Shown: one piece after another, positions 1 through 64,000 of the stretch
How the letters are laid out: the number at the start of each line of letters is the position of its first letter
Numbering within the stretch: the first letter of the stretch is position 1
Source of the DNA: Roseburia intestinalis
GTDB taxonomy: Bacteria; Bacillota; Clostridia; Oscillospirales; Acutalibacteraceae
DNA length: 64,000 nt
Direction of reading: 5' to 3'
NCBI GenBank assembly: GCA_963630555.1
Contig: CAVGND010000008.1
Span: 230-64,229 of the forward strand
Translations under genes and position numbers: made by a program
The notes under the pieces: generated by a model
What the model saw: the letters and a program-made list of their open reading frames with translations, nothing else
What the model was told of the DNA's origin: nothing
Database searches by the model: none

Positions 1-92
1 TCGTCAACAATACCAAACTGTTTTCGTAATTCCTTCGGGATGACAACTCTGCCAAGGTCATCTACTTTTCTTACCATTCCTGTAGCCTTCAC
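1..92 (-). CDS. AbrB/SpoVT-family transition-state regulator, N-terminal 30 codons only (gene runs off the window start)
   Basis: Reverse complement reads GTG-KATGMVRKVDDLGRVVIPKELRKQFGIVD, the canonical SpoVT-AbrB swapped-hairpin N-terminus. A GGAGGTG Shine-Dalgarno lies just upstream. It is not in the ORF track because it is open at the edge. Confidence 0.8.
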   Translation of the reverse strand, partial: MKATGMVRKVDDLGRVVIPKELRKQFGIVD

Positions 93-294
93 AGTCGACA
101 CCTCCCATGTTCATGAGAATTATATCATACAGAGTGTATAATGTCAATGTTTGTTGTCGAAAATTAATTTAAAAAAGATAATTTTTTCCTGTTCTGTTAT
201 AATTTTGGTTTTATGGTATTAAAATGTTGTTTTATATAAAATTTTATAATTTAATGAAAATATTTGAATAAAATTATTAAAATTAAAAAAGTAC

Positions 295-345
295 TTGACA
301 AAAGCAGGCACAAACTGTATTATTGTATTAGAACAGTAATACAGT
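295..345 (+). promoter_or_regulatory. Sigma-A-like promoter with overlapping inverted repeat (candidate GntR/YtrA operator)
   Basis: TTGACA at 295-300, a 17-nt spacer, TATTAT at 318-323. The inverted repeat ACTGTATTA (314-322) / TAATACAGT (337-345) overlaps the -10 and the transcription start. GT..AC-type palindromes are typical GntR operators. Confidence 0.45.
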
Positions 346-435
346 TCATGAATTGGAATAATATTTGAAAATAATCCGATGACAGATACTATTAAATATC
401 TGAAATAAAATAAAATAAAAAACGGAGGTGAACAT

Positions 436-795
436 ATGGAGTGGGTAATTGATAAAAGCAGACCTATTTGCCCACAGATATGCGAGCAGTTATCGGTTAT
501 GATAGCGTCGGGCAAATATGAACCGAGACAGAAACTGCTGTCGGTAAGGGAAGTGGCATTAGCCGCCGGCGTTAACCCGAATACGGTGCAAAAGGCGTTC
601 GAGCAACTTGAGGATAAAGGACTTATCTTCTCGCTGCGAGGTTCGGGTTGGTATGTATCGGAAGATATAACCATAGCGCGCGAGGCGGTTGATGCGATTA
701 TAAAAGAGAAAACAACGGCATACGTGGATAATATGCGGCTGCTGGGGTGCGACCTGCAAAAAACCAAAAAAATAATAGAGGAGTGGTCAGAATGA
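436..795 (+). CDS. GntR-family transcriptional regulator, short YtrA-like subfamily
   Basis: 119 aa with a winged-HTH (LLSVREVALAAGVNPNTVQKAFEQLEDKGLIFSLRGSGWYV). GGAGGTGA Shine-Dalgarno upstream. Followed by an ABC ATPase, as in ytrA operons. Confidence 0.85.
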   Translation: MEWVIDKSRPICPQICEQLSVMIASGKYEPRQKLLSVREVALAAGVNPNTVQKAFEQLEDKGLIFSLRGSGWYVSEDITIAREAVDAIIKEKTTAYVDNMRLLGCDLQKTKKIIEEWSE

Positions 796-1490
796 GCGAA
801 CTTTTAGTGTGCCGTAACCTTACAAAACGGTATCACAACACCGTAGCACTGAACAGTATAAATCTTACGGTGGAAAGTGGCAAAATCATAGGGCTTTTAG
901 GGCCTAACGGTTCCGGCAAAACTACGCTGATAAAATTAATTAACGGTCTTCTTACACCGAGCGAGGGAGAAATAGCGGTAAACGGAATGAAACCCGGTGT
1001 TCAAACAAAGCGGGAAGTGGCATATTTGCCCGATCGCAACTTTTTAAACTCGTGGATGACGGTAAGACAGATAGTTTCAATGTTTACGGACTTTTTTGAA
1101 GATTTCAGGTCACGGTTGGCATACGATATGCTTTCGGATCTTAAAATTATGCCGGATGTAAAACTGAAAACACTTTCAAAGGGTAATAAAGAAAAAGTAT
1201 CGCTGATACTTACAATGAGCCGGAATGCAAAACTTTATGTGCTTGATGAGCCGATAGCAGGCGTTGACCCGGCGACACGCGATTATATAATCACAACTAT
1301 ACTTAACAATTATAATCCCGATGCGTCGGTTCTTATTTCAACGCATCTTATTTCGGATATAGAGCAGGTATTGGACGAGGCGATATTCATTAACCGTGGC
1401 GAGATAGTGCTGCAGCGTTCGGTTGACGATATACGCGCCGAAAACGGCAAAAGCGTTGACGAACTGTTCAGGGAGGTATTCAAATGGTGA
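792..1490 (+). CDS. ABC transporter ATP-binding protein
   Basis: Walker A GPNGSGKTT, signature LSKGNKEK, Walker B LYVLDEP. Start moved to ATG 792 (MSELLVCRNL), which overlaps the GntR stop. Confidence 0.9.
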   Translation: MSELLVCRNLTKRYHNTVALNSINLTVESGKIIGLLGPNGSGKTTLIKLINGLLTPSEGEIAVNGMKPGVQTKREVAYLPDRNFLNSWMTVRQIVSMFTDFFEDFRSRLAYDMLSDLKIMPDVKLKTLSKGNKEKVSLILTMSRNAKLYVLDEPIAGVDPATRDYIITTILNNYNPDASVLISTHLISDIEQVLDEAIFINRGEIVLQRSVDDIRAENGKSVDELFREVFKW

Positions 1491-2290
1491 AGAAACTTAT
1501 AAAATTTGAATTTATTGCTTGGTTCAGAACAATGCTGCCGATGCTGTTGATACTTCTCGGTATCTCGGGTCTTACAAGGATTGTGCAATTGTTCGAAACT
1601 GAAACAGCAACATATTCAATAGTGAATACATCGTCAATAGTTGCTTTGTGCATTTCCATATTGGTATGCTCGGTTATGTGCGTGGCTGTGGGTGTAACCA
1701 GATTTTATAAAAATCTTTTTACAAACGAAGGGTATTTGACGCTTAGTCTGCCCGTAAGTTATGCGGGGCAGATATTTGCAAAACTTATAACGGCGGTTGC
1801 TTTTTCGGCAATAACCGCTGTCGGCATAATCGTTTCAATCAATATTGCAACCCTCGGCGATGTTTCGCACGAACTGTGTAAAGCTTTCGGATATCTCGTT
1901 AAAAAATATTTCGGATATCTGGGTGTAAACGGCGCTTTTTATGTGCTTGAAGTGATTATAATGGTAATAGCAATTGAAGCAAAATCGTTCTTGCTTTTGT
2001 ACGCCTGCATTTCAATCGGGCAGCTTGCCAAAAAGAATCGCGTGCTTGCGGCGTTCGGTACATTCTTTGCCTATTATTTCATTTGCCAGATACTCGGCAC
2101 GGTGTTTATAATAGTTTCCGAAACGGTCGGCACCGGATTGTGGGATTGGATTGATGCCTTCTTCTGCAAACATTACTACACCGCAATGCACCTTCTGTTC
2201 TGCGGAATAATACTGTTTGAGTGTATAATGGGCGCGGTTTATTATCTGATTTCATATACCGTTATGCGTAAAAAACTTAACATAGAATGA
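1484..2290 (+). CDS. Multi-pass membrane protein, probable permease partner of the ABC ATPase
   Basis: 268 aa with about 6 hydrophobic helices. The start overlaps the ATPase stop (ATGGTGA). No specific family recognised. Confidence 0.55.
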   Translation: MVKKLIKFEFIAWFRTMLPMLLILLGISGLTRIVQLFETETATYSIVNTSSIVALCISILVCSVMCVAVGVTRFYKNLFTNEGYLTLSLPVSYAGQIFAKLITAVAFSAITAVGIIVSINIATLGDVSHELCKAFGYLVKKYFGYLGVNGAFYVLEVIIMVIAIEAKSFLLLYACISIGQLAKKNRVLAAFGTFFAYYFICQILGTVFIIVSETVGTGLWDWIDAFFCKHYYTAMHLLFCGIILFECIMGAVYYLISYTVMRKKLNIE

Positions 2291-2300
2291 GGTGATGACG

Positions 2301-3038
2301 ATGAAAAAACTGATAAAATTTGCAGCGGTATCGCTTGCGGCGGCTATGATGGTATTGTCACTTTGTTCCTGCAAACAACTCGACGAGGCGAGAAAATCTC
2401 AGGCATTTTGGTCGGGCAAAAAGGGCGAGGCGATACTCTACTGCGGCGAAAAATATGTAAAGTTGCCAAAATGTGAGATTCTAAGCGCGCAAGGAAAAGA
2501 CATTACCGTAACCGATAAAGATGTTCCGGTGCTTTTAAGTAATATGTATGGATCCCAGTTTATATACGATTCAAAGCACGGTATTATGTCCCAAAGGGGC
2601 GACGGCGATATCTTCTATGTCAAAGAGGATAAATATGATGAGGTGGCAGCCAGGATAAAAGAACGCAAATTGGATAAATACTGCGTGCGTACGGTACAGG
2701 ATATGGACGAAAAGTGGTATGTTATAGACGACAGCGTTACCGAGGCAATAAATGCCGCAATCGGGAACGCGCAGATAGCGGATTTTAACAACAACTATAT
2801 TTTCGACGCCGTGTATGGTCTTGAAAAGTGCGATAAGGATATACTGCTTGCAGACCCCGGCGACTTTGTTGATATCTATTGTTACGAGATTGACGGTGAT
2901 GTGTTTTACACCGTGTGTTATAAAAACGAGGCAAATTACCTGGTTCCCGAGCAGTATGTTAAAACGGTAGACGAGTTTATGCAAAAAGAATCGCCCCGAT
3001 ATATGACCGGAACTGAAGATACAGTTACGGATTTTTAG
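2301..3038 (+). CDS. Putative lipoprotein
   Basis: MKKLIKFAAVSLAAAMMVLSLCSC carries a signal peptide with the lipobox LSLC. GAGGTGA Shine-Dalgarno lies 6 nt upstream of ATG 2301. Confidence 0.6.
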   Translation: MKKLIKFAAVSLAAAMMVLSLCSCKQLDEARKSQAFWSGKKGEAILYCGEKYVKLPKCEILSAQGKDITVTDKDVPVLLSNMYGSQFIYDSKHGIMSQRGDGDIFYVKEDKYDEVAARIKERKLDKYCVRTVQDMDEKWYVIDDSVTEAINAAIGNAQIADFNNNYIFDAVYGLEKCDKDILLADPGDFVDIYCYEIDGDVFYTVCYKNEANYLVPEQYVKTVDEFMQKESPRYMTGTEDTVTDF

Positions 3039-3101
3039 GGTGACAAATAGTTGAAATCATATTGCAATAATATTTACACTTTTGTATAATAAACAGTAGA
3101 A

Positions 3102-3137
3102 AGCGTCCGCGGGCGGGTAAAACCGCCTGCGGACGCT
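3102..3137. terminator. Bidirectional GC-rich hairpin between convergent genes
   Basis: AGCGTCCGCGGGCGG-gtaaaa-CCGCCTGCGGACGCT, a 15-bp stem with one offset. Confidence 0.6.
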
Positions 3138-3148
3138 TGTGCGTTATA

Positions 3149-4135
3149 TTATTTTGCTTTGACTTCGTTTTTCAGTTCCTCACCGCCGAAAAATGCCCTT
3201 ATATTATCCATTGTTGTTTCGGCAATGTTATCAAGCGCGTCACGCGTTAAAAATGCCTGGTGCGAGGTTACTATAACGCTCGGCAGTGAGATAAGACGCG
3301 CTAAAATATCGTCCTGTATGATAATATCGGAACAATCCTCAAAAAATATATCCGATTCTTCTTCATAAACATCAAGGCAGGCACCGCCGATATTACCTGA
3401 TTTCAGTCCCTCGAGCAGTTCTTCGGCGTCTATAAGCGCGCCGCGCGAGGTGTTCACTATAAATACGCCGTGTTTAAGCGTGGGTATTGATTTTTTGCCG
3501 ATTATATGCTTGTTTTCTTTGGTAAGCGGACAGTGCAGCGATATAACGTCGCTTTCGGCAAGCAGCTGTTCAAGCGGCACGTAATTTATGCCGTAACCTT
3601 CGGCAGGGTAGGGGTCGTGGGCTATAACATTCATACCGAAGCCACGGCAGATATCAATAAAACAGCGGCCAATTTTACCCGTGCCGATGACCCCGACTGT
3701 CTTTCCGTGCAGGTCAAATCCGGTCAATCCGTTAAGCGTAAAGTTAAAATCCCTTGTCCGCAGGTAGGCTTTGTGTATCCTTCTTACAAGGGTCAGCAAA
3801 AGCCCCATAGCGTGTTCGGCTACGGCGTGGGGCGAGTATGCCGGAACGCGCACTACCGTTATTTTGCCTGCGGCATATTTAATATCCACATTGTTAAATC
3901 CCGCGCAGCGCAGCGCAATCAGTTTCACCCCGTAACCGACAAGAGCGTCAATCACCTCACGGTCGATAATGTCGTTGACAAAAGCCACGACCGCGTCGCA
4001 CCCGTCGGCAAGCGTGGCGGTGTCTGGGGTCAACTTTGTTTCAAAGTATTTAAGTTTCACGCCGTAATCGGCGGCGCGTCCGTTAAAGCCGACTATATCG
4101 TACGGCTTTGTGTCAAAAAATGCAACGGTTATCAT
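3149..4135 (-). CDS. ldhA: D-lactate dehydrogenase (D-isomer-specific 2-hydroxyacid dehydrogenase)
   Basis: Close resemblance to E. coli LdhA along its length (ALRCAGFNNVD, VVRVPAYSPHAVAEHA, NAD-binding GVIGTGKIG). Start set at MITVAFFDTKPYD. Confidence 0.9.
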   Translation of the reverse strand: MITVAFFDTKPYDIVGFNGRAADYGVKLKYFETKLTPDTATLADGCDAVVAFVNDIIDREVIDALVGYGVKLIALRCAGFNNVDIKYAAGKITVVRVPAYSPHAVAEHAMGLLLTLVRRIHKAYLRTRDFNFTLNGLTGFDLHGKTVGVIGTGKIGRCFIDICRGFGMNVIAHDPYPAEGYGINYVPLEQLLAESDVISLHCPLTKENKHIIGKKSIPTLKHGVFIVNTSRGALIDAEELLEGLKSGNIGGACLDVYEEESDIFFEDCSDIIIQDDILARLISLPSVIVTSHQAFLTRDALDNIAETTMDNIRAFFGGEELKNEVKAK

Positions 4136-4226
4136 AACTGCGTTCATCCTTTCGGAAAAATTCCGACAAAACAAATATGGTACGCTATGTACCCTGTTTG
4201 TGTTATCTATGCAGTTAGTATGCCCA

Positions 4227-4802
4227 TTAAAACTTCCTGAATTTATTGGGATCTATATTTTCGGGTTTATAATTTTCCAAATAGTCAAGCATTTCGTCGT
4301 CATTTTCAAAAACTTTATAAAGTTCAAGGCAATCCGCATTGATGAAGTTTTGCTCAATTCCTTTGTTTATCATATTAAATAGTGGGTCAAAGTAATTATT
4401 AACATTATATACGGCTATCGCTTTGTTGTGGCGTCCCAGCTGTTTAAGGGTCAGAATCTCAAAAAATTCATCAAATGTTCCAACGCCTCCGGGCGCCATA
4501 ACCAATACGTCCGAACGTTCTTCAAGCAACTGCTTACGTATACGCATAGTTTCGGGGCGTATCATTTCGCTGCATTTGTCAAACAGTGTGCCGTCAACAT
4601 CGAAAAATGTAGGCGATATACCTATTATCTCGCCGTTTGCTCTGTGGGCACCCCTTGCCGTTGCGCCCATAACTCCGCCTGCACCTCCGCCGAAAACCAG
4701 CGCGTGACCTCGTCTTGCAATCTTTTCACCGAGGTTTTCGCACGCAGTTTTAAAACGGTCGGGTATTTTATCGCTCGCTGCGCCGTAAACACAAATATTC
4801 AT
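4227..4802 (-). CDS. LOG-family (TIGR00730) nucleotide phosphoribohydrolase
   Basis: GGGAGGVMG and PGGVGTFDEFFE motifs. Overlaps the upstream gene's stop by 4 nt. Confidence 0.85.
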   Translation of the reverse strand: MNICVYGAASDKIPDRFKTACENLGEKIARRGHALVFGGGAGGVMGATARGAHRANGEIIGISPTFFDVDGTLFDKCSEMIRPETMRIRKQLLEERSDVLVMAPGGVGTFDEFFEILTLKQLGRHNKAIAVYNVNNYFDPLFNMINKGIEQNFINADCLELYKVFENDDEMLDYLENYKPENIDPNKFRKF

Positions 4803-5698
4803 AAAAGACTCCTCCAGTTTGTTTCATTGTATATTTTAATTCCGCACTTTAAAAGCAATTCGGCTGTAACGCCGTTGCCGGGTATAACATTTCCGGTAAA
4901 ACTGCCGTCGTATATTACGCCACAGCCGCAGGATGGGCTCTTGGCTTTAAGAACCGCATAAACGGCGTTGTGATTTTTTGCAATTTCAAGTGTGACATCC
5001 GCACCTTTTTTAAATTCAGCGGTAACGTCCTTGCCGCTTTTGGTCAGTACGCGGTTACCGACTTTCTCGCTCGGTTCGCGCGGACGAACGAGCCCGCCGG
5101 CGGTTTCGGGACATATCGGGATAACATTATATTTGGTAAACAGGTCAAATATTCCGTCACGGTAGTTATTGCCGCCGTTGTACTTGCAGTCGGCGCCTAA
5201 GATACATGCACTCAGCAAAACCGTGGGGCGTTCGTTGGATTTTTCGAAATTAACAGCGTGGGAAACAAGTTTTTCTCCCTCGTAATTCAGCGCCATATTA
5301 AAAAAATCACAGTCCGTTTCAAGCAGTTCCAAAAACAGTTTGTCACCCTCCCAAACGGTCATATCGCGCAGGCGGCGCTTTTCTATCCATTCAAGGTCGC
5401 CTTCGTCACATTCGGTAAGCGTTCCGACGAACTGTTTTGCTTTGAATAAATGCATACATTCGTTTTCGTATTTATCGGAAATGAAGTAAACTATTCCGCG
5501 GTATTCGGGAGAAATGAGCGACAATCCGGTTTCTTCCTTTGCTTCGCGCAAAATACACTGTTTCGGAGTTTCTCCTTTTTCAAGTTTGCCCCCGATTCCT
5601 ATCCATTTATCCCTGTTGCAGTCTTTTTCCTTTTTCGTTCGGTGCAACATGAGGTATTTATTGCCTTTTTCAATGTAGCAAAGCGTGGTGTGCAGCAA
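4799..5698 (-). CDS. Fusion protein: N-terminal NUDIX hydrolase (MutT-like) plus C-terminal DUF523 (TudS-like Fe-S domain)
   Basis: Nudix box GGKLEKGETPKQCILREAKEETGL. The C-terminal half carries CILGADCKYNGG, CPETAGGL and SPSCG. Start placed at TTG 5698, downstream of a GGGAGG Shine-Dalgarno and of the hairpin at 5729-5756. The ATG at 5764 would put that hairpin inside the ORF. Confidence 0.75.
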   Translation of the reverse strand: MLHTTLCYIEKGNKYLMLHRTKKEKDCNRDKWIGIGGKLEKGETPKQCILREAKEETGLSLISPEYRGIVYFISDKYENECMHLFKAKQFVGTLTECDEGDLEWIEKRRLRDMTVWEGDKLFLELLETDCDFFNMALNYEGEKLVSHAVNFEKSNERPTVLLSACILGADCKYNGGNNYRDGIFDLFTKYNVIPICPETAGGLVRPREPSEKVGNRVLTKSGKDVTAEFKKGADVTLEIAKNHNAVYAVLKAKSPSCGCGVIYDGSFTGNVIPGNGVTAELLLKCGIKIYNETNWRSLL

Positions 5699-5728
5699 TA
5701 TCTCCGCCTCCCGAAATTTATATATTAT

Positions 5729-5756
5729 AAAGGCGCAGCAGTTGTGCCGCGCCTTT
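5729..5756 (-). terminator. Hairpin after carD (weak U-tract)
   Basis: AAAGGCGC..GCGCCTTT stem followed on the minus strand by TTTATAATAT. Confidence 0.4.
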
Positions 5757-5782
5757 ACGGGCATAATCAGCCGCGTTGAAAT

Positions 5783-6286
5783 TTAAAATTGAGATTCAAA
5801 ATTCGTGTACAGGATGTTTTTGATATCATTGTATTCGCATTTAAGCACGGTTGCAAGTTCACCGCATAAAAGTTTTTCGGCGTTGCCTAAAAACATTTCG
5901 TCGGTCTGGCGCAGTTTCTTGCCTGCTTTTTCAAGTTCATTTGCCTTTTTATGTATTGTTTTCATAAGCCAGAGCCACTTTTCACAGTTGCAGGAATGCG
6001 CAGCTTCACGGAAAATTTCGTTTCGGACGCGGTAATTGTCTTCCCACTTGACCTCTAATGTTTTGGCGGCTTCTATGATGTTTTGCGCATTTGCTTCATC
6101 AATAGTATTGCGCATAATGACCTTTGTGTTGGTAATCGGCGTCTTAACGATGGTGCTTTTGGAAAATACCGGCGTCATAATATAATAATCAGTCGGCGCA
6201 TTTCCCGTTACCGCTTCGGTTGAGATGCTTTCAATCCGGCACACTCCGGTTGACCCGTAAACAATATAATCTCCTATTTTATACAT
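5783..6286 (-). CDS. CarD/CdnL-family RNA-polymerase-binding regulator
   Basis: N-terminal Tudor-like MYKIGDYIVYGSTGVCRIESI. 167 aa, the typical CarD_CdnL_TRCF size. Confidence 0.8.
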   Translation of the reverse strand: MYKIGDYIVYGSTGVCRIESISTEAVTGNAPTDYYIMTPVFSKSTIVKTPITNTKVIMRNTIDEANAQNIIEAAKTLEVKWEDNYRVRNEIFREAAHSCNCEKWLWLMKTIHKKANELEKAGKKLRQTDEMFLGNAEKLLCGELATVLKCEYNDIKNILYTNFESQF

Positions 6287-6366
6287 AATAACTCTACCTC
6301 ACATCTACTGATAATTATATCATATTTTGCAGAAAAATGTAAGGGATTTTAAAGATTATTTTCAAA

Positions 6367-7221
6367 TCAGTCAAAAATTTCTGTAATTCCTTCGCTTACA
6401 GGCCTGCATACCGAGGAAAATGATGTATTATTTGGTAATTTGTTGCAGCAATCCCGTGCTTTGCCGTAGTTTTTAAAGATTGCAAACACCGTAGGGCCTG
6501 CGCCGCTTAAAGAAGCACCGTATGCCCCAAAACGGGAAAATGTGTTTTTCAGTTCGGCAACCTCGCTGCCGTACAGTTCGCCGAAAGTGTTGGAAAGGTG
6601 AAGGCACAGCGCATTGATGTCGCGGTTTTCAATTGCTTTTTCCGCTGCGGCGTTATCAACCGTCGGCTTGGTCTTCATCGCATCTGCCGCCGTGTACATA
6701 TCGGCGGTGGATTTTTTAGCGCTGTTTATTGCAAGAGCAATGATGCACGGCGGCATCGGTTTAATAAACCTCATTTTTTCACCGATACCCGAAACGACCG
6801 CCGTACCGCCGTATATGCAAAACGGCACATCCGCACCTATTTCCTTACCGATATTTAAAATCTCTTTTTCTCCCAGCGGCTCGCCGTAAAGCCTGTTTAA
6901 CCCCACAAGTACAGCCGCAGCGTCGGCACTGCCGCCACCCATACCGGAGGCAAGGGGAATACCTTTTTCTATCCGTATATGTGCACCTCCCGTTATCTTT
7001 GCCGATTTAAAAAAAGCGTCGGCAGCGGCAAAGGCAGTGTTTTTCACACCGTCAAGTCCCGAAATATCGAACTCGACCGAGATTTTGTCACCTTTTTCTA
7101 TATGTATCGTATCGTGCAGATCTACCGACTGCATAATACTTTCAATCTCATGGTAGCCGCTCGGCAATTTATTTTTAATTTGCAGCGTCAGGTTGATTTT
7201 TGCGTTTGCAAGCAGTTTCAC
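6367..7221 (-). CDS. ispE: 4-diphosphocytidyl-2-C-methyl-D-erythritol kinase
   Basis: KINLTLQI...GYHEIESIM and the GHMP kinase motif PLASGMGGGSADAAA. Confidence 0.9.
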   Translation of the reverse strand: MKLLANAKINLTLQIKNKLPSGYHEIESIMQSVDLHDTIHIEKGDKISVEFDISGLDGVKNTAFAAADAFFKSAKITGGAHIRIEKGIPLASGMGGGSADAAAVLVGLNRLYGEPLGEKEILNIGKEIGADVPFCIYGGTAVVSGIGEKMRFIKPMPPCIIALAINSAKKSTADMYTAADAMKTKPTVDNAAAEKAIENRDINALCLHLSNTFGELYGSEVAELKNTFSRFGAYGASLSGAGPTVFAIFKNYGKARDCCNKLPNNTSFSSVCRPVSEGITEIFD

Positions 7222-7357
7222 TTCCGTTTTTCATCCCTTAAAATAATTTTTAAGCATTATACCACATTTTTCCCGTTAAGTCATCAATTTTTATTTACAT
7301 TCGGCGGAATTTATGGTATAATTCAAAAACATCAGGCTTAATAAGGAAGTGTTATAT

Positions 7358-7627
7358 ATGAAAGCAATTTTAACGGTTGTGGGTAAAGATTCCGTGGGGA
7401 TATTGGCTAAGGTGTCTGAGCAATGTGCGAGATTCAATGTAAACATAAGCGATGTAAGCCAAAGTGTGCTTGACGGATTGTTTTGTATGGTAATGGTTTG
7501 CGATATAAGTGCCATCACTTCGGATTTTGCCGCTTTCGCCAAGGATACCGAAAAACTCGGCGAGAACAGCGGCCTGAAGATTCATGTTATGCACGAAGAT
7601 ATTTTTGACTCAATGCACAGGATCTAA
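7358..7627 (+). CDS. ACT-domain protein (UPF0237 family)
   Basis: MKAILTVVGKDSVGILAKVS... is the classic UPF0237 ACT fold. AAGGAAG Shine-Dalgarno upstream. Paired with a UPF0210 gene. Confidence 0.8.
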   Translation: MKAILTVVGKDSVGILAKVSEQCARFNVNISDVSQSVLDGLFCMVMVCDISAITSDFAAFAKDTEKLGENSGLKIHVMHEDIFDSMHRI

Positions 7628-7639
7628 GGGTGAAATATA

Positions 7640-8998
7640 ATGATAAATATTAATGATATTTTAGAAACCATAAATATGATTGATGAGGAAAATCTTGATA
7701 TCCGAACTGTTACAATGGGTATATCTTTGCTTGATTGCATTGATCCGGATATTGATGCGGCATGCCGCAAGGTTTACGATAAAATCACTTTCAAAGCCCG
7801 GAATCTTGTGGCGGTTTGCAATAAAATAGAAACAGAACTCGGTATACCGATAATAAATAAACGTGTTTCGGTCACACCGATAGCGATAATTGCCGCCGCC
7901 TGCCGTTCCGGTGATACAGTGAAATTTGCGCAAACGCTTGAAAAGGCCGCAAATGCTGTCGGTGTTAATTTTATAGGCGGATATTCTGCACTTGTACATA
8001 AAGGATTCAGTGCAGGCGATAGGGAATTGATTGAAAGCATACCGGAAGCGTTAAGCGTTACCGATCATATATGTGCCTCGGTCAATATCGGGTCTACAAA
8101 AGCCGGCATGAATATGGACGCTATAGCACTTATGGGTAAAATAATTAAAGATACTGCTGCCGCCACGGCGGAGCGTGACTGCATAGGTGCCGCAAAACTT
8201 GTTGTACTGTGCAACGCCCCCGAAGACAACCCGTTTATGGCGGGTGCGTTCCACGGCGTCGGTGAACCCGATTGCGTTATAAATGTCGGTGTTTCGGGCC
8301 CCGGCGTTGTCCGTGCCGCACTTGCAAAATCCGGCAATCTTGATATGACCGGCATTGCGGAACTTATAAAGCGTACCGCGTTTAAAATAACCCGTATGGG
8401 TCAACTTGTTGCGCGTATGGCATCTGACCGGTTGGGCGTTCCGTTCGGTATAGTTGACCTTTCGCTGGCGCCGACGCCTGCGGTAGGCGATTCGGTTGCC
8501 CATATTTTAGAGGAAATGGGACTTCAAAGTTGCGGTGCTTACGGTACTACGGCGGCGCTTGCAATGCTTAATGATGCGGTTAAAAAAGGCGGCGTTATGG
8601 CGTCAAATCATGTCGGCGGACTTTCGGGAGCGTTTATACCCGTAACCGAGGACGCGGGAATGATAGACGCGGCTCGCTGCGGTTCGCTCTGTCTTGAAAA
8701 GTTGGAGGCAATGACGGCTGTATGCTCGGTAGGACTTGATATGATAAACATTCCGGGTGACACTCCCGAATGTATCATTTCGGGAATAATCGCGGATGAA
8801 GCGGCTATAGGAATGGTTAATTCAAAAACTACCGCTGTGCGTCTTATTCCGGCAATCGGCAAAAAAGTCGGTGAAGAACTTTCCTTCGGCGGATTGCTGG
8901 GCGGCGGACCGGTGATGAATGTAAATATGTTTGATAATTCAAAATTCATTGCCCGCGGCGGGCGTATTCCGGCGCCGATGCAAAGTTTAAAAAACTGA
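7640..8998 (+). CDS. UPF0210 (DUF711) family protein
   Basis: 452 aa. N-terminus [27 protein letters not shown] is typical of the family. Conserved partner of the upstream ACT gene. Confidence 0.85.
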
Positions 8999-9033
8999 TA
9001 TGTTACCAATCGGTAAAACTTTTAACGGATATA

Positions 9034-9070
9034 AAAAATTGCGGCACAATTAATTGCGCCGCAATTTTTT
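9034..9070. terminator. Bidirectional terminator hairpin
   Basis: AAAAAATTGCGGCACAATTAATTGCGCCGCAATTTTTT, a stem flanked by A-run and T-run. Confidence 0.55.
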
Positions 9071-9082
9071 ATGGTGTCTTGA

Positions 9083-10084
9083 TTATTTGCTGAGTGCTTC
9101 GTAAACCGCAACGGCTACCGCAACAGTGGCGCCGACCATTGGATTGTTACCCATACCGATAAGTCCCATCATCTCAACATGGGCAGGAACAGACGAAGAA
9201 CCTGCAAATTGTGCGTCTGAATGCATACGACCCATAGTATCCGTCATACCGTAGGACGCAGGGCCTGCCGCCATATTGTCGGGGTGCAACGTACGTCCTG
9301 TGCCGCCGCCCGAAGCAACCGAGAAGTATTTTTTACCTTGTTCAATGCACTCTTTTTTGTAGGTGCCTGCAACGGGGTGCTGGAATCTTGTCGGGTTGGT
9401 TGAGTTACCGGTAATTGAAACATCAACGCCTTCATGGTGCATAATTGCAACGCCTTCGCGAACATCGTCCGCACCGTAGCAGCGAACCTTAGCACGCTCG
9501 CCGTTTGAATATGCGGTTTCATCAACTATTTTAAGTTCGCCCGTGTAGTAGTCAAACTTAGTCTGAACATAGGTGAAACCGTTGATTCTTGAAATGATTT
9601 TAGCAGCGTCTTTTCCAAGACCGTTAAGAATAACGCGGAGGTCTTCTTTACGGGCTTTGTTGGCGCTTCTTGCAAGACCGATTGCGCCTTCTGCCGCTGC
9701 AAATGATTCGTGACCTGCCAGGAATGCAAAACATTTTGTTTCATCCCTGAGCAGCATTGCACCGAGGTTACCGTGACCGAGACCGACCTTGCGGTCATCG
9801 GCTACCGAGCCGGGAATACAGAATGACTGAAGTCCGAGACCGATTTTTTCAGCTGCTTCTGCTGCCGATTTAACACCGTCTTTAAGTGCTATAGCAGCGC
9901 CGACTTCATAAGCCCAAGCGGCGTTTTCAAAACAAATAGGCTGAATGTTTTTGGTTATACCGTAAGCGTCAACGCCGTATTTATCGCAAATTTCTTTTGC
10001 TTCTTCAATTGAAGAAATGCCGTGCTTTTTAAGTTCAGCGTTTATCCGGTCAATTCTTCTTTCGTAACTTTCAAATAAAGCCAT
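9083..10084 (-). CDS. GGGtGRT-family protein (function unknown)
   Basis: Contains the family-defining VASGGGTGRTLHPDN motif. 333 aa. Confidence 0.8.
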   Translation of the reverse strand: MALFESYERRIDRINAELKKHGISSIEEAKEICDKYGVDAYGITKNIQPICFENAAWAYEVGAAIALKDGVKSAAEAAEKIGLGLQSFCIPGSVADDRKVGLGHGNLGAMLLRDETKCFAFLAGHESFAAAEGAIGLARSANKARKEDLRVILNGLGKDAAKIISRINGFTYVQTKFDYYTGELKIVDETAYSNGERAKVRCYGADDVREGVAIMHHEGVDVSITGNSTNPTRFQHPVAGTYKKECIEQGKKYFSVASGGGTGRTLHPDNMAAGPASYGMTDTMGRMHSDAQFAGSSSVPAHVEMMGLIGMGNNPMVGATVAVAVAVYEALSK

Positions 10085-10102
10085 TGTTTTTTACCTCCCC
10101 AA

Positions 10103-10795
10103 TTATTCTTTTCTCGGATCTATGAGTTTAGCGGCGTCGTCAACTCTGCCGTACTGACCGCTCGCTTTTTTCAAAGCCTCGTCAGCACTCATACCGCCCT
10201 TGATCATATCCATCATTTTCCCGAGATGAACGAACTTGTAGCCGATGATCTCGCCATTTTCGTCAACAGCGAGTTTGGTTATATAACCTTCCGCCAATTC
10301 AAGATAACGGGGACCTTTAAGTTTGGTTGCGTAGGTTGTGCCGGTCTGCGAACGAAGACCTTTACCGAGGTCTTCAAGTCCTGCGCCTACGGGCAAGCCG
10401 CCTTCAGAGAACGCCGTCTGTGTTCTGCCGTAAACAATTTGGAGGAACAACTCTCTCATAGCTGTGTTGATAGCGTCGCAAACCAGGTCGGTGTTAAGTG
10501 CTTCAAGTATTGTTTTACCTATAAGAATTTCGGAAGCCATGGCTGCCGAGTGGGTCATACCCGAACATCCGATAGTTTCAACAAGTGCCTCCTCAATAAT
10601 ACCGTCCTTAACATTAAGGGTCAGTTTGCAGGCACCCTGCTGAGGAGCGCACCAGCCGATACCGTGTGTAAGGCCGGAAATGTCTTTAATCTCCATAGCC
10701 TGAGTCCATTTACCCTCCTGCGGGATTGGAGCCGGGCCGTGATATGCGCCTTTGGCAAGCGGACACATACTTTCAACTTCTGCGGAATACTTCAT
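10103..10795 (-). CDS. NifU/IscU-like Fe-S scaffold-domain protein, usual partner of GGGtGRT proteins
   Basis: 230 aa with conserved Cys residues (GIGWCAPQQGACKL, GCSGMTHSAA). Sits 18 nt upstream of the GGGtGRT gene. Confidence 0.65.
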   Translation of the reverse strand: MKYSAEVESMCPLAKGAYHGPAPIPQEGKWTQAMEIKDISGLTHGIGWCAPQQGACKLTLNVKDGIIEEALVETIGCSGMTHSAAMASEILIGKTILEALNTDLVCDAINTAMRELFLQIVYGRTQTAFSEGGLPVGAGLEDLGKGLRSQTGTTYATKLKGPRYLELAEGYITKLAVDENGEIIGYKFVHLGKMMDMIKGGMSADEALKKASGQYGRVDDAAKLIDPRKE

Positions 10796-11066
10796 TGTGT
10801 TTCCCCTTCCTTTGATGTATAATTTTAAAATTACCGTAGTTATACAACCGGGGGGAACAACGCACCCCCAATTGCGCCGTATACATTATAATCAATCCGA
10901 TTCGAAAATTCAAGTGGTATAAAATAAATTGTCGAAAAATTAACAACTTTTAAATAATAGGACAAAATATACGGAATCCGTTCGAGTATTTCATAAATAT
11001 TCAGTGTAAAATAAAATAGGCAAAAAGAAATGGATTTAACACCTTTATTATAATATTATGTATTTA

Positions 11067-11921
11067 TCAAATAACCTTAGTAAGGACAAGCAACAGAAGC
11101 AGCGCGCCGAGCGCAATTCTGTACCAGCCGAAAACTTTGAAGTCGTGCTTTTTTATATAATTCATAAGGAATTTTATACAAACAAGTGATACAACAAAAG
11201 CCACAACCGTACCGACCGCAAGAACGGCAAATTCTTCAGCGGAAAATGTATTTCCCTTTGCAAAATACTTAAGAACCTTCACGCCGCTGCCGCCAAACAT
11301 TGCGGGAATCGACATATAAAACGAGAACTCTGCCGCAGCAACGCGCGAGCATCCGATAAGCATTGCACCTATTATGGTGGCGCCGGAGCGCGACGTGCCC
11401 GGAACGAGCGCCAAAGTCTGAAAAAGCCCCATATAAAGAGCGGTTTTGTACCCTATATTTTCACTTTTGCGTATTGTCGGTTCTTTTGCAACACTCTCTA
11501 CAAAAATAAAACAAATACCGTAAAAAATAAGTGCTGCGGATACAATTACAACCCGAAAATCTCCAGTCAGCATTTCATCTATTTTGCTGTCAAATGTAAA
11601 TCCCACTATACCTGCAGGTATGCTTGCAATCAACACCTTTAACCATGTAAGCCATATATTTTTGCGCTGCTGCGGAGTGCTCTTACGCGAGAAAGGCCAC
11701 AGTTTACCCCAAAACAATATCACAACAGCAAGGATTGCGCCGAGTTGTATAACAACAAGGAACATTTCCTTAAAGTCTTTTGACATATTAAGCCCCAAAA
11801 ATTCATCAAACAGTATCATATGCCCGGTGCTTGATATAGGCAGCCATTCGGTTACACCCTCAACTATTCCCAAAATTATTGATTTAATGATATTAAGAAT
11901 AAACAAATCATCATCTCCCAA
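11067..11921 (-). CDS. uppP: Undecaprenyl-diphosphate phosphatase
   Basis: GVTEWLPISSTGHMIL, the PGTSRSGATI motif, 8 TM helices. Confidence 0.9.
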   Translation of the reverse strand: MGDDDLFILNIIKSIILGIVEGVTEWLPISSTGHMILFDEFLGLNMSKDFKEMFLVVIQLGAILAVVILFWGKLWPFSRKSTPQQRKNIWLTWLKVLIASIPAGIVGFTFDSKIDEMLTGDFRVVIVSAALIFYGICFIFVESVAKEPTIRKSENIGYKTALYMGLFQTLALVPGTSRSGATIIGAMLIGCSRVAAAEFSFYMSIPAMFGGSGVKVLKYFAKGNTFSAEEFAVLAVGTVVAFVVSLVCIKFLMNYIKKHDFKVFGWYRIALGALLLLLVLTKVI

Positions 11922-12157
11922 TAAGGTTATGTTAATTATATGCGGAATGTTTCTTTTAGTTTAACATAAAAACAAACAAGATACAATCCGATTATTAAAA
12001 TTCGCAGTTTCGTAACTTTTTGTTCAAAACGGAATAAAATATTATAGAAGTTTAACAAAAGGGTTTCAGGCAAGCGGCTACAAAATACGGCGACCCGATT
12101 TGCGGGCAAAGCCCTTTGCTGAACTTCAAATTCTTTATAAGGGGGAACTAAAATAAT

Positions 12158-13027
12158 ATGAGAGAAATAAATAACAGCGAATCACCTTCAACCTCTTTTA
12201 AAGAGGCGTGCTGTATAGACGCCGGCAGAGTTTATGACTCTTGCTGTGATCGTGATTGCCTTGAGGATTTAAGATGCTATTTTACGGAAGAAGACCAACA
12301 AATTATCGGCAGCGCATTAAGCGTAAAGGTAAAGAATGCAGAGGTGGCAAATGTATATGTAAATGTTGAACCGGTATCATTCAATCGCGGGTTCTATTCG
12401 TGCGACCTGACCTTCTTTTTCCTTGTTGAGTTTGATGTGTTCACCGCACCTAAAACCTGCCCGCAAACCATACACGGTATCACTTTTTACGAGAAAAAAG
12501 TGATTTTATACGGAAGTGAAGGAAGCGTTAAAACATTTTCAAATATATGTACATTAGAGGAAGAATCCAACGGAACCGTAATACCGACTTCCAACTGCCC
12601 CCGTTGTTCCGTGCAATGCGTCGACCCGATTCCCCTTGCTGCAAAAATATGTGAGTTACGGGATTGCTTTGAAGGAATCGGATGCATTCCCGCAGGATTG
12701 CAGGAACGCTTGGGCGGCAGTGTTGTAACCGGTTTGCCGGCCGGTTCGCCGACAGTTTATGTCACGCTGGGACTTTTCAGCATCGTTCAGTTAATACGCA
12801 ATGTTCAAATGCTTATACCGGTATACGATTTCTGTATACCCGAAAAACAGTGCGCCAATATGACCGACGAACCATGTGACGCATTCAGGCGTATTAAATT
12901 CCCGACCGATGATTTCTTCCCGCCGAGACCGAGCAACATGGGCGGTTGCGGTTGTGCGGCTGCAGCGGCGGAAAACGGAACGGACGGCTGCTGTAACAAC
13001 CGGGACAATAATAGTCAAAGAGGTTAA
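12158..13027 (+). CDS. Cysteine-rich hypothetical protein (about 22 Cys in 289 aa)
   Basis: AAGGGGGA Shine-Dalgarno upstream and a clean ORF followed by a strong terminator. CC, CxxC and CxC clusters at both ends. No family recognised. Confidence 0.5.
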   Translation: MREINNSESPSTSFKEACCIDAGRVYDSCCDRDCLEDLRCYFTEEDQQIIGSALSVKVKNAEVANVYVNVEPVSFNRGFYSCDLTFFFLVEFDVFTAPKTCPQTIHGITFYEKKVILYGSEGSVKTFSNICTLEEESNGTVIPTSNCPRCSVQCVDPIPLAAKICELRDCFEGIGCIPAGLQERLGGSVVTGLPAGSPTVYVTLGLFSIVQLIRNVQMLIPVYDFCIPEKQCANMTDEPCDAFRRIKFPTDDFFPPRPSNMGGCGCAAAAAENGTDGCCNNRDNNSQRG

Positions 13028-13035
13028 ATATCTTT

Positions 13036-13069
13036 CAGCGCCGTTGTGCTTAAAGGCACAACGGCGCTG
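13036..13069. terminator. Bidirectional terminator hairpin
   Basis: CAGCGCCGTTGTGC-ttaaag-GCACAACGGCGCTG, a perfect 14-bp stem between convergent genes. Confidence 0.65.
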
Positions 13070-13098
13070 ATACTTGCTTTATATAAACTATGCAAAAA

Positions 13099-14946
13099 TC
13101 AAACTTCGTAAGATTTACCTTCCATAATGTTTTTAAATGCTTCGGCATCTATCTTTTCATGTTCAAACAAAGCTTTTGCCACTGCGTGGAGTTTGTCAAT
13201 ATGGGTTTTGAGTATTTCTTCGCCCCTCTTGTACGCATCCTCAACAATACGGTGAATCTCCGCATCAATACGGGAATTAACACTCTCGGAGCAATTTTGA
13301 ACGTGTCCGTAATCTCTGCCTAAGAAGACTTCGTCGTTGCTGTTTCCGTAAAGTATCGGCCCCAGATCCTTACTCATACCGTACTTCACAACCATATCGC
13401 GTGCAATCTTGGTAGCACGTTCAATATCGTTGGAAGCACCGGTTGAAATATCGCTGTTGCAAAGACTTTCGGCAATACGCCCACCGAGCAGCATAACAAT
13501 TTCCTCTTCCATTTCGGTCTTATACTTGGAAAATTTATCTTCACTCGGTAAAGCAACCGTCATACCCAAAGCACGCCCACGCGGAATTATTGTTATATAG
13601 TGAACTTCATCCTGCGTCGGAAGATAATATCCCGTAATGGCGTGACCCGCCTCATGATATGCGGTGTTAACCTTTTCTTTATCTTTAAGTACCCAACTTT
13701 TCTTTTCGGGGCCGCCTATAACTTTAAGGGTAGCCTCTTCAACTATCGGTTGTGTAATTGCTTTAAGGCCGCTTCTTGCGGTTAATAGTGCAGCCTCATT
13801 CAGAAGATTTTCAAGGTCTGCACCCGTGAATCCCGCTGTGGATTGGGCAATTGTTTTAAGGCTCACATCGGGTGCCAGCGGCTTACCTCTTGCGTGCACC
13901 TTAAGTATTTCTTCCCGACCCTTTACATCAGGGTAATTTACGGTTATCTGACGGTCAAACCGACCGGGGCGTAAAAGTGCTTTGTCAAGTATATCGGGGC
14001 GGTTGGTTGCCGCTATAACTATAACGCCTTCATTTTTACCGAAACCGTCCATCTCAACAAGCAATTGGTTCAGGGTCTGCTCGCGTTCATCGTGACCGCC
14101 GCCGAGACCTGCACCGCGCTGCCTGCCGACGGCGTCGATTTCATCAATAAATATAATTGATGGTGAATTCTTCTTTGCCTGATCAAATAGATCACGCACC
14201 CTTGACGCACCGACGCCAACAAACATTTCAACAAAATCGGAACCCGAAATTGAAAAGAAGGGAACACCGGCTTCGCCTGCAACCGCACGCGCTAGCAAGG
14301 TTTTACCCGTTCCGGGAGGACCCACAAGCAAAACACCTTTAGGTATACGCGCGCCGAGTTCGTTAAACTTTTGGGGATCTTTTAAGAAATCCACCAATTC
14401 TTTCATTTCCTCTTTTTCTTCTTCCGCACCTGCCACGTCGGAAAAAGTCGTTTTTTTATTATCATTTGGTTTCACTTTAACTTTACCGAATGAGAAGGTT
14501 TTATCCGCCCCCATCCCGGAGTTAAAGCGTTTCATCATAAATATCCAAACGAATACCAGTGCGGCAATCATAAGCAGTGTCGGCAGAATACTCATTATCC
14601 AGGAAGCCTCGCCGCCGCTTTTGTAATCCTGCTTAATCATATCCTTTTCGGACTTTGCTTCTTCGTTATGTTTAAGAACAAAATCGTTCACATCGTTGTA
14701 AAAAATATCGGCGTTGGCAACATTGTAACGGTATTCTTTGTTATCGGATCTTTTGGTGTATTGCAGTTCACCACTGTAAAGATTCAACTGATATGCCGAA
14801 ATCTCGTTGTTTTTTATCATATCCACGATTTCGTAATACTTCATACTGCTTTTTTTCTGCGTTGCCGACAAACCGATCATCACCGCAATGATCAAAATAG
14901 CCGGTATACCGATATACAGCAGAACATTCTTAAGGTTTTTATTCAA
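13099..14946 (-). CDS. ftsH: ATP-dependent zinc metalloprotease FtsH
   Basis: Two N-terminal TM helices, AAA+ [23 protein letters not shown], zinc motif HEAGHAI. Confidence 0.95.
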
Positions 14947-14973
14947 TTAAAGTCAGGCTCCTTTCAAATCGGC

Positions 14974-15510
14974 TTATTCGTATATTTCCCTTTTTAAGAC
15001 GCCCAATACAGGCAGATTTCTGTATTTATTCGCATAGTCAAGACCGTATCCCACAACAAATTCGTTAGGCACAACGCTTCCTACATAGTCGGCTTTTATA
15101 TTTGCGATATGGCGTTCGGGTTTATCGAGAAATGTGCATATACGAACGCTGTTCGCGCCGCGGCTTTCAAGCATACTTGTTATCTTTGAAAGCGTAATCC
15201 CGGAATCCAGTATGTCTTCGACTATCAGAATATCGTAACCCGAAAGGTTTTCGGCAATGTCAAGCTTTACTTTTACCACACCGCTTGTAGCCGTACTTTT
15301 ACCGTAGGATGAAGCCGCCATAAAATCAATTTCCAGCGGAATATCTATAGCACGCATAAGATCGGTCAAAAATACGACCGCCCCTCGCAAAACGCTTACA
15401 AGCAAAAGGTTTTTACCCATGTAATCCTCGGTTATCTCTTTACCGAGGCGTTTGATTATTTCAGAAATTTCATCTTCGTTAAGCAAAATTTTCTCAAGGT
15501 CTTTGTACAT
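14974..15510 (-). CDS. hpt: Hypoxanthine phosphoribosyltransferase
   Basis: PRPP-binding ILIVEDILDSGITL. The start is ambiguous: ATG 15510, or GTG/TTG a few codons upstream. Confidence 0.9.
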   Translation of the reverse strand: MYKDLEKILLNEDEISEIIKRLGKEITEDYMGKNLLLVSVLRGAVVFLTDLMRAIDIPLEIDFMAASSYGKSTATSGVVKVKLDIAENLSGYDILIVEDILDSGITLSKITSMLESRGANSVRICTFLDKPERHIANIKADYVGSVVPNEFVVGYGLDYANKYRNLPVLGVLKREIYE

Positions 15511-15518
15511 TTCCAACA

Positions 15519-16838
15519 CTAACACTCCTCAATGGTTTCAACCGTAAACAGGTTTTTTGAATTGCAGTCCGGTTTGACCCGCTCGCTTATGCCGAACCGT
15601 TCAACCCAAATAATGCCGTCCCGGTCACAAAGCAACAAAATCTTATCCCTTTCATATACCGGAATTTTTTCGTCAATAAATAATTTTTTAACACTTTTTG
15701 TACAGTTACGGCCGGATAACTTTATTTTATCGCCCGTTTCGCGTGTTCTGACTGTTAGATTACCAATGATTTTATCACAGTCAAAAACATTTTTTAATAA
15801 CATTTTGTTAACTTTTCCTTTAACGGGCAAAATTTTTAACGCAGGACATTCGAAAGCACCGTTTTCAGGATCAAGTTTGTACGATATTTTGCCGCCTTCT
15901 GCGGTTTCTTTAATAATTTTAAGCCTGCCGCCGGAACTTACGGCAAAGCAGCCGCCCTTAAGTCCCGTTCTGCCCGGCTTAAAACATAAAGCGTCCATTT
16001 TATCAATAAAATGTTTCTCGGCGTCGCAATTGACTTCCGATTTATAATACATCGTCAGGATCCTGCCGCGTATTGCTTTATGAAACTTTTGAAGTTTTAA
16101 AATATCAAGTGAACCCGAAGATAAAACGCCGCGGTATTCACGTGCGGCAATTCCTCGCAAATAATCCTCATCCGCAGAATTAAGTTCCGCCTCCGCCGAA
16201 AGAGTATTTTCCAGATTCGGGTTGAGTTCTTTAAGTTGCGGTATTATCAGTTTTCGTATACGGTTGCGAGAATAATAAATATCGGCGTTGGTGGAATCGG
16301 TGCAGTAAGATATACCGTTCTTGCGGCAGTAATCTTCAATTTCTTCACGAGTGCAAAAAATAAGCGGACGAATTATGCAGCCCCTGACTTTAGGAATGCC
16401 GCACAATCCCTTCAGCGACGCGCCCCGCACCATATTCATTACCATTGTTTCGGCGTTGTCACTTGCCGTGTGCGCCGTTGCAACGACACCATTCGCAACT
16501 CGCGAGAAAAATTTATATCTTTCCTCACGTGCGGCAAGCTCCAGACTTTTGCCTGCGTCCCTCGCTATTTGCGGTATCGGCAAACGTTCGCAAAAAAGTT
16601 GAACTCCCAATTTTTTACATTCAGCCCTTACAAATCGCTCATCACTATCCGCTTCTTCTCCGCGAATACCGTGGTTCAGATGCGCGACGGTAAGTTTGAA
16701 TCCAAACCGTGATTTTATATCGTTCAAAATATAAAGCAAACACATAGAATCAGCACCGCCCGATACTGCCGCGGTAACTTCACCCACATTGTCTAACATA
16801 CCGTACCGCTCTATGGCGGAAATAATTTTTTCTGTCAT
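15519..16838 (-). CDS. tilS: tRNA(Ile)-lysidine synthetase
   Basis: PP-loop AVSGGADS. In the conserved tilS-hpt-ftsH order. Confidence 0.9.
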   Translation of the reverse strand: MTEKIISAIERYGMLDNVGEVTAAVSGGADSMCLLYILNDIKSRFGFKLTVAHLNHGIRGEEADSDERFVRAECKKLGVQLFCERLPIPQIARDAGKSLELAAREERYKFFSRVANGVVATAHTASDNAETMVMNMVRGASLKGLCGIPKVRGCIIRPLIFCTREEIEDYCRKNGISYCTDSTNADIYYSRNRIRKLIIPQLKELNPNLENTLSAEAELNSADEDYLRGIAAREYRGVLSSGSLDILKLQKFHKAIRGRILTMYYKSEVNCDAEKHFIDKMDALCFKPGRTGLKGGCFAVSSGGRLKIIKETAEGGKISYKLDPENGAFECPALKILPVKGKVNKMLLKNVFDCDKIIGNLTVRTRETGDKIKLSGRNCTKSVKKLFIDEKIPVYERDKILLLCDRDGIIWVERFGISERVKPDCNSKNLFTVETIEEC

Positions 16839-18211
16839 TCGTCAAAATTTGCAACAGAAGTGAATTTTGTAAACTGTCCGTCCCAGTATAAATCAACCGT
16901 TTTAGTTGTTCCATGGCGGTTTTTGGCAACAATACACTCTGCTTTATGTTCGTCAATTACCTCGTTGGGATCCTTTTTATCAGAATCGTAATATTTATCC
17001 CTGTATATGAAAAGGACAATGTCTGCATCCTGTTCTATAGATCCCGATTCACGCAGGTCGGAAAGTGCCGGTTTGTGCGACCTGCCCTTAGTTTCAGTAC
17101 CTCTCGAAAGCTGGGAACAAACTAAGACCGGAATCGAAAAATCTTTAGCCAACTGCTTGAGTTTACGCGTGATTCCCGAAATCTCCTGAACACGGTTTTC
17201 GGTTTTTACAGCCGATTGCATAAGTCCCAAATAGTCGATTATTACAAGATCCGCAGGTTTTTTCATACGCAACAGTTTGGCTTTGATCTCCGGCACCGTA
17301 ATGCCCGGCGTTTCGTCAAGATATATGTCCGCCTTTGCAAATTTTTCGGCGGCCTGACCGAAACGAACAAGTTCCTCGCCGTCCAGTTCGCCCGTACGGA
17401 ATTTTTCGCTTTTAATTCTCGCTTCGCCCGATATCATTCTTTGAACCAACTGATCCCTTGTCATTTCAAGTGAAAAAATAACAACCGTCTTGCCGGAATT
17501 AATTGCAGCATTGCGCGCTATATTAAGTGCAAACGAAGTCTTACCCATGCCGGGACGCGCACCGAGTATTATAAGGTCGGACTTGTGCAAACCGGTGATA
17601 ACGCCGTCAAGCCCCGATATCCCCGTCGGAATGCCGATATAATCTTTTCGTTTCTCCGGGTCGGCAAGATTGTTAAGCCTTATAATCGTTTCGTTTTTAA
17701 TAACGTCGGAAAATTTAACAAGTCCTGCGACCTCCTTGCCCTGCCGGATATCGTATATTTTCTGTTCGGCATAATCAAGAAGTTTATCGGCTTTTGTCGA
17801 AACATCCGAAGCCTTATCAACAATATCGCGCGAGGCAATCACCAGCGAACGCATATAATATTTGTCGCGTATGATGTTCGCATATGTTTCAATATTGGCA
17901 GAGGACGGCACCGCCTCAATCAGTGAAGTCAGGTAGGCTTTTGCACCCATGTCTTTAAAAAGAGGATCGTTTTTTATCTTCTCAAGTATCGTAACAAAAT
18001 CCTCATTATTCAGTCCCGAATCAATCGATTCAATCAATATTTCAAATATACGCCTGTTTTGCGGAATGTAAAAACAGTCCGGCTTTAAAATATCAATAAC
18101 ATTATTAATTGACGGAGGATCTATAAGCACGGAACAAAGCACTGCCTGTTCCGCTTCATTGGAAAAAGGCAGGGAAGTACCCTCAAACAAATTGTTGTTT
18201 AACTCAGGCAT
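16835..18211 (-). CDS. dnaB: Replicative DNA helicase
   Basis: N-terminal PFSNEAEQAVLCSVL and Walker A GARPGMGKTSFALN. Confidence 0.95.
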   Translation of the reverse strand: MPELNNNLFEGTSLPFSNEAEQAVLCSVLIDPPSINNVIDILKPDCFYIPQNRRIFEILIESIDSGLNNEDFVTILEKIKNDPLFKDMGAKAYLTSLIEAVPSSANIETYANIIRDKYYMRSLVIASRDIVDKASDVSTKADKLLDYAEQKIYDIRQGKEVAGLVKFSDVIKNETIIRLNNLADPEKRKDYIGIPTGISGLDGVITGLHKSDLIILGARPGMGKTSFALNIARNAAINSGKTVVIFSLEMTRDQLVQRMISGEARIKSEKFRTGELDGEELVRFGQAAEKFAKADIYLDETPGITVPEIKAKLLRMKKPADLVIIDYLGLMQSAVKTENRVQEISGITRKLKQLAKDFSIPVLVCSQLSRGTETKGRSHKPALSDLRESGSIEQDADIVLFIYRDKYYDSDKKDPNEVIDEHKAECIVAKNRHGTTKTVDLYWDGQFTKFTSVANFDE

Positions 18212-18286
18212 AATAAACTCCGTTCAGCCGAAAACCGGCAAATTAGTTAGGTTTAAATATAACGCGGGGGAATTTCCGCCGAAATT

Positions 18287-18727
18287 TTATTCTTCTACCT
18301 TTACGGTAAACGAGGCGGTTATCCCGGTGTATAGTTTGACCTCTGCGGTGTATTCGCCGTAGTTTTTAATATCGGCTAAAACTATCTTCTTTTTGTCTAT
18401 CGGAATACCGAAAGTTTTTTCAGCCTCGGCAGCAACTTCTTTGGAAGTGACCGAGCCGAAAAGTTTTCCGTTTCCGCCGGATTTGGCGTGAATAACTACC
18501 GTGCCGCCGTTAATTTTTCCGGCGTTTGCCTGCGCCTCGTTCTTTTCAACCTCTATATGATGCGCCTTCGCAGCTTCACGGTTGTTAAAATCATTCATAG
18601 CGGCAGCGTTTGCCTCTACCGCCAATTTACGCGGAAAAAGAAAATTTCTTGCATATCCGTCCGATACCGTAACAAGTTCACCCTTTTTACCCTTTCCTTT
18701 TACGTCGGCATTCAAAATTACCTTCAT
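18287..18727 (-). CDS. rplI: 50S ribosomal protein L9
   Basis: [36 protein letters not shown]. Confidence 0.95.
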
Positions 18728-18733
18728 ATTGAT

Positions 18734-20713
18734 TCACCCTTTCTTGTTTGAAGTGTTTTGCATTTCCTCAAATTCTTTAATTGCATCGGTTAAAGCATTC
18801 TGCGCAACCGAAAAATCCGTTGTGTCTATCTGGCACGCAGCCATAGTTCTGTGACCGCCGCCGCCCAAAAGTTCCATAATCACCTGGACGTTAACAACAC
18901 CGAAACTTCTTGCCGAAATGTTGATGCAGTCACCGGTTTTGCACATAACGAATGAAGCGGATATGTCATTTATGCTAAGCAGTTCGTCAGCCGCCTGAGC
19001 CGCTATCATACGCACGTTTTCGTCATCGCCGATATCGGCTCTGGCAATTGCGTATTTTCCGTAAACAGCAGCGGAAGCCACGATTTGCGAGCGCATTTTA
19101 AAGCATTGCATAGACTCCGAGAAAAGTTTTTTAACAACGACCGGATCCGCCCCGCGTTCACGCAGAAAAGCGGACGCCTCAAATGTGCGTACACCGGTGC
19201 GTAAAACGTAATTTTTTGTATCAAGCATTATGCCCGACAAAAGCGCGTCGGCTTGAAGTTGCCGCAGCGATTTCGGATTTATGTACTGGATAAGTTCGGT
19301 TACCATTTCACACGCGGATGACGCCGCCGGCTCGTTATAAAATATCACGGCATTGTTTATGTAATCAACCGAACGCCTGTGGTGATCTATAACCACTACG
19401 TTTTTGCAGGCTTCAAACAGTTCCTTATTTTCTAAAACGGCAGCCCTGTGCGTATCAAGTATTATAAGAAGCGTGCTTGCCGTAATGTAAGGTATAAGCC
19501 TTTTCGGGTCCGTAACCTCAAAATTTTCATCGATCGTTTCTATCCTCTGAAGTAAAGAGGACGCCATCGTTTTCTTTCTGTCAATAATCAAATGCGCCTC
19601 TCGTCCGAGTTGCTTGACGGTGCTGTACAGAGCGTAGCAAGAGCCCAAACTGTCAAGATCCGAAAACGAATGACCCATTAATATAACCCTGTCGCTGCCG
19701 TCAATAAGTTCCTTAAGACTCGACGCTATAAGCCTTGCGCGCACCCTCGTCCGCTTTTGCACCGACGCATTCACGCCGCCGAAGAATTTAAATTCATTGT
19801 TCGGCATTTTAATCGCTGCCTGATCTCCGCCGCGCCCAAGCGCCATATCAAGCGCCTGTTTCGCAAGTTCCTCACATTCCGACATATTAGAACCGCCGCG
19901 CCCGACTCCTATCGAAAGAGTGGTGGCGATATCGCCGGACTTTATCTGTTTAACACTTTCAAGAATGTCAAACTTGTTTTCAATAAGATGATTGTAGGTT
20001 CTTTCTTCAAAAATCATCAGATAACGGTCGCCCGTCATACGGCGGACAATTGCCGAACTGTCGGCTACCCATTTTTCGATTTCGGTCTGAACCGCGCTCT
20101 TAAACGCGCTGAGTTCGCTGTCCTTAATATACGAAAGTTCATCAAGGTTATCAATAGCCACAATGGCAACTACCGGACGGGATTGCTCATATTTATACCT
20201 GTACCTGATCTCGGTCGTCACATCAACAAGGTAACAAACCGTAAAATTGCCCGAAGCGTTTATGACCGAGGAAGCGTATATTTTAAATATATGCTTGTTG
20301 TTAACAAACTCCGAAACGCCGGAGCCAGCCAACTCGGCTGAACATTTGTCGCCTATCAGCTGAGAAATGTTTTTCCCTATATAGGATTCAACCGAAGGCA
20401 GGCTTTCCGACATAGCGTTGTTGTACCATACCGTCTCGCCCGCCGAAAGTATAAGAACGGGTATTTTCAGTTCAGTAAGAGCAACGGATTCGGCGGAGGA
20501 AAGTTTTTTGGAAACCTCGGTCAAAATCTTTTTTTGCCGTTTGCCCAGATTGAGCAGGCTTACCGTTATGCATAAAACCGCAATAGCAAATGAGGCTGCC
20601 GACACGGCAAACGCCCACGAAACGGGGAAACGGAAACAAGCCGCAACCGAAACCGCCGCAAGCAGCAAAAGCAGAACAATATTAACCTTGCCGTATCTCC
20701 ATAATCTTTTCAA
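18734..20713 (-). CDS. gdpP: GdpP/YybT-type DHH-DHHA1 phosphodiesterase (c-di-AMP phosphodiesterase)
   Basis: Two N-terminal TM helices, a degenerate GGDEF region, DHH (VVVIDHH) and GGGGH motifs. In the conserved position next to rplI. Confidence 0.85.
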   Translation of the reverse strand: MKRLWRYGKVNIVLLLLLAAVSVAACFRFPVSWAFAVSAASFAIAVLCITVSLLNLGKRQKKILTEVSKKLSSAESVALTELKIPVLILSAGETVWYNNAMSESLPSVESYIGKNISQLIGDKCSAELAGSGVSEFVNNKHIFKIYASSVINASGNFTVCYLVDVTTEIRYRYKYEQSRPVVAIVAIDNLDELSYIKDSELSAFKSAVQTEIEKWVADSSAIVRRMTGDRYLMIFEERTYNHLIENKFDILESVKQIKSGDIATTLSIGVGRGGSNMSECEELAKQALDMALGRGGDQAAIKMPNNEFKFFGGVNASVQKRTRVRARLIASSLKELIDGSDRVILMGHSFSDLDSLGSCYALYSTVKQLGREAHLIIDRKKTMASSLLQRIETIDENFEVTDPKRLIPYITASTLLIILDTHRAAVLENKELFEACKNVVVIDHHRRSVDYINNAVIFYNEPAASSACEMVTELIQYINPKSLRQLQADALLSGIMLDTKNYVLRTGVRTFEASAFLRERGADPVVVKKLFSESMQCFKMRSQIVASAAVYGKYAIARADIGDDENVRMIAAQAADELLSINDISASFVMCKTGDCINISARSFGVVNVQVIMELLGGGGHRTMAACQIDTTDFSVAQNALTDAIKEFEEMQNTSNKKG

Positions 20714-20890
20714 AAACGGTCACCTTCAATCAGACTGACGGAAATCGAACCCCGTCACGCCTGCAAACAATAATTTTCGTCTTTTTTATTTCATCACTTG
20801 TAACACGACAGCCTTATGAAATCGGACGCAGGCAAAGCGCTGAAAATCGGTAAGTGAAACCGCAGCAGCGTTCGATTCCTGCCGACCGAC

Positions 20891-22753
20891 TCATACATCC
20901 ATTATTACGGGCAGTATCATCGGGCTGCGCTTCGTCTGCGAATAAAGGAATTTTGAAATATCGTCGCGAACCTTTGATTTTATCGCGTTTCGGTCGCGAA
21001 TGTTTGAAATATAACACTGCTCAAGCGCGTCGCAGGCAATGTTTCTTGCCTCGGTCAGCAATTCTTCCGACTCGCGTACATACACAAATCCGCGTGAAAT
21101 AACATCGGGACCCGAAACCACCTCGCCGGTAACGTGATCCATTGATATTACAACAACAAAAATTCCGTCCTCGGCAAGATGTTTACGGTCGCGCAGAACC
21201 ACGCTTCCGACATCTCCGACCCCCAAGCCGTCCACCATTACTCGGCCCGCAGGAACACTGTCAACAATTTTCATCGAATTTTTCTTTAATTCAATAACAT
21301 TTCCTATATCGGCAATAAGAATATTTTTGCGATCTATTCCCATACTCTCGGCAAGGAAGGCGTGCTTTTTAAGATGTTTCTGTTCGCCGTGCGCCGGTAT
21401 AAAAAATTTCGGCTTTACAAGGCTGAGCATAATTTTAAGTTCTTCCTGACACGCATGCCCGGAAACGTGAACATCGTACATTCTTTCGTAAACCACTTCA
21501 GCACCGAGTTTTATAAGTTCGTTAATAACTCGGCTTACCGTTTTTTCGTTCCCCGGAATCGGCGTTGCCGAAATAATTATCATATCGTGAGGACTTATAC
21601 GAACCTTGCGGTGATCGCTGAATGCCATACGGTGCAACGCCGACATCGGTTCACCCTGCGAACCGGTCGTGACTATAACAAGTTGCTCAGGCGTGTAGTT
21701 GTTTATCATATCTATGTTTATAATAACGCCGTCCGGTATTTTCATATAACCGAGTTCCCGCGCAACTTCAACCGCTTTTTCCATGCTCCTGCCGGATATT
21801 GCAACCTTGCGTCCGCACCTGACAGCCTCGTCAATTATCTGCTGCACACGGTGAATGTTTGAAGAAAATGTCGCAACTATTATCCGTTTACCGTCAGCAT
21901 TTGCAAAAAGTCTTGAAAACGACGTTCCGACAACCTTCTCGGACATAGTATACCCGGGTCGTTCCGCATTGGTTGAATCCGAAAGCAGCGCAAGTACACC
22001 GTGTTTACCGAGTTCGGCAAATCTTGCAAGATCAATAATATCACCGTCAATAGGCGTTGTGTCAATCTTAAAATCACCTGTCTGAACAACGGTTCCCGCA
22101 GGGCATTTTATCGCAAGACCGACCGCATCCGGTATAGAGTGGTTAACATGGATAAGTTCAACCGAAAAACAGCCGAATTTTACAACATCGCCCGGCATGA
22201 CCTTGTTTAGTTTTGCGGTTCCTAAAAGTTTGTGTTCCTCCAATTTACCTTCTATAAGTCCTATGGTCAGCGGTGTGCCGTAAACCGGAATATTTATTTG
22301 TTTTAAAAGGTAGGGTATTGCACCTATATGATCCTCGTGACCGTGCGTTACAACCAGACCTTTTATCCTGTTCGCATTTTTTATAAGGTAAGTGAAATCA
22401 GGGATGACGCTGTCTATTCCCGGCATTTCCTCATCGGGGAATGCCATTCCGCAATCGACCAAAAACATATCGTCCCCACATTCATACAGTGTGATGTTTT
22501 TGCCGATCTCGTTCAGTCCTCCGAGCGGTACTATCCTGAGCGGTAGTTGCGGGCTGCTTTGGCGGCGTGCTTTTTTAGCCACGGTTTTCGGCGTATTCTC
22601 AGCCGTGTTTTCAGCGGATTTCTTTGCCGCTCCGTGCGTATTGGCAGCGCCTGCCGAACTATCCGCCTTATTGCGGTTGCGGCGCTGTTTCGCAGCACCG
22701 GCAGAGGCTTTCTTGCCCGCCGCCTCACTCCTATTAATTTTTTGAATTGCCAT
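20891..22753 (-). CDS. rnj: Ribonuclease J with an approximately 70-aa basic low-complexity N-terminal extension
   Basis: Metallo-beta-lactamase HGHEDHIG plus beta-CASP and C-terminal domains. The core begins at RIVPLGGLNEIGKN, after a Lys/Arg/Ala-rich leader. Confidence 0.95.
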   Translation of the reverse strand: MAIQKINRSEAAGKKASAGAAKQRRNRNKADSSAGAANTHGAAKKSAENTAENTPKTVAKKARRQSSPQLPLRIVPLGGLNEIGKNITLYECGDDMFLVDCGMAFPDEEMPGIDSVIPDFTYLIKNANRIKGLVVTHGHEDHIGAIPYLLKQINIPVYGTPLTIGLIEGKLEEHKLLGTAKLNKVMPGDVVKFGCFSVELIHVNHSIPDAVGLAIKCPAGTVVQTGDFKIDTTPIDGDIIDLARFAELGKHGVLALLSDSTNAERPGYTMSEKVVGTSFSRLFANADGKRIIVATFSSNIHRVQQIIDEAVRCGRKVAISGRSMEKAVEVARELGYMKIPDGVIINIDMINNYTPEQLVIVTTGSQGEPMSALHRMAFSDHRKVRISPHDMIIISATPIPGNEKTVSRVINELIKLGAEVVYERMYDVHVSGHACQEELKIMLSLVKPKFFIPAHGEQKHLKKHAFLAESMGIDRKNILIADIGNVIELKKNSMKIVDSVPAGRVMVDGLGVGDVGSVVLRDRKHLAEDGIFVVVISMDHVTGEVVSGPDVISRGFVYVRESEELLTEARNIACDALEQCYISNIRDRNAIKSKVRDDISKFLYSQTKRSPMILPVIMDV

Positions 22754-23416
22754 AAAAATTGGATACCTCCGTAAATATATATATTCGTTGCAGCCGCGTT
22801 GCGGGCTGCCTGTTTGCAGAGTTTGTAATATTGAAAAGTCCTGTGGACAAAAACTACTCCATATTAAAATCCTATACTATAATATTTTACCCAAATCGGC
22901 ACCGTATGTCAAGCAAAAAAAGCGGTTTATTCCCCAATAAGATAAGTTTTTCCGGCGTCCAAAATCAGTTCCGACGATATCCGGGACCCGTCAGCCTAAA
23001 ATATGCCCCGTTTTATAAAATATATACAGCCGATACGCGTTATCAGCTTAGTTCGCAGTATGCTTCGTAATTTGTAAGTAACATTATGCCGTTCCCTGTC
23101 GTAATTTTTTAAAGAGGTTCTCAATTATCTGCGGTTTCCGTTGCACTCAAATTCAAATGAGTGGCCTTATATATAAAACAGCATATCCTCACAAATATAT
23201 TTGGAGGAAAACTGTTTATAAATTCGGGTTTTTCGGGTTTGTGCGCCTGATTTTTTGCTGACTTTTACCTGGCGGTTACCTTACTTTGTACAGTTATTGG
23301 CATACAGTAGGTGCGGTGCTGTAATTAAGCAACCGATACAATTGTTTTAGATGATTTATAATGGGAATTCATATGGTTTTAAACCGATGTAAAAACTATT
23401 ATCTGTTGTTACGGCA

Positions 23417-24016
23417 GTGTTTTTGCTGTTTTCTGCCGTTCATACAGGTTCATTTGGAATTACCGCAAGTGCTGAAACAACAAGCGGAACAACGGGCGAC
23501 TGCACTTGGACACTTGACGGAACTCGCCTTACTGTATGCGGTAACTGCAAAATGTTGGACTGTAATTATGACAGTACTATCCCCCGGGTTACGGATGTTA
23601 CTGCGGTAATTGTTGAACAGGGTGTAAAAAGCATGGGTGATAATGCCTTCGCACGCTGTACAAATATTACCGTGCCGGACAGCGTAACGAATATTGAAGA
23701 ATATGCATTTGCCGGTTGCGATAACCTGATTATAAAAACGAGCGAGAATAGTGCGGCACACAAATATGCGGAAGAATACAACATTGACTTTGAACTTATC
23801 CGGTTCGCCGTAAAGTTAGGCGATGCAGACGGTGACGGTGAGATTACCGTAAAAGACACTATTGCAATTCTTCGCCACGACGCCGAGGCGGAACTTCTTA
23901 CCGGCACGCAAATTATTGCCGGCGACCTGAACGGCAATAAGGCGGTCAACACTAAAGACGCCATATTAATTCTTCAATATGACGCACAGATTATAGAAAA
24001 ATTTCCGATAGAATAA
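23417..24016 (+). CDS. Secreted leucine-rich-repeat (BspA-like) protein with C-terminal type I dockerin; 5' end disrupted (see findings)
   Basis: LRR segment CTNITVPDSVTNIEEYAFAGCDNL. Duplicated dockerin Ca-binding loops GDADGDGEITVKDTIAIL and GDLNGNKAVNTKDAILIL. An in-frame ATG-TAA lies at 23387-23392. Confidence 0.7.
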   Translation: MFLLFSAVHTGSFGITASAETTSGTTGDCTWTLDGTRLTVCGNCKMLDCNYDSTIPRVTDVTAVIVEQGVKSMGDNAFARCTNITVPDSVTNIEEYAFAGCDNLIIKTSENSAAHKYAEEYNIDFELIRFAVKLGDADGDGEITVKDTIAILRHDAEAELLTGTQIIAGDLNGNKAVNTKDAILILQYDAQIIEKFPIE

Positions 24017-24020
24017 ATTC

Positions 24021-24048
24021 ACCCCCGAAAACGCATTGTTTCGGGGGT
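24021..24048. terminator. Bidirectional terminator hairpin
   Basis: ACCCCCGAAA-acgcattg-TTTCGGGGGT. Confidence 0.6.
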
Positions 24049-24080
24049 TATATCTTTGTATATTCGATTTTAGGCTGCGG

Positions 24081-25202
24081 TTAGATTTTCTCCCCGTGAT
24101 CGTGTTTATCAAGCACCTTCTTGATTCTGTCAATCGGGTTAAGCAGGTCACTTATTGAATTATCACAATTCATTGTATCAACCAGCAAGGCGATATATTT
24201 AGACATATCAACCCTTTGATACCACGGTTTTTCGAGCAATTCATCGGTTCCGTAAACCAGATTGGTTGTGAATATTTTGGTAATAAGTCCGTTTTTGTAA
24301 TACTCGTCAAATTTATCAAATCCGCTTGTAAACAGCCCGAATGTTGTGAATGCAAAAATCCTGTTGGCGCCCTTTGCCTTTAATTGTTCGGCGATGTCAA
24401 GTATAGAATCGCCGGAGGCAATCATATCGTCAACAATAATAATATCCTTGCCGTGAATATCCTTGCCCAAAAATTCGTGTGCTTCAATCGGATTTTTTCC
24501 GTTGATAACAATTGAGTAGTTTCGGCGCTTATAAAACATACCGATATCTATTCCAAGTACTGATGAATAGTAAATAGAACGCGACATAGCACCTTCATCG
24601 GGTGATACGATCATAAGTTTATCTTTATTTATATCTACATCGGGGTGGGAGCGCAGCAACGCTTTTATCATCTGGTATGTGGGCTGTATGTTATCAAACC
24701 CGTCATTCGGGATAGCGTTCTGTATTCTCGGGTCGTGCGCGTCAAAGGTTATGATGTTTTTAACGCCCATATTTACGAGTTCCTGTAAAGCCATTGCCGA
24801 GTCAAGTGACTCTCTTGCTGTTCTGCGATGCTGCCTGCCTTCATAGAGCATCGGCATAACAACTGTTATTCTCCTTGCTTTTCCGCCCATCGAGGCTATA
24901 ACACGCTTAAGATCCTGATAGTGGTCATCCGGACTCATCGGGACTTCGTGACCGTACATTTTGTATTTTACGCCCCAGTTAAAACAGTCGCATATTATGT
25001 ACGCATCAAGTCCTCTTGCGGTGTGAGGGAATATGCCCTTTGCCTCGCCCGTGCCGAAACGCGGACAAACCGGATTAATTACGAATGTTTCGTCGGTATT
25101 TTTCCATTGCTTAAGATAGTAATCCACACGTGAAGAAATATCTTCACAGCCTTTCATACTGACAATGGCAAGATCTCCGAACGGTGTGTGTTTGTTTCCC
25201 AT
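24081..25202 (-). CDS. prs: Ribose-phosphate pyrophosphokinase family protein (long form, about 373 aa)
   Basis: PRPP synthetase motifs (VVMPMLYEGRQHRR, IIIVDDMIASGDSI). Start set at MGNKHTPFGDLAIV. Confidence 0.8.
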   Translation of the reverse strand: MGNKHTPFGDLAIVSMKGCEDISSRVDYYLKQWKNTDETFVINPVCPRFGTGEAKGIFPHTARGLDAYIICDCFNWGVKYKMYGHEVPMSPDDHYQDLKRVIASMGGKARRITVVMPMLYEGRQHRRTARESLDSAMALQELVNMGVKNIITFDAHDPRIQNAIPNDGFDNIQPTYQMIKALLRSHPDVDINKDKLMIVSPDEGAMSRSIYYSSVLGIDIGMFYKRRNYSIVINGKNPIEAHEFLGKDIHGKDIIIVDDMIASGDSILDIAEQLKAKGANRIFAFTTFGLFTSGFDKFDEYYKNGLITKIFTTNLVYGTDELLEKPWYQRVDMSKYIALLVDTMNCDNSISDLLNPIDRIKKVLDKHDHGEKI

Positions 25203-25418
25203 ATTTTCAACCCCTGTAAATAAAAATGTCGGCAGATCTTTGTCTGCCTTAATTCGACAAATACAGTATACCATAAATCGCATTTACAAACAATCGTTTT
25301 TTTAAAAAAATCCGAAATATTCGGTAAATTTTAATTTGAACTGCTAAATCGGGGGCGGCACGGCAAATACAGATTGTTGATTTGCAAATTAATATTTCAC
25401 TAAATATAGAATATGATA

Positions 25419-25447
25419 TTGACAAATGGCACAATATGTAGTATTAT
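25419..25447 (+). promoter_or_regulatory. Sigma-A-like promoter of pflBA
   Basis: TTGACA 25419-25424, a 17-nt spacer, TATTAT 25442-25447. It lies inside the ORF-track N-terminal extension, which supports the GTG 25483 start. Confidence 0.5.
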
Positions 25448-25482
25448 TGTGTGGAATTATAAAGTTATTTGGTGGTGATACC

Positions 25483-27714
25483 GTGAATTACAGCGGATGG
25501 GACGGCTTTAAAGGCTCAAAATGGCAGGAAGAAATAAACGTACGCGATTTTATTCAAAGTAATTATACCGAATATACGGGCGGTGCGGAATTTTTAAGCG
25601 ATGCGACGGACAGGACAAGGGAATTAAACCGAAAGGTTCTTGAATTGTTTGCAAAGGAACGTGAGAACGGCGGCGTTTTGTCGGTTGATACCGAAACTGT
25701 TTCCACAGTGACGGCTTATTCACCGGGATATGTTGATAAAGAGCGTGAAATAATAGTTGGTTTGGGAACCGATGAACCACTTAAGCGTGGGGTCAATCCG
25801 TTTGGCGGTATGCGTATGGCGCGTCAGGCGTGCGAGGCATACGGTTACCGTTTAAGCGATAAAATTGAACAGGAGTTCAAGTATCGCACCACACATAATG
25901 ACGGTGTTTTCAGAGCGTATACCGATGAAATGCGTCGGGCAAGGCACTGCCATATATTAACCGGTTTGCCTGACGCTTACGGCAGGGGCAGGATAATAGG
26001 CGATTACCGAAGGGTTGCACTTTACGGAATAGACAGGCTTAAAGAGGAAAAAATAAAAGACCGCAAGGCAGTTTGGGCAGCGGATATGAGCGCTGATAAT
26101 ATTCTGTGTGACGAGGAATTGGGAAAACAGATAAAAGCACTGGACGATATTAAAAGAATGGCGGAAAGTTACGGGTACGATATAAGCCTTCCGGCAGAAA
26201 ATGCAAAGCAGGCGGTGCAGTGGACTTACTTCGCATATCTTGCCGCAATTAAGGAACAAAACGGCGCGGCAATGTCGCTTGGCAGGGTCAGCACGTTTTT
26301 TGATATATATTTTGAGCGAGATATTAAAAAAGGACTGTTGAATGAGATTCAGGCGCAGGAGATAACGGATGATTTCGTCCTCAAACTTCGTCTTGCACGG
26401 CAACTCCGTACACCCGAATACAATGAACTTTTCGGCGGCGACCCTATGTGGATAACCGAAAGCGTAGGCGGAATGGGGGAGGACGGCAGAACGCTGGTTA
26501 CCAAAAGCAGTTACCGGATATTAAATACCTTATATACTTTAGGGCCGTCGGCTGAGCCTAATCTTACGGTGCTGTGGTCGGCAGGTCTGCCGCTGCCGTT
26601 TAAAAAATTCTGTGCCGCGGTTTCCTGCGATACAGATTCAATACAGTATGAAAACGATGATCTGATGCGTCCGATATATGGTGATGATTACGCTATAGCC
26701 TGCTGTGTTTCGGCTATGAAAATCGGAAAACAAATGCAACTTTTCGGCGCGCGCTGCAATTTGCCCAAACTTCTGCTTTTGGCAATCAACGGCGGATATG
26801 ACGCGCAAAGCGGCGTGAATATCGGGCCGCAAATGCCGCCGGCGGACGGTGAAATTTTAGATTACGGCGAGATTTTGCGCCGCTTTAAGATCTACCTTGA
26901 ATGGGCGGCAAGACTTTATGTAAATACAATGAACGTTATTCATTTTATGCACGATAAATATTCTTACGAAGCTTCTCAAATGGCGCTGCACGATACGGTC
27001 GTCCACCGTTTTATGGCTTTCGGCGTTGCGGGATTATCGGTCACAGCCGATTCGTTCAGTGCCTTAAAATATGCAAAAGTTTGCCCCGTAAGGGATAAAA
27101 ACGGAATCATAACCGACTTTAACATCACGGGCGAATTTCCGAAATTCGGCAATGATGATGACCGTGTTGACGGCATTGCACAGGATATTCTGCACTGTAT
27201 GATAACCGAACTGCGCAAAACCCCTGCGTACCGAGAAGCGGAACATACTTTATCGGTGCTTACCATAACCTCAAATGTTATGTACGGCAAATATACGGGC
27301 GCAACCCCTGACGGCAGACCCGATAAAGCGCCGTTTGCACCGGGTGCAAATCCGATGAACGGCAGGGAAGAAAACGGTGCGCTGGCAGCACTTAATTCGG
27401 TTGTCAAACTGTCATATGATGACTGCCGCGACGGTATTTCAAACACCTTTTCGGTTATTCCGCAGACACTTGGGAAAACGCGTGAAGAACGGATTGACAA
27501 CCTTACTTCTGTACTCGATGGTTACTTTGCCAAAAAGGGGCATCACATCAATGTTAATGTTATTGACCGTGAAACGCTTATAAAGGCTTATAACGACCCA
27601 AACGCTTACCCGAATCTCACAATAAGGGTGTCGGGATATGCGGTCAACTTCCATAAACTTTCGCGTGAACAGCAGCGTGAAGTCATAAGCCGCACATTCC
27701 ACGGTGAAATGTGA
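25483..27714 (+). CDS. pflB: Formate C-acetyltransferase (pyruvate formate-lyase)
   Basis: Catalytic Cys-Cys in IACCVSAM and the glycyl-radical motif [17 protein letters not shown] Shine-Dalgarno before GTG 25483. Confidence 0.95.
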
Positions 27715-28427
27715 TGAAAAACAATATAATCGGCAGGATAAATTCGTTCCAGAGTTTTGCCGCGCTTGACGGGCCGGGTGTGCGTTTTGCTGTTTTTATG
27801 CAGGGCTGTCCTTTAAGGTGCGCCTGCTGCCACAATCCCGAAACTTGGGAAACGGACGGCGGCACCGAATATTCCGCAGATGAAATTTTCGATAAAGTTC
27901 TGCGTTACCGCGAGTATTTCGGGGAAAGCGGAGGTGTTACCGTTTCGGGCGGCGAACCGCTTATGCAGCCGCAATTTGTTACCGCACTTTTTAAAAAATG
28001 CAGGGAAAGCGGAATAAACACCTGCCTTGATACTTCCGGATGTATTATAAACGGCGGGATTTCGGAACTGCTTCGGTTTACAGATTACTGCCTGCTTGAT
28101 ATAAAATATACAGATGATGAGCGATACCGTAAATATGTCGGATGCGGCATCGGCACTCCTTTGAAATTTTTGGAACTGCTTCAGGAAAACGGCATAAAGA
28201 CGACGGTGCGGCAGGTTATTATCAAGGGAGTCAACAACGATGCAACCAACATTGAAAAACTCCAAAAAATCGTTTGTAAATTCAGCTGCATAGAAAAAAC
28301 GGAATTGTTACCGTTTAGAAAACTTTGTGTGGAAAAATACCGTGCCGCGGGTATTGAATTCAAGTTTGAAAACATTGCGGAAACAACGGAAAGCGAAATA
28401 AAATATCTTTACAGTTTGTTCGCGTAG
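27711..28427 (+). CDS. pflA: Pyruvate formate-lyase activating enzyme (radical SAM)
   Basis: [26 protein letters not shown]. Overlaps the pflB stop. Confidence 0.95.
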
Positions 28428-28448
28428 GTGAACAAACTGTAAATTTAT
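28408..28448 (+). terminator. Terminator of pflBA
   Basis: TTTACAGTTTGTTC-gcgtaggt-GAACAAACTGTAAA, a perfect 14-bp stem spanning the pflA stop codon, followed by TTTAT. Confidence 0.6.
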
Positions 28449-28490
28449 GCCGTTATGCGGTTACTTATGCGGTTATGCGTGTTATTTTAA

Positions 28491-28519
28491 TTGACATTGG
28501 CTGCCGCCGGTGGTAAAAT
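28491..28519 (+). promoter_or_regulatory. Sigma-A-like promoter with extended -10
   Basis: TTGACA 28491-28496, a 17-nt spacer ending TGg, TAAAAT 28514-28519. Confidence 0.5.
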
Positions 28520-28627
28520 CATAAGGTAAATGTATTAAATTATCTGCTCGGCTTACCGCTTTGCGTGCGTTTTGCCGTTTTTAAACGGGGGGCGGGCGTC
28601 CCTTTTATAAAAAGGAGTTTTTTAATT

Positions 28628-29740
28628 ATGTTGAAAAGCCGTTATTGTTCTGCTGCCGCGGTCATTACCGTTATACTTTTGCTGGTGATAGGTACTAAGA
28701 TATCGGTTTCCGGCACGGGCGAAAATAAATTATATGCCATAGCCGATATTACAGGAATTGAATCCTCGGACATTTCCGAGATCGGGCAGAATAAAATGAA
28801 GTTGGTTACCGTTAAGGCAAAGGCTGAAATCGACGGTAAAAAAGATAAACATATTATTCAGGAATTTACATATACGGGCAAGAGTGAAGTAAAAAAAATC
28901 GAAAAGGACGACAAAGTTCTCGTTCGTATGAATGATAAAAACGAACTGTATGACGCTTCCTTTGTCGATTATGTTAAGACCGATATGCTCATAGTTCTTG
29001 CAATATCATTGCTTTTGCTTATAATACTTATTTCTAATTTAAAGGGCGTCGTCGCAGCCGCCAAGATGCTTTTTGCTCTGTTTTCTGTTGCTTTTATGCT
29101 CGCCATCTCGTTTACAACGGGCAGAGCAGTGACTGTGAACATAGTTTTCTGTACCGCGGTTTTGATAATTTCGCAAAACTTTATTGCGCCGCGTAACATC
29201 GGCAAAGCGGTTTATGATGCAGTGTTCACCGCTGTGTGTGCCGCGATTACATGGGGACTTGCCGCCGCGCTCACCTATGCAGTGGGATTGTCGGACAGAT
29301 TCGATTTAACAATATTCAACGCAGAGCAAATTATTTCAAGCGAATATTATACTGACGCACCTTTCAGTGCCGCCGTAATAATTGCAGCTGTTGTTATAAA
29401 TATTTTCTTTACATCATCACTCAGTGAATTATTGACGCGTGATAATGCGGTCGCTGTAAAAGGTAATGGGTTCCTGCGTTTCCGCGCATTGCTTACAGCA
29501 TTGTTTAACCGCCGCTCGGCGAGGATGACAGGAATGCTTTGCACTTTCATGCTCGGCATAATGCCGCTCTCCGCAATATTGTTTTCAGGCGGAAGATCGA
29601 TGCTTGGCTTGCTTAATAATGAATACTCGTCATTTGTGCTTTGCACTGTTATAATTTCGGCACTCTGCTGTATAATAAGCCTTATAACAGCGGCATTTTT
29701 GCTGTATAAAGGTTGGGTTGCCGATAAGGTTACAGATTAA
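28628..29740 (+). CDS. Multi-pass membrane protein, tentatively YibE/F-like
   Basis: N-terminal TM helix, an approximately 100-aa soluble domain, then about 7 TM helices. AAGGAG Shine-Dalgarno before ATG 28628. The family assignment is by architecture only. Confidence 0.45.
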   Translation: MLKSRYCSAAAVITVILLLVIGTKISVSGTGENKLYAIADITGIESSDISEIGQNKMKLVTVKAKAEIDGKKDKHIIQEFTYTGKSEVKKIEKDDKVLVRMNDKNELYDASFVDYVKTDMLIVLAISLLLLIILISNLKGVVAAAKMLFALFSVAFMLAISFTTGRAVTVNIVFCTAVLIISQNFIAPRNIGKAVYDAVFTAVCAAITWGLAAALTYAVGLSDRFDLTIFNAEQIISSEYYTDAPFSAAVIIAAVVINIFFTSSLSELLTRDNAVAVKGNGFLRFRALLTALFNRRSARMTGMLCTFMLGIMPLSAILFSGGRSMLGLLNNEYSSFVLCTVIISALCCIISLITAAFLLYKGWVADKVTD

Positions 29741-29752
29741 GGAGATTGCTTT

Positions 29753-32479
29753 ATGAGTTTTTTAAATAAAATTTTCGGTAATTACAGTGAAAAAGAATTA
29801 AAAAGAATATACCCTTTGCAGGAAAAAGTTTTAAAGTTAGAAGATGAATACACTGCGCTTTCGGACGAAGAACTTAAGGCGAAAACACAGGAATTTAAAG
29901 ACCGTCTTACAAACGGCGAAACGCTTGACGATATTTTACCGGAAGCGTTTGCGGCTTGTCGCGAAGCCGCTTGGAGAGTCCTCGGGATGAAACATTTTCC
30001 TGTTCAGATACTCGGCGGAATTGTTTTGCACCAGGGAAGAATAGCCGAAATGAAGACGGGAGAAGGCAAAACTTTGGTTGCGACTCTGCCCGCCTACCTT
30101 AATGCACTTGCCGGCAACGGTGTTCATATCGTAACCGTTAATGATTATCTTGCCCGCCGCGACAGTGAGTGGATGGGTAAAGTCTACCGCTTTATGGGAC
30201 TTACCGTAGGGCTTGTTGTTCCGGGTCTTCAGCCCGAAGAAAAACGCGAAGCGTATAACGCCGATATAACTTATTGTACCAATAACGAATTGGGATTTGA
30301 CTACCTTAGGGACAATATGGTGGTTGAAGCGACGGGTCGTGTTCAAAGGGGACACAGTTTTGCAATAGTCGATGAGGTTGACTCTATACTTATTGATGAA
30401 GCAAGAACTCCGCTTATTATTTCGGGCCGCGGTGAAAAATCCACCGACCTGTACGAACGTGCCGACAGAATTGCAAAAAGGCTTAAAAAATCCGTTGTTA
30501 TAGAAGTGGATAAAAAACTTACCGATGAACAGCAGAGTTTTGACGGCGATTATGTCGTTGACGAAAAGGCAAAAACCTGTACCCTTACTCCCAGCGGCGT
30601 TGAAAAGGTGCAGGAATATTTCGGAATAGATAATATCAATGACCCCGAAAACCTTGAAATAATGCATCATATCCAACAGGCGATAAAGGCTTACGGGATT
30701 ATGAAACGCGATGTTGATTATGTAGTAAAAGACGGCGAGGTTATTATTGTTGACGAATTTACGGGTCGTCTTATGATAGGAAGAAGATATAACGAGGGCT
30801 TGCACCAGGCAATTGAAGCAAAAGAGGGTGTTAAGGTCGCACACGAGTCCAAAACTCTTGCAACAATAACATTCCAAAATTTCTTCCGTCTGTATGATAA
30901 ACTTTCGGGTATGACGGGTACCGCAATGACTGAGGAACAGGAGTTCCGAGAGATATATAAACTTGATGTAATTGAAATACCCACCAATAAACCCCTTATC
31001 CGTAAAGATGACACCGATGTTGTTTACAAAACCTCACGGGCAAAATTTGCGGCGGTTGTAGACGATATTGAACAGCATCACGCAACAGGGCAGCCGATAC
31101 TTGTAGGTACGGTCACAATCGAAATAAGCGAACATCTGAGTTCAATGCTTAAAAAACGCGGGATAAAGCATAATGTTCTCAATGCTAAATTCCATGAAAA
31201 GGAAGCAGAAATAATCGCGCAGGCTGGTAAGTTCGGCGCTGTAACCATAGCCACCAATATGGCCGGGCGCGGAACGGATATTATGCTCGGTGGTAACGCG
31301 GAATATCTTGCAAAATCGGAACTGCGTAAAAAAGGATATACCGAAGAACTTATCAGCGAAGCAACGGGATTTTCGGATACCGATGATGAAGATATTTTAA
31401 AAGCACGCTGCGAATTTGCCGAATTCAGCGATAAATATAAGGCGCAAATAGTGCCCGAAGCGGAAAAAGTTCGCGAAGCGGGCGGCTTGTACATTATAGG
31501 TACGGAACGCCACGAGTCGCGCCGTATTGATAATCAGTTGCGCGGCCGTGCAGGGCGTCAGGGCGACCCCGGTGAAACCAAGTTCTATATTTCGCTTGAA
31601 GATGACCTTATGCGCCTTTTCGGCGGAGAGAGAATATATTCAATGATGGAAACCCTGAAGGTAGACGAGAATACGCCGCTTGAAGTGGGTATGCTTGCAC
31701 GTGCTATTGAAAATGCTCAACGTAAAGTGGAAAGCCGTAACTTTGAAATCCGCAAAAATGTGCTTGAATATGACGATGTTATGAATAATCAGCGCGAACT
31801 TATTTACGGGCAGCGTAACGAGGTGCTGGACGGTAAGGATATTAAACAGTCGATAATGAAAATGATATACGACTGCGTTGATGAAGCGTGTGACAGATAC
31901 CTGCATGAAGAAAGCCACGGCGGCTGGAATCTTGAAGGGCTGCGCCAATATTTTAAAGGCTGGGTGCTTACTGACGGTGACCTTGTTTACAGTGAAGAAG
32001 AAATGCATAAAATATCGGTTAACGATATAAATAAGTTTATTAAAGACAAGGTTGACGAAATGTATGCAAAACGCGAAGAGGAATTCGGCGCTTCGCTGAT
32101 GCGTGAAATTGAGCGTTATGTTCTGCTGCGCAGCGTTGATACCCATTGGATGGAACACATTGACGCAATGGATGAACTACGTAAAGGAATCGGACTTGTG
32201 GCTTACGGTCAACACGACCCTGTTGTTGAATACAAAAATCAGGGGTGCGACAGATTTAACGCAATGACCGAAGAAATCCGAGAGGAAACCGCACGGCAGG
32301 TTATGAGCGTAAGGGTACGCAAAAACGAAGAAATCAAACGCGAAAAGGTTGCCGAGGAAACAGGCACCGGCGAGGGCGACAGAACCGTAAGGGGAAAGGG
32401 CAAAGTTAGTAAAAACGCCCCCTGTCCCTGTGGCAGCGGATTGAAATACAAGCGTTGCTGCGGAAAAAATGAAAATTAG
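29753..32479 (+). CDS. secA: Preprotein translocase ATPase SecA
   Basis: [28 protein letters not shown]-terminal zinc finger [14 protein letters not shown]. Confidence 0.97.
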
Positions 32480-32482
32480 GTG

Positions 32483-32511
32483 TTGACAAACCGTTATTAC
32501 GGTGGTAGAAT
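32483..32511 (+). promoter_or_regulatory. Near-consensus sigma-A promoter of the aro operon leader
   Basis: TTGACA 32483-32488, a 17-nt spacer, extended -10 TGgTAGAAT (TG at 32503-32504, hexamer at 32506-32511). Confidence 0.6.
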
Positions 32512-32543
32512 TCATCTTGTAACAGAAAAGGAATTGATTTAGT

Positions 32544-32633
32544 ATGAATAACTGCAAAATGTTTGCAAACGAATACTTTTTTTACTATTACTTTAGCAAT
32601 TACGGTAATAGTGATTCGTGCTGCAAACGTTAA
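32544..32633 (+). CDS. 29-codon Phe/Tyr-rich leader peptide (MNNCKMFANEYFFYYYFSNYGNSDSCCKR)
   Basis: AAAAGGAA Shine-Dalgarno 11 nt upstream. 4 Phe and 5 Tyr in 29 residues, with the run YFFYYYF. It lies between the promoter and an intrinsic terminator upstream of aroF. It is below the ORF-track length cutoff. Confidence 0.6.
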   Translation: MNNCKMFANEYFFYYYFSNYGNSDSCCKR

Positions 32634-32669
32634 GTAATTGGGATTTCATACTTAACAGTTATTGTTTTT

Positions 32670-32712
32670 AACCGCACCGGATCACTACAGTCCGATGCGG
32701 TTTTTTATTTTT
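32670..32712 (+). terminator. Attenuator terminator preceding aroF
   Basis: AACCGCACCGGA-tcactacag-TCCGATGCGGTT (one mismatch), followed by TTTTTTATTTTTTTATTTT. It sits 27 nt before the aroF start. Confidence 0.7.
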
Positions 32713-32738
32713 TTATTTTGTGTGAGGAGTGATCACAG

Positions 32739-33743
32739 ATGATCGCAGTATTGAAAAAAGCAGTAACACCGGAACAGCGTGAGCACCTTATTGACTGGCT
32801 CCGCTCACAGAACCTTGAAGTACATATTTCCGAGGGGCACGATTATACAGTTTTAGGCCTTGTAGGGGACACAAGTAAAGTTGACACCGACCTTTTGCAG
32901 AGCCTTGATATTGTCGATTCGGTTAAACGCATATCCGAGCCGTTCAAACAGTGCAACCGTAAATTCCATCCGGACGACAGTGTTATAGATGTCGGCGGCG
33001 TTAAAATAGGCGGCGGAAATTTTGCAATAATAGCAGGCCCCTGCTCAGTTGAATCGGAAGAACAGATAATAGATGTAGCAAAGGCGGTAAAAGCTTCGGG
33101 CGCAAAACTTCTGCGCGGCGGCGCTTTCAAACCCCGTACATCCCCCTACGATTTTCAGGGGCTTAAAGCCGACGGTATTGAACTGCTTGTTGAGGCAAAG
33201 CAAGCCACCGGCATGCCGATAGTTACCGAAATTATGAACGCAAATCATCTTCCGCTTTTTGAAAATGTTGACCTTATCCAGGTGGGGGCACGGAATATGC
33301 AGAATTTTGAACTTTTAAAAGAACTTGGTAAAATCAATAAACCGATATTGCTTAAGCGCGGACTTGCCAACACAATAAAAGAATTTTTAATGAGTGCCGA
33401 GTACATTATGGCAGGCGGAAATCAGAATATTATACTATGCGAGCGCGGCGTCCGAACATTTGAAAGTTATACGCGTAACACGCTCGACCTTTCGGCAGTG
33501 CCGGTATTGCACGAATTGACCCACTTGCCGGTGATAGTTGACCCGAGTCACGCTACGGGCATGTCAAGGCTTGTCCGCCCGATGGCACTTGCTGCGGCTG
33601 CCTGCGGTGCGGACGGATTGATGATTGAGGTTCATAACGACCCGATACATGCGCTCTGTGACGGTGCACAGTCACTTACTCCCGAACAGTTTGACAAGGT
33701 TGCCCAAGTCGTAAACGAGATCAGAAAGGTTGTTGCAAAATGA
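32739..33743 (+). CDS. aroF: 3-deoxy-7-phosphoheptulonate (DAHP) synthase, type I-beta with an N-terminal ferredoxin-like regulatory domain
   Basis: Approximately 334 aa. N-terminal domain MIAVLKK...VHISEG...VLGLVGD, then a KDO8PS-like barrel (IIAGPCSVES, KPRTSPY). Confidence 0.92.
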   Translation: MIAVLKKAVTPEQREHLIDWLRSQNLEVHISEGHDYTVLGLVGDTSKVDTDLLQSLDIVDSVKRISEPFKQCNRKFHPDDSVIDVGGVKIGGGNFAIIAGPCSVESEEQIIDVAKAVKASGAKLLRGGAFKPRTSPYDFQGLKADGIELLVEAKQATGMPIVTEIMNANHLPLFENVDLIQVGARNMQNFELLKELGKINKPILLKRGLANTIKEFLMSAEYIMAGGNQNIILCERGVRTFESYTRNTLDLSAVPVLHELTHLPVIVDPSHATGMSRLVRPMALAAAACGADGLMIEVHNDPIHALCDGAQSLTPEQFDKVAQVVNEIRKVVAK

Positions 33744-34573
33744 CTGTAGGCGTTGTAGGATTAGGGCTTATAGGCGGTTCACTGGCACGTGCCTACAAAA
33801 AGGAAAAAAACCGCGTGCTTGCCTTTGATACCGATGTAAAAATAACCGAGTTTGCTATGCTTTCGGGTGTTGTTGACGATATTTTAACCGAAAAAAACAT
33901 AAGCGAGTGCGACCTTATATTAGTTGCGGTGTATCCTCAGGCAGCAATTGATTATGTGCGCCGCAATGCGCCGTATATCTGTAAAAACACTTTGGTAATT
34001 GACTGCTGCGGAACAAAAAGAACCGTCTGTGCCGAACTTTTTCCGGTGGCGGAAAAATACGGCTTTACATATTTAGGCGGTCACCCTATGGCGGGTACGC
34101 ATAATTCTGGATTTAAATATTCCCGTTCAAATATGTTTTCAGGTGCGCCTATGGTTATAGTTCCGCCGAGATATGACGATATTTCTCTGCTTGACCGGGT
34201 AAAAATGGCATTGCAGCCGGCACTTTTCGGCAGCATTACCGTTTCAACCGCTGAAGAACACGATAAAATGATAGCTTTTACTTCACAACTTGCGCATATT
34301 GTTTCAAACGCATATATTAAAAGCCCGACCGCAGCTGCCCACAAAGGATTTTCGGCGGGAAGTTACAAGGACCTTACAAGGGTAGCATGGCTTAACCCCG
34401 AAATGTGGGCGCAACTGTTTCTTGAAAACAGTGATAATGTGTTGTTGGAACTTGAAAATATTGTACGCTCGCTTTCGGAGTATAAGTCGGCTATTGAAAG
34501 AAAGGATAAAGTGCGGCTTGTAAACTTGCTTGATGAGGGTCGCCGCCGTAAAGAGGAGGTTGACGGAAGATGA
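33740..34573 (+). CDS. tyrA: Prephenate dehydrogenase
   Basis: NAD-binding VGVVGLGLIGGSLA and GGHPMAG. Overlaps the aroF stop. Confidence 0.88.
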   Translation: MTVGVVGLGLIGGSLARAYKKEKNRVLAFDTDVKITEFAMLSGVVDDILTEKNISECDLILVAVYPQAAIDYVRRNAPYICKNTLVIDCCGTKRTVCAELFPVAEKYGFTYLGGHPMAGTHNSGFKYSRSNMFSGAPMVIVPPRYDDISLLDRVKMALQPALFGSITVSTAEEHDKMIAFTSQLAHIVSNAYIKSPTAAAHKGFSAGSYKDLTRVAWLNPEMWAQLFLENSDNVLLELENIVRSLSEYKSAIERKDKVRLVNLLDEGRRRKEEVDGR

Positions 34574-35625
34574 AAACCGTAAAGATAAGGGCATCGTCGG
34601 AATATGAGGTCATTATATCAAAAGGTTTGCTGAGTGAAACGGGAATATATGCAAAGCGGCTTTCAAACGCCGAAACCGCTTTGATAGTAACCGACGACAG
34701 GGTAGAGCCGCTGTATGCGTCACGGGTTGAAAAATCACTCTGTGACGCGGGTATAAATGTTTTGAAATTCGTTTTTACAAACGGCGAAAAATCAAAAAAC
34801 AGCAAAACATTAATTGAAATATTGGAATTTGCCGCAAAAAATCACCTAACACGGAGCGATATAGTTATAGCGCTCGGCGGCGGTGTGGTAGGCGATTTAA
34901 CCGGTCTTGCCGCTTCGCTTTATCTGCGCGGAGTAGGGTTTTTGGCATTGCCGACAACGCTGCTGGCGGCTGTTGATTCCTCGGTAGGTGGTAAAACGGC
35001 AATAGATCTGGCTGCCGGTAAAAACCTTGCAGGCACATTTTACCAACCGCTTGCCGTACTATGTGATTATTCCGTGATTGACACATTACCCGTCAGCATT
35101 TTTAACGACGGTTGCGCCGAAGTTATAAAATACGGCGTGTTAAGCGACAGGGAACTGTTTGAACACCTGCAAAAATACGGCAGCGATTTTGATATGGAAT
35201 ATGTAATAACCCGTTCGGTTGAAATTAAGCGCGACTTCGTTGCTGCTGATGAATTTGATAAGGGAGTTCGCCAATTTTTAAATCTCGGGCACACGGTAGG
35301 CCATGCGATTGAGCGTTTAAGCTGTTACACCGTGCCGCACGGCAGTGCCGTAGCAATAGGTACGGCAACCGTGGTAAGAGCCGCCGCAAAGAACGGCATC
35401 TGTACGCAGCAGACCGCCGAAGAAATTGTAAACCTGCTTAAAAAGTTTGGTTTGCCGACCGAATGCGAATATTCGGCGGAGGAACTTTTCTGTATAATGC
35501 TTTCGGATAAAAAGCGTTCGGGTGATTTTATTAATTTTATAATTCCTAAACAAATAGGAGCGTGTATATCGCAAAAAATGGGATTGGAACAGGTCAAAAA
35601 ATTTACGGAGGACGGATTATGTTAG
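34570..35625 (+). CDS. aroB: 3-dehydroquinate synthase
   Basis: ALGGGVVGDLTGLAA, PTTLLAAVDSSVGGKTAI, GHTVGHAIE. Confidence 0.92.
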   Translation: MKTVKIRASSEYEVIISKGLLSETGIYAKRLSNAETALIVTDDRVEPLYASRVEKSLCDAGINVLKFVFTNGEKSKNSKTLIEILEFAAKNHLTRSDIVIALGGGVVGDLTGLAASLYLRGVGFLALPTTLLAAVDSSVGGKTAIDLAAGKNLAGTFYQPLAVLCDYSVIDTLPVSIFNDGCAEVIKYGVLSDRELFEHLQKYGSDFDMEYVITRSVEIKRDFVAADEFDKGVRQFLNLGHTVGHAIERLSCYTVPHGSAVAIGTATVVRAAAKNGICTQQTAEEIVNLLKKFGLPTECEYSAEELFCIMLSDKKRSGDFINFIIPKQIGACISQKMGLEQVKKFTEDGLC

Positions 35626-36890
35626 CCCAAATCAAACCTGCCGCTCTCAGCGGAAAGGTGATTGTTCCGCCCTCAAAGTCCGCCGCTCACCGCGCGCTTA
35701 TTGCTGCAGCCCTTTCCGACGGGGAGTGTGCTGTATATTGTCCTTCGATTTCGGACGATATCACTGCAACCGTTCGCTCACTTTCAGCTTTCGGCGCGGA
35801 CATAAACCATAAAGACGGAACATTCTATGTTTCGCCTATAAAAAATATTCCTGTTTCAGCGTACGCCGACTGTGGAGAGAGCGGCTCAACATTAAGATTT
35901 TTAATGCCCGTGGCGGCGGCTTTGGGGATAAATACGGTTTTTAAAATGTCGGGCAGATTGCCGGACAGACCAATGAACCCGATAGTTGACCTTTTAAGGC
36001 AGAACGGCGTTAATGTAACGCACCCCGAAAGGGATAAGTGGCAGATAAACGGAAAACTTAAATCGGGCGAATTTTGCCTGCTTGCCGATATATCATCGCA
36101 GTTTATCAGCGGTATGTTGTTTGCGTTGCCGCTTACGGGCGGCAGTTTAAAACTTGTGGGCTCAATGCAATCGGCAGGATATATTAATATGACGGTTGAC
36201 ACCTTAAAAAGTTTCGGTGTAAAATATGAATTTAAGGACAGCGTATTTACACTGTTGGCGCCGAATGGGTATGTTTCGTCAAAGAAGATAACCGTTGAAG
36301 GAGATTGGTCAAACGCTGCATTTTTCCTTGTTGCAGGCGCGTTTTCCGAAAGCGGAATAACGGTCTGCGGCTTAAATGCCGAGTCTTTACAGGGCGACCG
36401 TAAAATAATAAATATACTCAGGCAGTTAGGTGCAAAAGTGGAAATAAAAGGTGAGAGTGTAACGGTTAAAAAAGGCGTTTTCACCCGCAAACCCGTGATT
36501 GTAAATGCCGAAAACATACCGGATATAATACCCGTAACCGCGCTTGCGGCTTCGGTTTTGGCAGGGAAGACCGTTATTAAAAATGCGGGCAGATTAAGGC
36601 TTAAAGAATGTGACAGATTGTCGGCAACTGCCGAACTTTTGTCTGCCCTTGGTGCGGATATCAAAACTGAAGATGACGGTTTCATAATAAACGGCAGCAA
36701 AACCGGGCTTAACGGCGGCAGGGTAAACGGCTGCGGCGATCACCGTATGGTAATGACGGCGGCGGTAGCGGCAGCAGTTTGCAAATCGCCCGTAACCGTT
36801 TCATCGGCGGAGGCGGTGGCAAAATCGTACCCCGATTTTTTTGATGTGCTGCAAAGCGTCGGCGCTGAGGTAACATTTACGGAAAATTAA
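35619..36890 (+). CDS. aroA: 3-phosphoshikimate 1-carboxyvinyltransferase (EPSP synthase)
   Basis: VPPSKSAAHRALIAAAL, GESGSTLRFL, DHRMVMT. Start at MLAQIKPA, overlapping the aroB stop. Confidence 0.93.
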   Translation: MLAQIKPAALSGKVIVPPSKSAAHRALIAAALSDGECAVYCPSISDDITATVRSLSAFGADINHKDGTFYVSPIKNIPVSAYADCGESGSTLRFLMPVAAALGINTVFKMSGRLPDRPMNPIVDLLRQNGVNVTHPERDKWQINGKLKSGEFCLLADISSQFISGMLFALPLTGGSLKLVGSMQSAGYINMTVDTLKSFGVKYEFKDSVFTLLAPNGYVSSKKITVEGDWSNAAFFLVAGAFSESGITVCGLNAESLQGDRKIINILRQLGAKVEIKGESVTVKKGVFTRKPVIVNAENIPDIIPVTALAASVLAGKTVIKNAGRLRLKECDRLSATAELLSALGADIKTEDDGFIINGSKTGLNGGRVNGCGDHRMVMTAAVAAAVCKSPVTVSSAEAVAKSYPDFFDVLQSVGAEVTFTEN

Positions 36891-36949
36891 ATGATAATCA
36901 GCAATACGGCGATTAAAAAACACTGCATGCGGAAAGGAATGATTATAAA

Positions 36950-37978
36950 ATGGGTTCGAGTTTCGGCAATAATATTAAATTTACCGTTTGGGGGCAATCG
37001 CATTCGCCTGCAATCGGCATAACGGTTGACGGGTTGCCGGCAGGTATAAAGATAGATTTTGAGCGCCTGCAAAAATTTATGAACAGGCGCAGACCCGGCG
37101 GCACAGCGGTATCAACAGCCAGAAACGAGGCGGACGCACCCGAGTTTCTTTCGGGCGTTAAGGGCAATATTACTTGCGGTGCGCCTCTGTGCGCAGTTAT
37201 AAAAAATACCGATTGCCGTTCGCACGATTATGATGAATTGCGGAATTTGCCGCGTCCGGGTCACGCCGATTTTACGGCGCAGATAAAATATAAAGGATTT
37301 GAGGACGCAGCAGGAGGCGGGCATTTTTCGGGCCGCCTTACCGCACCGATATGCATATTGGGCGGGATCGCGTTGCAAATTTTAGAGAAAAAAGGCATAA
37401 CCGTTAAAACGAGCGTAAAATCCATAGGCTCTTGCAGCGGCACCACCGAAGAAATGCTTGCCGAGACAGCAAAAGCAAAAGCCGAAGGCGATTCGGTCGG
37501 CGGTGTTGTTGAATGTGTCATAAACGGTATGCCTGCAGGAGTCGGGTCGCCTATGATTGATTCGCTTGAAAGCCGAATATCGCATCTGGTGTTCGCTATA
37601 CCGGCCGTTCGCGGCGTGGAGTTCGGCGCCGGATTTTCAGCCGCCGAAATGCGTGGCAGTGAAAATAATGATGAATTTTATTTTGACGGTGTTACGGTTA
37701 AAACCCGAACAAATAACCATGGCGGAATACTCGGTGGCATTTCAAGCGGAATGCCGATAGTTTTCCGCACGGCACTCAAACCCACACCCTCAATTATCAA
37801 AAAGCAAAAAACGGTTAATACAGAAAAAATGTGTGATGATGAAATAACCGTAAAAGGTCGCCATGATCCATGTATAGTTTTTCGTGCTCTGCCGGTAATT
37901 GAATCGGCGGCGGCGATAGTGATATATGATGAACTGCTTGAAAATGAAAAAAACGGAGGTAATAACAATGGGAATTGA
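36950..37978 (+). CDS. aroC: Chorismate synthase
   Basis: FGNNIKFTVWGQSHSPAIGITVDGLPAG, GRHDPC. Confidence 0.92.
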   Translation: MGSSFGNNIKFTVWGQSHSPAIGITVDGLPAGIKIDFERLQKFMNRRRPGGTAVSTARNEADAPEFLSGVKGNITCGAPLCAVIKNTDCRSHDYDELRNLPRPGHADFTAQIKYKGFEDAAGGGHFSGRLTAPICILGGIALQILEKKGITVKTSVKSIGSCSGTTEEMLAETAKAKAEGDSVGGVVECVINGMPAGVGSPMIDSLESRISHLVFAIPAVRGVEFGAGFSAAEMRGSENNDEFYFDGVTVKTRTNNHGGILGGISSGMPIVFRTALKPTPSIIKKQKTVNTEKMCDDEITVKGRHDPCIVFRALPVIESAAAIVIYDELLENEKNGGNNNGN

Positions 37979-39113
37979 TGAACTGAGAAAAGAGATTGAT
38001 ACAATTGACGACCGTATTATAAAACTTATTGAACAGCGTATGGATGTGTCGGCTGAAATCGCCAAATACAAAGGCGAAAGGGGACTGCCTGTTTTGGTAC
38101 CGGAACGAGAGCGCCAAAAACTTTGCAACATTGCCGAAAAATCGCGCCCCGAAACGGCTGAGTACATGCGCGTGCTGTATTCGCTTATTTTTGAATTAAG
38201 CCGTTCATATCAGACCCGTTTGCTCGGTAAATCCACTCCTCTTTCGGACGAAATAAACAATGCTGTTGAAAATACGCAAAAACTTTTTCCGCCTGCGGCT
38301 GCGGTTGCCTGTCAGGGTGTTGAGGGCGCAAATTCCCAAAAAGCGTGCGAGGCAATGTTTAAATCTCCGTCAATTATGTATGTTTCAAGTTTTGAGGGAA
38401 TCTTCGCAGCAGTAAACAGCGGCTTGTGCCGTTACGGTGTTATCCCCATTGAAAACAGCACGGCCGGCTCTGTAAAAAAAGTTTATGATTTGATGATAAC
38501 AAACAATTTTAATATTGTAAGAAGCGTGAGAATAAAAATAGATCACTCGCTGCTTGTTAAAAAAGGAACAAAATTTGAAGATATAAAAGAAATATATTCG
38601 CACGAGCAGGCAATAGGGCAGTGCGAAAACTTCCTTTCGGGTCTTAAAGGAATTAAAGTAACCGCCTGCGAAAATACCGCATCCGCCGCAAAAGCGGTTG
38701 CAGAGAGCGACCGCGACGATGTTGCCGCAATAGCGTCAAGCGACTGTGCCGCGCTGTACGGACTTGAATGCTTAAAGAAAAACATTCAGGACGAGGGAAA
38801 TAATCACACCAGATTTATCTGCATTTCCAAAAATCTTGAAATTTATCCGGGTGCTGACCGTACAAGTCTTATGCTCGTTATTCCCCACAGACCCGGTTCG
38901 CTTTATAAGGTACTTTCCCGTTTTTACGCTTTGGGTATTGATCTTATTAAACTTGAAAGCCGCCCGTTACCGGATACCGATTTTGAATTTATGTTCTATT
39001 TTGACCTGAGGACTTCGGTATATTCGGATGAGTTTGTAAAACTCATTAGCGAGCTCGACGGCATTTGCGACGAATTCAAGTATCTCGGAAGTTATTCTGA
39101 ACTGGTGATATAA
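37968..39113 (+). CDS. pheA: Bifunctional chorismate mutase / prephenate dehydratase (P-protein)
   Basis: Chorismate mutase helix ELRKEIDTIDDRIIKLIEQRMDVSAEIAKYK. Prephenate dehydratase plus ACT domains with the TRF and ESRP motifs. Confidence 0.9.
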   Translation: MGIDELRKEIDTIDDRIIKLIEQRMDVSAEIAKYKGERGLPVLVPERERQKLCNIAEKSRPETAEYMRVLYSLIFELSRSYQTRLLGKSTPLSDEINNAVENTQKLFPPAAAVACQGVEGANSQKACEAMFKSPSIMYVSSFEGIFAAVNSGLCRYGVIPIENSTAGSVKKVYDLMITNNFNIVRSVRIKIDHSLLVKKGTKFEDIKEIYSHEQAIGQCENFLSGLKGIKVTACENTASAAKAVAESDRDDVAAIASSDCAALYGLECLKKNIQDEGNNHTRFICISKNLEIYPGADRTSLMLVIPHRPGSLYKVLSRFYALGIDLIKLESRPLPDTDFEFMFYFDLRTSVYSDEFVKLISELDGICDEFKYLGSYSELVI

Positions 39114-39114
39114 A

Positions 39115-40344
39115 ATGACGGCAAGTTCAAAAAAATACGGCTTGTTGGGTGAAAAACTGTCGCACAGCCTTTCACCGCAACTTCACGGATATTACGGTAA
39201 ATACAATTACGGCTTGATAGAATTGCCTCCCGAACAGGTTGATGAATTTTTTAAAAAACGCAATTTTTCGGGAATAAATGTAACCATACCGTATAAAAAG
39301 GATGCATACAGTCGGTGTGATGTTGTATCGGATACGGCTAAGGCGGCAGGCGCCGTAAACACCGTAATAAACCGCGGAGGGAAATTGTACGGTTACAACA
39401 CTGATTATTACGGATTTGAGTATCTTCTTAAAAAAAGCGGTATAAGTGTAGGTGGCAAAAAGGTTCTTGTTTTGGGCTCGGGCGGCGCATCGGTCACTGT
39501 TCAAAATGTGCTTCGCGACGCCGATGCGTGCGTTACCGTTATATCTCGTTCCGGGAAGGATAATTACGAAAATATAGACATCCATTCGGACGCTGACGTT
39601 ATTGTTAATACAACCCCCGTAGGTATGTACCCCAAAACCGAATATGTGCCGTTGCGTCTTGAGGTTTTTAAAAAACTTTCGGGTGTAATTGATATAATCT
39701 ACAATCCGCTCAGAACACGCTTGCTCCTGGATGCAAAACGGCTCGGTGTACCTTATGCCGACGGGCTGCCGATGCTGGCTGCACAAGGTTTTCGGTCTGC
39801 GGAACTGTTTTTGAACAAACAACTGCAGCCCGACCTCATCGAATCTGCAGAAAAACGGTTGCGGCTTTTTTTGGGCAACATAGTGCTTATAGGTATGCCC
39901 GGATGCGGAAAAACAAGTATCGGCAAAGAAATTGCACGCAAACTTAAAAAAGAGTTTATAGACACTGACAGTCTTATTGAACAGAGAACGAGTATGACCA
40001 TACCCGAAATATTTGAAACAAGCGGCGAAGAATCATTCAGGCGGATTGAGAGCAAAATAATATCTGAAGTCGGCAAAAAAACCGGCGCGATTATAGCAAC
40101 GGGCGGTGGTACTGTAACGCGCGAACAAAACCGCGCACCGCTTTCTATGAACGGTACGGTTGTGTTTATTAAAAGGGATATATCGCTTTTACCAAAAAGC
40201 GGCAGACCTGTTTCTCAGCAGCGCGGTCTTATGCATATATGGGCGGAACGCAAAGAACTTTATGAAGAATTTGCCGATATTACTGTTGAGGGCGATGGTG
40301 TTAAAAATCTGTCGCACCGAATAATTGAAACAGTTACGGACTGA
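39115..40344 (+). CDS. Fused shikimate dehydrogenase (N-terminal) and shikimate kinase (C-terminal)
   Basis: AroE motifs (GLLGEKLSHSLSPQLH, NVTIPYK, GSGGAS), then the AroK P-loop IVLIGMPGCGKTSIGKEIA, all in one 409-aa ORF. Confidence 0.88.
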   Translation: MTASSKKYGLLGEKLSHSLSPQLHGYYGKYNYGLIELPPEQVDEFFKKRNFSGINVTIPYKKDAYSRCDVVSDTAKAAGAVNTVINRGGKLYGYNTDYYGFEYLLKKSGISVGGKKVLVLGSGGASVTVQNVLRDADACVTVISRSGKDNYENIDIHSDADVIVNTTPVGMYPKTEYVPLRLEVFKKLSGVIDIIYNPLRTRLLLDAKRLGVPYADGLPMLAAQGFRSAELFLNKQLQPDLIESAEKRLRLFLGNIVLIGMPGCGKTSIGKEIARKLKKEFIDTDSLIEQRTSMTIPEIFETSGEESFRRIESKIISEVGKKTGAIIATGGGTVTREQNRAPLSMNGTVVFIKRDISLLPKSGRPVSQQRGLMHIWAERKELYEEFADITVEGDGVKNLSHRIIETVTD

Positions 40345-40381
40345 TATGTCCCTTAAAACCGAAAAGAGGAATTAAAAATAC

Positions 40382-40918
40382 ATGAAAAACCGATCCTGCT
40401 GCTTTACGGGTTACAGACCTGAAAAATTCCCGTTTGATTTTGACCGAAATGACCCAAAATACAGGGAATTTGAAAACAAACTTTTGTGCTGCATTTCAAA
40501 ACTTATAAACGATGGAACGGACACATTTTACTGCGGCGGTGCCCGTGGGTTTGATATTCTTGCTGCAGAACTTGTGGCATCTGTTAAAGACCGTTTTGAG
40601 GTTAAACTTATTATGGCGCTTGCATTTCCGGGGCAGGAAAAGAGTTGGAGCCGGGAATGGCAGACAAGGTTTAATTCAGTTGTGGCGGCTGCGGATGAAG
40701 TAAGGTATGCTGCTATGCAATATGAAAAGTGGTCTTACCATAAACGCAACCATTATATGGTGGATAATTCGGATATACTGCTTACATATTATGACGGTGC
40801 TAAAGGGGGTACGTCAAGTACAGTCGAATACGCCGCACATAAAGGCCTTCAAATAATCAATTTTGCCTTAAATGAAATTGAGAACGGCAATCTGCAAATG
40901 AAACTGATTATTACTTGA
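40382..40918 (+). CDS. DUF1273 / SLOG-superfamily protein (YpsA-like)
   Basis: CCFTGYRPEKFPF ... FYCGGARGFDILAAE. 178 aa. Confidence 0.75.
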   Translation: MKNRSCCFTGYRPEKFPFDFDRNDPKYREFENKLLCCISKLINDGTDTFYCGGARGFDILAAELVASVKDRFEVKLIMALAFPGQEKSWSREWQTRFNSVVAAADEVRYAAMQYEKWSYHKRNHYMVDNSDILLTYYDGAKGGTSSTVEYAAHKGLQIINFALNEIENGNLQMKLIIT

Positions 40919-40933
40919 TTAAACAAAAAATAT

Positions 40934-40966
40934 ACACCGCACCGAACATAAAATTCGGTGCGGTGT
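40934..40966. terminator. Bidirectional terminator hairpin
   Basis: ACACCGCACCGAA-cataaaa-TTCGGTGCGGTGT, a perfect 13-bp stem. Confidence 0.65.
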
Positions 40967-40978
40967 AACTTTAATCGT

Positions 40979-42424
40979 CTATTTTTTAGTCCATGTAGAA
41001 GGGAATGCCAAAAGCAATATCGGGTAAATTTCAAGCCTGCCGAGAAGCATTGCTACAGATAAAACTGTTTTTGAAAGATTTGAATAATCGGCAAAACTTG
41101 AGTACGGGCCGGCAATGTTAAACGCGGGGCCTACATTATTAAAGCATGTAACCGCAGCGGAAAGATTGGTTTCGATATTAAACCCCGAATCAAGCGACAG
41201 CAAAAGGAATATGCCGAACAGCAGAAATGCATAAACAGCAAGATAAGTATTGACGCCGGAAATCGTATCTTCACTTAACTTTTTACCCTCAAACATAACC
41301 GTTCCGAATGAGCGTGGGTGCAGCATTCGTTTAAGATCGCGCCGTATGTTTTTAATAAGTATAAGGAAACGCGAAACTTTTATGCCGCCGGCAGTGGAAC
41401 CTGCGCATCCTCCTATAAACATCAGTAACAAAAGTACGGTTTTTGAGAATAAAGGCCACTTGTCAAAATCGCAGGTTGCGTAACCGGTAGTTGTGATTAT
41501 TGACGATACCTGGAATGCGGAAAGCCTCAACGCTTTACTGAAATTATTATAAATCGGCATTATATTTATAAGAATAAGCGCTGTTGATGTACCGACAATG
41601 CCTAAATAGCACCATAGTTCGCCGCTTTTTAAAATATTTCTGAAATGCTTTATAAGCGCCAGGTAATAAAGGTTGAAATTTATACCGAAAAGCAGCATAA
41701 ATATTGTTATTACCCATTGCGAATAGGCACTGTATTCGGTAACGCTTGTCGGCTTTATGCCAAAACCGCCCGTACCCGCTGTGCCGAAAGAGTGCAAAAG
41801 ACTGTCAAATAACGGCATACCGCCGCAGCACAGCATAATTATTTCGATCACCGTCATAACAATATAAATCAGGTAAAGAATTTTAGCGGTTTTTTTCGCG
41901 CGCGGAACCAGTTTTCCGATAATCGGCCCCGGCATCTCAGCCCTCAGCATATGCATAGACCTGTCTGACAGGGTGGGGATAATTGCAGTTACAAAAACGA
42001 GTATACCCATTCCGCCTACCCAGTGCGTAAAACTTCGCCAGAACAGTATACCGTGGCTTAATTTGCTTACATCACGCACAATTGAGGAACCCGTAGTTGT
42101 AAATCCGCTTACCGTTTCAAAAAAAGCATCTACATATGAGGGGATTTCACCGCTTAAATAAAACGGCATCGCCCCGACGGCTGAAAGCAGTATCCAGGCA
42201 AGCGCAACGGTTATAAACCCTTCTTTTGCAAATATTACGCGGCTGCCGGGCTTGGCGGCTACCGTAAGCAATATGCCGATCATAAGTGCTGCACCGACGC
42301 TCCATAAAAATGCGGTTATACACGCTTCCGAATATATAACGGCAACCATTGCCGGGAGCAGCATAAGCGCTGCTTCGAATATCATTATTCTGCCTACCGT
42401 AAAAAGGACCATTCTTCTGTTCAT
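40979..42424 (-). CDS. trkH: TrkH-family potassium uptake membrane subunit
   Basis: 481 aa, multi-pass, with repeated selectivity-filter-like GFTTTGS / TAGTGGFG / TTTGYA / NNVGPAF motifs. Confidence 0.9.
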   Translation of the reverse strand: MNRRMVLFTVGRIMIFEAALMLLPAMVAVIYSEACITAFLWSVGAALMIGILLTVAAKPGSRVIFAKEGFITVALAWILLSAVGAMPFYLSGEIPSYVDAFFETVSGFTTTGSSIVRDVSKLSHGILFWRSFTHWVGGMGILVFVTAIIPTLSDRSMHMLRAEMPGPIIGKLVPRAKKTAKILYLIYIVMTVIEIIMLCCGGMPLFDSLLHSFGTAGTGGFGIKPTSVTEYSAYSQWVITIFMLLFGINFNLYYLALIKHFRNILKSGELWCYLGIVGTSTALILINIMPIYNNFSKALRLSAFQVSSIITTTGYATCDFDKWPLFSKTVLLLLMFIGGCAGSTAGGIKVSRFLILIKNIRRDLKRMLHPRSFGTVMFEGKKLSEDTISGVNTYLAVYAFLLFGIFLLLSLDSGFNIETNLSAAVTCFNNVGPAFNIAGPYSSFADYSNLSKTVLSVAMLLGRLEIYPILLLAFPSTWTKK

Positions 42425-42437
42425 TTGAAAAGCCCCC

Positions 42438-43796
42438 TTATTTGATTATATCAGAAAGGTCTTGCAGACCTATATCGCCCGCGATTACAACAACACGGTC
42501 ATTCGGTTTGATAACATCATCACCGGTCGGTATTATAGCTTTTCTGCCGCGTACTATTCCGGCAATAAGGGTATTGGGTTTAAAAGAAAGATCTTTAAGC
42601 GGTATATTTACAAGGCGTGATTCGTCACTCACATTAAATTCAAGTGCCTCCGCCTTTCCGTCCATAAGTTTATAAAGCGTTTCAACACTGCTGCCAAGGG
42701 AATTTTTAAGTGCCCTTGCATACTGAACCGTTATGTCAGCTGTGGTTTCACGAGGCGAAATTATACAGTCAAGCCCTAATTTAGAGGACATTTTTGCAAG
42801 TTCAGGGCGGTTGACCTTTGCAATAACTTTAGGAACATTGCGTGAAGATGCAAACATTGAAATAAGCATGTTTTCTTCATCCATTCCCGTAAGGGAAACA
42901 AATGCGTCAACCGAGTCAAGCCCTTCTTCAATCAGGGTTTCCTGCTCGGCACCGTCACCGTGTATAAGGGTTGCTTTCGGTAAAGCTTCACCCAACAGTT
43001 CGCAACGTTTAATATCTTTTTCTATGATCTTGACTGAACTGCCGCCTGCCGTAAGCATTTTTGCAAGATAAAACGCAGTACGGCTTCCGCCGAGTATCAT
43101 TATATTTTTAGCCTGTTTTTGCAGGATTTTCATTGATTTAAGAAGTTTGGTTATTTCCTGCCGTGAAGCGGTAATGCCGATTTTGTCACCGGCTTGCAGA
43201 ACAAAGTTGCCGTCAGGAATATAAACATCATCGCCGCGCTTAACAGCCGCTATTAAAAAACTGTACGAATGATCGGAACGCAACCTGCTTAAGGTTGCCC
43301 CGTCAAGGGATGAACCCTCTTTTACATTCATTTCTATCATCTCAAAGTTTCGACGAGAAAAGGTCTCGATCTTAACAGCTGACGGTAATTTTAAAATATT
43401 AAAAAGTTCCTGTGCCGCCAAAAGTTCGGGGTTTATTGACATAGAGAGATCCAGTTGTTGGCGAACAAAACTCAAACTCCGGTCATTATATTCCGGTTTG
43501 CGTATTCTCGCAATGGTGTGTTTTGCACCGAGTTTTTTGGCAAGAAAACAACTCAGCATATTCATTTCGTCCGAACCGGCTGTCGCTATAAAAAGTTCGG
43601 CCTTGTCGATATCGGCTTCTTCAAGTGTATCGCAATCGGTACAACTTCCGCATACGCCCATAACATCGTAAATATCGGTTATTTCTCTGATAACCGAATT
43701 ATCGGTGTCAATGGCAAGCACATCGTGCCCTTCCGATACAAGATTTTGCAAAATAGTGGTTCCGATTTTGCCGCAGCCCGCAACAATAATATTCAT
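42438..43796 (-). CDS. trkA: Trk system NAD-binding subunit TrkA (tandem RCK)
   Basis: MNIIVAGCGKIGTT and a second ILGGSRTAFYLA Rossmann fold. Start moved to ATG 43796. Confidence 0.9.
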   Translation of the reverse strand: MNIIVAGCGKIGTTILQNLVSEGHDVLAIDTDNSVIREITDIYDVMGVCGSCTDCDTLEEADIDKAELFIATAGSDEMNMLSCFLAKKLGAKHTIARIRKPEYNDRSLSFVRQQLDLSMSINPELLAAQELFNILKLPSAVKIETFSRRNFEMIEMNVKEGSSLDGATLSRLRSDHSYSFLIAAVKRGDDVYIPDGNFVLQAGDKIGITASRQEITKLLKSMKILQKQAKNIMILGGSRTAFYLAKMLTAGGSSVKIIEKDIKRCELLGEALPKATLIHGDGAEQETLIEEGLDSVDAFVSLTGMDEENMLISMFASSRNVPKVIAKVNRPELAKMSSKLGLDCIISPRETTADITVQYARALKNSLGSSVETLYKLMDGKAEALEFNVSDESRLVNIPLKDLSFKPNTLIAGIVRGRKAIIPTGDDVIKPNDRVVVIAGDIGLQDLSDIIK

Positions 43797-43940
43797 TATT
43801 ACTCGACCTTCCTTAAACGGAAATTTACGGCGACATTGCGCCGTCAATATATCGCAGATACAGTAAAATTTTATATCTGTAATAATACCAGAGCAATGGT
43901 AACACAATTATATTTGTTTTGCAAGCCCCAAATTAAAAAA

Positions 43941-45455
43941 TTAAATTTTAACTGTAATACTTTTACTGTTTCTTCCGGAACGGGTATATAAATATCCCGC
44001 AGCAAAGGTGATTACGGATACAAAAATTTTAAAAATACACAGCGCAAGCCCCTTTACACCGTATCCGTCAAGCACTTTTGCCGCTGCGTCCGACGCCCAG
44101 AAAGCGAGCAGGGCAGAAGCAAGCGGACTGACGATATCGCGCATAAGACTCAACTTGATGCAGGCTTCGCAAAGAACCTTTGAAACACACAAAGATGAAG
44201 TGAAAACATTGCTTGCTGCCATTATCGCAAGAAAGCCCTCCATTCCGAAACGGGGAACGACAAGGCGTATTGCAATTATACGCATAACGGAATCGGCAAC
44301 ATTATATTTAAAGGCATAATTCTGTTTGTCAAATCCTTTTAACATTCCGTCACAGACGCTTTCAAGATACATAAACGGTATTATCGGGGCAAGAACTTTA
44401 ACTATATGACCTGTTTGCGGACTCGAATATATGATGTTGCCAAGTTCGTTTCCGGCAGAAAAAAAGCAACTCGCCAGAAGAAAAGAGGCGGCTGTTGTGA
44501 CTGTTATTACAGTTTCGCATTTTTTTGCAGAACCTTTGCCGTCACAGGATATTTCCGGTATCAGCATTGTGGAAACCGCCATGAGCAGTGAAGAAGGGAA
44601 AAATATAAGCGGTATAGCCATCCCTTTAAGAGCGCCGAAAAGCGTGAGCCCGGTCTTGCCGTTGCCGTAGAAAGCGGCGAGCAGAGTGGGCATCATCACA
44701 TTTTCGATTGTTTTAAGTCCTGTTGTAACATATCTGCCTGCAGTTATCGGGAGTGCGATTTCAAGAATTTTTCTTCCTGTTTTAAGTTTTACGGTTTGTC
44801 CTCCCGTGGCGGTTTTTCGGCATTCGGCGCGGTACATTATCCATATTATAAGGGTTGCCGCCGCTTCTGCAACCGCGTCGCCGACAAATACTGCGGCGGT
44901 GCATACCGCAAGACCGCCGCTGTGAAACAGTGATACTGCCGCCGCAGTTACGCCTATGCGTATAAACTGTTCAAATATTTGCGAAACGGAAGGTTCAACC
45001 GTCTTTTTTTTCGCGATAAAAAAGCCGCGCAGGCAGGATGATATGCCGGAAAACGGTAATGTCGCCGCCAAAACTTTTACGGACAATTCACAGCGTGCGT
45101 CGTTCAAAAAAACCGTTGCAATCGGTTTGGCAAATAAAATCAAAACTGATGACGATACGCCCGCAACCGCAAGCGTCATAAATATTGCACGCCTTGTAAT
45201 GCGCATTACGGTAGCCCTGCCGTAAGCCGCTCTTTCCGCAACGAGCCTTGTAACCGCAGTGCATATACCGCTGCTTGCAAATGCGGCGGCGAGCAGGTAG
45301 ACGGAAAGTACAAGTTGATATAGTCCGATTCCTTCTTCACCAATGTTTTTGGCAAGCCATATTCTGAACAATATACCGGCGGCACGCAAAACAAGCGATG
45401 TCAGCGTTAAAATTACGGCATTTTGAATAAACGACCTTTTTTTCAAAATTATCAC
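43941..45455 (-). CDS. spoVB: Stage V sporulation protein B / MOP-superfamily flippase
   Basis: 504 aa, about 14 TM helices. N-terminus SFIQNAVILTLTSLVLRAAGILFRIWLAKNIGEEGIGLYQL is typical of SpoVB. Confidence 0.75.
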   Translation of the reverse strand: MIILKKRSFIQNAVILTLTSLVLRAAGILFRIWLAKNIGEEGIGLYQLVLSVYLLAAAFASSGICTAVTRLVAERAAYGRATVMRITRRAIFMTLAVAGVSSSVLILFAKPIATVFLNDARCELSVKVLAATLPFSGISSCLRGFFIAKKKTVEPSVSQIFEQFIRIGVTAAAVSLFHSGGLAVCTAAVFVGDAVAEAAATLIIWIMYRAECRKTATGGQTVKLKTGRKILEIALPITAGRYVTTGLKTIENVMMPTLLAAFYGNGKTGLTLFGALKGMAIPLIFFPSSLLMAVSTMLIPEISCDGKGSAKKCETVITVTTAASFLLASCFFSAGNELGNIIYSSPQTGHIVKVLAPIIPFMYLESVCDGMLKGFDKQNYAFKYNVADSVMRIIAIRLVVPRFGMEGFLAIMAASNVFTSSLCVSKVLCEACIKLSLMRDIVSPLASALLAFWASDAAAKVLDGYGVKGLALCIFKIFVSVITFAAGYLYTRSGRNSKSITVKI

Positions 45456-45530
45456 CCATAAATATATATTATTCGGAAAAGATATATAGGACAGAAAAAA
45501 AGATTGTATTTGTTGAAAGTGGGATTGGTT

Positions 45531-46934
45531 ATGTCAGACGCAAAATCTTTAATACAAAGAATATCACATGACTTGGCGGTGGATAAAAGTTTTGACCTTG
45601 TACGCCGCGATATAATGATAGCCGACCGTGAGGCGGCGCTGTTTTTTGTGGACGGGTTTACAAAGGATGAGGTTTATGAAAAAATGATGGAATTTCTTTT
45701 AAAACGCAAGCCTTCCGATCTCAAAGGCATAAAGACCATGGAGGAATTTTCAAAACATTATATGCCGTATATCGAGGTTGCTTTTCAGTACAATGTGGAA
45801 GAAATGGAAACAGCTGTTCTTTCGGGTCAGTCGGTGCTTATAGTAGACGGAATAGAGGGTGCGCTGCTTGTTGATACACGGGAATATCCGGTTCGTTCGA
45901 TAGAAGAACCCGAAAAGGATAAGTCGCTGCGCGGTTCGCGTGACGGATTTGTGGAAACACTTATATTTAATACGGCTATGATACGCAGGCGAATAAGAGA
46001 TCCGCGTTTGCGAATGGAATATGTAAGGATAGGAAAGGTATCAAAAGTTGATCTGTGCATTTCTTATGTGGATGGAATTGCTGACCGTAAAGTGGTTAAT
46101 AAATTGAAAAAACGGCTCGGTGAACTTGAACTGAATAATGTTTCAATGACATCGCAGGCGCTTAGTGAAACACTTGTGCCGACCAATTATTTTAACCCGT
46201 TCCCGAAAATCAAATTTACTGAGCGACCGGATTACGCCAGTGCCTGCATTTTAGAAGGACGGATTGCACTTGTAATGGATAACTCGCCGTCCGTAATGCT
46301 GTTCGCGACATCGTTTTCGGACTTCACAAAAGAGGTTGACGATTACTATTTTGCACCGATAACAGCGACTTTTATAAGATTGGTGCGTACGGCAGTGTCG
46401 CTTGCCACGGTGTTTTTAACGCCGGTCATGCTCTATTTGTTAAACAATCAGGAGGTTATACCGAAGTGGCTTGAATTTATAATGATATACAAAAAAACAC
46501 CTATAACGGTGTTTTGGCAGTTTGTGATTTTGGAATTTATAATTGACGGGCTTCGCCTTGCTTCAATGAATACACCTACGGCACTCAGCGGCTCGTTCGG
46601 TATAATCGGAGGTTTGCTTCTTTCCGATTTTGCAATAGACGCAGGCTGGTTTTTGCCTGAAACGATTATATATATGTCATTTGTTGCCATCGCTTCATTT
46701 TCCCAACCGAGTTATGAAATGGGATATGCGATGAAATTTTCGCGGCTCTTGCTTTTGGTATTTACTCAATTGTTCGGGCTTTACGGGCTTATAGGCGGAA
46801 CCGTGCTTATAGTAATAATTATGATGTCTTCCGAAACCCTGTCCGGGCGCGGCTATTTTTATCCGATAATACCGTTTAATTTTAAGGATTTTGCAAAGAT
46901 GTTTGTCCGTACAAAGATAAAGAAAGGGCATTGA
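45531..46934 (+). CDS. GerA-family spore germination protein (GerAA/SpoVAF-like)
   Basis: Soluble N-terminal domain plus a C-terminal 5-TM region typical of GerAA/SpoVAF. Start at MSDAKSLIQR. Confidence 0.75.
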   Translation: MSDAKSLIQRISHDLAVDKSFDLVRRDIMIADREAALFFVDGFTKDEVYEKMMEFLLKRKPSDLKGIKTMEEFSKHYMPYIEVAFQYNVEEMETAVLSGQSVLIVDGIEGALLVDTREYPVRSIEEPEKDKSLRGSRDGFVETLIFNTAMIRRRIRDPRLRMEYVRIGKVSKVDLCISYVDGIADRKVVNKLKKRLGELELNNVSMTSQALSETLVPTNYFNPFPKIKFTERPDYASACILEGRIALVMDNSPSVMLFATSFSDFTKEVDDYYFAPITATFIRLVRTAVSLATVFLTPVMLYLLNNQEVIPKWLEFIMIYKKTPITVFWQFVILEFIIDGLRLASMNTPTALSGSFGIIGGLLLSDFAIDAGWFLPETIIYMSFVAIASFSQPSYEMGYAMKFSRLLLLVFTQLFGLYGLIGGTVLIVIIMMSSETLSGRGYFYPIIPFNFKDFAKMFVRTKIKKGH

Positions 46935-46961
46935 GGCGGTTCGGATTTTACCGGTGCCGCT

Positions 46962-47708
46962 CTATCGGCGCAGGCTTCCGGTAAGCGCCGTGTATTTTTC
47001 GGGAATCGGTGCGTTGCTTATAAGTGTATTTATATTATCCAAACCGCATATTTTGCAAAAATATTTCTTGCCGAGTTTGCTCCCGTCGAATAGCAGGAAA
47101 GTCGTGCCTGAATTTTTTAAGTATGCTGATTTTATTTCCGCTTCCTCTTCGCTTGATTCGGTAACACCGGATTCAATGTCAACGCCGCGACAGGATATAA
47201 ACGCACTGTCGGCGTGAAAATCATTTATAAATCGTACCGCACGACTGCCTACGAATGAGAAAGCGCGTTCCCGTAACCGACCGCCTGTGCAGTATGCCGT
47301 AACACCGTCAATGTCCGACAGGATGTTGACGGTTTTTAAACTGTTAGTAATTACCCTAAGTCCCGAAAATACCGCAAGTTGACCTGCAAGGGCACAACAG
47401 GTGCTGCTTGAATCAATAAAAATTGTTTGACCGTCTTTTATGTGTTTAAGCGCTCTGCCCGCAATAAGTCGCTTTGCGCGCGTGTTTTCGTTTTCGCGCA
47501 GCATAAGCGGCGATTCACGGCTACCGCTGTCGATAAGTACGGCACCGCCGTGTGTTCGTTTTATAACCCCTGCGTTTTCAAGCAGCGCCAGATCTCTGCG
47601 TATTGTTGCGCCGCTTGAATAAAGGGCTTTGCACAATTCCTCAACCGACGCGGCTTTTCGTTTGTTAAGCATTTCTATTATTTCATTTTGGCGTTCAAGC
47701 GGAAGCAT
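46962..47708 (-). CDS. DeoR/GlpR-family transcriptional regulator, divergent from the BMC operon
   Basis: HTH VEELCKALYSSGATIRRDLALLENAGVIKRTHGGA plus a sugar-phosphate-binding C-terminal domain. Confidence 0.88.
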   Translation of the reverse strand: MLPLERQNEIIEMLNKRKAASVEELCKALYSSGATIRRDLALLENAGVIKRTHGGAVLIDSGSRESPLMLRENENTRAKRLIAGRALKHIKDGQTIFIDSSSTCCALAGQLAVFSGLRVITNSLKTVNILSDIDGVTAYCTGGRLRERAFSFVGSRAVRFINDFHADSAFISCRGVDIESGVTESSEEEAEIKSAYLKNSGTTFLLFDGSKLGKKYFCKICGLDNINTLISNAPIPEKYTALTGSLRR

Positions 47709-47737
47709 ATACGGTCATCCTCGTTAAATAAATTTGT

Positions 47738-47757
47738 TCATTTATGATTATAAATGA
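47738..47757. promoter_or_regulatory. Inverted repeat TCATTTA-N6-TAAATGA in the deoR/BMC intergenic region (candidate operator)
   Basis: A perfect 7-bp inverted repeat 30 nt upstream of the deoR start. Confidence 0.3.
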
Positions 47758-47805
47758 TTACTTTTGAAAAAACAAGTGTAAATATTGCTTTTTTTGCGCC
47801 GAATA

Positions 47806-47834
47806 TAGACAAATAGATAAAAGTGTGGTATCAT
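47806..47834 (+). promoter_or_regulatory. Candidate promoter of the BMC operon
   Basis: TAGACA 47806-47811, a 17-nt spacer ending TGg, TATCAT 47829-47834. This leaves an approximately 95-nt leader. Confidence 0.45.
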
Positions 47835-47936
47835 ACAAAAGTAAGATTCTATGGGTGAAAAAGGCTGCGTATCTGCCGCATTCCCCATGTTGTCTGACCA
47901 AAGCCGTACATATTAACAGAAAGGAATATATAAATT

Positions 47937-48752
47937 ATGCAAAAATCACCATACGAAATCAAGAAAGAAATCTGCGAAGTCGGTCATAAGGTGTATGCAA
48001 AGGGATTTGTTGCCGCTAATGACGGTAATATCTCGGTAAAAGTAAACGATAATGAGTTTTACTGCACACCTACCGGTGTGTCAAAAGGTTCGCTCACACC
48101 GGATATGATTATAAAAATTGACGGAACAGGCAAAAAACTTGACGGTAAACTCAACCCATCATCAGAAATTAAAATGCATCTTCGCGTTTACAGGGAACGC
48201 CCCGATGTTATGGCTGTTGTTCACGCTCATCCTCCTATCGCTACCGCATTTACGGTTGCGGGAGTTCCGATGAATGAATACATATTGCCCGAAGCGGTTC
48301 TTACTATAGGCGATGTTCCTACCTGTGAATACGGTACGCCTTCAACCGAAGAAATTCCCGATTCACTTGAACCGTACATCCAGCAGCACGATGCGTTCCT
48401 GCTTAAAAACCACGGTGCGCTTACCGTCGGCAACACTCTTACAAAGGCTCTGTTTATGATGGAAGAGGTTGAGTTTAACGCAAGAATCGCAATGTACGCG
48501 CGTCAACTCGGAGGAGTCGAGGAAATACCTTGCGAACAACTTGAAAAACTTATGGAACTCCGTAAAAAGATGAATATTCCGGGTCGTCACCCCGGATGCA
48601 AAAAATGTAAAAACCTCGGAACCGAGAATTGCCGCTGCAAGGACAACCTTAATAAGGCGGCCTGCAATTGCAATACGCACGCTGCCGCTGCACCGTCCGG
48701 TGATATGATATCCGAAATTACCAAACGTGTTTTGGCTCAACTCGGTAAATAA
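47937..48752 (+). CDS. Class II aldolase (L-fuculose/rhamnulose-phosphate aldolase-like) with a 54-aa C-terminal extension
   Basis: Zn ligands in the HLRVY...VVHAHP context. The core is about 215 aa. It is followed by a Cys-rich linker and an amphipathic tail DMISEITKRVLAQLGK. Confidence 0.88.
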   Translation: MQKSPYEIKKEICEVGHKVYAKGFVAANDGNISVKVNDNEFYCTPTGVSKGSLTPDMIIKIDGTGKKLDGKLNPSSEIKMHLRVYRERPDVMAVVHAHPPIATAFTVAGVPMNEYILPEAVLTIGDVPTCEYGTPSTEEIPDSLEPYIQQHDAFLLKNHGALTVGNTLTKALFMMEEVEFNARIAMYARQLGGVEEIPCEQLEKLMELRKKMNIPGRHPGCKKCKNLGTENCRCKDNLNKAACNCNTHAAAAPSGDMISEITKRVLAQLGK

Positions 48753-48775
48753 GGCTTCGGAAGGGAGTTTTCACT

Positions 48776-50224
48776 TTGGCTCTTAATTGGACTGAAGCAC
48801 AGATAGAACAAATAGTAAAAGCGGTTGTTGCGCAAATGGGCGGCGATGCCGAAAAGGATTGGGATGCTACCCATTACGGCAGCAGAACATTTACAGGCGT
48901 TTTCGAGGATGTTAACGATGCAATAAACGCGGCTCAGAATGGGTATAAAGCCGTCAGCGCTATGAGTGTTGAACAGCGCGAAAAAATAATATCCGAAATA
49001 CGGAAATTTACCCGTGATGAAGCACATATTATGGGTGCGCTCGGCGTAGCCGAAACCCATATGGGCAGGGTTGACCATAAAACCGCCAAGCATATTTTGG
49101 TAGCCGATAAGACCCCGGGCACGGAGGATATAAAGGCGGAAGCCCAAACCGGTGATCACGGTCTTACCTTGACCGAGCAGGCACCGTTCGGCGTCGTGGG
49201 TGCAATAACACCCAGCACCAACCCGAGCGAAACCGTTATATGCAACAGTATAGGCATGGTGGCCGCAGGTAACGGCGTGGTGTTCAATCCCCATCCGGGC
49301 GCAATTGCCACTTCAAACTATGCGGTTGACCTTGTAAACCGTGCAAGTGCCGCAGCAGGCGGCCCAAGGGTACTGGTTGCATCGGTCGTTAAACCGACAA
49401 TGGAAACCGCGGCGGTAATAGAAAAGCATCCGTCTATAAAATTGCTTGTTTGCACAGGCGGCCCGGGCGTTGTAAAAGCAGTGCTTTCTTCGGGTAAGAA
49501 GGCGATAGGCGCAGGCGCGGGAAATCCACCTGTTATTGTTGACGATACCGCCGATATAAAAAAGGCGGCAAAGGATATAATTGACGGTTGCACATTTGAT
49601 AACAACCTGCCATGCATCGCTGAAAAGGAAGTTTTTGCTTTCAGAAATATTGCCGACGAACTTATTGACGGTATGATGAAAAACGGTGCATATATGATTG
49701 AGGCGGATAAAGCGCGCGAACTTGCCGGAATAGTTCTTGTTGATAAAAAGAATCCCAAAACGGGCATTGTTAAAAAAACCGTCAGCCGCGAATGTGTGGG
49801 CAGGGATGCACGCATACTTCTCGCAAAAATAGGCATAGAGGTTGATGACAGTATACGCTGCATAATATGCGAGGCTGAGTTTGACCATCCGTTTGTTCAA
49901 AACGAACTAATGATGCCGATTTTGCCGATTGTACGTGTTGATAATATTGACGAGGCAATTGACCTTGCGGTAAAAGCAGAACACGGCAACCGCCATACGG
50001 CGCATATGCACTCTAAAAATATCGATAACCTGTCGCGTTTCGCACGCGCCGTTGAAACCACGATATTTGTTAAAAATGCACCGTCATATGCAGGCATCGG
50101 TTTCGGCGGAGAGGGCCATACGACTTTTACAATCGCCGGACCTACGGGTGAAGGAATCACATCGGCGCGCAGTTTTACAAGGCGCCGCCGCTGCGTGATG
50201 GCGGACAGTTTCCGCATAATATAA
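48776..50224 (+). CDS. CoA-acylating aldehyde dehydrogenase (PduP/EutE-like) with an N-terminal encapsulation peptide
   Basis: Catalytic NNLPCIAEKE. N-terminus MALNWTEAQIEQIVKAVVAQMGG. TTG start after a GGAAGGGAG Shine-Dalgarno. Confidence 0.9.
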   Translation: MALNWTEAQIEQIVKAVVAQMGGDAEKDWDATHYGSRTFTGVFEDVNDAINAAQNGYKAVSAMSVEQREKIISEIRKFTRDEAHIMGALGVAETHMGRVDHKTAKHILVADKTPGTEDIKAEAQTGDHGLTLTEQAPFGVVGAITPSTNPSETVICNSIGMVAAGNGVVFNPHPGAIATSNYAVDLVNRASAAAGGPRVLVASVVKPTMETAAVIEKHPSIKLLVCTGGPGVVKAVLSSGKKAIGAGAGNPPVIVDDTADIKKAAKDIIDGCTFDNNLPCIAEKEVFAFRNIADELIDGMMKNGAYMIEADKARELAGIVLVDKKNPKTGIVKKTVSRECVGRDARILLAKIGIEVDDSIRCIICEAEFDHPFVQNELMMPILPIVRVDNIDEAIDLAVKAEHGNRHTAHMHSKNIDNLSRFARAVETTIFVKNAPSYAGIGFGGEGHTTFTIAGPTGEGITSARSFTRRRRCVMADSFRII

Positions 50225-50263
50225 TTTGTTAATTTGCATTAAATCTAAAAAGGAGGAATACTT

Positions 50264-51463
50264 ATGGAAATTTCAGCTTCTCAGATTGAAACTATTGTAA
50301 GGTCAATAGTAAGTCAAATGGGCGGCGGAACTTCCGCACCGTGCGATATACCGAAAAAAGCGCACGTTGCAATGCTTACCGATAAAAAGCATTTTGAGGT
50401 TAAAGAATTTCCGGTTCCCGAACTCGGGGATGACGATATACTCGTAAAGGTCGAGGGGTGCGGCGTATGCGGCACCGATGTTCACGAATGGAAAGGCGAC
50501 CCGTTCGGTCTTATTCCTGTTGTTCTCGGACACGAGGGTACAGGCGAAATAATCTACCTCGGAAAGAATATTAAATGCGATACCGCAGGCAACCCCTTAA
50601 AGGTAGGCGATAAATTGGTAACTTCGGTTATCAGTTGCGGTGAATGCGGCATATGCCGTATGCATCCTTCGCACACTAATCTTTGCGATAAGCAGGGTGT
50701 TTTCGGACTTATAGGGCATAATGATGTGCAACCGCTTAACGGCTGGTTCTCGGATTATATGCTTATAAGGGGAAAGGGCGCAACATATTTTGCGGTTAAT
50801 GACCTTGATTTGCAGGAAAGAATGCTGCTTGAACTTGCCACCGTTTGCGTTCATGCGCTTGACCGTGCCCGTTCAACCGGACTTATTAATTTTAACTCAA
50901 AGGTTCTTATTCAGGGTTGCGGCCCTGTAGGACTTGTGCAGATTGCGGTTCTCCGCGCTGCCGGTGTGAACCATATCATAGCGGTTGACGGTACGCCTTC
51001 AAGACTTGAAATGGCAAAACGGCTGGGCGCCAAAACAACCGTAAACTTCCGCGAAGTTCCGGAAATTAAAGACCGTGTTAATATGGTTAAAAAACTTACC
51101 GTAGGCGGTCTGGGCGCTGACTTTGCATTCCAGTGCACGGGCGCACCCGCAGCGGCTAAGGATATATTTGAATACATAAGGCGCGGCGGCGGCGTTTGCG
51201 AAATGGGATTTTTCGTCAATAACGGCAGTTATGAAATAAATCCGCACTTCGCAATGTGCAATAAGGAAATCAATCTTGTAGGCTCGTGGGATTACAGTGC
51301 AGAGGATTATCCCACTGCAATGGCTTTTTTGAAACAGGCAAGGGAAATGAATATTCCGATTAAGGAACTTATAACACATAATTTCCCGCTTGATAAAATG
51401 AACGAGGCAATGGAGGTCAATGTTTCCCAAAAGGGTATAAAGATCTGTTATGTTGCAGATTAA
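50264..51463 (+). CDS. Zinc-dependent (MDR) alcohol dehydrogenase with an N-terminal encapsulation peptide
   Basis: GHEGTGEI, structural-Zn CGECGICR, NAD-binding GCGPVGL. N-terminus MEISASQIETIVRSIVSQMGGG. Confidence 0.88.
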   Translation: MEISASQIETIVRSIVSQMGGGTSAPCDIPKKAHVAMLTDKKHFEVKEFPVPELGDDDILVKVEGCGVCGTDVHEWKGDPFGLIPVVLGHEGTGEIIYLGKNIKCDTAGNPLKVGDKLVTSVISCGECGICRMHPSHTNLCDKQGVFGLIGHNDVQPLNGWFSDYMLIRGKGATYFAVNDLDLQERMLLELATVCVHALDRARSTGLINFNSKVLIQGCGPVGLVQIAVLRAAGVNHIIAVDGTPSRLEMAKRLGAKTTVNFREVPEIKDRVNMVKKLTVGGLGADFAFQCTGAPAAAKDIFEYIRRGGGVCEMGFFVNNGSYEINPHFAMCNKEINLVGSWDYSAEDYPTAMAFLKQAREMNIPIKELITHNFPLDKMNEAMEVNVSQKGIKICYVAD

Positions 51464-51481
51464 GGGGAGGAATGACCCGAA

Positions 51482-51799
51482 ATGGCTCTTGGAATGATTG
51501 AAGTCTACGGCTTTACAACCGCAATAGTCGTTGCCGATAAAATGGCAAAAGCAGCCGCTGTAAAGGTAGTTGCGATTGATAAAAACAAGCCTTTGAATGC
51601 CGAATCGGCAGATGTTCCGCTTGTTATGGCAATTAAGGTGGAGGGTGACGCTGCATCGGTTGAGGCGGCAGTGGACACCGGAATAGCCGAGGCGAAAAAG
51701 CGAAACCTTTATCTCACCCACAAGGTGATTTCAAGGCAGTCCGAGAATATTGAGTGGTTTGCTCAATTAAATGCGCTCGGACGCGATAAACTAAGATAA
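51482..51799 (+). CDS. Divergent BMC-H shell protein with an enlarged pore loop and a C-terminal tail
   Basis: ALGMIEVYGFTTAIVVADKMAKAAAV is a Pfam00936-type N-terminus. The canonical KIGSG pore motif is replaced by DKNKPLNAESADVP. Confidence 0.75.
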   Translation: MALGMIEVYGFTTAIVVADKMAKAAAVKVVAIDKNKPLNAESADVPLVMAIKVEGDAASVEAAVDTGIAEAKKRNLYLTHKVISRQSENIEWFAQLNALGRDKLR

Positions 51800-51829
51800 A
51801 CAAAATGATTTTAAAGGAGATTTTTAATT

Positions 51830-52105
51830 ATGTTAGAAGCATTAGGTATGGTTGAAACCAGAGGTCTTGTAGCGGCAATTGAGGCTGCAGATGCAATGGT
51901 AAAGGCAGCAAATGTAGTTCTTATCGGCTCTGAAAAGATCGGCAGCGGTCTTGTAAGCGTTATGGTAAGAGGCGACGTAGGTGCAGTAAAAGCGGCTGTT
52001 GAAGCCGGCGGAGCTGCTGCCGGTTCACTCGGCGAAGTAGTTGCTACCCACGTTATTCCGAGACCTCACGCAGATGTTGAAAAACTTCTCCCCGCTATCG
52101 ACTGA
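51830..52105 (+). CDS. BMC-H shell protein (PduA/PduJ-like), copy 1
   Basis: [57 protein letters not shown]. Confidence 0.93.
51836..52093 (+). repeat. 258-bp direct repeat, copy A (inside BMC-H copy 1)
   Basis: Base-for-base identical, by eye, to 52475-52732. Confidence 0.95.
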
Positions 52106-52123
52106 TTTAAGGTTTGATTCTTT

Positions 52124-52399
52124 ATGGAAAACGCAATCGCGCTTCTTGAAGTGCAGGCATTGGTTGCCGCAATAGCAGGGCTTGACGCAATGGTAAAGGC
52201 AGCCGATGTAAAACTTATTCATGTTGAAAAACGTCTTGGCGGAAGGCTTGTAACCGTTGTGGTTGAAGGTACCGTTTCTGCCGTCACCGCAGCGCTTGAA
52301 GCAGGCGCGGCAGCGGCGGCTGAGGTCGGCAAAGTTAAATGCCGCGAGGTTATAGCGCGTCCGCACAAGGATATTATGGACTTACTTTATACCGGGTAA
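52124..52399 (+). CDS. BMC-H shell protein, variant pore (KRLGGR)
   Basis: IALLEVQALVAAIAGLDAMVKAADVKLIHVEKRLGGRLVTVVVEGTVSAV. Confidence 0.85.
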   Translation: MENAIALLEVQALVAAIAGLDAMVKAADVKLIHVEKRLGGRLVTVVVEGTVSAVTAALEAGAAAAAEVGKVKCREVIARPHKDIMDLLYTG

Positions 52400-52471
52400 G
52401 TCAGTTTGAAATCTGTATAAAAGGCTTTGAAAGGCTTTTATAAACATAATTCCAATAAGGAGGATATTATA

Positions 52472-52744
52472 ATGGAAGCATTAGGTATGGTTGAAACCAG
52501 AGGTCTTGTAGCGGCAATTGAGGCTGCAGATGCAATGGTAAAGGCAGCAAATGTAGTTCTTATCGGCTCTGAAAAGATCGGCAGCGGTCTTGTAAGCGTT
52601 ATGGTAAGAGGCGACGTAGGTGCAGTAAAAGCGGCTGTTGAAGCCGGCGGAGCTGCTGCCGGTTCACTCGGCGAAGTAGTTGCTACCCACGTTATTCCGA
52701 GACCTCACGCAGATGTTGAAAAACTTCTCCCCACCATTAAATAA
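52472..52744 (+). CDS. BMC-H shell protein (PduA/PduJ-like), copy 2
   Basis: Identical to copy 1 except that the second codon (Leu) is missing and the last 3 residues differ. AAGGAGGA Shine-Dalgarno before ATG 52472. Confidence 0.93.
52475..52732 (+). repeat. 258-bp direct repeat, copy B (inside BMC-H copy 2)
   Basis: Base-for-base identical, by eye, to 51836-52093. Confidence 0.95.
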
Positions 52745-52763
52745 TTTGCCCTTATTTATCGTT

Positions 52764-52788
52764 TGCAGGGCGCATTATGCGCCCTGCA
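52764..52788 (+). other. Intra-operon GC-rich hairpin between the shell-gene block and pduL
   Basis: TGCAGGGCGCA-tta-TGCGCCCTGCA, a perfect 11-bp stem with no U-tract. Confidence 0.5.
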
Positions 52789-52900
52789 GGGGGAAATATC
52801 ACTTCCCTGATTTTAACTTTAATTAATTGATTTTGCGTGCAATGTTCTTAAAGCCGCAGTGCCGGCTAAAGAATTTTATTATATAAAAGAGGAAAAACAA

Positions 52901-53542
52901 ATGCAGTTTGATGAAAAGCAGATAACGGCGGCGGTTATAAAGGTGCTGTCGGCAATGGATAACGAGGCACAGGGCAATATCCCCGTAGGCGTTTCCAATC
53001 GACATATACATCTTTCAAGAACAGACCTTGAAACTCTGTTCGGGAAAGGTTATGAACTTCAGCCACTTAAAGATTTGTCGCAGCCCGGACAATACGCCTG
53101 CAAAGAAACATTAACCGTAATCGGCCCATCATTAAGACCGATTGAAAAGGTAAGAGTCTTGGGCCCTGTAAGGAGTTCAACACAGGTCGAAATATCAAGA
53201 ACCGACTCTTTTACGCTTAAAGTTAACCCTCCTGTAAGACCGTCGGGAGAAACGGCAGGCAGTGCCACAGTTACTATTGCGGGTCCTAAAGGTGTTATAA
53301 CAGTGCCCGAATGCTGCATAATTGCTAACCGCCATATACATATGAGTATGTCGGACGCTGCCCGTTTCGGCGTAAAAGACGGTGATTTTGTTATGGTTGA
53401 TGCATCAGGTGAGCGTAAAACGAGATGGTACGATGTGCAGATAAGGGCTAACGACGCATTCAGGCTTGAAATGCACATTGATACCGATGATGCTAACGCT
53501 GCAGGTATCAAAAACGGCGACAAAGTCACTATAGTAAAATAA
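52901..53542 (+). CDS. pduL: Phosphate propanoyltransferase PduL with an N-terminal encapsulation peptide
   Basis: Duplicated PduL motifs GVSNRHIHLS and IANRHIHMS. N-terminus MQFDEKQITAAVIKVLSAM. AAGAGGA Shine-Dalgarno upstream. Confidence 0.92.
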   Translation: MQFDEKQITAAVIKVLSAMDNEAQGNIPVGVSNRHIHLSRTDLETLFGKGYELQPLKDLSQPGQYACKETLTVIGPSLRPIEKVRVLGPVRSSTQVEISRTDSFTLKVNPPVRPSGETAGSATVTIAGPKGVITVPECCIIANRHIHMSMSDAARFGVKDGDFVMVDASGERKTRWYDVQIRANDAFRLEMHIDTDDANAAGIKNGDKVTIVK

Positions 53543-53562
53543 ACTTATCGGGAGAAAAAGTT

Positions 53563-53811
53563 ATGAAAATAGGGAAAATTGTTGGAACGGTTGTATCAAC
53601 CCGCAAGCAGGATTCGCTTGTAGGCTCAAAATTTATGGAAGTCAATGTGATTGAAAACGGCAAACAGACCGATAACTTTATGATAGCGGTTGACAGCGTA
53701 GGAGCCGGTATCGGCGAAACGGTACTTATAACAACAGGTTCCGGTGCCAGGTTAGCGCTTAAAAACACAGAATCACCGGTTGACGCCGTGATAGTAGGTA
53801 TAGTAGATTAA
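53563..53811 (+). CDS. BMC-P pentameric vertex protein (EutN/PduN/CcmL family)
   Basis: MKIGKIVGTVVSTRKQDSLVGSKFMEV. 82 aa. Confidence 0.9.
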   Translation: MKIGKIVGTVVSTRKQDSLVGSKFMEVNVIENGKQTDNFMIAVDSVGAGIGETVLITTGSGARLALKNTESPVDAVIVGIVD

Positions 53812-53839
53812 AACCGTATTTTTTCGGAGTGGTGTTTAA

Positions 53840-55162
53840 ATGGAAAATATCAAATCGCTTATGCAAAATGCCGGCATTGTAGGTGCAGGCGGCGCAGGTT
53901 TTCCGTCGTATGCAAAAATAGCGGACGGTGCCGAAATGTTGCTTATAAACGGTGCTGAGTGCGAACCTCTTATTTATACCGATATGTATTTGCTCAAAAC
54001 CGAACTGCAAACGGTTATTGACGGTATTAACATAGTGCTTGACGGTGCGGGAATCGGAAAATGTTTTATCGCAATTAAAGAACATACCGCAAAACGTCTG
54101 GGACTTTCGGATTGGCAGCCGCTTACCGAGCGTATAAGGATAAGAACAATGCCTGATGCTTATCCGATGGGTGACGAAATAAATCTTATATATCAGGTAA
54201 CGGGCAGGGTGGTTCCTCCGGGCGCACTCCCGATAAAGGTGGGCGTAATTGTCTATAACGTGGAAACGGTTTATAATGTTTCGCGCGCAAAACAGGGTGC
54301 TCCGCTTACCGAAAAGTGGCTTACGGTCGGCGGAGATATAAAAAACCGCGTTGTCGTAAAAGTGCCTGTCGGTATGACGGTGAGGGATCTCTTTGCAACC
54401 CTCGGCGTAACTGTTGACGATGACCATATTGTTATTGACGGCGGTCCTTCCATGGGAAGAATTATTAACCACGGCAGCGCCGTTATAACCAAAACCACGA
54501 AATCTTTGCTTGTATTGCCGCGTGATATTCCCGCCGTTGCAGGCAAACTCGGTTCTTATGAAATACATATCAAACACGCACAAAGCAACTGCTGCCAGTG
54601 CACAAGATGTACCGATATGTGCCCCCGCGCGCTTCTCGGCTATCCGTTGCAGCCGCACAGATTGGTAAGAACCGTTATGACAGTGGCGGAGCAGGATCCC
54701 GAAATAATTAAAACCGCTTCGCTTTGCTGCGGTTGCGGAATATGTGAAATTGCCGCCTGCTGCCAAAGTATTTCACCGCGTGCGGTAATAAACGAACTTA
54801 AAGGAGTGCTGGGCAAGAACCGCATTAAATATGTTGCGGAGGAATCAACCGTTCCGAGCGAACAGCGTGATTACCGTTTAATGCCGTCAGAGCGTTGGAA
54901 AATGCTGCTCGGCGTGCATAAAATGGATGTTATGCCGGAACTGAATCCCACAAAACTAAAAACACACACCGTAGAATTGCTGCTTAAACAAAGTATCGGC
55001 GCACCCGTAACGCCCATAGTTAAGGCAGGGGACGAGGTAACCGAAGGACAGTTGATAGCCACCAACGAAGACGGGCTTTTCGTTCCGTTACATTCGTCCG
55101 TAAACGGTAAAGTCGTTTCGGTGGATTCAAACAAGATCGTTATAGAAAACAGGGAGGCGTAA
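53840..55162 (+). CDS. PduS-like / RnfC-like Fe-S flavoprotein
   Basis: GIVGAGGAGFPSYAK nucleotide-binding site, an SLBB region and two 4Fe-4S motifs (CCQCTRCTDMCP, CCGCGICEIAAC). Confidence 0.85.
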   Translation: MENIKSLMQNAGIVGAGGAGFPSYAKIADGAEMLLINGAECEPLIYTDMYLLKTELQTVIDGINIVLDGAGIGKCFIAIKEHTAKRLGLSDWQPLTERIRIRTMPDAYPMGDEINLIYQVTGRVVPPGALPIKVGVIVYNVETVYNVSRAKQGAPLTEKWLTVGGDIKNRVVVKVPVGMTVRDLFATLGVTVDDDHIVIDGGPSMGRIINHGSAVITKTTKSLLVLPRDIPAVAGKLGSYEIHIKHAQSNCCQCTRCTDMCPRALLGYPLQPHRLVRTVMTVAEQDPEIIKTASLCCGCGICEIAACCQSISPRAVINELKGVLGKNRIKYVAEESTVPSEQRDYRLMPSERWKMLLGVHKMDVMPELNPTKLKTHTVELLLKQSIGAPVTPIVKAGDEVTEGQLIATNEDGLFVPLHSSVNGKVVSVDSNKIVIENREA

Positions 55163-55165
55163 GAT

Positions 55166-55711
55166 ATGTTTCAAGCTGTAGGAATAATTGAACTCAAAAG
55201 TATAGCTAAGGGTATAGAAGCGTGCGATGCCGCCCTTAAATCGGCAGGCGTAAAACTTGTCTCGGCTCATCCGTCGTGTCCTGGTAAGTATGAAATAATA
55301 ATAACAGGCTCAATCTCAAATGTTACCGCATCTGTTGACCATGTGCGGGACTTTTTCGGAACATATATAATTGATGAATCGGTTATGGGCAGAATTGACC
55401 CGACCGTTATAACCGCCCTTTTCGGCACGCAGGAAATAACCGATAAAGGCTCGCTCGGTATAATTGAAACCTATTCGGCGGCGTCTGCAATTAAAGCGGC
55501 GGATATTGCCGTTAAAACCGCTAAAGTTTCAATATACGATTTGCGTATTTCACGCGGAATGGGTGGTAAAGGCGTTGTTCTTATAACCGGTGATGTAGGC
55601 GATGTCACAGCCGCTGCCGAGGCAGGTGCTGCCCATGCGCGCAGTATAGGTTTGCTTAATACCTGGTCGGTAATCGCCGCTCCGCATACCGAACTTTGGG
55701 AGCAATTGTAA
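55166..55711 (+). CDS. BMC-T tandem-domain shell protein (PduT-like)
   Basis: Two BMC domains (AVGIIELKS..., SLGIIETYS...). A Cys in the PSCPGK loop sits where the PduT cluster-ligating Cys is found. Confidence 0.85.
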   Translation: MFQAVGIIELKSIAKGIEACDAALKSAGVKLVSAHPSCPGKYEIIITGSISNVTASVDHVRDFFGTYIIDESVMGRIDPTVITALFGTQEITDKGSLGIIETYSAASAIKAADIAVKTAKVSIYDLRISRGMGGKGVVLITGDVGDVTAAAEAGAAHARSIGLLNTWSVIAAPHTELWEQL

Positions 55712-55738
55712 TTTTAATACCTAAAGGAGTAAAACCCT

Positions 55739-58267
55739 ATGGGAGAAATTAAATTTCAAATAGAAAAAAGTGCAAGAATCGATAAACTTATAAGTGCACT
55801 TTATGAAAAAATGCCCGAAATCGAAGCTGACCGTGGCGAACTTATAACCGAAAGTTATATGGCAACCGAGAATCTGCCTGTAATTCTCCGCCGCAGTGCC
55901 GCTTTCAAACATATTTTAGAAAATATTCCGATAGTTATTCGTGACGGGGAACTGATAGTCGGCAGCAACTCGGTTGCGCCGCGCGGTTGTCAAGTTTACC
56001 CCGAATACTCATATGAATGGCTGCTGGAGGAGTTCGAAACCGTAGCATCCCGTGAGGCAGACCCGTTTTTCATTTCTGAAGAAACCAAGAAACGGCTCCG
56101 CCGCGTTTATCCGTATTGGAAAGGTAAAACGGTAAGTGACCTTGCTACCCGGATAATGGCTCCCGAGGCATATGCGGCCTTTACAAAGCACGATGTATTT
56201 ACTGTAGGTAATTATTTTTATAACGGCGTCGGACATATTAATGTAAATTATAATAAGGTTCTTACGGTTGGGTATGAGGGTATTATAAGAGAAACCGAAA
56301 CCGCTCTTGCTTCGCTTAAGGTGAGCGACCCTGATTATGCGGAACGCTCGGCGTTTTTAAAGGCGGTTATCGAAAGTTTGCAGGCAGTTATAACCTATGC
56401 AAACAGATATGCCGATTTGGCAGAGCAAAAAGCCGCCGTATGCCGTGACGAAACAAGAAAAAAGGAACTGTTAAGAATAGCCGCAAACTGCCGCCGCGTC
56501 CCCGCCAAACCGGCTGAGGACTTTTGGCAGGCTTGCCAAAGTTTTTGGTTTGTTCAACAGCTTTTGCAGCTTGAATCAAGCGGACATTCCATTTCTCCGG
56601 GACGGTTTGACCGTTATATGTATCCATTTTTTAAAAAGGACCTTGATAACGGCACCGTTACATATGAATCGGCGCAGGAACTTATTGATTGCATCTGGGT
56701 AAAACTCAATGATATAAACAAGGTGCGTGACGCCGCATCCGCAAAGGGTTTTGCGGGTTACGGTATGTTCCAAAATCTTATAGTAGGCGGTCAGGATTCC
56801 TTTGGGTTTGACGCAACAAATGATTTGTCCTATATGTGCCTTGAAGCGGCAATGCATGTCCGCCTGCCGCAGCCCTCACTTTCCATAAGGGTTTGGAACG
56901 GTTCACCGCAGGATCTGCTTATAAAAGCTGCCGCACTTACGCGTGTCGGTTCCGGCTTGCCTGCTTATTATAATGATGAAATTATAATCCCTGCGCTTAT
57001 GCATAGGGGATTAACACTTGAGGATGCAAGGGATTATTGTATAATCGGTTGTGTTGAACCGCAAAAAGGCTCGAAAACCGACGGCTGGCACGATGCTGCA
57101 TTTTTCAATATGTGCCGTCCGCTTGAACTTGTCTTTTCAAACGGTGTGGATAAAGGCGTTCAGATAGGTCTTAAAACGGGCGAAGTGACCGAAATGGCTT
57201 CGTTTAAAGAATTCTATGACGCCTATAAAAAACAAAGCGACTATATGGTATCGCTGCTTGTAAATGCCGATAATGCCGTGGACGCTGCGCACGCTGCGCG
57301 TTGCCCTCTGCCGTTCCAGTCTTCAATGGTCGAGGATTGTATAGGTCGCGGAAAAAGCGTTCAGGAGGGCGGGGCAATATATAATTTTACAGGGCCTCAG
57401 GGATTTGGTATTGCCAATATGACCGACGCACTTATAGCCGTTAAAAAGTATGTGTTTGACGAAAAATCAATAACTATGGCGGAACTTAAAGAGGCGCTCC
57501 GTTACAATTACGGTAAGGGTATGACCGTTTCGCAGAAAGCGGAAATAGCCGCCGAAATTGCAGGTTCTCTTAAAAATAACGGCATGGATTTGGATGAAAC
57601 CGCACTTGCCGCCATTGCCAAAGAGGTTGACGCTGCTACGTCTGTGCCGCAAGACAAAAAGGCGAGATTTGAAGAAATATTCTCTCTGATTGAAAAAGCG
57701 CCAAAATACGGCAATGACGACCCCGAAACCGATATGTTTGCAAGAGATGTTGCATATATCTATACAAAAGAGGTCGAAAAATACCGTAACCACCGCGGAG
57801 GTATGTTCCAGGCAGGGCTTTATCCTGTTTCGGCAAATGTTCCGCTCGGTGCACAAACCGGCGCAACACCCGACGGCAGGTATGCCTGCACCCCGATTGC
57901 GGACGGCGTAGGTCCCGTTTCCGGCAGGGATAAATTAGGCCCTACCGCAACCGCAAACTCGGTTGCCGCACTTGACCACGGTATAGCATCAAATGGCACG
58001 TTGCTTAATCAAAAATTCCATCCGTCTGCGCTTGCGGGGATGGAAGGGCTTGAAAAATTTGTCGCCTTAATACGCGGATTTTTCGATCAAAAGGGTATGC
58101 ATATGCAGTTTAATGTCGTCAGCCGCGAAACATTGCTCGACGCGCAGGCTCACCCCGAAAAATATAAAACCCTCGTTGTTCGTGTTGCAGGGTACAGTGC
58201 ACTGTTTACCACATTGTCACGCTCGTTGCAGGACGATATAATCAACCGTACTACACAGGGTTGGTAA
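55739..58267 (+). CDS. Glycyl radical enzyme, probable B12-independent 1,2-propanediol dehydratase (by context)
   Basis: 842 aa with Cys loop IIGCVEPQ and glycyl motif RVAGYSALF. Substrate inferred from the aldolase-containing GRM5-type gene set, not from active-site residues. Confidence 0.9.
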   Translation: MGEIKFQIEKSARIDKLISALYEKMPEIEADRGELITESYMATENLPVILRRSAAFKHILENIPIVIRDGELIVGSNSVAPRGCQVYPEYSYEWLLEEFETVASREADPFFISEETKKRLRRVYPYWKGKTVSDLATRIMAPEAYAAFTKHDVFTVGNYFYNGVGHINVNYNKVLTVGYEGIIRETETALASLKVSDPDYAERSAFLKAVIESLQAVITYANRYADLAEQKAAVCRDETRKKELLRIAANCRRVPAKPAEDFWQACQSFWFVQQLLQLESSGHSISPGRFDRYMYPFFKKDLDNGTVTYESAQELIDCIWVKLNDINKVRDAASAKGFAGYGMFQNLIVGGQDSFGFDATNDLSYMCLEAAMHVRLPQPSLSIRVWNGSPQDLLIKAAALTRVGSGLPAYYNDEIIIPALMHRGLTLEDARDYCIIGCVEPQKGSKTDGWHDAAFFNMCRPLELVFSNGVDKGVQIGLKTGEVTEMASFKEFYDAYKKQSDYMVSLLVNADNAVDAAHAARCPLPFQSSMVEDCIGRGKSVQEGGAIYNFTGPQGFGIANMTDALIAVKKYVFDEKSITMAELKEALRYNYGKGMTVSQKAEIAAEIAGSLKNNGMDLDETALAAIAKEVDAATSVPQDKKARFEEIFSLIEKAPKYGNDDPETDMFARDVAYIYTKEVEKYRNHRGGMFQAGLYPVSANVPLGAQTGATPDGRYACTPIADGVGPVSGRDKLGPTATANSVAALDHGIASNGTLLNQKFHPSALAGMEGLEKFVALIRGFFDQKGMHMQFNVVSRETLLDAQAHPEKYKTLVVRVAGYSALFTTLSRSLQDDIINRTTQGW

Positions 58268-58303
58268 TATAAATCATTAAAAAAATTTTAGGAGGCAGGA
58301 ACT

Positions 58304-59056
58304 ATGGCTATCAGATTTTGTCCCAATTGCGGCAAGGAAAACACAGAAAATCTTAATTTCTGCGGAAATTGCGGAACAAATTTTGCAAAAGAAAAAATTG
58401 AAGAACCGATTTTAACCGAACAAACCGTTCCTCAAACCGTATCCGAGGAAGAGCAGAGCACAGCGGCTCAGTCTGTCGACTCGGCTGAACAGGTTAAAGA
58501 TACTGAATCCGAACAGTCTGTTCAAACCGCTCAACCTGTTCAAGAAGAACAGCCTGCTCAACCGGTTCAACCTGTTCAGCAGATGCAGATGTTCCAACCG
58601 GTAAAGCCTGTCAGGCGCGGAAAGGGCCTCGGTATTGCTTCAATGGTAATCGGAATATTGGCGATTTTAAATTCTGTTTTGCTCGCCGCTTTACTATGGT
58701 TTTTCCCTTTCGAAATAGTTGTTGTATCGGCGGTGTTTGTGGGTATATTATCCGTGGCATCGCTGGTTTTAGGCATAGTTTCCCTTTGCAAAGGTTATAA
58801 AAAAGGCTGCAGCATTTCGAGTGTTATAATGTCGTCGCTTGCCTTGCTTCTGTGCGTTGCGTCGGTGATTATATCCGCAAACTTTGTTGATACTACGCTT
58901 ATGGACGAAATCATTGATGAATTACCTGATAACGGCATGTATCACAGATCGTTGGATGATTTGGAAGATTATCTTGATGATTATGACGACTATTATGACG
59001 ACTATTATGATGATTATGAAGATAAGTGGGAAGATTATTACAGCAAAAGTTATTGA
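58304..59056 (+). CDS. Zinc-ribbon membrane protein with a Pro/Gln-rich linker and an acidic Tyr-rich tail
   Basis: CPNCG...CGNCG zinc ribbon, a QPVQ-type repeat linker, 3-4 TM helices (GLGIASMVIGILAILNS...), tail DDLEDYLDDYDDYYDDYYDDYEDKWEDYY. GGAGGCAGGA Shine-Dalgarno upstream. Confidence 0.65.
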   Translation: MAIRFCPNCGKENTENLNFCGNCGTNFAKEKIEEPILTEQTVPQTVSEEEQSTAAQSVDSAEQVKDTESEQSVQTAQPVQEEQPAQPVQPVQQMQMFQPVKPVRRGKGLGIASMVIGILAILNSVLLAALLWFFPFEIVVVSAVFVGILSVASLVLGIVSLCKGYKKGCSISSVIMSSLALLLCVASVIISANFVDTTLMDEIIDELPDNGMYHRSLDDLEDYLDDYDDYYDDYYDDYEDKWEDYYSKSY

Positions 59057-59091
59057 TATTTATTGAAAATAATTTGTAAAGGCGGTGCGAA

Positions 59092-59880
59092 ATGGAAAAC
59101 TGTTATAATGTAAAAGGCAGAATTTTTAATGTTCAGCGTTTTTCCATCCATGACGGGCCCGGTATTCGCACCATTGTCTTTTTAAAGGGGTGCAGATTGC
59201 GTTGCAAGTGGTGCTGCAACCCTGAATCACAGCGTTATGATATAGATGTGATGAATGAAAACGGAACACAAAAAAACGTCGGCGAAGACGTTACGGTTGC
59301 CGAGGTGATGAAACAGGTTCGAAGGGACAAGCCGTATTACAGCCGCTCGGGCGGTGGGTTGACCCTTTCGGGTGGTGAGGCATTTTGTCAACCGCAGTTT
59401 GCCGCCGCCCTGCTTACAGCCGCTCGGGCAGAAGGCTTTAATACCGCTGTTGAAACCGCAGGGTTTTATCCGTTTGAAAATATTGAACCTGCTTTGCCGC
59501 TTATTGATACCGTCCTTATGGATATTAAAAATATGAACAGTGCAAAACATGAACAGTTTACGGGGCAACCCAATAAACTTATACTTGGGAACGCCGAGCA
59601 GATAGCGCAAAACGCAAAACGCCTTATAATCCGCGTGCCCGTAATTCCCGGGTTCAACGATACCGACGCCGAAATATCGGCAATTTCGCGTTTTGCCTCA
59701 ACATTGCAAGGTGTTACCGAACTTCATTTGCTGCCGTACCATAGGTTGGGGCAGGATAAATATACTCAGCTTGGCAGACAGTATGAACTTGACGGAATAG
59801 AACCGCCCGAAAATCCAAAAATGCAGCGGTTGCTTGAAACCGCACGCAAAAGCGGACTTTCCTGCCGCATAGGCGGATAA
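59092..59880 (+). CDS. Glycyl-radical enzyme activating enzyme (radical SAM), short form
   Basis: SIHDGPGIRTIVFLKGCRLRCKWCCNPES. 262 aa. Confidence 0.92.
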   Translation: MENCYNVKGRIFNVQRFSIHDGPGIRTIVFLKGCRLRCKWCCNPESQRYDIDVMNENGTQKNVGEDVTVAEVMKQVRRDKPYYSRSGGGLTLSGGEAFCQPQFAAALLTAARAEGFNTAVETAGFYPFENIEPALPLIDTVLMDIKNMNSAKHEQFTGQPNKLILGNAEQIAQNAKRLIIRVPVIPGFNDTDAEISAISRFASTLQGVTELHLLPYHRLGQDKYTQLGRQYELDGIEPPENPKMQRLLETARKSGLSCRIGG

Positions 59881-59905
59881 CTTTATATCGCGAAAAGGTA
59901 TTATT

Positions 59906-60274
59906 ATGAAAGATTTTACATTGCAGGACAAAATGAGAATAGTACAGGAACTTGTTCCGGGTAAACAGGTTACACTTTCGCACATAATCGCAAACCCCGA
60001 TGTTACGCTCTATAAAAAATTGGGACTTGACCCGTCAAGCGATGCGGCGCACGGCGCAATCGGCGTGTTTACCGTAAGCCCGGCGGAGACCGCAGTTATA
60101 GCGGCTGATATTTCTATGAAAGCTTCGGGTGCGGAACTCGGCTTTGTTGACCGTTTCAGCGGTACGCTTATTATAAACGGTACCGTTTCGCAGGTTGAGG
60201 CTGCTCTCACCGCCGTTAATGAATATTTGCAGAATAAGATGGGCTATTCGGTCTGTGAGATTACAAGAACATAA
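59906..60274 (+). CDS. Circularly permuted BMC shell protein (PduU/EutS family)
   Basis: RIVQELVPGKQVTLSHIIANP ... AIGVFTVSPAETAVIAADI ... GFVDRFSGTL. Confidence 0.88.
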   Translation: MKDFTLQDKMRIVQELVPGKQVTLSHIIANPDVTLYKKLGLDPSSDAAHGAIGVFTVSPAETAVIAADISMKASGAELGFVDRFSGTLIINGTVSQVEAALTAVNEYLQNKMGYSVCEITRT

Positions 60275-60278
60275 TTAA

Positions 60279-60749
60279 ATGAAACGCATTATATTGATAG
60301 GGCGTTCCGAGGCGGGCAAAACCACGCTCATACAAGCGCTTAAAGGCGAGCAAATTCATTACTGTAAAACACAGTCGATAAATTATGAAGATACGGTGAT
60401 AGATACGCCGGGGGAGTATTGTCAGGTGCGCAAACTCGGTGCGGCACTTGCGCTTTACGCATATGAGGCGGATATTTGCGGTCTTGTTGTGTCGGCAGAT
60501 GAACCGTATTCACTTTTCAGCCCGAATATAACAGGGCTTGTGAACCGTGAGGTAATCGGTATAATAACCGGTATTGATAAAAAGAGAGCAAACCCCGAAC
60601 GCGTTGAGAATTGGCTTAAAATCGCAGGGTGCGAAAAAATATTCCGCGTCTGTTCTTATACGGGTGAGGGCGTTGAAAATATAATAGAATATCTTAATAA
60701 GGGGGATAATGATGGCAAAGACCGTAGTAATAGCATTTGCAAACAATAA
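60279..60749 (+). CDS. EutP/PduV-family small GTPase
   Basis: MKRIILIGRSEAGKTTLIQAL P-loop and DTPGEY. 156 aa. Confidence 0.88.
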   Translation: MKRIILIGRSEAGKTTLIQALKGEQIHYCKTQSINYEDTVIDTPGEYCQVRKLGAALALYAYEADICGLVVSADEPYSLFSPNITGLVNREVIGIITGIDKKRANPERVENWLKIAGCEKIFRVCSYTGEGVENIIEYLNKGDNDGKDRSNSICKQ

Positions 60750-61503
60750 AGGCGGCAGCGGTAAATCAACTACCTGCAGCAATGTCGGGTATGAATTGTC
60801 GCGTCTTGGTAAAAAAGTATTGCTTGTTGACGGCGATATGCAATTAAACCTCTCTCTTTCGCTTTTCAGTGAAGATGATGTGCTTGCTATGGCGGCAGGC
60901 GGAAAAAATCTTTACACCGCTGTAAAAGATGAAAAAGATTTGTCGGATTATATTGTGTCCACGGTTTATGAAAATCTTGACCTTATACCGTCTTCCACCC
61001 TTATGAGTTCGGTCGAATATGACCTTTTTACAAAGTGGCAGCGTGAATTTATACTTAAAAAGTGCTTAAAAAATATTAAAGAATCGGGCAAGTACGATTA
61101 TATTTTAATAGATTCACCGCCTACATTGGGTGGCTGGGTTATGAATATAATGTGTGCTTCCGATAAGTTGATAATCCCGGTGGAAGCAAGCCCTTGGGGC
61201 TTGTTCGGTCTTGCAAATATGTTCGAATTTGTTGACCGTATAAAGGAAATCGCGCCGTCGCTTTCCCTGCTCGGGATAGTTATTACAAAGGCGGACGCCA
61301 GAAAAAATTATTTAAAGCAGACGCTTGAAACCCTGTCGGAACTTGAAGGAATAACGGTTTTTGATACTGTTATAAGAATCGACAGTGCGGTAGAATGGTC
61401 ACAGGATAACAGCCGTCCGGTATCGGCTTATAAGGCTTCAAGCCGCGCGGCAAAGGAATACGCTCAACTTGCTAAGGAGGTAATTAAAAATGTCAGTAGG
61501 TAA
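60709..61503 (+). CDS. ParA/MinD-family deviant Walker-A ATPase (McdA-like candidate)
   Basis: NNKGGSGKSTT, LLVDGD, YILIDSPP. The ATG overlaps pduV by 41 nt. AAGGGGGA Shine-Dalgarno upstream. Confidence 0.9.
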   Translation: MMAKTVVIAFANNKGGSGKSTTCSNVGYELSRLGKKVLLVDGDMQLNLSLSLFSEDDVLAMAAGGKNLYTAVKDEKDLSDYIVSTVYENLDLIPSSTLMSSVEYDLFTKWQREFILKKCLKNIKESGKYDYILIDSPPTLGGWVMNIMCASDKLIIPVEASPWGLFGLANMFEFVDRIKEIAPSLSLLGIVITKADARKNYLKQTLETLSELEGITVFDTVIRIDSAVEWSQDNSRPVSAYKASSRAAKEYAQLAKEVIKNVSR

Positions 61504-61741
61504 AAACAGTTTGTCAAGAGCCGCAAAAACAGCGGCAGAAGAACCGGTAAAAGAGAAAACCGAAACCCCGAAATCGGCTGAAAAGACGAAATTAAATGCC
61601 GCCAAATCCGTAGGGAAGCCGTCATCCGGCAAGGCTAAAACCGCTAAAAAGCAAACCGCCCCTAAAAAGCCGAAAAATGCGACAAAGAAAAAGTCGGATA
61701 AAATTGCTGTCGGTGCCGAATTGCCGTACTATTTATTGTAA
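61490..61741 (+). CDS. 83-aa lysine-rich, low-complexity protein (McdB-like adaptor candidate)
   Basis: AAGGAGG Shine-Dalgarno 9 nt upstream. Overlaps the parA end by 14 nt. 20 Lys and 1 Arg against 7 acidic residues. Only the C-terminus (IAVGAELPYYLL) is hydrophobic. Confidence 0.6.
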   Translation: MSVGKNSLSRAAKTAAEEPVKEKTETPKSAEKTKLNAAKSVGKPSSGKAKTAKKQTAPKKPKNATKKKSDKIAVGAELPYYLL

Positions 61742-61772
61742 TTCAGTAATATAAAACACATAAAAGCAGAGG

Positions 61773-61795
61773 GTCAAAAAGTATACTTTTTGGCA
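61773..61795. promoter_or_regulatory. 23-bp palindromic site, copy 1 (GTCAAAAAGTATACTTTTTGGCA)
   Basis: Near-perfect palindrome centred on GTATAC and preceded by AAGCAGAG. It is the reverse complement of copy 2. Confidence 0.5.
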
Positions 61796-61880
61796 TATCA
61801 AAAAATTACCAATCGGGAGCTGTAAAAATTTTATTATTTATTCTTTTTATACAAATTTTATTTTAAAATTAAAAAAAGTA

Positions 61881-61909
61881 TTGACAGTTATTTTATAATA
61901 TGATAGTAT
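61881..61909 (+). promoter_or_regulatory. Strong sigma-A-like promoter for the downstream secreted protein
   Basis: TTGACA 61881-61886, a 17-nt spacer ending TGa, TAGTAT 61904-61909, with an A/T-rich UP-like tract upstream. Confidence 0.55.
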
Positions 61910-61928
61910 ATACTTAAAATAAGCAGAG

Positions 61929-61951
61929 TGCCAAAAAGTATACTTTTTGAC
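61929..61951. promoter_or_regulatory. 23-bp palindromic site, copy 2 (TGCCAAAAAGTATACTTTTTGAC)
   Basis: Lies about +15 to +35 relative to the predicted transcription start. It is also preceded by AAGCAGAG. Confidence 0.5.
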
Positions 61952-61979
61952 ACACTAAAATAAACAGGGGGTTGTTTAA

Positions 61980-64000
61980 ATGATAACTAAAACCTTTAGG
62001 CGTACATTAAGTATAATAATCTGCGCCGCAATGTTGGTCTCGGTCTTTGCCGTTTCGTTTACAGCTTCGGCAGCGGTTACGACAGACAATGACGCGGGAA
62101 CAATTACTTACGATTGGGACTTCACAAATGCAGACACTGCGGAAGCCGATCTTGCGGATATGCTCTCCAAATCGGAATACGCCAATTCAGGTAAATCTTC
62201 TAACTTTACCTATAACAGCGACGGATATTTGAATATAGGCGGCGGCGCATGGTACTACGGTACCGTTTTCACCACCCCCGATAATTATAAGCCGTCACAG
62301 CTTTCGGTAACCGCACCTAATATCCTGCGCGAAACAGGACAGTTGCAGTATGCTACAGCGGGCGCAGTAATCGGTAAAACCACATACGGAACCGGAGACA
62401 GCGTAACAACCCAAATACTGCAAGTAAATGTTATGAGTAAGACCTACGGCGCATCATTGCGTATTTGGGACGCTGATTGGGGCCTTGGCAGCGGAACAAA
62501 AACCGCTCTCGCACTTAATTTCAAAAATGCCGAAACGGGCGAATATGTAGGCAACTCATATGAAAAAGCTTTGGGTGTTAAAATTGCAAATGCAAATTAT
62601 GACTACCTTACCTATAAGTATAATGTAACCGTTGATGACGATAACAATGTAATCGTTACCGTAACAGTTACATATACAGACCCCGAAACAGGCACGACAT
62701 ATACAACCGAAGCCGAACCGATAACAATAAATCTTGCAAGTCTGCAATCCGCAAACAGCAGCGTTACAGGATTTACACCTGTATTCGGCGTAGCGAGATA
62801 CTGCGAATTTATGCAGGACAGCAATGCCGCAAAAGTGTATGATGTCAAGGCTGTATATAAACAGACAGGCGGCAGCACGGAAACCTGCACACATACAAAG
62901 ACCAAGACAATTGACGCGGTAGACGCAACTTGTACCGCAGACGGCAAAACCGCAGAAATAGTTTGTGCCGATTGCGAAGCCTATATCTCGGGCGGCGAAA
63001 CAATAAAAGCGCTCGGTCATGATTGGGTAAAAGATACGACAAACAGCGGAAACAAAGCCGCAACTTGCGCCGAAACAGGCTTACAGTACTATAAATGCTC
63101 CAGATGTGTCGAAACAAAGTCTGAAGTAATCGCTAAAACCGCACACAGTTGGAGTGACTGGACAATCACCAAAGAAGCAAGCGAAACCGAAGAAGGAGAA
63201 AAGACAAGAACATGCTCGGTTTGCAAAGCGACAGAGACAGAAAAAATCTCAAAAACTTCAACAAGCGAATACACATGGACATTTAATAAGGACGCAGACA
63301 CAGCGGAAAAAGACCTGACTGGTATGTTGAACCATTCAGATTATATAAATGGTGCTACCAATGACAGTTTTGCATACAATAGTGATGACAAAGTTTTGTA
63401 TATAAACGGTGAGGGAGATATTCTCGAAAACAGATATTTTAGAGGACTTATTTTTAAAAACATAACCGATAATACCGGTGTGTCACTTAAACCAAATAAA
63501 CTTACCGTTGAGTCACCGATGCTTAGCGAAAGTACATCATTTCAGTCAATTACTAGCAATACCGGAGTCGCAATCGGTGAAACTTACCGAAGCGAGACAG
63601 GCGAGACAAGAAATGTGTTTGTGTCATTTGAACCCCAAATATTTAATGATTGCGAAGCGAATTTAAGAATCACTGAATGCCTTGGCACACATGATAATGA
63701 TGCAGAAGTCACAAATAAAATCATACATCTGCAATTTAAAAAAGAAAACGGACAAACTACATCCGCGCTGCAAGATGTATTCGGTACTGATTTTACCTGG
63801 GAAAATTTTGGAGACCTTACCTGCAAATATGTCGCAGATATCGATGACAATCAAAATGTAAACATAACCGTAACTGTTACCTATACCTATACCAATTCTG
63901 ACGGCGAAACGCAAAATATAAGTGCCGAAGCCGAAACGGTAACAATAAATCTTGAAAACCTGCAAACCTATGAAAGTAACACATATAACAAACAGAAAAC
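61980..64000 (+). CDS. Large secreted repeat protein, 5' 673 codons (open at the window end; absent from the ORF track)
   Basis: AGGGGG Shine-Dalgarno, ATG 61980, signal peptide MITKTFRRTLSIIICAAMLVSVFAVSFTASA. I read the frame codon by codon to position 64000 and found no stop. Two diverged modules of roughly 260-300 aa flank a Cys-repeat region. Confidence 0.8.
   Translation, partial: MITKTFRRTLSIIICAAMLVSVFAVSFTASAAVTTDNDAGTITYDWDFTNADTAEADLADMLSKSEYANSGKSSNFTYNSDGYLNIGGGAWYYGTVFTTPDNYKPSQLSVTAPNILRETGQLQYATAGAVIGKTTYGTGDSVTTQILQVNVMSKTYGASLRIWDADWGLGSGTKTALALNFKNAETGEYVGNSYEKALGVKIANANYDYLTYKYNVTVDDDNNVIVTVTVTYTDPETGTTYTTEAEPITINLASLQSANSSVTGFTPVFGVARYCEFMQDSNAAKVYDVKAVYKQTGGSTETCTHTKTKTIDAVDATCTADGKTAEIVCADCEAYISGGETIKALGHDWVKDTTNSGNKAATCAETGLQYYKCSRCVETKSEVIAKTAHSWSDWTITKEASETEEGEKTRTCSVCKATETEKISKTSTSEYTWTFNKDADTAEKDLTGMLNHSDYINGATNDSFAYNSDDKVLYINGEGDILENRYFRGLIFKNITDNTGVSLKPNKLTVESPMLSESTSFQSITSNTGVAIGETYRSETGETRNVFVSFEPQIFNDCEANLRITECLGTHDNDAEVTNKIIHLQFKKENGQTTSALQDVFGTDFTWENFGDLTCKYVADIDDNQNVNITVTVTYTYTNSDGETQNISAEAETVTINLENLQTYESNTYNKQK

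Follow-up and report, generated by a model that had tools for sequence, protein, structure and literature searches.

We propose that the aroF operon in the window (the whole 64,000-nucleotide stretch of DNA analyzed here) is very probably controlled by a ribosome-mediated, or leader-peptide, transcription attenuator that would sense the charging of tRNA-Phe and tRNA-Tyr. The element adds a new and widespread case to a known attenuator class, as a textbook variation and not a new principle. A short F/Y-rich reading frame is followed by an intrinsic terminator that lies between it and the first structural gene. Folding gave 1:2, 2:3, and 3:4 pairings that exclude one another, and region 1 lies over the regulatory codons. 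The codon cluster YFFYYYF matches the amino acids made by the pathway. The operon had been described as encoding both TyrA and PheA, and Pfam assignments agree; in addition, they identify the aroF product as a DAHP synthase with an N-terminal FXD domain and the pheA product as a chorismate mutase-prephenate dehydratase. Coordinates of all features are collected in the table.

Features of the aroF leader and operon in the window
Feature	Coordinates	Strand	Basis
Sigma-70-type promoter	32483..32511	+	TTGACA, 17 nt, TGgTAGAAT (extended -10)
Shine-Dalgarno-like AAAGGAA of leader ORF	32527..32533	+	Read from sequence
Outer helix 5' strand, includes leader start codon	32532..32567	+	MFE folds; pairs with 32622-32660
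Leader ORF, 29 codons, MNNCKMFANEYFFYYYFSNYGNSDSCCKR	32544..32633	+	Sequence; start-codon frame bias in relatives
Region 1, 5' strand of 1:2 hairpin, overlaps F/Y codons	32569..32595	+	Folding; family test
Sensor codons Y-F-F-Y-Y-Y-F (TAC TTT TTT TAC TAT TAC TTT)	32574..32594	+	Read from sequence
Region 2, conserved RNA motif AGTAAnAGTGATTyGTGCTGCA	32601..32621	+	Folding; motif conservation
Spacer and outer helix 3' strand	32622..32660	+	MFE folds; family test
Intrinsic terminator: hairpin 32670-32702 and U-rich tract	32670..32719	+	Folding; family alignment
Region 3: parts of terminator 5' arm, loop, first 3'-arm base	32674..32687	+	Folding; family test
aroF Shine-Dalgarno GAGGAG and ATG	32724..32741	+	Read from sequence
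Operon aroF-tyrA-aroB-aroA-aroC-pheA and an aroE-aroK fusion	32739..40344	+	Pfam assignments, ORF map

The near-consensus promoter reported in the earlier note is present and agrees with the consensus at 11 of 12 positions, with the -35 element TTGACA at 32483-32488, the -10 element TAGAAT at 32506-32511, a spacer of 17 nt, and TG at 32503-32504; transcription is predicted to start near 32518. A comparable promoter was found in 37 of 53 related loci, where the median distance from its end to the leader ATG is 31 nt, and the corresponding distance in the window is 32 nt. The Shine-Dalgarno site described in front of the 29-codon ORF was also recovered, as AAAGGAA with a gap of 10 nt to the ATG at 32544, and the family median of predicted anti-Shine-Dalgarno pairing is -6.05 kcal/mol in front of the leader ATG versus -0.9 at control positions. 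The peptide MNNCKMFANEYFFYYYFSNYGNSDSCCKR itself could be read directly and is as claimed: 4 Phe and 5 Tyr make up 9 of its 29 residues, including the run YFFYYYF, and an additional Tyr codon lies 3' of this run at 32601-32603. No further copies of the leader element were found within the window.

Conservation of the mini-ORF in relatives had been set beforehand as a test of the proposal. An ATG-started F/Y-rich ORF is present in 64 of the 81 aroF loci from Clostridia species, and together with 2 TTG-started ORFs and 1 weaker case this amounts to about 67 loci with such an ORF 140-240 nt upstream of aroF, against a rate of 0.3% for 300-nt windows drawn at random. A strong promoter, a Shine-Dalgarno site, and an intrinsic terminator accompany the ORF at most loci. 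Cultivable carriers include Angelakisella massiliensis, Hominicoprocola fusiformis, and a Pseudoflavonifractor isolate. At least 5 F/Y per 8 residues were counted in 62 of the 127 small ORFs within 300 nt upstream of aroF and in 0.6% of the small ORFs elsewhere in the related loci. Among the Clostridia sampled, the leader-peptide element is the rule, not the exception.

These ORFs are short and translatable, with a ribosome-binding site and a start of their own, and enrichment of frame and Shine-Dalgarno site extends across 64 loci; an upstream ATG is consistent only in the F/Y frame, and a start is nearly absent from the other two frames. Phe and Tyr account for 17% and 15% of the leader residues in the family, that is, 32% together, and Trp for 0.2%. 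Third codon positions vary synonymously (TTT 258, TTC 41, TAC 153, TAT 115), and second codon positions of the run exchange U and A, and thereby F and Y, almost exclusively, not C or G, although pairing alone would permit this. Conservation at the peptide level is confined to the F/Y run; leader peptides are 16-60 residues long, and their N and C termini are free to vary. Gene annotations include leader peptides of this kind very rarely and give none of them a name, and an exact lookup of ten of them in a collection of 15 billion proteins found 8 absent and 2 present without names.

The composition of the run differs with the genes downstream. The ratio Y/(F+Y) has a median of 0.50 where tyrA directly follows aroF versus 0.30 where it does not (p = 1.5e-4). 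A metagenome search with the 20-nt RNA motif alone placed members upstream of aroF at 9-10 loci, upstream of tyrA in 3 cases, with Tyr-dominated peptides of the SYYYYYYF type, and upstream of a gene for a PF04392 ABC substrate-binding protein in 3 cases, with YYYGYYFW peptides (Y/F/W). From this search, 11 of the 28 motif matches were dropped as chance occurrences within coding genes. A covariance model built from aroF loci only recovers the aroF, tyrA, and PF04392 members at E = 1e-6 to 1e-13 and 0 of the 11 chance matches.

At the RNA level, the leader folds better than shuffled sequences (z = -5.2; 0 of 200 shuffles as good). An 8-bp stem listed in the earlier note does exist, though one base to the right of the position given for it, pairing ACTATTAC (32584-32591) with GTAATAGT (32605-32612). 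It belongs to a longer hairpin at 32569-32619 (-12.5 kcal/mol), in which 32601-32619 of region 2 pairs with region 1. The stem is not the competing rival it had been taken for, but part of a classical 1:2 hairpin, which would hold region 2 when the leader is untranslated or the ribosome has moved past. In the family alignment, where RNAalifold on a MAFFT alignment yielded the terminator only and the 1:2 helix was set by hand, this helix is 77-82% paired. The cognate fit of regions 1 and 2 within a locus is better than that between loci (z = -11; 0 of 5000 permutations as good), and where the codon switches between F (UUU) and Y (UAU), region 2 changes between A and U to match (pair 20:71: UA 27, AU 21, UG 14). 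An outer helix, in which UUCAUACU at 32645-32652 pairs with AGUAUGAA at 32541-32548, encloses the leader start; the corresponding family test of the Shine-Dalgarno/AUG region against the spacer gave -10.6 kcal/mol for cognate versus -8.2 for other pairs (z = -6.9).

For the antiterminator, pairing of GTGATTCGTGC (32611-32621) with GCACCGGATCAC (32674-32685) had been put forward. These coordinates are right, and folding lengthens the pairing to a 2:3 helix of 13 bp with one bulge, formed by 32609-32621 (UAGUGAUUCGUGC), the antiterminator strand, and 32674-32687. The proposal is supported by a ribosome-position folding scan, described below, and by locus-specific complementarity (cognate -13.7 versus -10.1 kcal/mol between loci, z = -10; 0 of 5000 permutations as good), with the reservation that, the loci being phylogenetically related, our z-scores imply more independent observations than there are. 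The 2:3 signal persists after de-replication of loci, and a reversed-partner composition control abolishes the signal for both helices (z = -0.8 for 2:3 and -1.3 for 1:2). Compensatory changes in relatives, the other comparative check suggested for the model, were found throughout the terminator and in the F/Y switch of the 1:2 helix; in the fixed columns of the antiterminator, which are 72.9% paired, covariation does not exceed that of shuffles. There, the columns are conserved and the register shifts between lineages, C83 pairing with column 159 in the window and with column 164 in the consensus type.

The region 2 motif is kept irrespective of its position relative to the leader stop codon, which it may precede, contain, or follow, and its conservation therefore acts at the RNA level. 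The conserved strand GUGAUUUGUGCUGCA might be an additional contact site for a trans-acting factor. An alternative reading would be a structured RNA that is switched by a ligand, an RNA-binding protein, or uncharged tRNA, not by a translating ribosome, the F/Y "ORF" being a by-product of a U/A-rich strand, UACUUUUACUUU, that pairs with AAAGUAAAAGUA. The nucleotide conservation of region 2 (AGTAAnAGTGATTTGTGCTGCA), translated or not, fits this reading, as do antiterminator columns that are conserved instead of covarying, which is expected of a binding site, and the constraint that base pairing itself places on the F/Y codon strand. We nevertheless consider it improbable, given that ATG or TTG starts and Shine-Dalgarno sites stand in frame with the F/Y codons at about 67 loci and almost never in the other two frames, that codon positions of the run vary by U/A switches almost only (second positions) or synonymously (third positions), and that the peptide tracks its target, being Tyr-rich before tyrA and Phe-rich where tyrA does not come after aroF. 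Moreover, no Rfam family, T-box included, was matched.

The absence of another riboregulator such as a T-box, on which the earlier note had made its model depend, was borne out by covariance search. A T-box (RF00230) or other catalogued riboregulator was rejected as a candidate, as neither the window nor any of 37 related loci matched Rfam 15 at gathering score. This holds also for Phe_leader (RF01859) and the Leu/phe leader (RF01743), neither of which appeared in 32400-32800 even at E<=10. The same relaxed search of this interval returned only three sub-threshold matches, none of them to a T-box or leader family.

The intrinsic terminator claimed in front of aroF was confirmed as a hairpin at 32670-32702 (-16.3 to -16.8 kcal/mol) followed by a U-rich stretch to 32719. 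Its stem is 96.7% paired in the family alignment, and each of the 9 pairs has undergone compensatory change; both the Shine-Dalgarno site of aroF and its ATG at 32739 lie outside the hairpin. A generic terminator scan of the window overlooked this hairpin, probably owing to internal stem mismatches; RNAfold and the covariance model both found it. Similarly, a simple terminator finder lost several terminators with interrupted U tracts (e.g., at loci L012 and L018) that the covariance model later found. Since no terminator separates the end of secA at 32479 from the -35 box at 32483, read-through from secA would halt at the hairpin 32670-32702. The hairpin might accordingly serve mainly as the secA terminator, or as a constitutive partial terminator, with control left to a DNA-binding repressor or to feedback inhibition of AroF, whose N-terminal FXD domain we take to be regulatory. 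However, secA is the upstream neighbor in only 1 of 71 related loci, and yet leader and terminator persist, staying with aroF, tyrA, or the transporter gene; a constitutive terminator would also leave the locus-specific 1:2 and 2:3 complementarity without explanation, and we regard this alternative as very improbable.

That the mini-ORF encodes a functional aromatic-rich micropeptide (acting, for example, in the membrane or in signaling) and is merely co-transcribed, with the terminator ending a small gene, is likewise very improbable: promoter, Shine-Dalgarno site, and terminator all belong to the ORF, and a few homologs are annotated as genes in public collections, never under a name, but peptide conservation limited to the F/Y run within products of such variable length and termini, a C-terminal SNSDLCCK that is the RNA motif, in frame at some loci and past the stop at others, the constant position of the element directly upstream of aromatic amino-acid genes, and alternative pairings that would be without role all speak against it.

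For the attenuator reading, a ribosome-footprint scan was run on a transcript cut at 32689, before the terminator 3' arm. The cut transcript was used because the terminator always wins on the full leader: with regions 2, 3, and 4 present, it is the MFE fold and has an equilibrium P of about 0.96 at every ribosome position, and the folding energy with the terminator formed is -26.4 kcal/mol. On the cut transcript, the probability that region 2 pairs with the terminator 5' arm is 0.00 without a ribosome, 0.43-0.63 with the A site at 32553-32589, which includes YFFYYY, and <=0.03 with the A site from 32592 through the stop codon. A stall on 32574-32603 had been suggested to free the antiterminator segment; the scan upholds this for 32574-32589 but not from 32592 on, so that the final Phe codon of the run (32592) and the additional Tyr codon (32601) lie beyond the effective stall range. 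A ribosome at the stop codon had been expected to block the antiterminator, and in the window the cut-transcript scan indeed gives a 2:3 pairing probability of about 0 there. In the model, a stall anywhere in 32553-32589 would antiterminate, and structure alone gives no amino-acid specificity.

Stop-codon placement is similar in the relatives: of 55 loci, about 49 have the leader stop no more than about 15 nt away from the antiterminator strand, on either side of it (48 of 50 loci with the stop outside this strand, plus the 5 that have it inside). The footprint scan of the 55 loci gave a noisy result: pairing of the 5' arm increases on stalling in 44 of them (p about 1e-5), and a clean off/on/off pattern was seen in only 7-12.

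In the attenuator model, the structures come from computation, and timing and response are what we infer. Transcription would begin near 32518, and a ribosome would load the leader ORF at 32544. With Phe and Tyr plentiful, the ribosome would move across YFFYYYF in the direction of the stop codon (32631), region 2 (32601-32621) would be either within the ribosome or re-paired with region 1, and the terminator 5' arm would be left free, so that the hairpin 32670-32702 forms and the polymerase halts in the U tract. An untranslated leader would adopt the 1:2 hairpin and the outer helix and thus likewise lead to termination. If charged tRNA-Phe or tRNA-Tyr became scarce, a ribosome stalled on 32574-32589 would mask region 1, leaving 32609-32621 free to pair with 32674-32687 once that segment emerges; the terminator 5' arm and loop would then be occupied before the 3' arm is made, and the polymerase would therefore read into aroF. 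As the complete leader, with regions 2, 3, and 4 present, folds more stably with the terminator, the choice must be kinetic, and antitermination would depend on co-transcriptional kinetics.

Judged by their published descriptions, the closest analogs are aroR-aroF of Corynebacterium glutamicum and uORFC-13-1 of Acholeplasma. The aroR leader peptide upstream of C. glutamicum aroF is, according to the summary in PMC11802643, a ribosome-mediated attenuator (Neshat et al. 2014) with a Phe-Tyr-Phe motif, stalling at which raises transcription. It resembles the element described here in preceding a DAHP synthase gene in a Gram-positive host and in having a leader with both Phe and Tyr; it differs in its actinobacterial host and in a three-residue sensor versus a run of 6-10. 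Since only Phe limitation was effective for aroR in that account (PMC11802643), dual sensing of Phe and Tyr cannot be assumed. uORFC-13-1 has 24 representatives in Acholeplasma and unassigned environmental sequences, exclusively upstream of aroF, and was also read by its authors as translation-speed-dependent attenuation (Brewer et al. 2021, PMC8632094). All of its described functional features (predicted promoter, ribosome-binding site, start codon, uORF with Phe codons, and adjacent intrinsic terminator) were found here, by comparison with the published description. It differs in that "at least one" Phe arises from its U run, and the paper mentions no Tyr codons, Clostridia, or tyrA or transporter targets (PMC8632094).

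More distant relatives share the logic of tandem Phe codons, 1:2/2:3/3:4 pairings, and an intrinsic terminator, namely pheL-pheA of gamma-proteobacteria (RF01859) and the Leu/phe leader of Lactococcus (RF01743, PMC2864571); these act on pheA or a leu operon alone, whereas the leader described here has mixed Phe/Tyr codons and precedes the shikimate pathway with both terminal branches. His leader-peptide attenuators in the Bacillus cereus group, Peptostreptococcaceae, and Erysipelotrichales (PMC2965389, PMC9413887) also represent classical leader-peptide attenuation instead of T-boxes in Firmicutes, but for another amino acid and other operons, and they are unrelated in sequence. Together with the Leu/Phe attenuator of Lactococcus (PMC2864571) and that of Acholeplasma aroF (PMC8632094), they make the arrangement less unusual in Firmicutes than the earlier note had assumed. 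In Clostridioides difficile, unclassified premature termination in the aroF 5' UTR was observed experimentally (Fuchs et al. 2021, PMC8237595). This, too, is a Clostridia aroF with a 5'-UTR attenuator outside known riboregulator families, for which the paper proposes neither a mechanism nor a leader peptide. An open-access literature search found no description of a Clostridial Phe/Tyr aroF leader.

Conserved across many gut Clostridia and without a counterpart in Rfam, the element is a new and well-supported instance of a classic mode of control. Aromatic amino-acid control in Firmicutes is usually described in terms of T-boxes, TRAP, or repressors, and in Bacilli, T-boxes or TRAP fill this regulatory place. 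We see an even chance that the Lachnospiraceae, Oscillospiraceae/Ruminococcaceae, Acutalibacteraceae, and Anaerovoracaceae, gut and rumen Clostridia, share one homologous, uncatalogued attenuator family that constitutes a small aromatic amino-acid regulon (aroF operon, tyrA, and ABC uptake), with a Phe:Tyr(:Trp) codon mix tuned to the target. If this is true, the attenuator family would replace the T-box/TRAP role known from Bacilli. Our result would add leader-peptide attenuation as the usual shikimate-operon control in dominant gut and rumen Clostridia. The leader may represent a natural two-input sensor for Phe and Tyr, in which the ratio of the two kinds of codon apparently follows the gene content of the operon, and it suggests a candidate mechanism for termination in the C. 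difficile aroF 5' UTR. The covariance model could be used directly to annotate these leaders of roughly 130 nt, which are at present unannotated. Because the aromatic metabolism of these bacteria feeds host-relevant metabolites, knowledge of the switch would be of practical use.

Judged from its sequence, the leader in front of aroF very probably works as a ribosome-mediated attenuator. This interpretation, in which a Phe/Tyr leader peptide controls termination upstream of aroF, was proposed in the earlier note and is supported by conservation, locus-specific RNA pairings, a ribosome scan and the codon mix of the leaders. All elements listed there were found between the secA stop codon (32479) and the aroF start; the sole coordinate error concerned a competing 8-bp stem, which exists but had been placed one base too far to the left and spans 32584-32591 and 32605-32612. 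The leader RNA (32518-32720) folds with -54.8 kcal/mol, compared to -34.3 +/- 3.9 kcal/mol for dinucleotide shuffles (z = -5.2). It precedes an operon of aroF, tyrA, aroB, aroA, aroC, pheA, whose product is a chorismate mutase-prephenate dehydratase, and an aroE-aroK fusion. The latter is one 409-aa ORF (39115-40344) with Shikimate_dh_N and SKI domains. AroF, a DAHP synthase, has a ferredoxin-like FXD domain at its N terminus (32739-32940), which may be regulatory; if so, allosteric feedback would operate beside the attenuator. secA ends 4 nt upstream of the -35 box of the leader promoter (32479-32488), and has no terminator of its own, so that read-through from secA would stop at the terminator of the attenuator. 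Among 71 related loci, secA was the upstream neighbor in only one.

Features of the aroF leader in the window, and attenuators upstream of other genes in metagenome contigs
Feature	Position	Properties
Promoter	TTGACA 32483-32488, 17 nt, TGgTAGAAT ending 32511	near-consensus (11/12 positions), extended -10
Shine-Dalgarno-like AAAGGAA	32527-32533	
Leader ORF, 29 codons	32544-32633	peptide MNNCKMFANEYFFYYYFSNYGNSDSCCKR; 4 Phe and 5 Tyr
1:2 hairpin	32569-32619	-12.5 kcal/mol
Antiterminator (2:3), 13 bp, one bulge	32609-32621 with 32674-32687	-22.9 kcal/mol (fold of 32604-32689)
Terminator hairpin	32670-32702	-16.8 kcal/mol; then U-rich tract to 32719
aroF Shine-Dalgarno site and ATG	aroF start 32739	3' of the U-rich tract
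Attenuator directly 5' of stand-alone tyrA (prephenate dehydrogenase)	L084:101-210, L087:1679-1788, L100:4537-4653	E ~1e-9 to 1e-10 with covariance model R1
Attenuator 5' of PF04392 lipoprotein gene	L086:4439-4552, L094:1671-1784, L107:1697-1811	

Querying one genome per GTDB species with AroF yielded 80 loci (64-97% protein identity), most of them from gut or rumen Clostridia and including Lachnospiraceae, Oscillospiraceae, Ruminococcus, Acutalibacteraceae, Anaerovoracaceae, Faecalibacterium, Angelakisella and Pseudoflavonifractor; the closest locus is 90% identical in DNA across 7 kb. The mini-ORF put forward as the leader peptide is kept in these relatives: 64 of 81 loci, the window included, have an ATG-started, F/Y-rich ORF (at least 5 F/Y within 8 residues) at a distance of 140-240 nt upstream of aroF, with peptides such as MKNMLFAFAYFYFYFYFKVR... 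and MKTLNFAAEYFYFSFYFTKSK.... Two more loci have a TTG-started leader ORF and one a weaker F/Y run, and most leaderless loci have another gene directly upstream of aroF (pheA in two), belong to Bacteroidaceae or carry a spirochaete label (L075). Among small ORFs within 300 nt upstream of aroF, 62/127 were F/Y-rich, compared to 27/4282 (0.6%) elsewhere in the same loci, and random 300-nt windows contained such an ORF in 8/2747 cases (0.3%). An upstream ATG occurred only in the F/Y frame, the other two frames lacking an ATG in 105/128 cases and, in a further 11, having a stop inside the run. Predicted anti-SD pairing upstream of the leader ATG had a median of -6.05 kcal/mol vs -0.9 kcal/mol at control positions, and a strong sigma-70-type promoter was found in 37/53 loci, ending a median of 31 nt upstream of this ATG (32 nt in the window). 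The leader peptides, which are essentially unannotated, consist of 17% Phe, 15% Tyr and 0.2% Trp across the family, with synonymous codon variation (TTT 258, TTC 41, TAC 153, TAT 115). Four loci from Bacteroidaceae MAGs (L015, L023, L034 and L061) encode an AroF 68-74% identical to that of the window and have no leader, and loci labeled 'Alloprevotella' (L013) and 'Treponema' (L064) have a Clostridial-type leader and aroF (73-79% identity). The mismatch between taxon and leader in these contigs suggests mis-binning or horizontal transfer.

In most loci, a strong intrinsic terminator lies between the leader ORF and aroF, and its 9-bp core is 85-97% paired in the family alignments, with compensatory changes at every pair. 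Directly 3' of the F/Y codons (region 1), the motif AAAGTAAnAGTGATTTGTGCTGCA (region 2) is kept at the nucleotide level whether it is in frame (endings of the type '...SNSDLCCK'), past the stop codon or spanning it; relative to the antiterminator strand, the stop codon is upstream in 25 loci, within it in 5 and downstream in another 25. Thus, conservation acts on the RNA and not on the peptide. The 5' half of the motif is complementary to the codon run (UACUUUUACUUU with AAAGUAAAAGUA), giving the 1:2 hairpin (77-82% paired), and its 3' half to the 5' arm and loop of the terminator (region 3). At one 1:2 pair, where Phe UUU is replaced by Tyr UAU, the opposite strand has U in place of A (UA 27, AU 21, UG 14), and this codon position varies almost only between U and A, which is what coding constraint adds to pairing constraint. 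Because pairing registers shift between lineages, complementarity was tested per locus and not per column. The 2:3 duplex averaged -13.7 kcal/mol with a locus's own arm and loop vs -10.1 kcal/mol when combined with arms from other loci (z = -10; 0/5000 permutations as good), with z = -9.8 after de-replication to 46 loci, and the 1:2 duplex -13.4 vs -9.6 kcal/mol (z = -11). Reversing the partner, which keeps composition and destroys complementarity, abolished both effects (z = -0.8 and -1.3). In a fixed-column test, the five antiterminator pairs showed 72.9% pairing and no covariation above shuffles, their registers varying by lineage. A fourth interaction, again locus-specific (z = -6.9), joins the leader SD/AUG region to the spacer that separates region 2 from the terminator. 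In the window, AGUAUGAA (32541-32548) pairs with UUCAUACU (32645-32652) in an outer helix (32532-32567 with 32622-32660), which would sequester the leader's own start codon once the spacer is transcribed and might allow only the first, co-transcriptional ribosome to translate the leader.

To mimic a ribosome, the bases from -15 to +12 around each A-site codon were kept unpaired in a transcript cut at 32689, where the terminator 3' arm does not yet exist. On this truncated transcript, the probability at equilibrium that region 2 pairs with the 5' arm was 0.00 without a ribosome, 0.43-0.63 with the A site at 32553 to 32589, covering Y-F-F-Y-Y-Y, and at most 0.03 from 32592 to the stop codon. In this model, the scan reproduces the off/on/off pattern of a classical attenuator. 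Over 55 loci, it went in the expected direction in 44 (p ~1e-5), being noisier than in the window. Once the leader is complete, no other fold is as stable as the terminator and hence the decision must be kinetic, as is generally understood for the E. coli trp attenuator. The complementary segments, their conservation and how the truncated transcript behaves at equilibrium are shown here, and we infer the timing of the switch.

Scanning public metagenome contigs with the 20-nt region-2 motif only gave 28 loci, 17 of them F/Y leaders; the other 11 were chance matches inside coding genes. Nine or ten of these leaders precede aroF, with one cut off. In the three that precede tyrA, Tyr dominates the peptide (...SYYYYYYF..; MTNLFATNSYYYYYYFNN, MTKSFVAISYYYYYYFEN and MISSFAVSYYHYYYYFKN in L084, L087 and L100). 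Another three precede the gene of a PF04392 lipoprotein (ABC transporter substrate-binding protein), and their peptides combine Tyr and Phe with a Trp (...YYYGYYFW; MTMIRRSYYYGYYFWMQE); these loci may represent an attenuator-controlled aromatic amino acid uptake system. The covariance model R1, built from aroF loci only (135 positions, 22 pairs), recovered held-out loci and all metagenome leaders (E = 1e-6 to 1e-13) and none of the 11 chance matches. Exactly one match per locus was obtained in 73 of 96 sources, and the gene immediately 3' of it was aroF, tyrA or the transporter gene in every case; the window has one copy. A weak match (E ~0.005) lies ~290 nt upstream of aroF in L080 (1149-1277), where no F/Y ORF was found in the proximal 330 nt, and could represent a copy that is degenerate or displaced. 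Among L001-L080 leaders, the median Y/(F+Y) was 0.50 where tyrA is second in the aroF operon (n = 48) and 0.30 where it is not (aroF-aroB-aroA-aroC or aroF-pheA; n = 9; Mann-Whitney p = 1.5e-4, relatedness ignored), so that the codon mix tracks the regulated content. A non-translational model does not predict a codon mix that follows the regulated gene.

Leader-peptide attenuation is a textbook mechanism in Proteobacteria. Using Rfam 15, no family reached gathering score in the whole 64 kb, be it a tRNA, a riboswitch, a T-box or an r-protein leader. In 32400-32800, even E <= 10 gave no hit similar to a Phe_leader, a Leu/Phe leader or a T-box, and no model matched the family in the window or 37 member or neighboring loci. 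In Firmicutes and relatives, His leader-peptide attenuation has been reported (PMC2965389, PMC9413887), as has Leu/Phe leader-peptide attenuation in Lactococcus (RF01743, PMC2864571). Upstream of aroF, a predicted uORF in Acholeplasma, uORFC-13-1, has 24 representatives with 'at least one' Phe (PMC8632094), and a premature termination event, left unclassified, was observed in the C. difficile aroF 5' UTR (PMC8237595). The Corynebacterium glutamicum aroR leader (Phe-Tyr-Phe) attenuates aroF in response to Phe and not to Tyr (PMC11802643). The searchable literature held no description of the Clostridial F/Y leader family, which older comparative work may mention. Attenuation as proposed here is a mechanism already known in kind. 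The family itself, apparently new to catalogues, is spread widely across Clostridia, with additional targets and a tunable two-amino-acid sensor.

Follow-up and report, generated by a model that had tools for sequence, protein, structure and literature searches.

To our knowledge, ParA-based positioning has been demonstrated for carboxysomes only and for no metabolosome. In the carboxysomal adaptor McdB of H. neapolitanus, the N-terminal 20 aa and K7 have been experimentally defined for contact with the ATPase, and S. elongatus McdB retains function after a Trp-to-Tyr substitution. ParA proteins (PF01656) have been flagged in microcompartment (BMC) loci (Axen et al., 2014), and brief bioinformatic neighbourhood observations presented in two papers (MacCready 2021, Fig. 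8f; Basalla 2024, Fig. 4) place McdA/McdB-like genes, with a C-terminal Tyr, beside PDU/GRM/EUT operons. The initial annotation of the locus described here had put forward the ParA-based positioning of a catabolic BMC as a candidate function; the idea is not new, having been predicted in these two papers; as a concept, ParA-driven metabolosome positioning is in the literature as a prediction and is unchanged by this locus. In this study, we analysed a window of 64,000 nucleotides (the whole stretch of Roseburia intestinalis DNA), in which a ParA gene and an 83-aa ORF are the final two genes of a fucose/rhamnose glycyl-radical BMC operon. Judging from sequence, these two genes probably encode a two-component ParA-driven positioning module for the GRM5-type BMC of the same operon, a functional analogue of McdA/McdB. 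The features on which the analysis is based are the following:

47937..60274, forward strand: GRM5-type BMC operon (context), from Pfam scans and from called genes with Pfam matches in a near-identical contig (L084)
59906..60274, forward strand: PduU-like BMC-domain shell protein, 122 aa (PF00936, 2e-11)
60279..60749, forward strand: PduV/EutP-family small GTPase (PF10662, 1.3e-49; TIGR02528 above its cutoff)
60709..61503, forward strand: ParA/Soj-type deviant Walker A ATPase, 264 aa (PF13614, 5e-53)
60742..60771, forward strand: coding segment of the deviant Walker A motif NNKGGSGKST (aa 12-21; signature Lys14, Lys19), read from the sequence
61474..61480, forward strand: Shine-Dalgarno sequence AAGGAGG of the partner gene, within the 3' end of parA, read from the sequence
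61490..61741, forward strand: 83-aa intrinsically disordered Lys-rich ParA partner, candidate McdB-like adaptor (conserved in 77 other species-level loci; AF2 disorder)
61490..61519, forward strand: N-terminal motif MSVGKNSLSR (consensus M-[SP]-[VI]-G-K-x-[SA]-[IL]-x-R)
61718..61738, forward strand: C-terminal motif ELPYYLL-COOH (consensus [DE]-[LM]-P-x-[Y/H/W]-L-L)

The operon encodes a class II aldolase, an aldehyde dehydrogenase, a Zn-ADH, a PduL-type PTAC, a PduS-like flavoprotein, a glycyl-radical enzyme and its GRE activase, together with the shell proteins (four BMC-H, EutN/BMC-P, BMC-T and the PduU-like protein) and a Zn-ribbon/TM protein. By the published definition (PMC8156839), its microcompartment is of the glycyl-radical, GRM5 type (fucose/rhamnose/1,2-propanediol). 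The PduU-like gene is the first of a conserved terminal block of PduU-like, PduV, ParA and partner genes, and the ORFs and coordinates given for this region in the initial annotation proved correct in every detail that could be checked. ParA begins 41 nt inside pduV when read from the ATG at 60709, as had been noted; the true start is probably the ATG at 60712, which gives a protein of 263 aa and an overlap of 38 nt and is preferred because gene callers and homologues use this second ATG. The partner ORF in turn overlaps the last 14 nt of parA and has its own AAGGAGG 9 nt before its ATG, again as described, and an SD-like motif precedes the partner start in all loci surveyed. The parA and partner genes are translationally coupled to one another and to pduV.

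The ATPase has the elements that define the deviant Walker A family, namely KGGxxGK[ST] with the signature Lys, an A' DxD (LLVDGD) and a Walker B Asp (YILIDSPP). All of these had been recognized beforehand, and a comparison of 81 clade members now shows that every catalytic residue (K14, K19, D41, D43 and D135) is invariant, as are N-N-K-G-G-S-G-K and T21 of the Walker A motif, residue 20 being variable (S in 51 of 81); altogether, 86 positions are invariant or near-invariant, with at most one exception. The catalytic site is intact. An AF2 model of the protein (pLDDT 85, pTM 0.89) has the Soj/MinD alpha/beta fold, with Foldseek TM values of 0.82-0.88 to Soj/ParA structures, and no MinD-type C-terminal membrane helix was seen in the sequence. 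The idea that the ATPase is McdA-like held for its McdAB-like pairing with a small partner but not for its sequence and fold, which are Soj-like and not specifically McdA-like. A phmmer comparison with PDB sequences gave MxParA at 1.5e-29, Soj at ~1e-23 and Cyanothece McdA at 1.4e-17, with only residues 4-191 aligned in the last case, and Foldseek ranked McdA 16th (TM 0.76, against 0.87 for Soj). In these sequence and fold rankings, where McdA is represented by one solved structure (Cyanothece), the ATPase thus appears closer to Soj, a DNA-partition type of ParA, than to characterized McdA; this is a weak criterion because the known McdA types are polyphyletic. The loop used by Soj for nonspecific DNA binding, I-P-[KR]-[NS]-V-[KR]-L, is replaced in the clade by I-R-[VI]-D-S-x-[IV]-E-W, and the equivalent of BsSoj R189/MxParA R238 is Ala, Ser or Thr, so that nucleoid binding by this ParA should not be assumed. 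Conserved basic residues are found on the helices equivalent to HpSoj alpha8/alpha10, namely R198, K199, K203 (HpSoj K199), K242, K243 and R246.

The partner protein contains 20 Lys and 1 Arg against 6 Glu and 1 Asp, in agreement with the count of seven acidic residues made before, and is rich in K, A, T, P and E. It has no match in Pfam or NCBIfam, no sequence homology to any named protein is detectable, and neither an HTH nor an RHH, of which none had been seen by eye either, is found by these domain searches or in any predicted fold. The disorder suggested beforehand is also predicted computationally: an AF2 model built from a 68-sequence alignment has a mean pLDDT of 59, a pTM of 0.15 and no secondary structure apart from a 3-residue C-terminal helix, and a Uversky plot places the protein in the disordered region. 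It is therefore small, intrinsically disordered and of biased composition in the manner of McdB. In a single-sequence search this low-complexity protein matched only itself, and the family was gathered from the ORF that follows each ParA homologue and then by an alignment-based search. It comprises at least 949 clusters in a 5.8-billion-protein database, of which the top 120 all have both end motifs, and 335 representatives at 50% identity. We regard the small ORF as a real gene and not a chance frame because its arrangement and conserved termini recur in 77 other species-level loci; a check of all DNA retrieved, with 11,226 open frames of 50 aa or more, turned up the C-terminal motif in just one further frame. 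The length of the partner ranges from 76 to 229 aa, with a linker that varies in length and sequence and is mostly basic and predicted to be disordered. Lack of conservation had been named as a finding that would count against the pair; the termini are kept and the linker varies, a pattern that points to selection on the termini and freedom of the linker to vary.

The N-terminal motif is in keeping with the earlier observation that the basic N-terminus resembles ParA-stimulating peptides. All 329 unique members have R10, 97% have K5, and aliphatic residues occupy positions 3 and 8; G4 was fixed by the filter used for member selection and is invariant also in the unfiltered alignments A1 and A2. 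At the level of sequence, the partner has the conserved charged N-terminus, including a Lys, that is expected of an McdB-like protein. By analogy with the N-terminal 20 aa and K7 of Hn McdB and with the N-peptide of ParB, the motif is presumably a ParA-interacting and ParA-stimulating peptide. At the other end, the aromatic determinant noticed in the single sequence turned out to be a conserved motif of the family, with Y in 79%, H in 16%, W in 4% and F in 1% of the 329 members at position -3 and an acidic residue at -7 or -8 in 86%. P-5 and L-2 were fixed by the selection filter, and P79 and L82 are invariant in the unfiltered alignments. The motif has the highest pLDDT (~75) in the partner model and is presumably the docking determinant for the cargo, that is, the shell. 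The invariant C-terminal Trp of carboxysomal McdB is absent from the window protein, which ends in PYYLL; its ELPYYLL-COOH terminus, with Tyr within the last 4-5 residues and an acidic residue nearby, agrees with the published description of McdB-like proteins encoded near a PDU/GRM operon, which have Tyr or Phe in this place (MacCready 2021; Basalla 2024). A MinD-like membrane-targeting helix or an amphipathic helix of the encapsulation-peptide type at this end was considered and rejected, given the Pro in the motif and a helix of only three residues.

A survey of gene neighbourhoods, which the initial annotation had called for, showed that the pairs mainly end BMC operons. Of 74 informative species-level loci, 55 have them at the 3' end of such an operon, usually right after pduV, and most BMC-linked loci show an overlap between the pduV stop and the start of ParA; a ParA gene within or next to a BMC operon and directly followed by a partner gene is thus found in the window and in these 55 loci, as for McdA. 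Of 79 species-level loci whose sequence continues beyond parA, 77 have a partner ORF overlapping the parA stop, and in 60 of these 77 the overlap measures 14 nt; in 49 of 80 loci, PduV is immediately preceded by a PduU-like homologue. No BMC gene lies within 8-10 kb in the other 19 informative loci, which consist of 17 stand-alone pairs and 2 loci with ParA only. Stand-alone pairs are chromosomal and lie among housekeeping genes; the genera that have them include Blautia and Acetatifactor, for which pduC has been reported. With the exception of locus L066, the stand-alone and ParA-only loci group with PduV-less BMC loci in a single mixed region of the ParA tree. Apparent tblastn matches to PduV 3-7 kb downstream in loci L006 and L029 were IF-2 GTPase domains, and these loci were counted as not BMC-linked. 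Seven loci scored as having no adjacent PduV (one of which, L075, has a PduV ~320 nt upstream) keep the ParA pair, and the PduV and ParA modules are therefore separable. The pair is co-inherited across gut Clostridia, preferentially at the end of BMC operons, and the family has a wide distribution among gut Clostridia in which fucose/rhamnose is fermented via 1,2-propanediol. Because 19 of the 74 informative loci have no nearby BMC gene, the dedication of the pair to BMCs is not proven.

The McdAB-like positioning function suggested in the initial annotation is supported by this comparative genomics, and every refutation test that was run computationally favoured it; the function itself we infer. 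According to this model, ATP-bound ParA dimers would cover a matrix within the cell, most probably the nucleoid, while the adaptor would use the [DE]-[LM]-P-x-Tyr-L-L-COOH peptide at its very C-terminus to attach to the outer face of the BMC. The adaptor would contact ParA through its N-terminal M-S-V-G-K-x-S-I-x-R, in which K5 and R10 would be the decisive basic residues, and this contact would stimulate ATP hydrolysis and the release of ParA. The resulting zones of local ParA depletion could then drive BMCs apart by a Brownian ratchet, which would prevent aggregation and ensure inheritance. Counting against this reading are the Soj-like ATPase, its replaced Soj DNA-binding loop and the absence of the McdB-type Trp, as well as the finding that in Salmonella Pdu BMC positioning is independent of ParA, MinD or heterologous McdAB.

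A different arrangement, which we think unlikely but deserving of some weight, is that the adaptor itself is the nucleoid tether: an H1- or AT-hook-like basic linker would bind DNA nonspecifically and the C-terminus would hold the BMC, with ParA, which may bind DNA differently from Soj or not at all, modulating or mobilizing the tether instead of serving as the matrix. The linker is indeed net positive in 96% of the 329 members (median +8), 77% have at least two [APTS]KK[APTS] repeats in it and 14 members contain one to three AT-hook-like KKRGR[KP]P motifs; Pfam labels some partners as histone-like HC2 (PF07382), although these matches are compositional and do not reflect homology. A ParB_N domain between both end motifs of the L066 partner (PF02195, 3.8e-9) hints at descent from a DNA-associated ParB, and the DNA-binding arginine of Soj is absent from the ATPase. 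However, the linker is neutral or acidic in ~4% of members, with a net charge of -20 in L044, so that basic charge is not strictly required; McdB of H. neapolitanus, likewise basic and disordered, does not bind DNA, and the ATPase keeps the basic residues on its alpha8/alpha10 equivalents. It is also rather improbable that the pair serves a non-BMC cargo or process, such as another cytoplasmic assembly or the divisome, and is merely often co-transcribed with BMC genes. The 17 stand-alone pairs and 2 ParA-only loci would fit this, and in one version of it the C-terminal motif imitates the FtsZ C-terminal peptide and binds FtsA or SepF. FtsZ ends in a C-terminal linker and a terminal peptide, to which the partner's layout of a long disordered linker and a short end peptide can be likened. 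The motif also resembles the FtsZ tail DYLDIPAFLRKQAD (PMC4117426), the E. coli peptide being D-I-P-A-F-L-R, but this likeness amounts to five of seven residue classes in a 7-residue peptide, and no cell-division gene adjoins any locus examined. Furthermore, about three-quarters of the informative loci are inside BMC operons, with frames overlapping from pduV through the partner, and in the ParA tree the stand-alone loci are found in the same mixed part as PduV-less BMC loci.

We see only a slim chance that the adaptor, rather than being a simple McdB analogue, is a ParB-derived tether whose C-terminal peptide mimics FtsZ D-I-P-x-F-L-R and couples the ParA system and BMCs to FtsZ-binding divisome proteins such as FtsA or SepF, instead of or besides docking on the shell; if true, the inheritance of metabolosomes would be tied directly to the machinery of cell division. 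Least credible in our view is a conventional DNA-partition cassette, in which ParA and a ParG/omega-type centromere-binding protein acting on nearby repeats would segregate a mobile element or a chromosome region. Such a cassette would agree with the Soj-like ATPase, with the ParB_N segment of the L066 relative and with two copies of an 18-bp palindrome, CAAAAAGTATACTTTTTG, just downstream of the pair at 61775 and 61932, which the initial annotation had considered as possible ParB/ParG-like sites. The palindromes occur only in near-identical relatives and are absent from all other loci, and one copy is operator-like in position, just downstream of the strong promoter-like site of the next gene; on both grounds they were rejected as a centromere. 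The HTH or RHH fold and conserved repeats of a ParB/ParG/omega-type protein were not found with the partner, for which no fold is predicted at all, L066 alone having a partial ParB_N. ParA identity within the clade is 65-97% and the best plasmid ParA reaches 42%; clade members are thus absent from plasmids. The genes on either side belong to the chromosome, being housekeeping or BMC genes, and no ICE or plasmid genes were found around the non-BMC loci examined; a plasmid or ICE origin of the pair was rejected on these results.

We return to the probable positioning module for the GRM5-type BMC, for which this locus is a well-documented candidate with which the predicted positioning of metabolosomes can be tested, and which bears on how catabolic microcompartments are spaced and inherited. 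The partner family is large, unnamed and sharply defined by short invariant motifs at its two ends, with a free linker between them. These motifs offer K5, R10 and Y80/Y81 as targets for mutagenesis and minimal peptides for binding assays, and they could act as portable tags for positioning engineered metabolosomes.

Compared with described systems, the ATPase is most like chromosomal Soj/ParA, with B. subtilis Soj (35% identity, TM 0.87) and M. xanthus ParA (1.5e-29) as best matches, but it differs from Soj in its replaced DNA-binding loop and arginine and in its context, which is a BMC operon and not oriC. With Spo0J/ParB the partner shares a short peptide at its N-terminus that has Lys/Arg at its centre, and L066 retains a ParB_N segment; unlike Spo0J/ParB, the partner has no HTH, no CTPase (except for the part in L066), no dimerization domain and no parS. 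PduV is a Ras-like GTPase that has been implicated in Pdu BMC dynamics and proposed to act from outside the shell. It is encoded directly upstream of ParA in an overlapping frame and shares with the pair a proposed role in BMC positioning, but its fold is unrelated to those of ParA and the partner. As a ParA gene that sits next to a GRM operon together with a small ORF, whose disordered product has a C-terminal Tyr, the locus exactly fits the putative McdAB-like genes as they have been described (MacCready 2021; Basalla 2024); the portions of these texts available to us give no account of the motifs shared across the family, its size of at least 949 clusters, the terminal PduU-like/PduV/ParA/partner block, copies that stand alone or the ParB_N variant. 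From McdA/McdB, known as an alpha-type in H. neapolitanus and as a beta-type, in its type 2 form, in cyanobacteria, the pair differs in its cargo, which would be the catabolic glycyl-radical metabolosome of anaerobic Clostridia and not a carboxysome, in the Tyr, His or rarely Trp of a fixed L-P-x-Y-L-L-COOH in place of the invariant Trp of McdB, in an ATPase closer to Soj than to Cyanothece McdA and in the AT-hook-like motifs of some linkers. In common with McdA/McdB, a ParA with the signature Lys is followed directly by a small, basic, disordered partner, with a basic peptide for the ATPase at its N-terminus and, among its last 4-5 residues, an aromatic one with acidic neighbours, and the genes lie in or beside a BMC operon and sometimes elsewhere in the genome.

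The gene for a ParA-type ATPase and the overlapping ORF for an 83-aa Lys-rich protein, here called the partner, form the 3' end of a complete microcompartment (BMC) operon on the + strand. The operon runs in the order class II aldolase, aldehyde dehydrogenase, Zn-ADH, four BMC-H, PduL-type phosphotransacylase, EutN, PduS-like flavoprotein, BMC-T, glycyl-radical enzyme (GRE), Zn-ribbon/TM protein and GRE activase, followed by a terminal block of PduU-like shell protein, PduV, ParA and partner. Because a class II aldolase is present, the operon is, by gene content, of the GRM5 type of glycyl-radical microcompartment (GRM), the fucose/rhamnose class. No convincing terminator was found between the genes of the pduV-parA-partner stretch. 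The features of this region are:

60279-60749, + strand, PduV/EutP (PF10662, 1.3e-49)
60709-61503, + strand, ParA-type ATPase (PF13614, 5e-53; motifs NNKGGSGKST, LLVDGD and YILIDSPP)
61474-61480, + strand, AAGGAGG, 9 nt 5' of the partner ATG
61490-61741, + strand, partner ORF, 83 aa, overlapping the end of parA by 14 nt
61775-61792 and 61932-61949, the 18-bp palindrome CAAAAAGTATACTTTTTG in two identical copies, each inside a longer direct repeat
61881-61909, strong promoter-like site of the next gene (TTGACA-17-TAGTAT with an upstream TG), in an AT-rich region

The coordinates and sequence features given in the initial annotation were all confirmed, including the partner's 20 Lys, 1 Arg and 7 acidic residues (6 Glu and 1 Asp); however, the ParA start is more likely the next ATG, 60712, which is used in public gene calls and in all close homologues and gives a protein of 263 aa and an overlap with pduV of 38 nt rather than the 41 nt counted from 60709. 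The Zn-ribbon/TM protein (250 aa, 58304-59056, between the GRE and its activase) carries a zinc ribbon at its N-terminus, a spacer rich in Q, E and P, segments predicted to span the membrane, and an unusual tail rich in Asp and Tyr (DDYDDYYDDYYDDYEDKWEDYY); since tblastn against the 80 loci described below matched it only in L001, the closest relative, it is an odd insertion for a BMC operon. The remainder of the window is ordinary chromosome; among other genes it holds GerA and another GRE, of the PFL type. The latter (762 aa; 25426-28427 together with its own activase) lies outside any BMC context and is presumably a housekeeping pyruvate formate-lyase.

Judged from its conservation, on which the initial annotation had made its proposal depend, the small ORF is a real gene. 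When one genome of each GTDB species was scanned with ParA, 80 loci emerged with ParA identities of 65-97%. In 77 of these the parA stop lies within an ORF with both end motifs; the two frames share 14 nt in 60 cases, and 10, 20 or 26 nt in the remainder. The three loci counted as lacking such an ORF are L030, which ends at a contig edge, and L034 and L038, where it is absent. The 77 ORFs span 76-229 aa and are hardly alignable in their mid-region, yet all share an N-terminal M-[SPA]-[VI]-G-K-x-[SA]-[IL]-x-R and a C-terminal [DE]-[LM]-P-x-[Y/H/W]-L-L-COOH. A profile of 70 ORFs retrieved at least 949 protein clusters from a 5.8-billion-protein collection; both end motifs are present in all of the 120 best matches, none of which is named or has a real Pfam domain. 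When 1.84 billion representatives were searched exhaustively by HMMER, a narrower profile matched 335. Among 329 unique members R10 is invariant and K5 is kept in 97%, position -3 is Y (79%), H (16%), W (4%) or F (1%), an acidic residue occupies -7 or -8 in 86%, and the linker is net positive in 96% (median +8). The filter defining these members demanded G4, P-5 and L-2, which show no variation in the unfiltered alignments A1 and A2 either. Of the 11,226 open frames in all the retrieved DNA, just one that is not a partner ORF has the C-terminal pattern. The 83-aa protein gave no match to Pfam or NCBIfam models. The disorder suspected earlier agrees with AlphaFold2, which from a 68-sequence alignment gave a model without structure (pLDDT 59, pTM 0.15) and with confidence peaking at the C-terminal 14 residues, and with a charge-hydropathy plot.

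The ParA pair is mostly linked to microcompartments, as far as gene neighbourhoods tell. In 55 of the 74 informative loci, those in which the sequence extends 1.5 kb or more upstream of ParA, the genes immediately 5' of ParA are BMC shell genes, PduV or both, usually including PduV, which bears out the linkage that the initial annotation had proposed to survey. The PduU-like/PduV/ParA/partner block is found in 49 of the 80 loci; in most loci the end of the PduV frame and the beginning of the ParA frame share 4 or 8 nt. The pair is separable from PduV, since the scoring gave seven BMC-linked loci with no PduV next to it, among them L075, where PduV lies about 320 nt upstream. The other 19 informative loci have no BMC gene within 8-10 kb and sit amid housekeeping genes: a MacB-type ABC transporter and a PknB-like kinase in Blautia, elsewhere rimP-nusA-infB, GNAT, Fe-ADH/AraC or sugar ABC transport genes. 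In a neighbour-joining tree of 81 ParA proteins these stand-alone loci group in one part, mixed with PduV-less BMC loci, except for L066, which lies apart; the remaining clades are uniformly BMC plus PduV. Stand-alone copies may have a role unrelated to BMCs. Since pduC has been reported in Blautia and Acetatifactor, it is also plausible that they act in trans on a BMC encoded elsewhere, the same arrangement as in many cyanobacteria. In the Mediterraneibacter loci L034 and L038 a ParA of the same clade (8001-8786) stands alone, between an HD-domain protein upstream and, downstream, an AraC-type regulator with an FGGY sugar kinase; either the partner was lost or its gene lies at another site. 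Three Blautia-type pairs (L013, L022 and L040), which cluster within the Blautia group, lie on Prevotella/Eggerthellaceae MAG contigs that are probably mis-binned, and their taxon labels need caution.

The initial annotation had likened the pair to McdA/McdB. The ATPase itself proved nearer to Soj than to Cyanothece McdA in both sequence and fold. Its catalytic motifs are invariant throughout the clade, its model is confident (pLDDT 85, pTM 0.89), and among solved structures chromosomal ParA/Soj proteins come closest to it (M. xanthus ParA 8RAY, 1.5e-29; B. subtilis Soj, 35% identity, TM 0.87), with Cyanothece McdA at 1.4e-17 and 16th in Foldseek (TM 0.76). No MinD-like membrane helix was found in it. 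In Soj proteins the loop I-P-[KR]-[NS]-V-[KR]-L-[AS]-E carries a DNA-binding arginine (BsSoj R189, MxParA R238), and the MxParA R238E variant has lost DNA binding. Residues 222-235 of the window ParA (approximately 61372-61413) instead read I-R-[VI]-D-S-x-[IV]-E-W-[SA]-Q-D-N-S, a clade-specific, almost invariant segment with no basic residue at the arginine position. This hints that matrix binding in this clade differs from that of Soj, and the segment is a possible signature for recognizing the clade. Other conserved basic residues are retained on the helices to either side, among them K203, which corresponds to HpSoj K199, so ParA may plausibly bind the nucleoid.

A DNA-partition cassette is made very unlikely by a plasmid search, the flanking genes, the unconserved palindromes and the partner, which, as noted initially, has no HTH or RHH-like segment. 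A search of 72,556 plasmid records gave a best ParA with no more than 42% identity, and the loci examined have no plasmid or ICE genes beside them, contrary to the plasmid or ICE home that the initial annotation had weighed against its own proposal. The palindromes, within direct repeats of the form AAGCAGAG..CAAAAAGTATACTTTTTG..CA that flank the AT-rich region, are absent from loci other than near-identical relatives. Because one copy lies just 3' of the promoter-like site of the next gene, they look like an operator pair for some repressor of that gene, which is predicted to be transcribed apart from the BMC operon. It encodes a large secreted protein of about 1020 aa with a signal peptide (61980-64000+; 10491-13553 in the near-identical contig L084), with internally repeated modules, Cys-rich CxxC stretches and no Pfam match.

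The adaptor may be of ParB descent and may itself touch DNA. At least two histone H1-like [APTS]KK[APTS] repeats occur in 77% of the 329 linkers, and AT-hook-like KKRGR[KP]P motifs, in one to three copies, in 14 of them (including the partners of L035, L048, L063 and L071, and P0330, P0370 and P0344), so that the linker may bind DNA. Descent from ParB is suggested by the 152-aa partner of L066 (Acutalibacteraceae MAG, 8779-9234), in which a partial ParB N-terminal domain (PF02195, 3.8e-9; GYRRF motif) replaces the linker between both end motifs; L066 has no BMC gene within 8 kb upstream, and its contig stops about 300 nt downstream of the partner. A further lead, from a short motif, is that the partner C-motif (61718-61738) might mimic the conserved FtsZ C-terminal peptide DYLDIPAFLRKQAD (E. 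coli DIPAFLR), which it resembles; the overall layout, with a short peptide at the end of a disordered linker, is also like that of the FtsZ tail.

The comparative data support an McdAB-like interpretation, and the anatomy of the pair is, by analogy, that of a ParA/adaptor Brownian ratchet. We infer the functional steps from this likeness, and we consider it rather probable that the likeliest function, positioning of the GRM microcompartment and prevention of its aggregation, is the actual one. The basic N-terminal peptide of the partner would engage and stimulate ParA, the linker would serve as a flexible spacer between the end peptides, and the aromatic C-terminal peptide would hold the cargo. 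For the N-terminus we propose counterparts in the first 20 residues of H. neapolitanus McdB, which are necessary and sufficient and in which K7 is critical, and in the ParB N-peptide, whose mode of action is similar. For the C-terminus we propose a role like that of the invariant Trp with which McdB holds its cargo; in S. elongatus Tyr can replace it well, and Tyr or Phe is found in the McdB-like proteins encoded close to GRM and PDU loci.

Positioning of this kind, although now backed by comparative genomics, had been anticipated as an idea. Axen et al. (2014) had already drawn attention to ParA genes in BMC loci, and later reports (MacCready et al., 2021; Basalla et al., 2024) and then reviews describe McdA/McdB-like genes with a C-terminal Tyr beside PDU, GRM and other loci. 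We found no experiments on a native metabolosome ParA system in the literature as of 2025-2026; Pdu positioning in Salmonella is independent of ParA, MinD and heterologous McdAB. The locus is thus a well-documented new case of a predicted, still uncharacterized type of system. Compared with what the accessible parts of the published accounts contain, the explicit end motifs, the family size, the arrangement PduU-like/PduV/ParA/partner, the copies that stand alone, the change in the Soj loop and the variants with ParB_N or AT-hook motifs appear to extend the picture.
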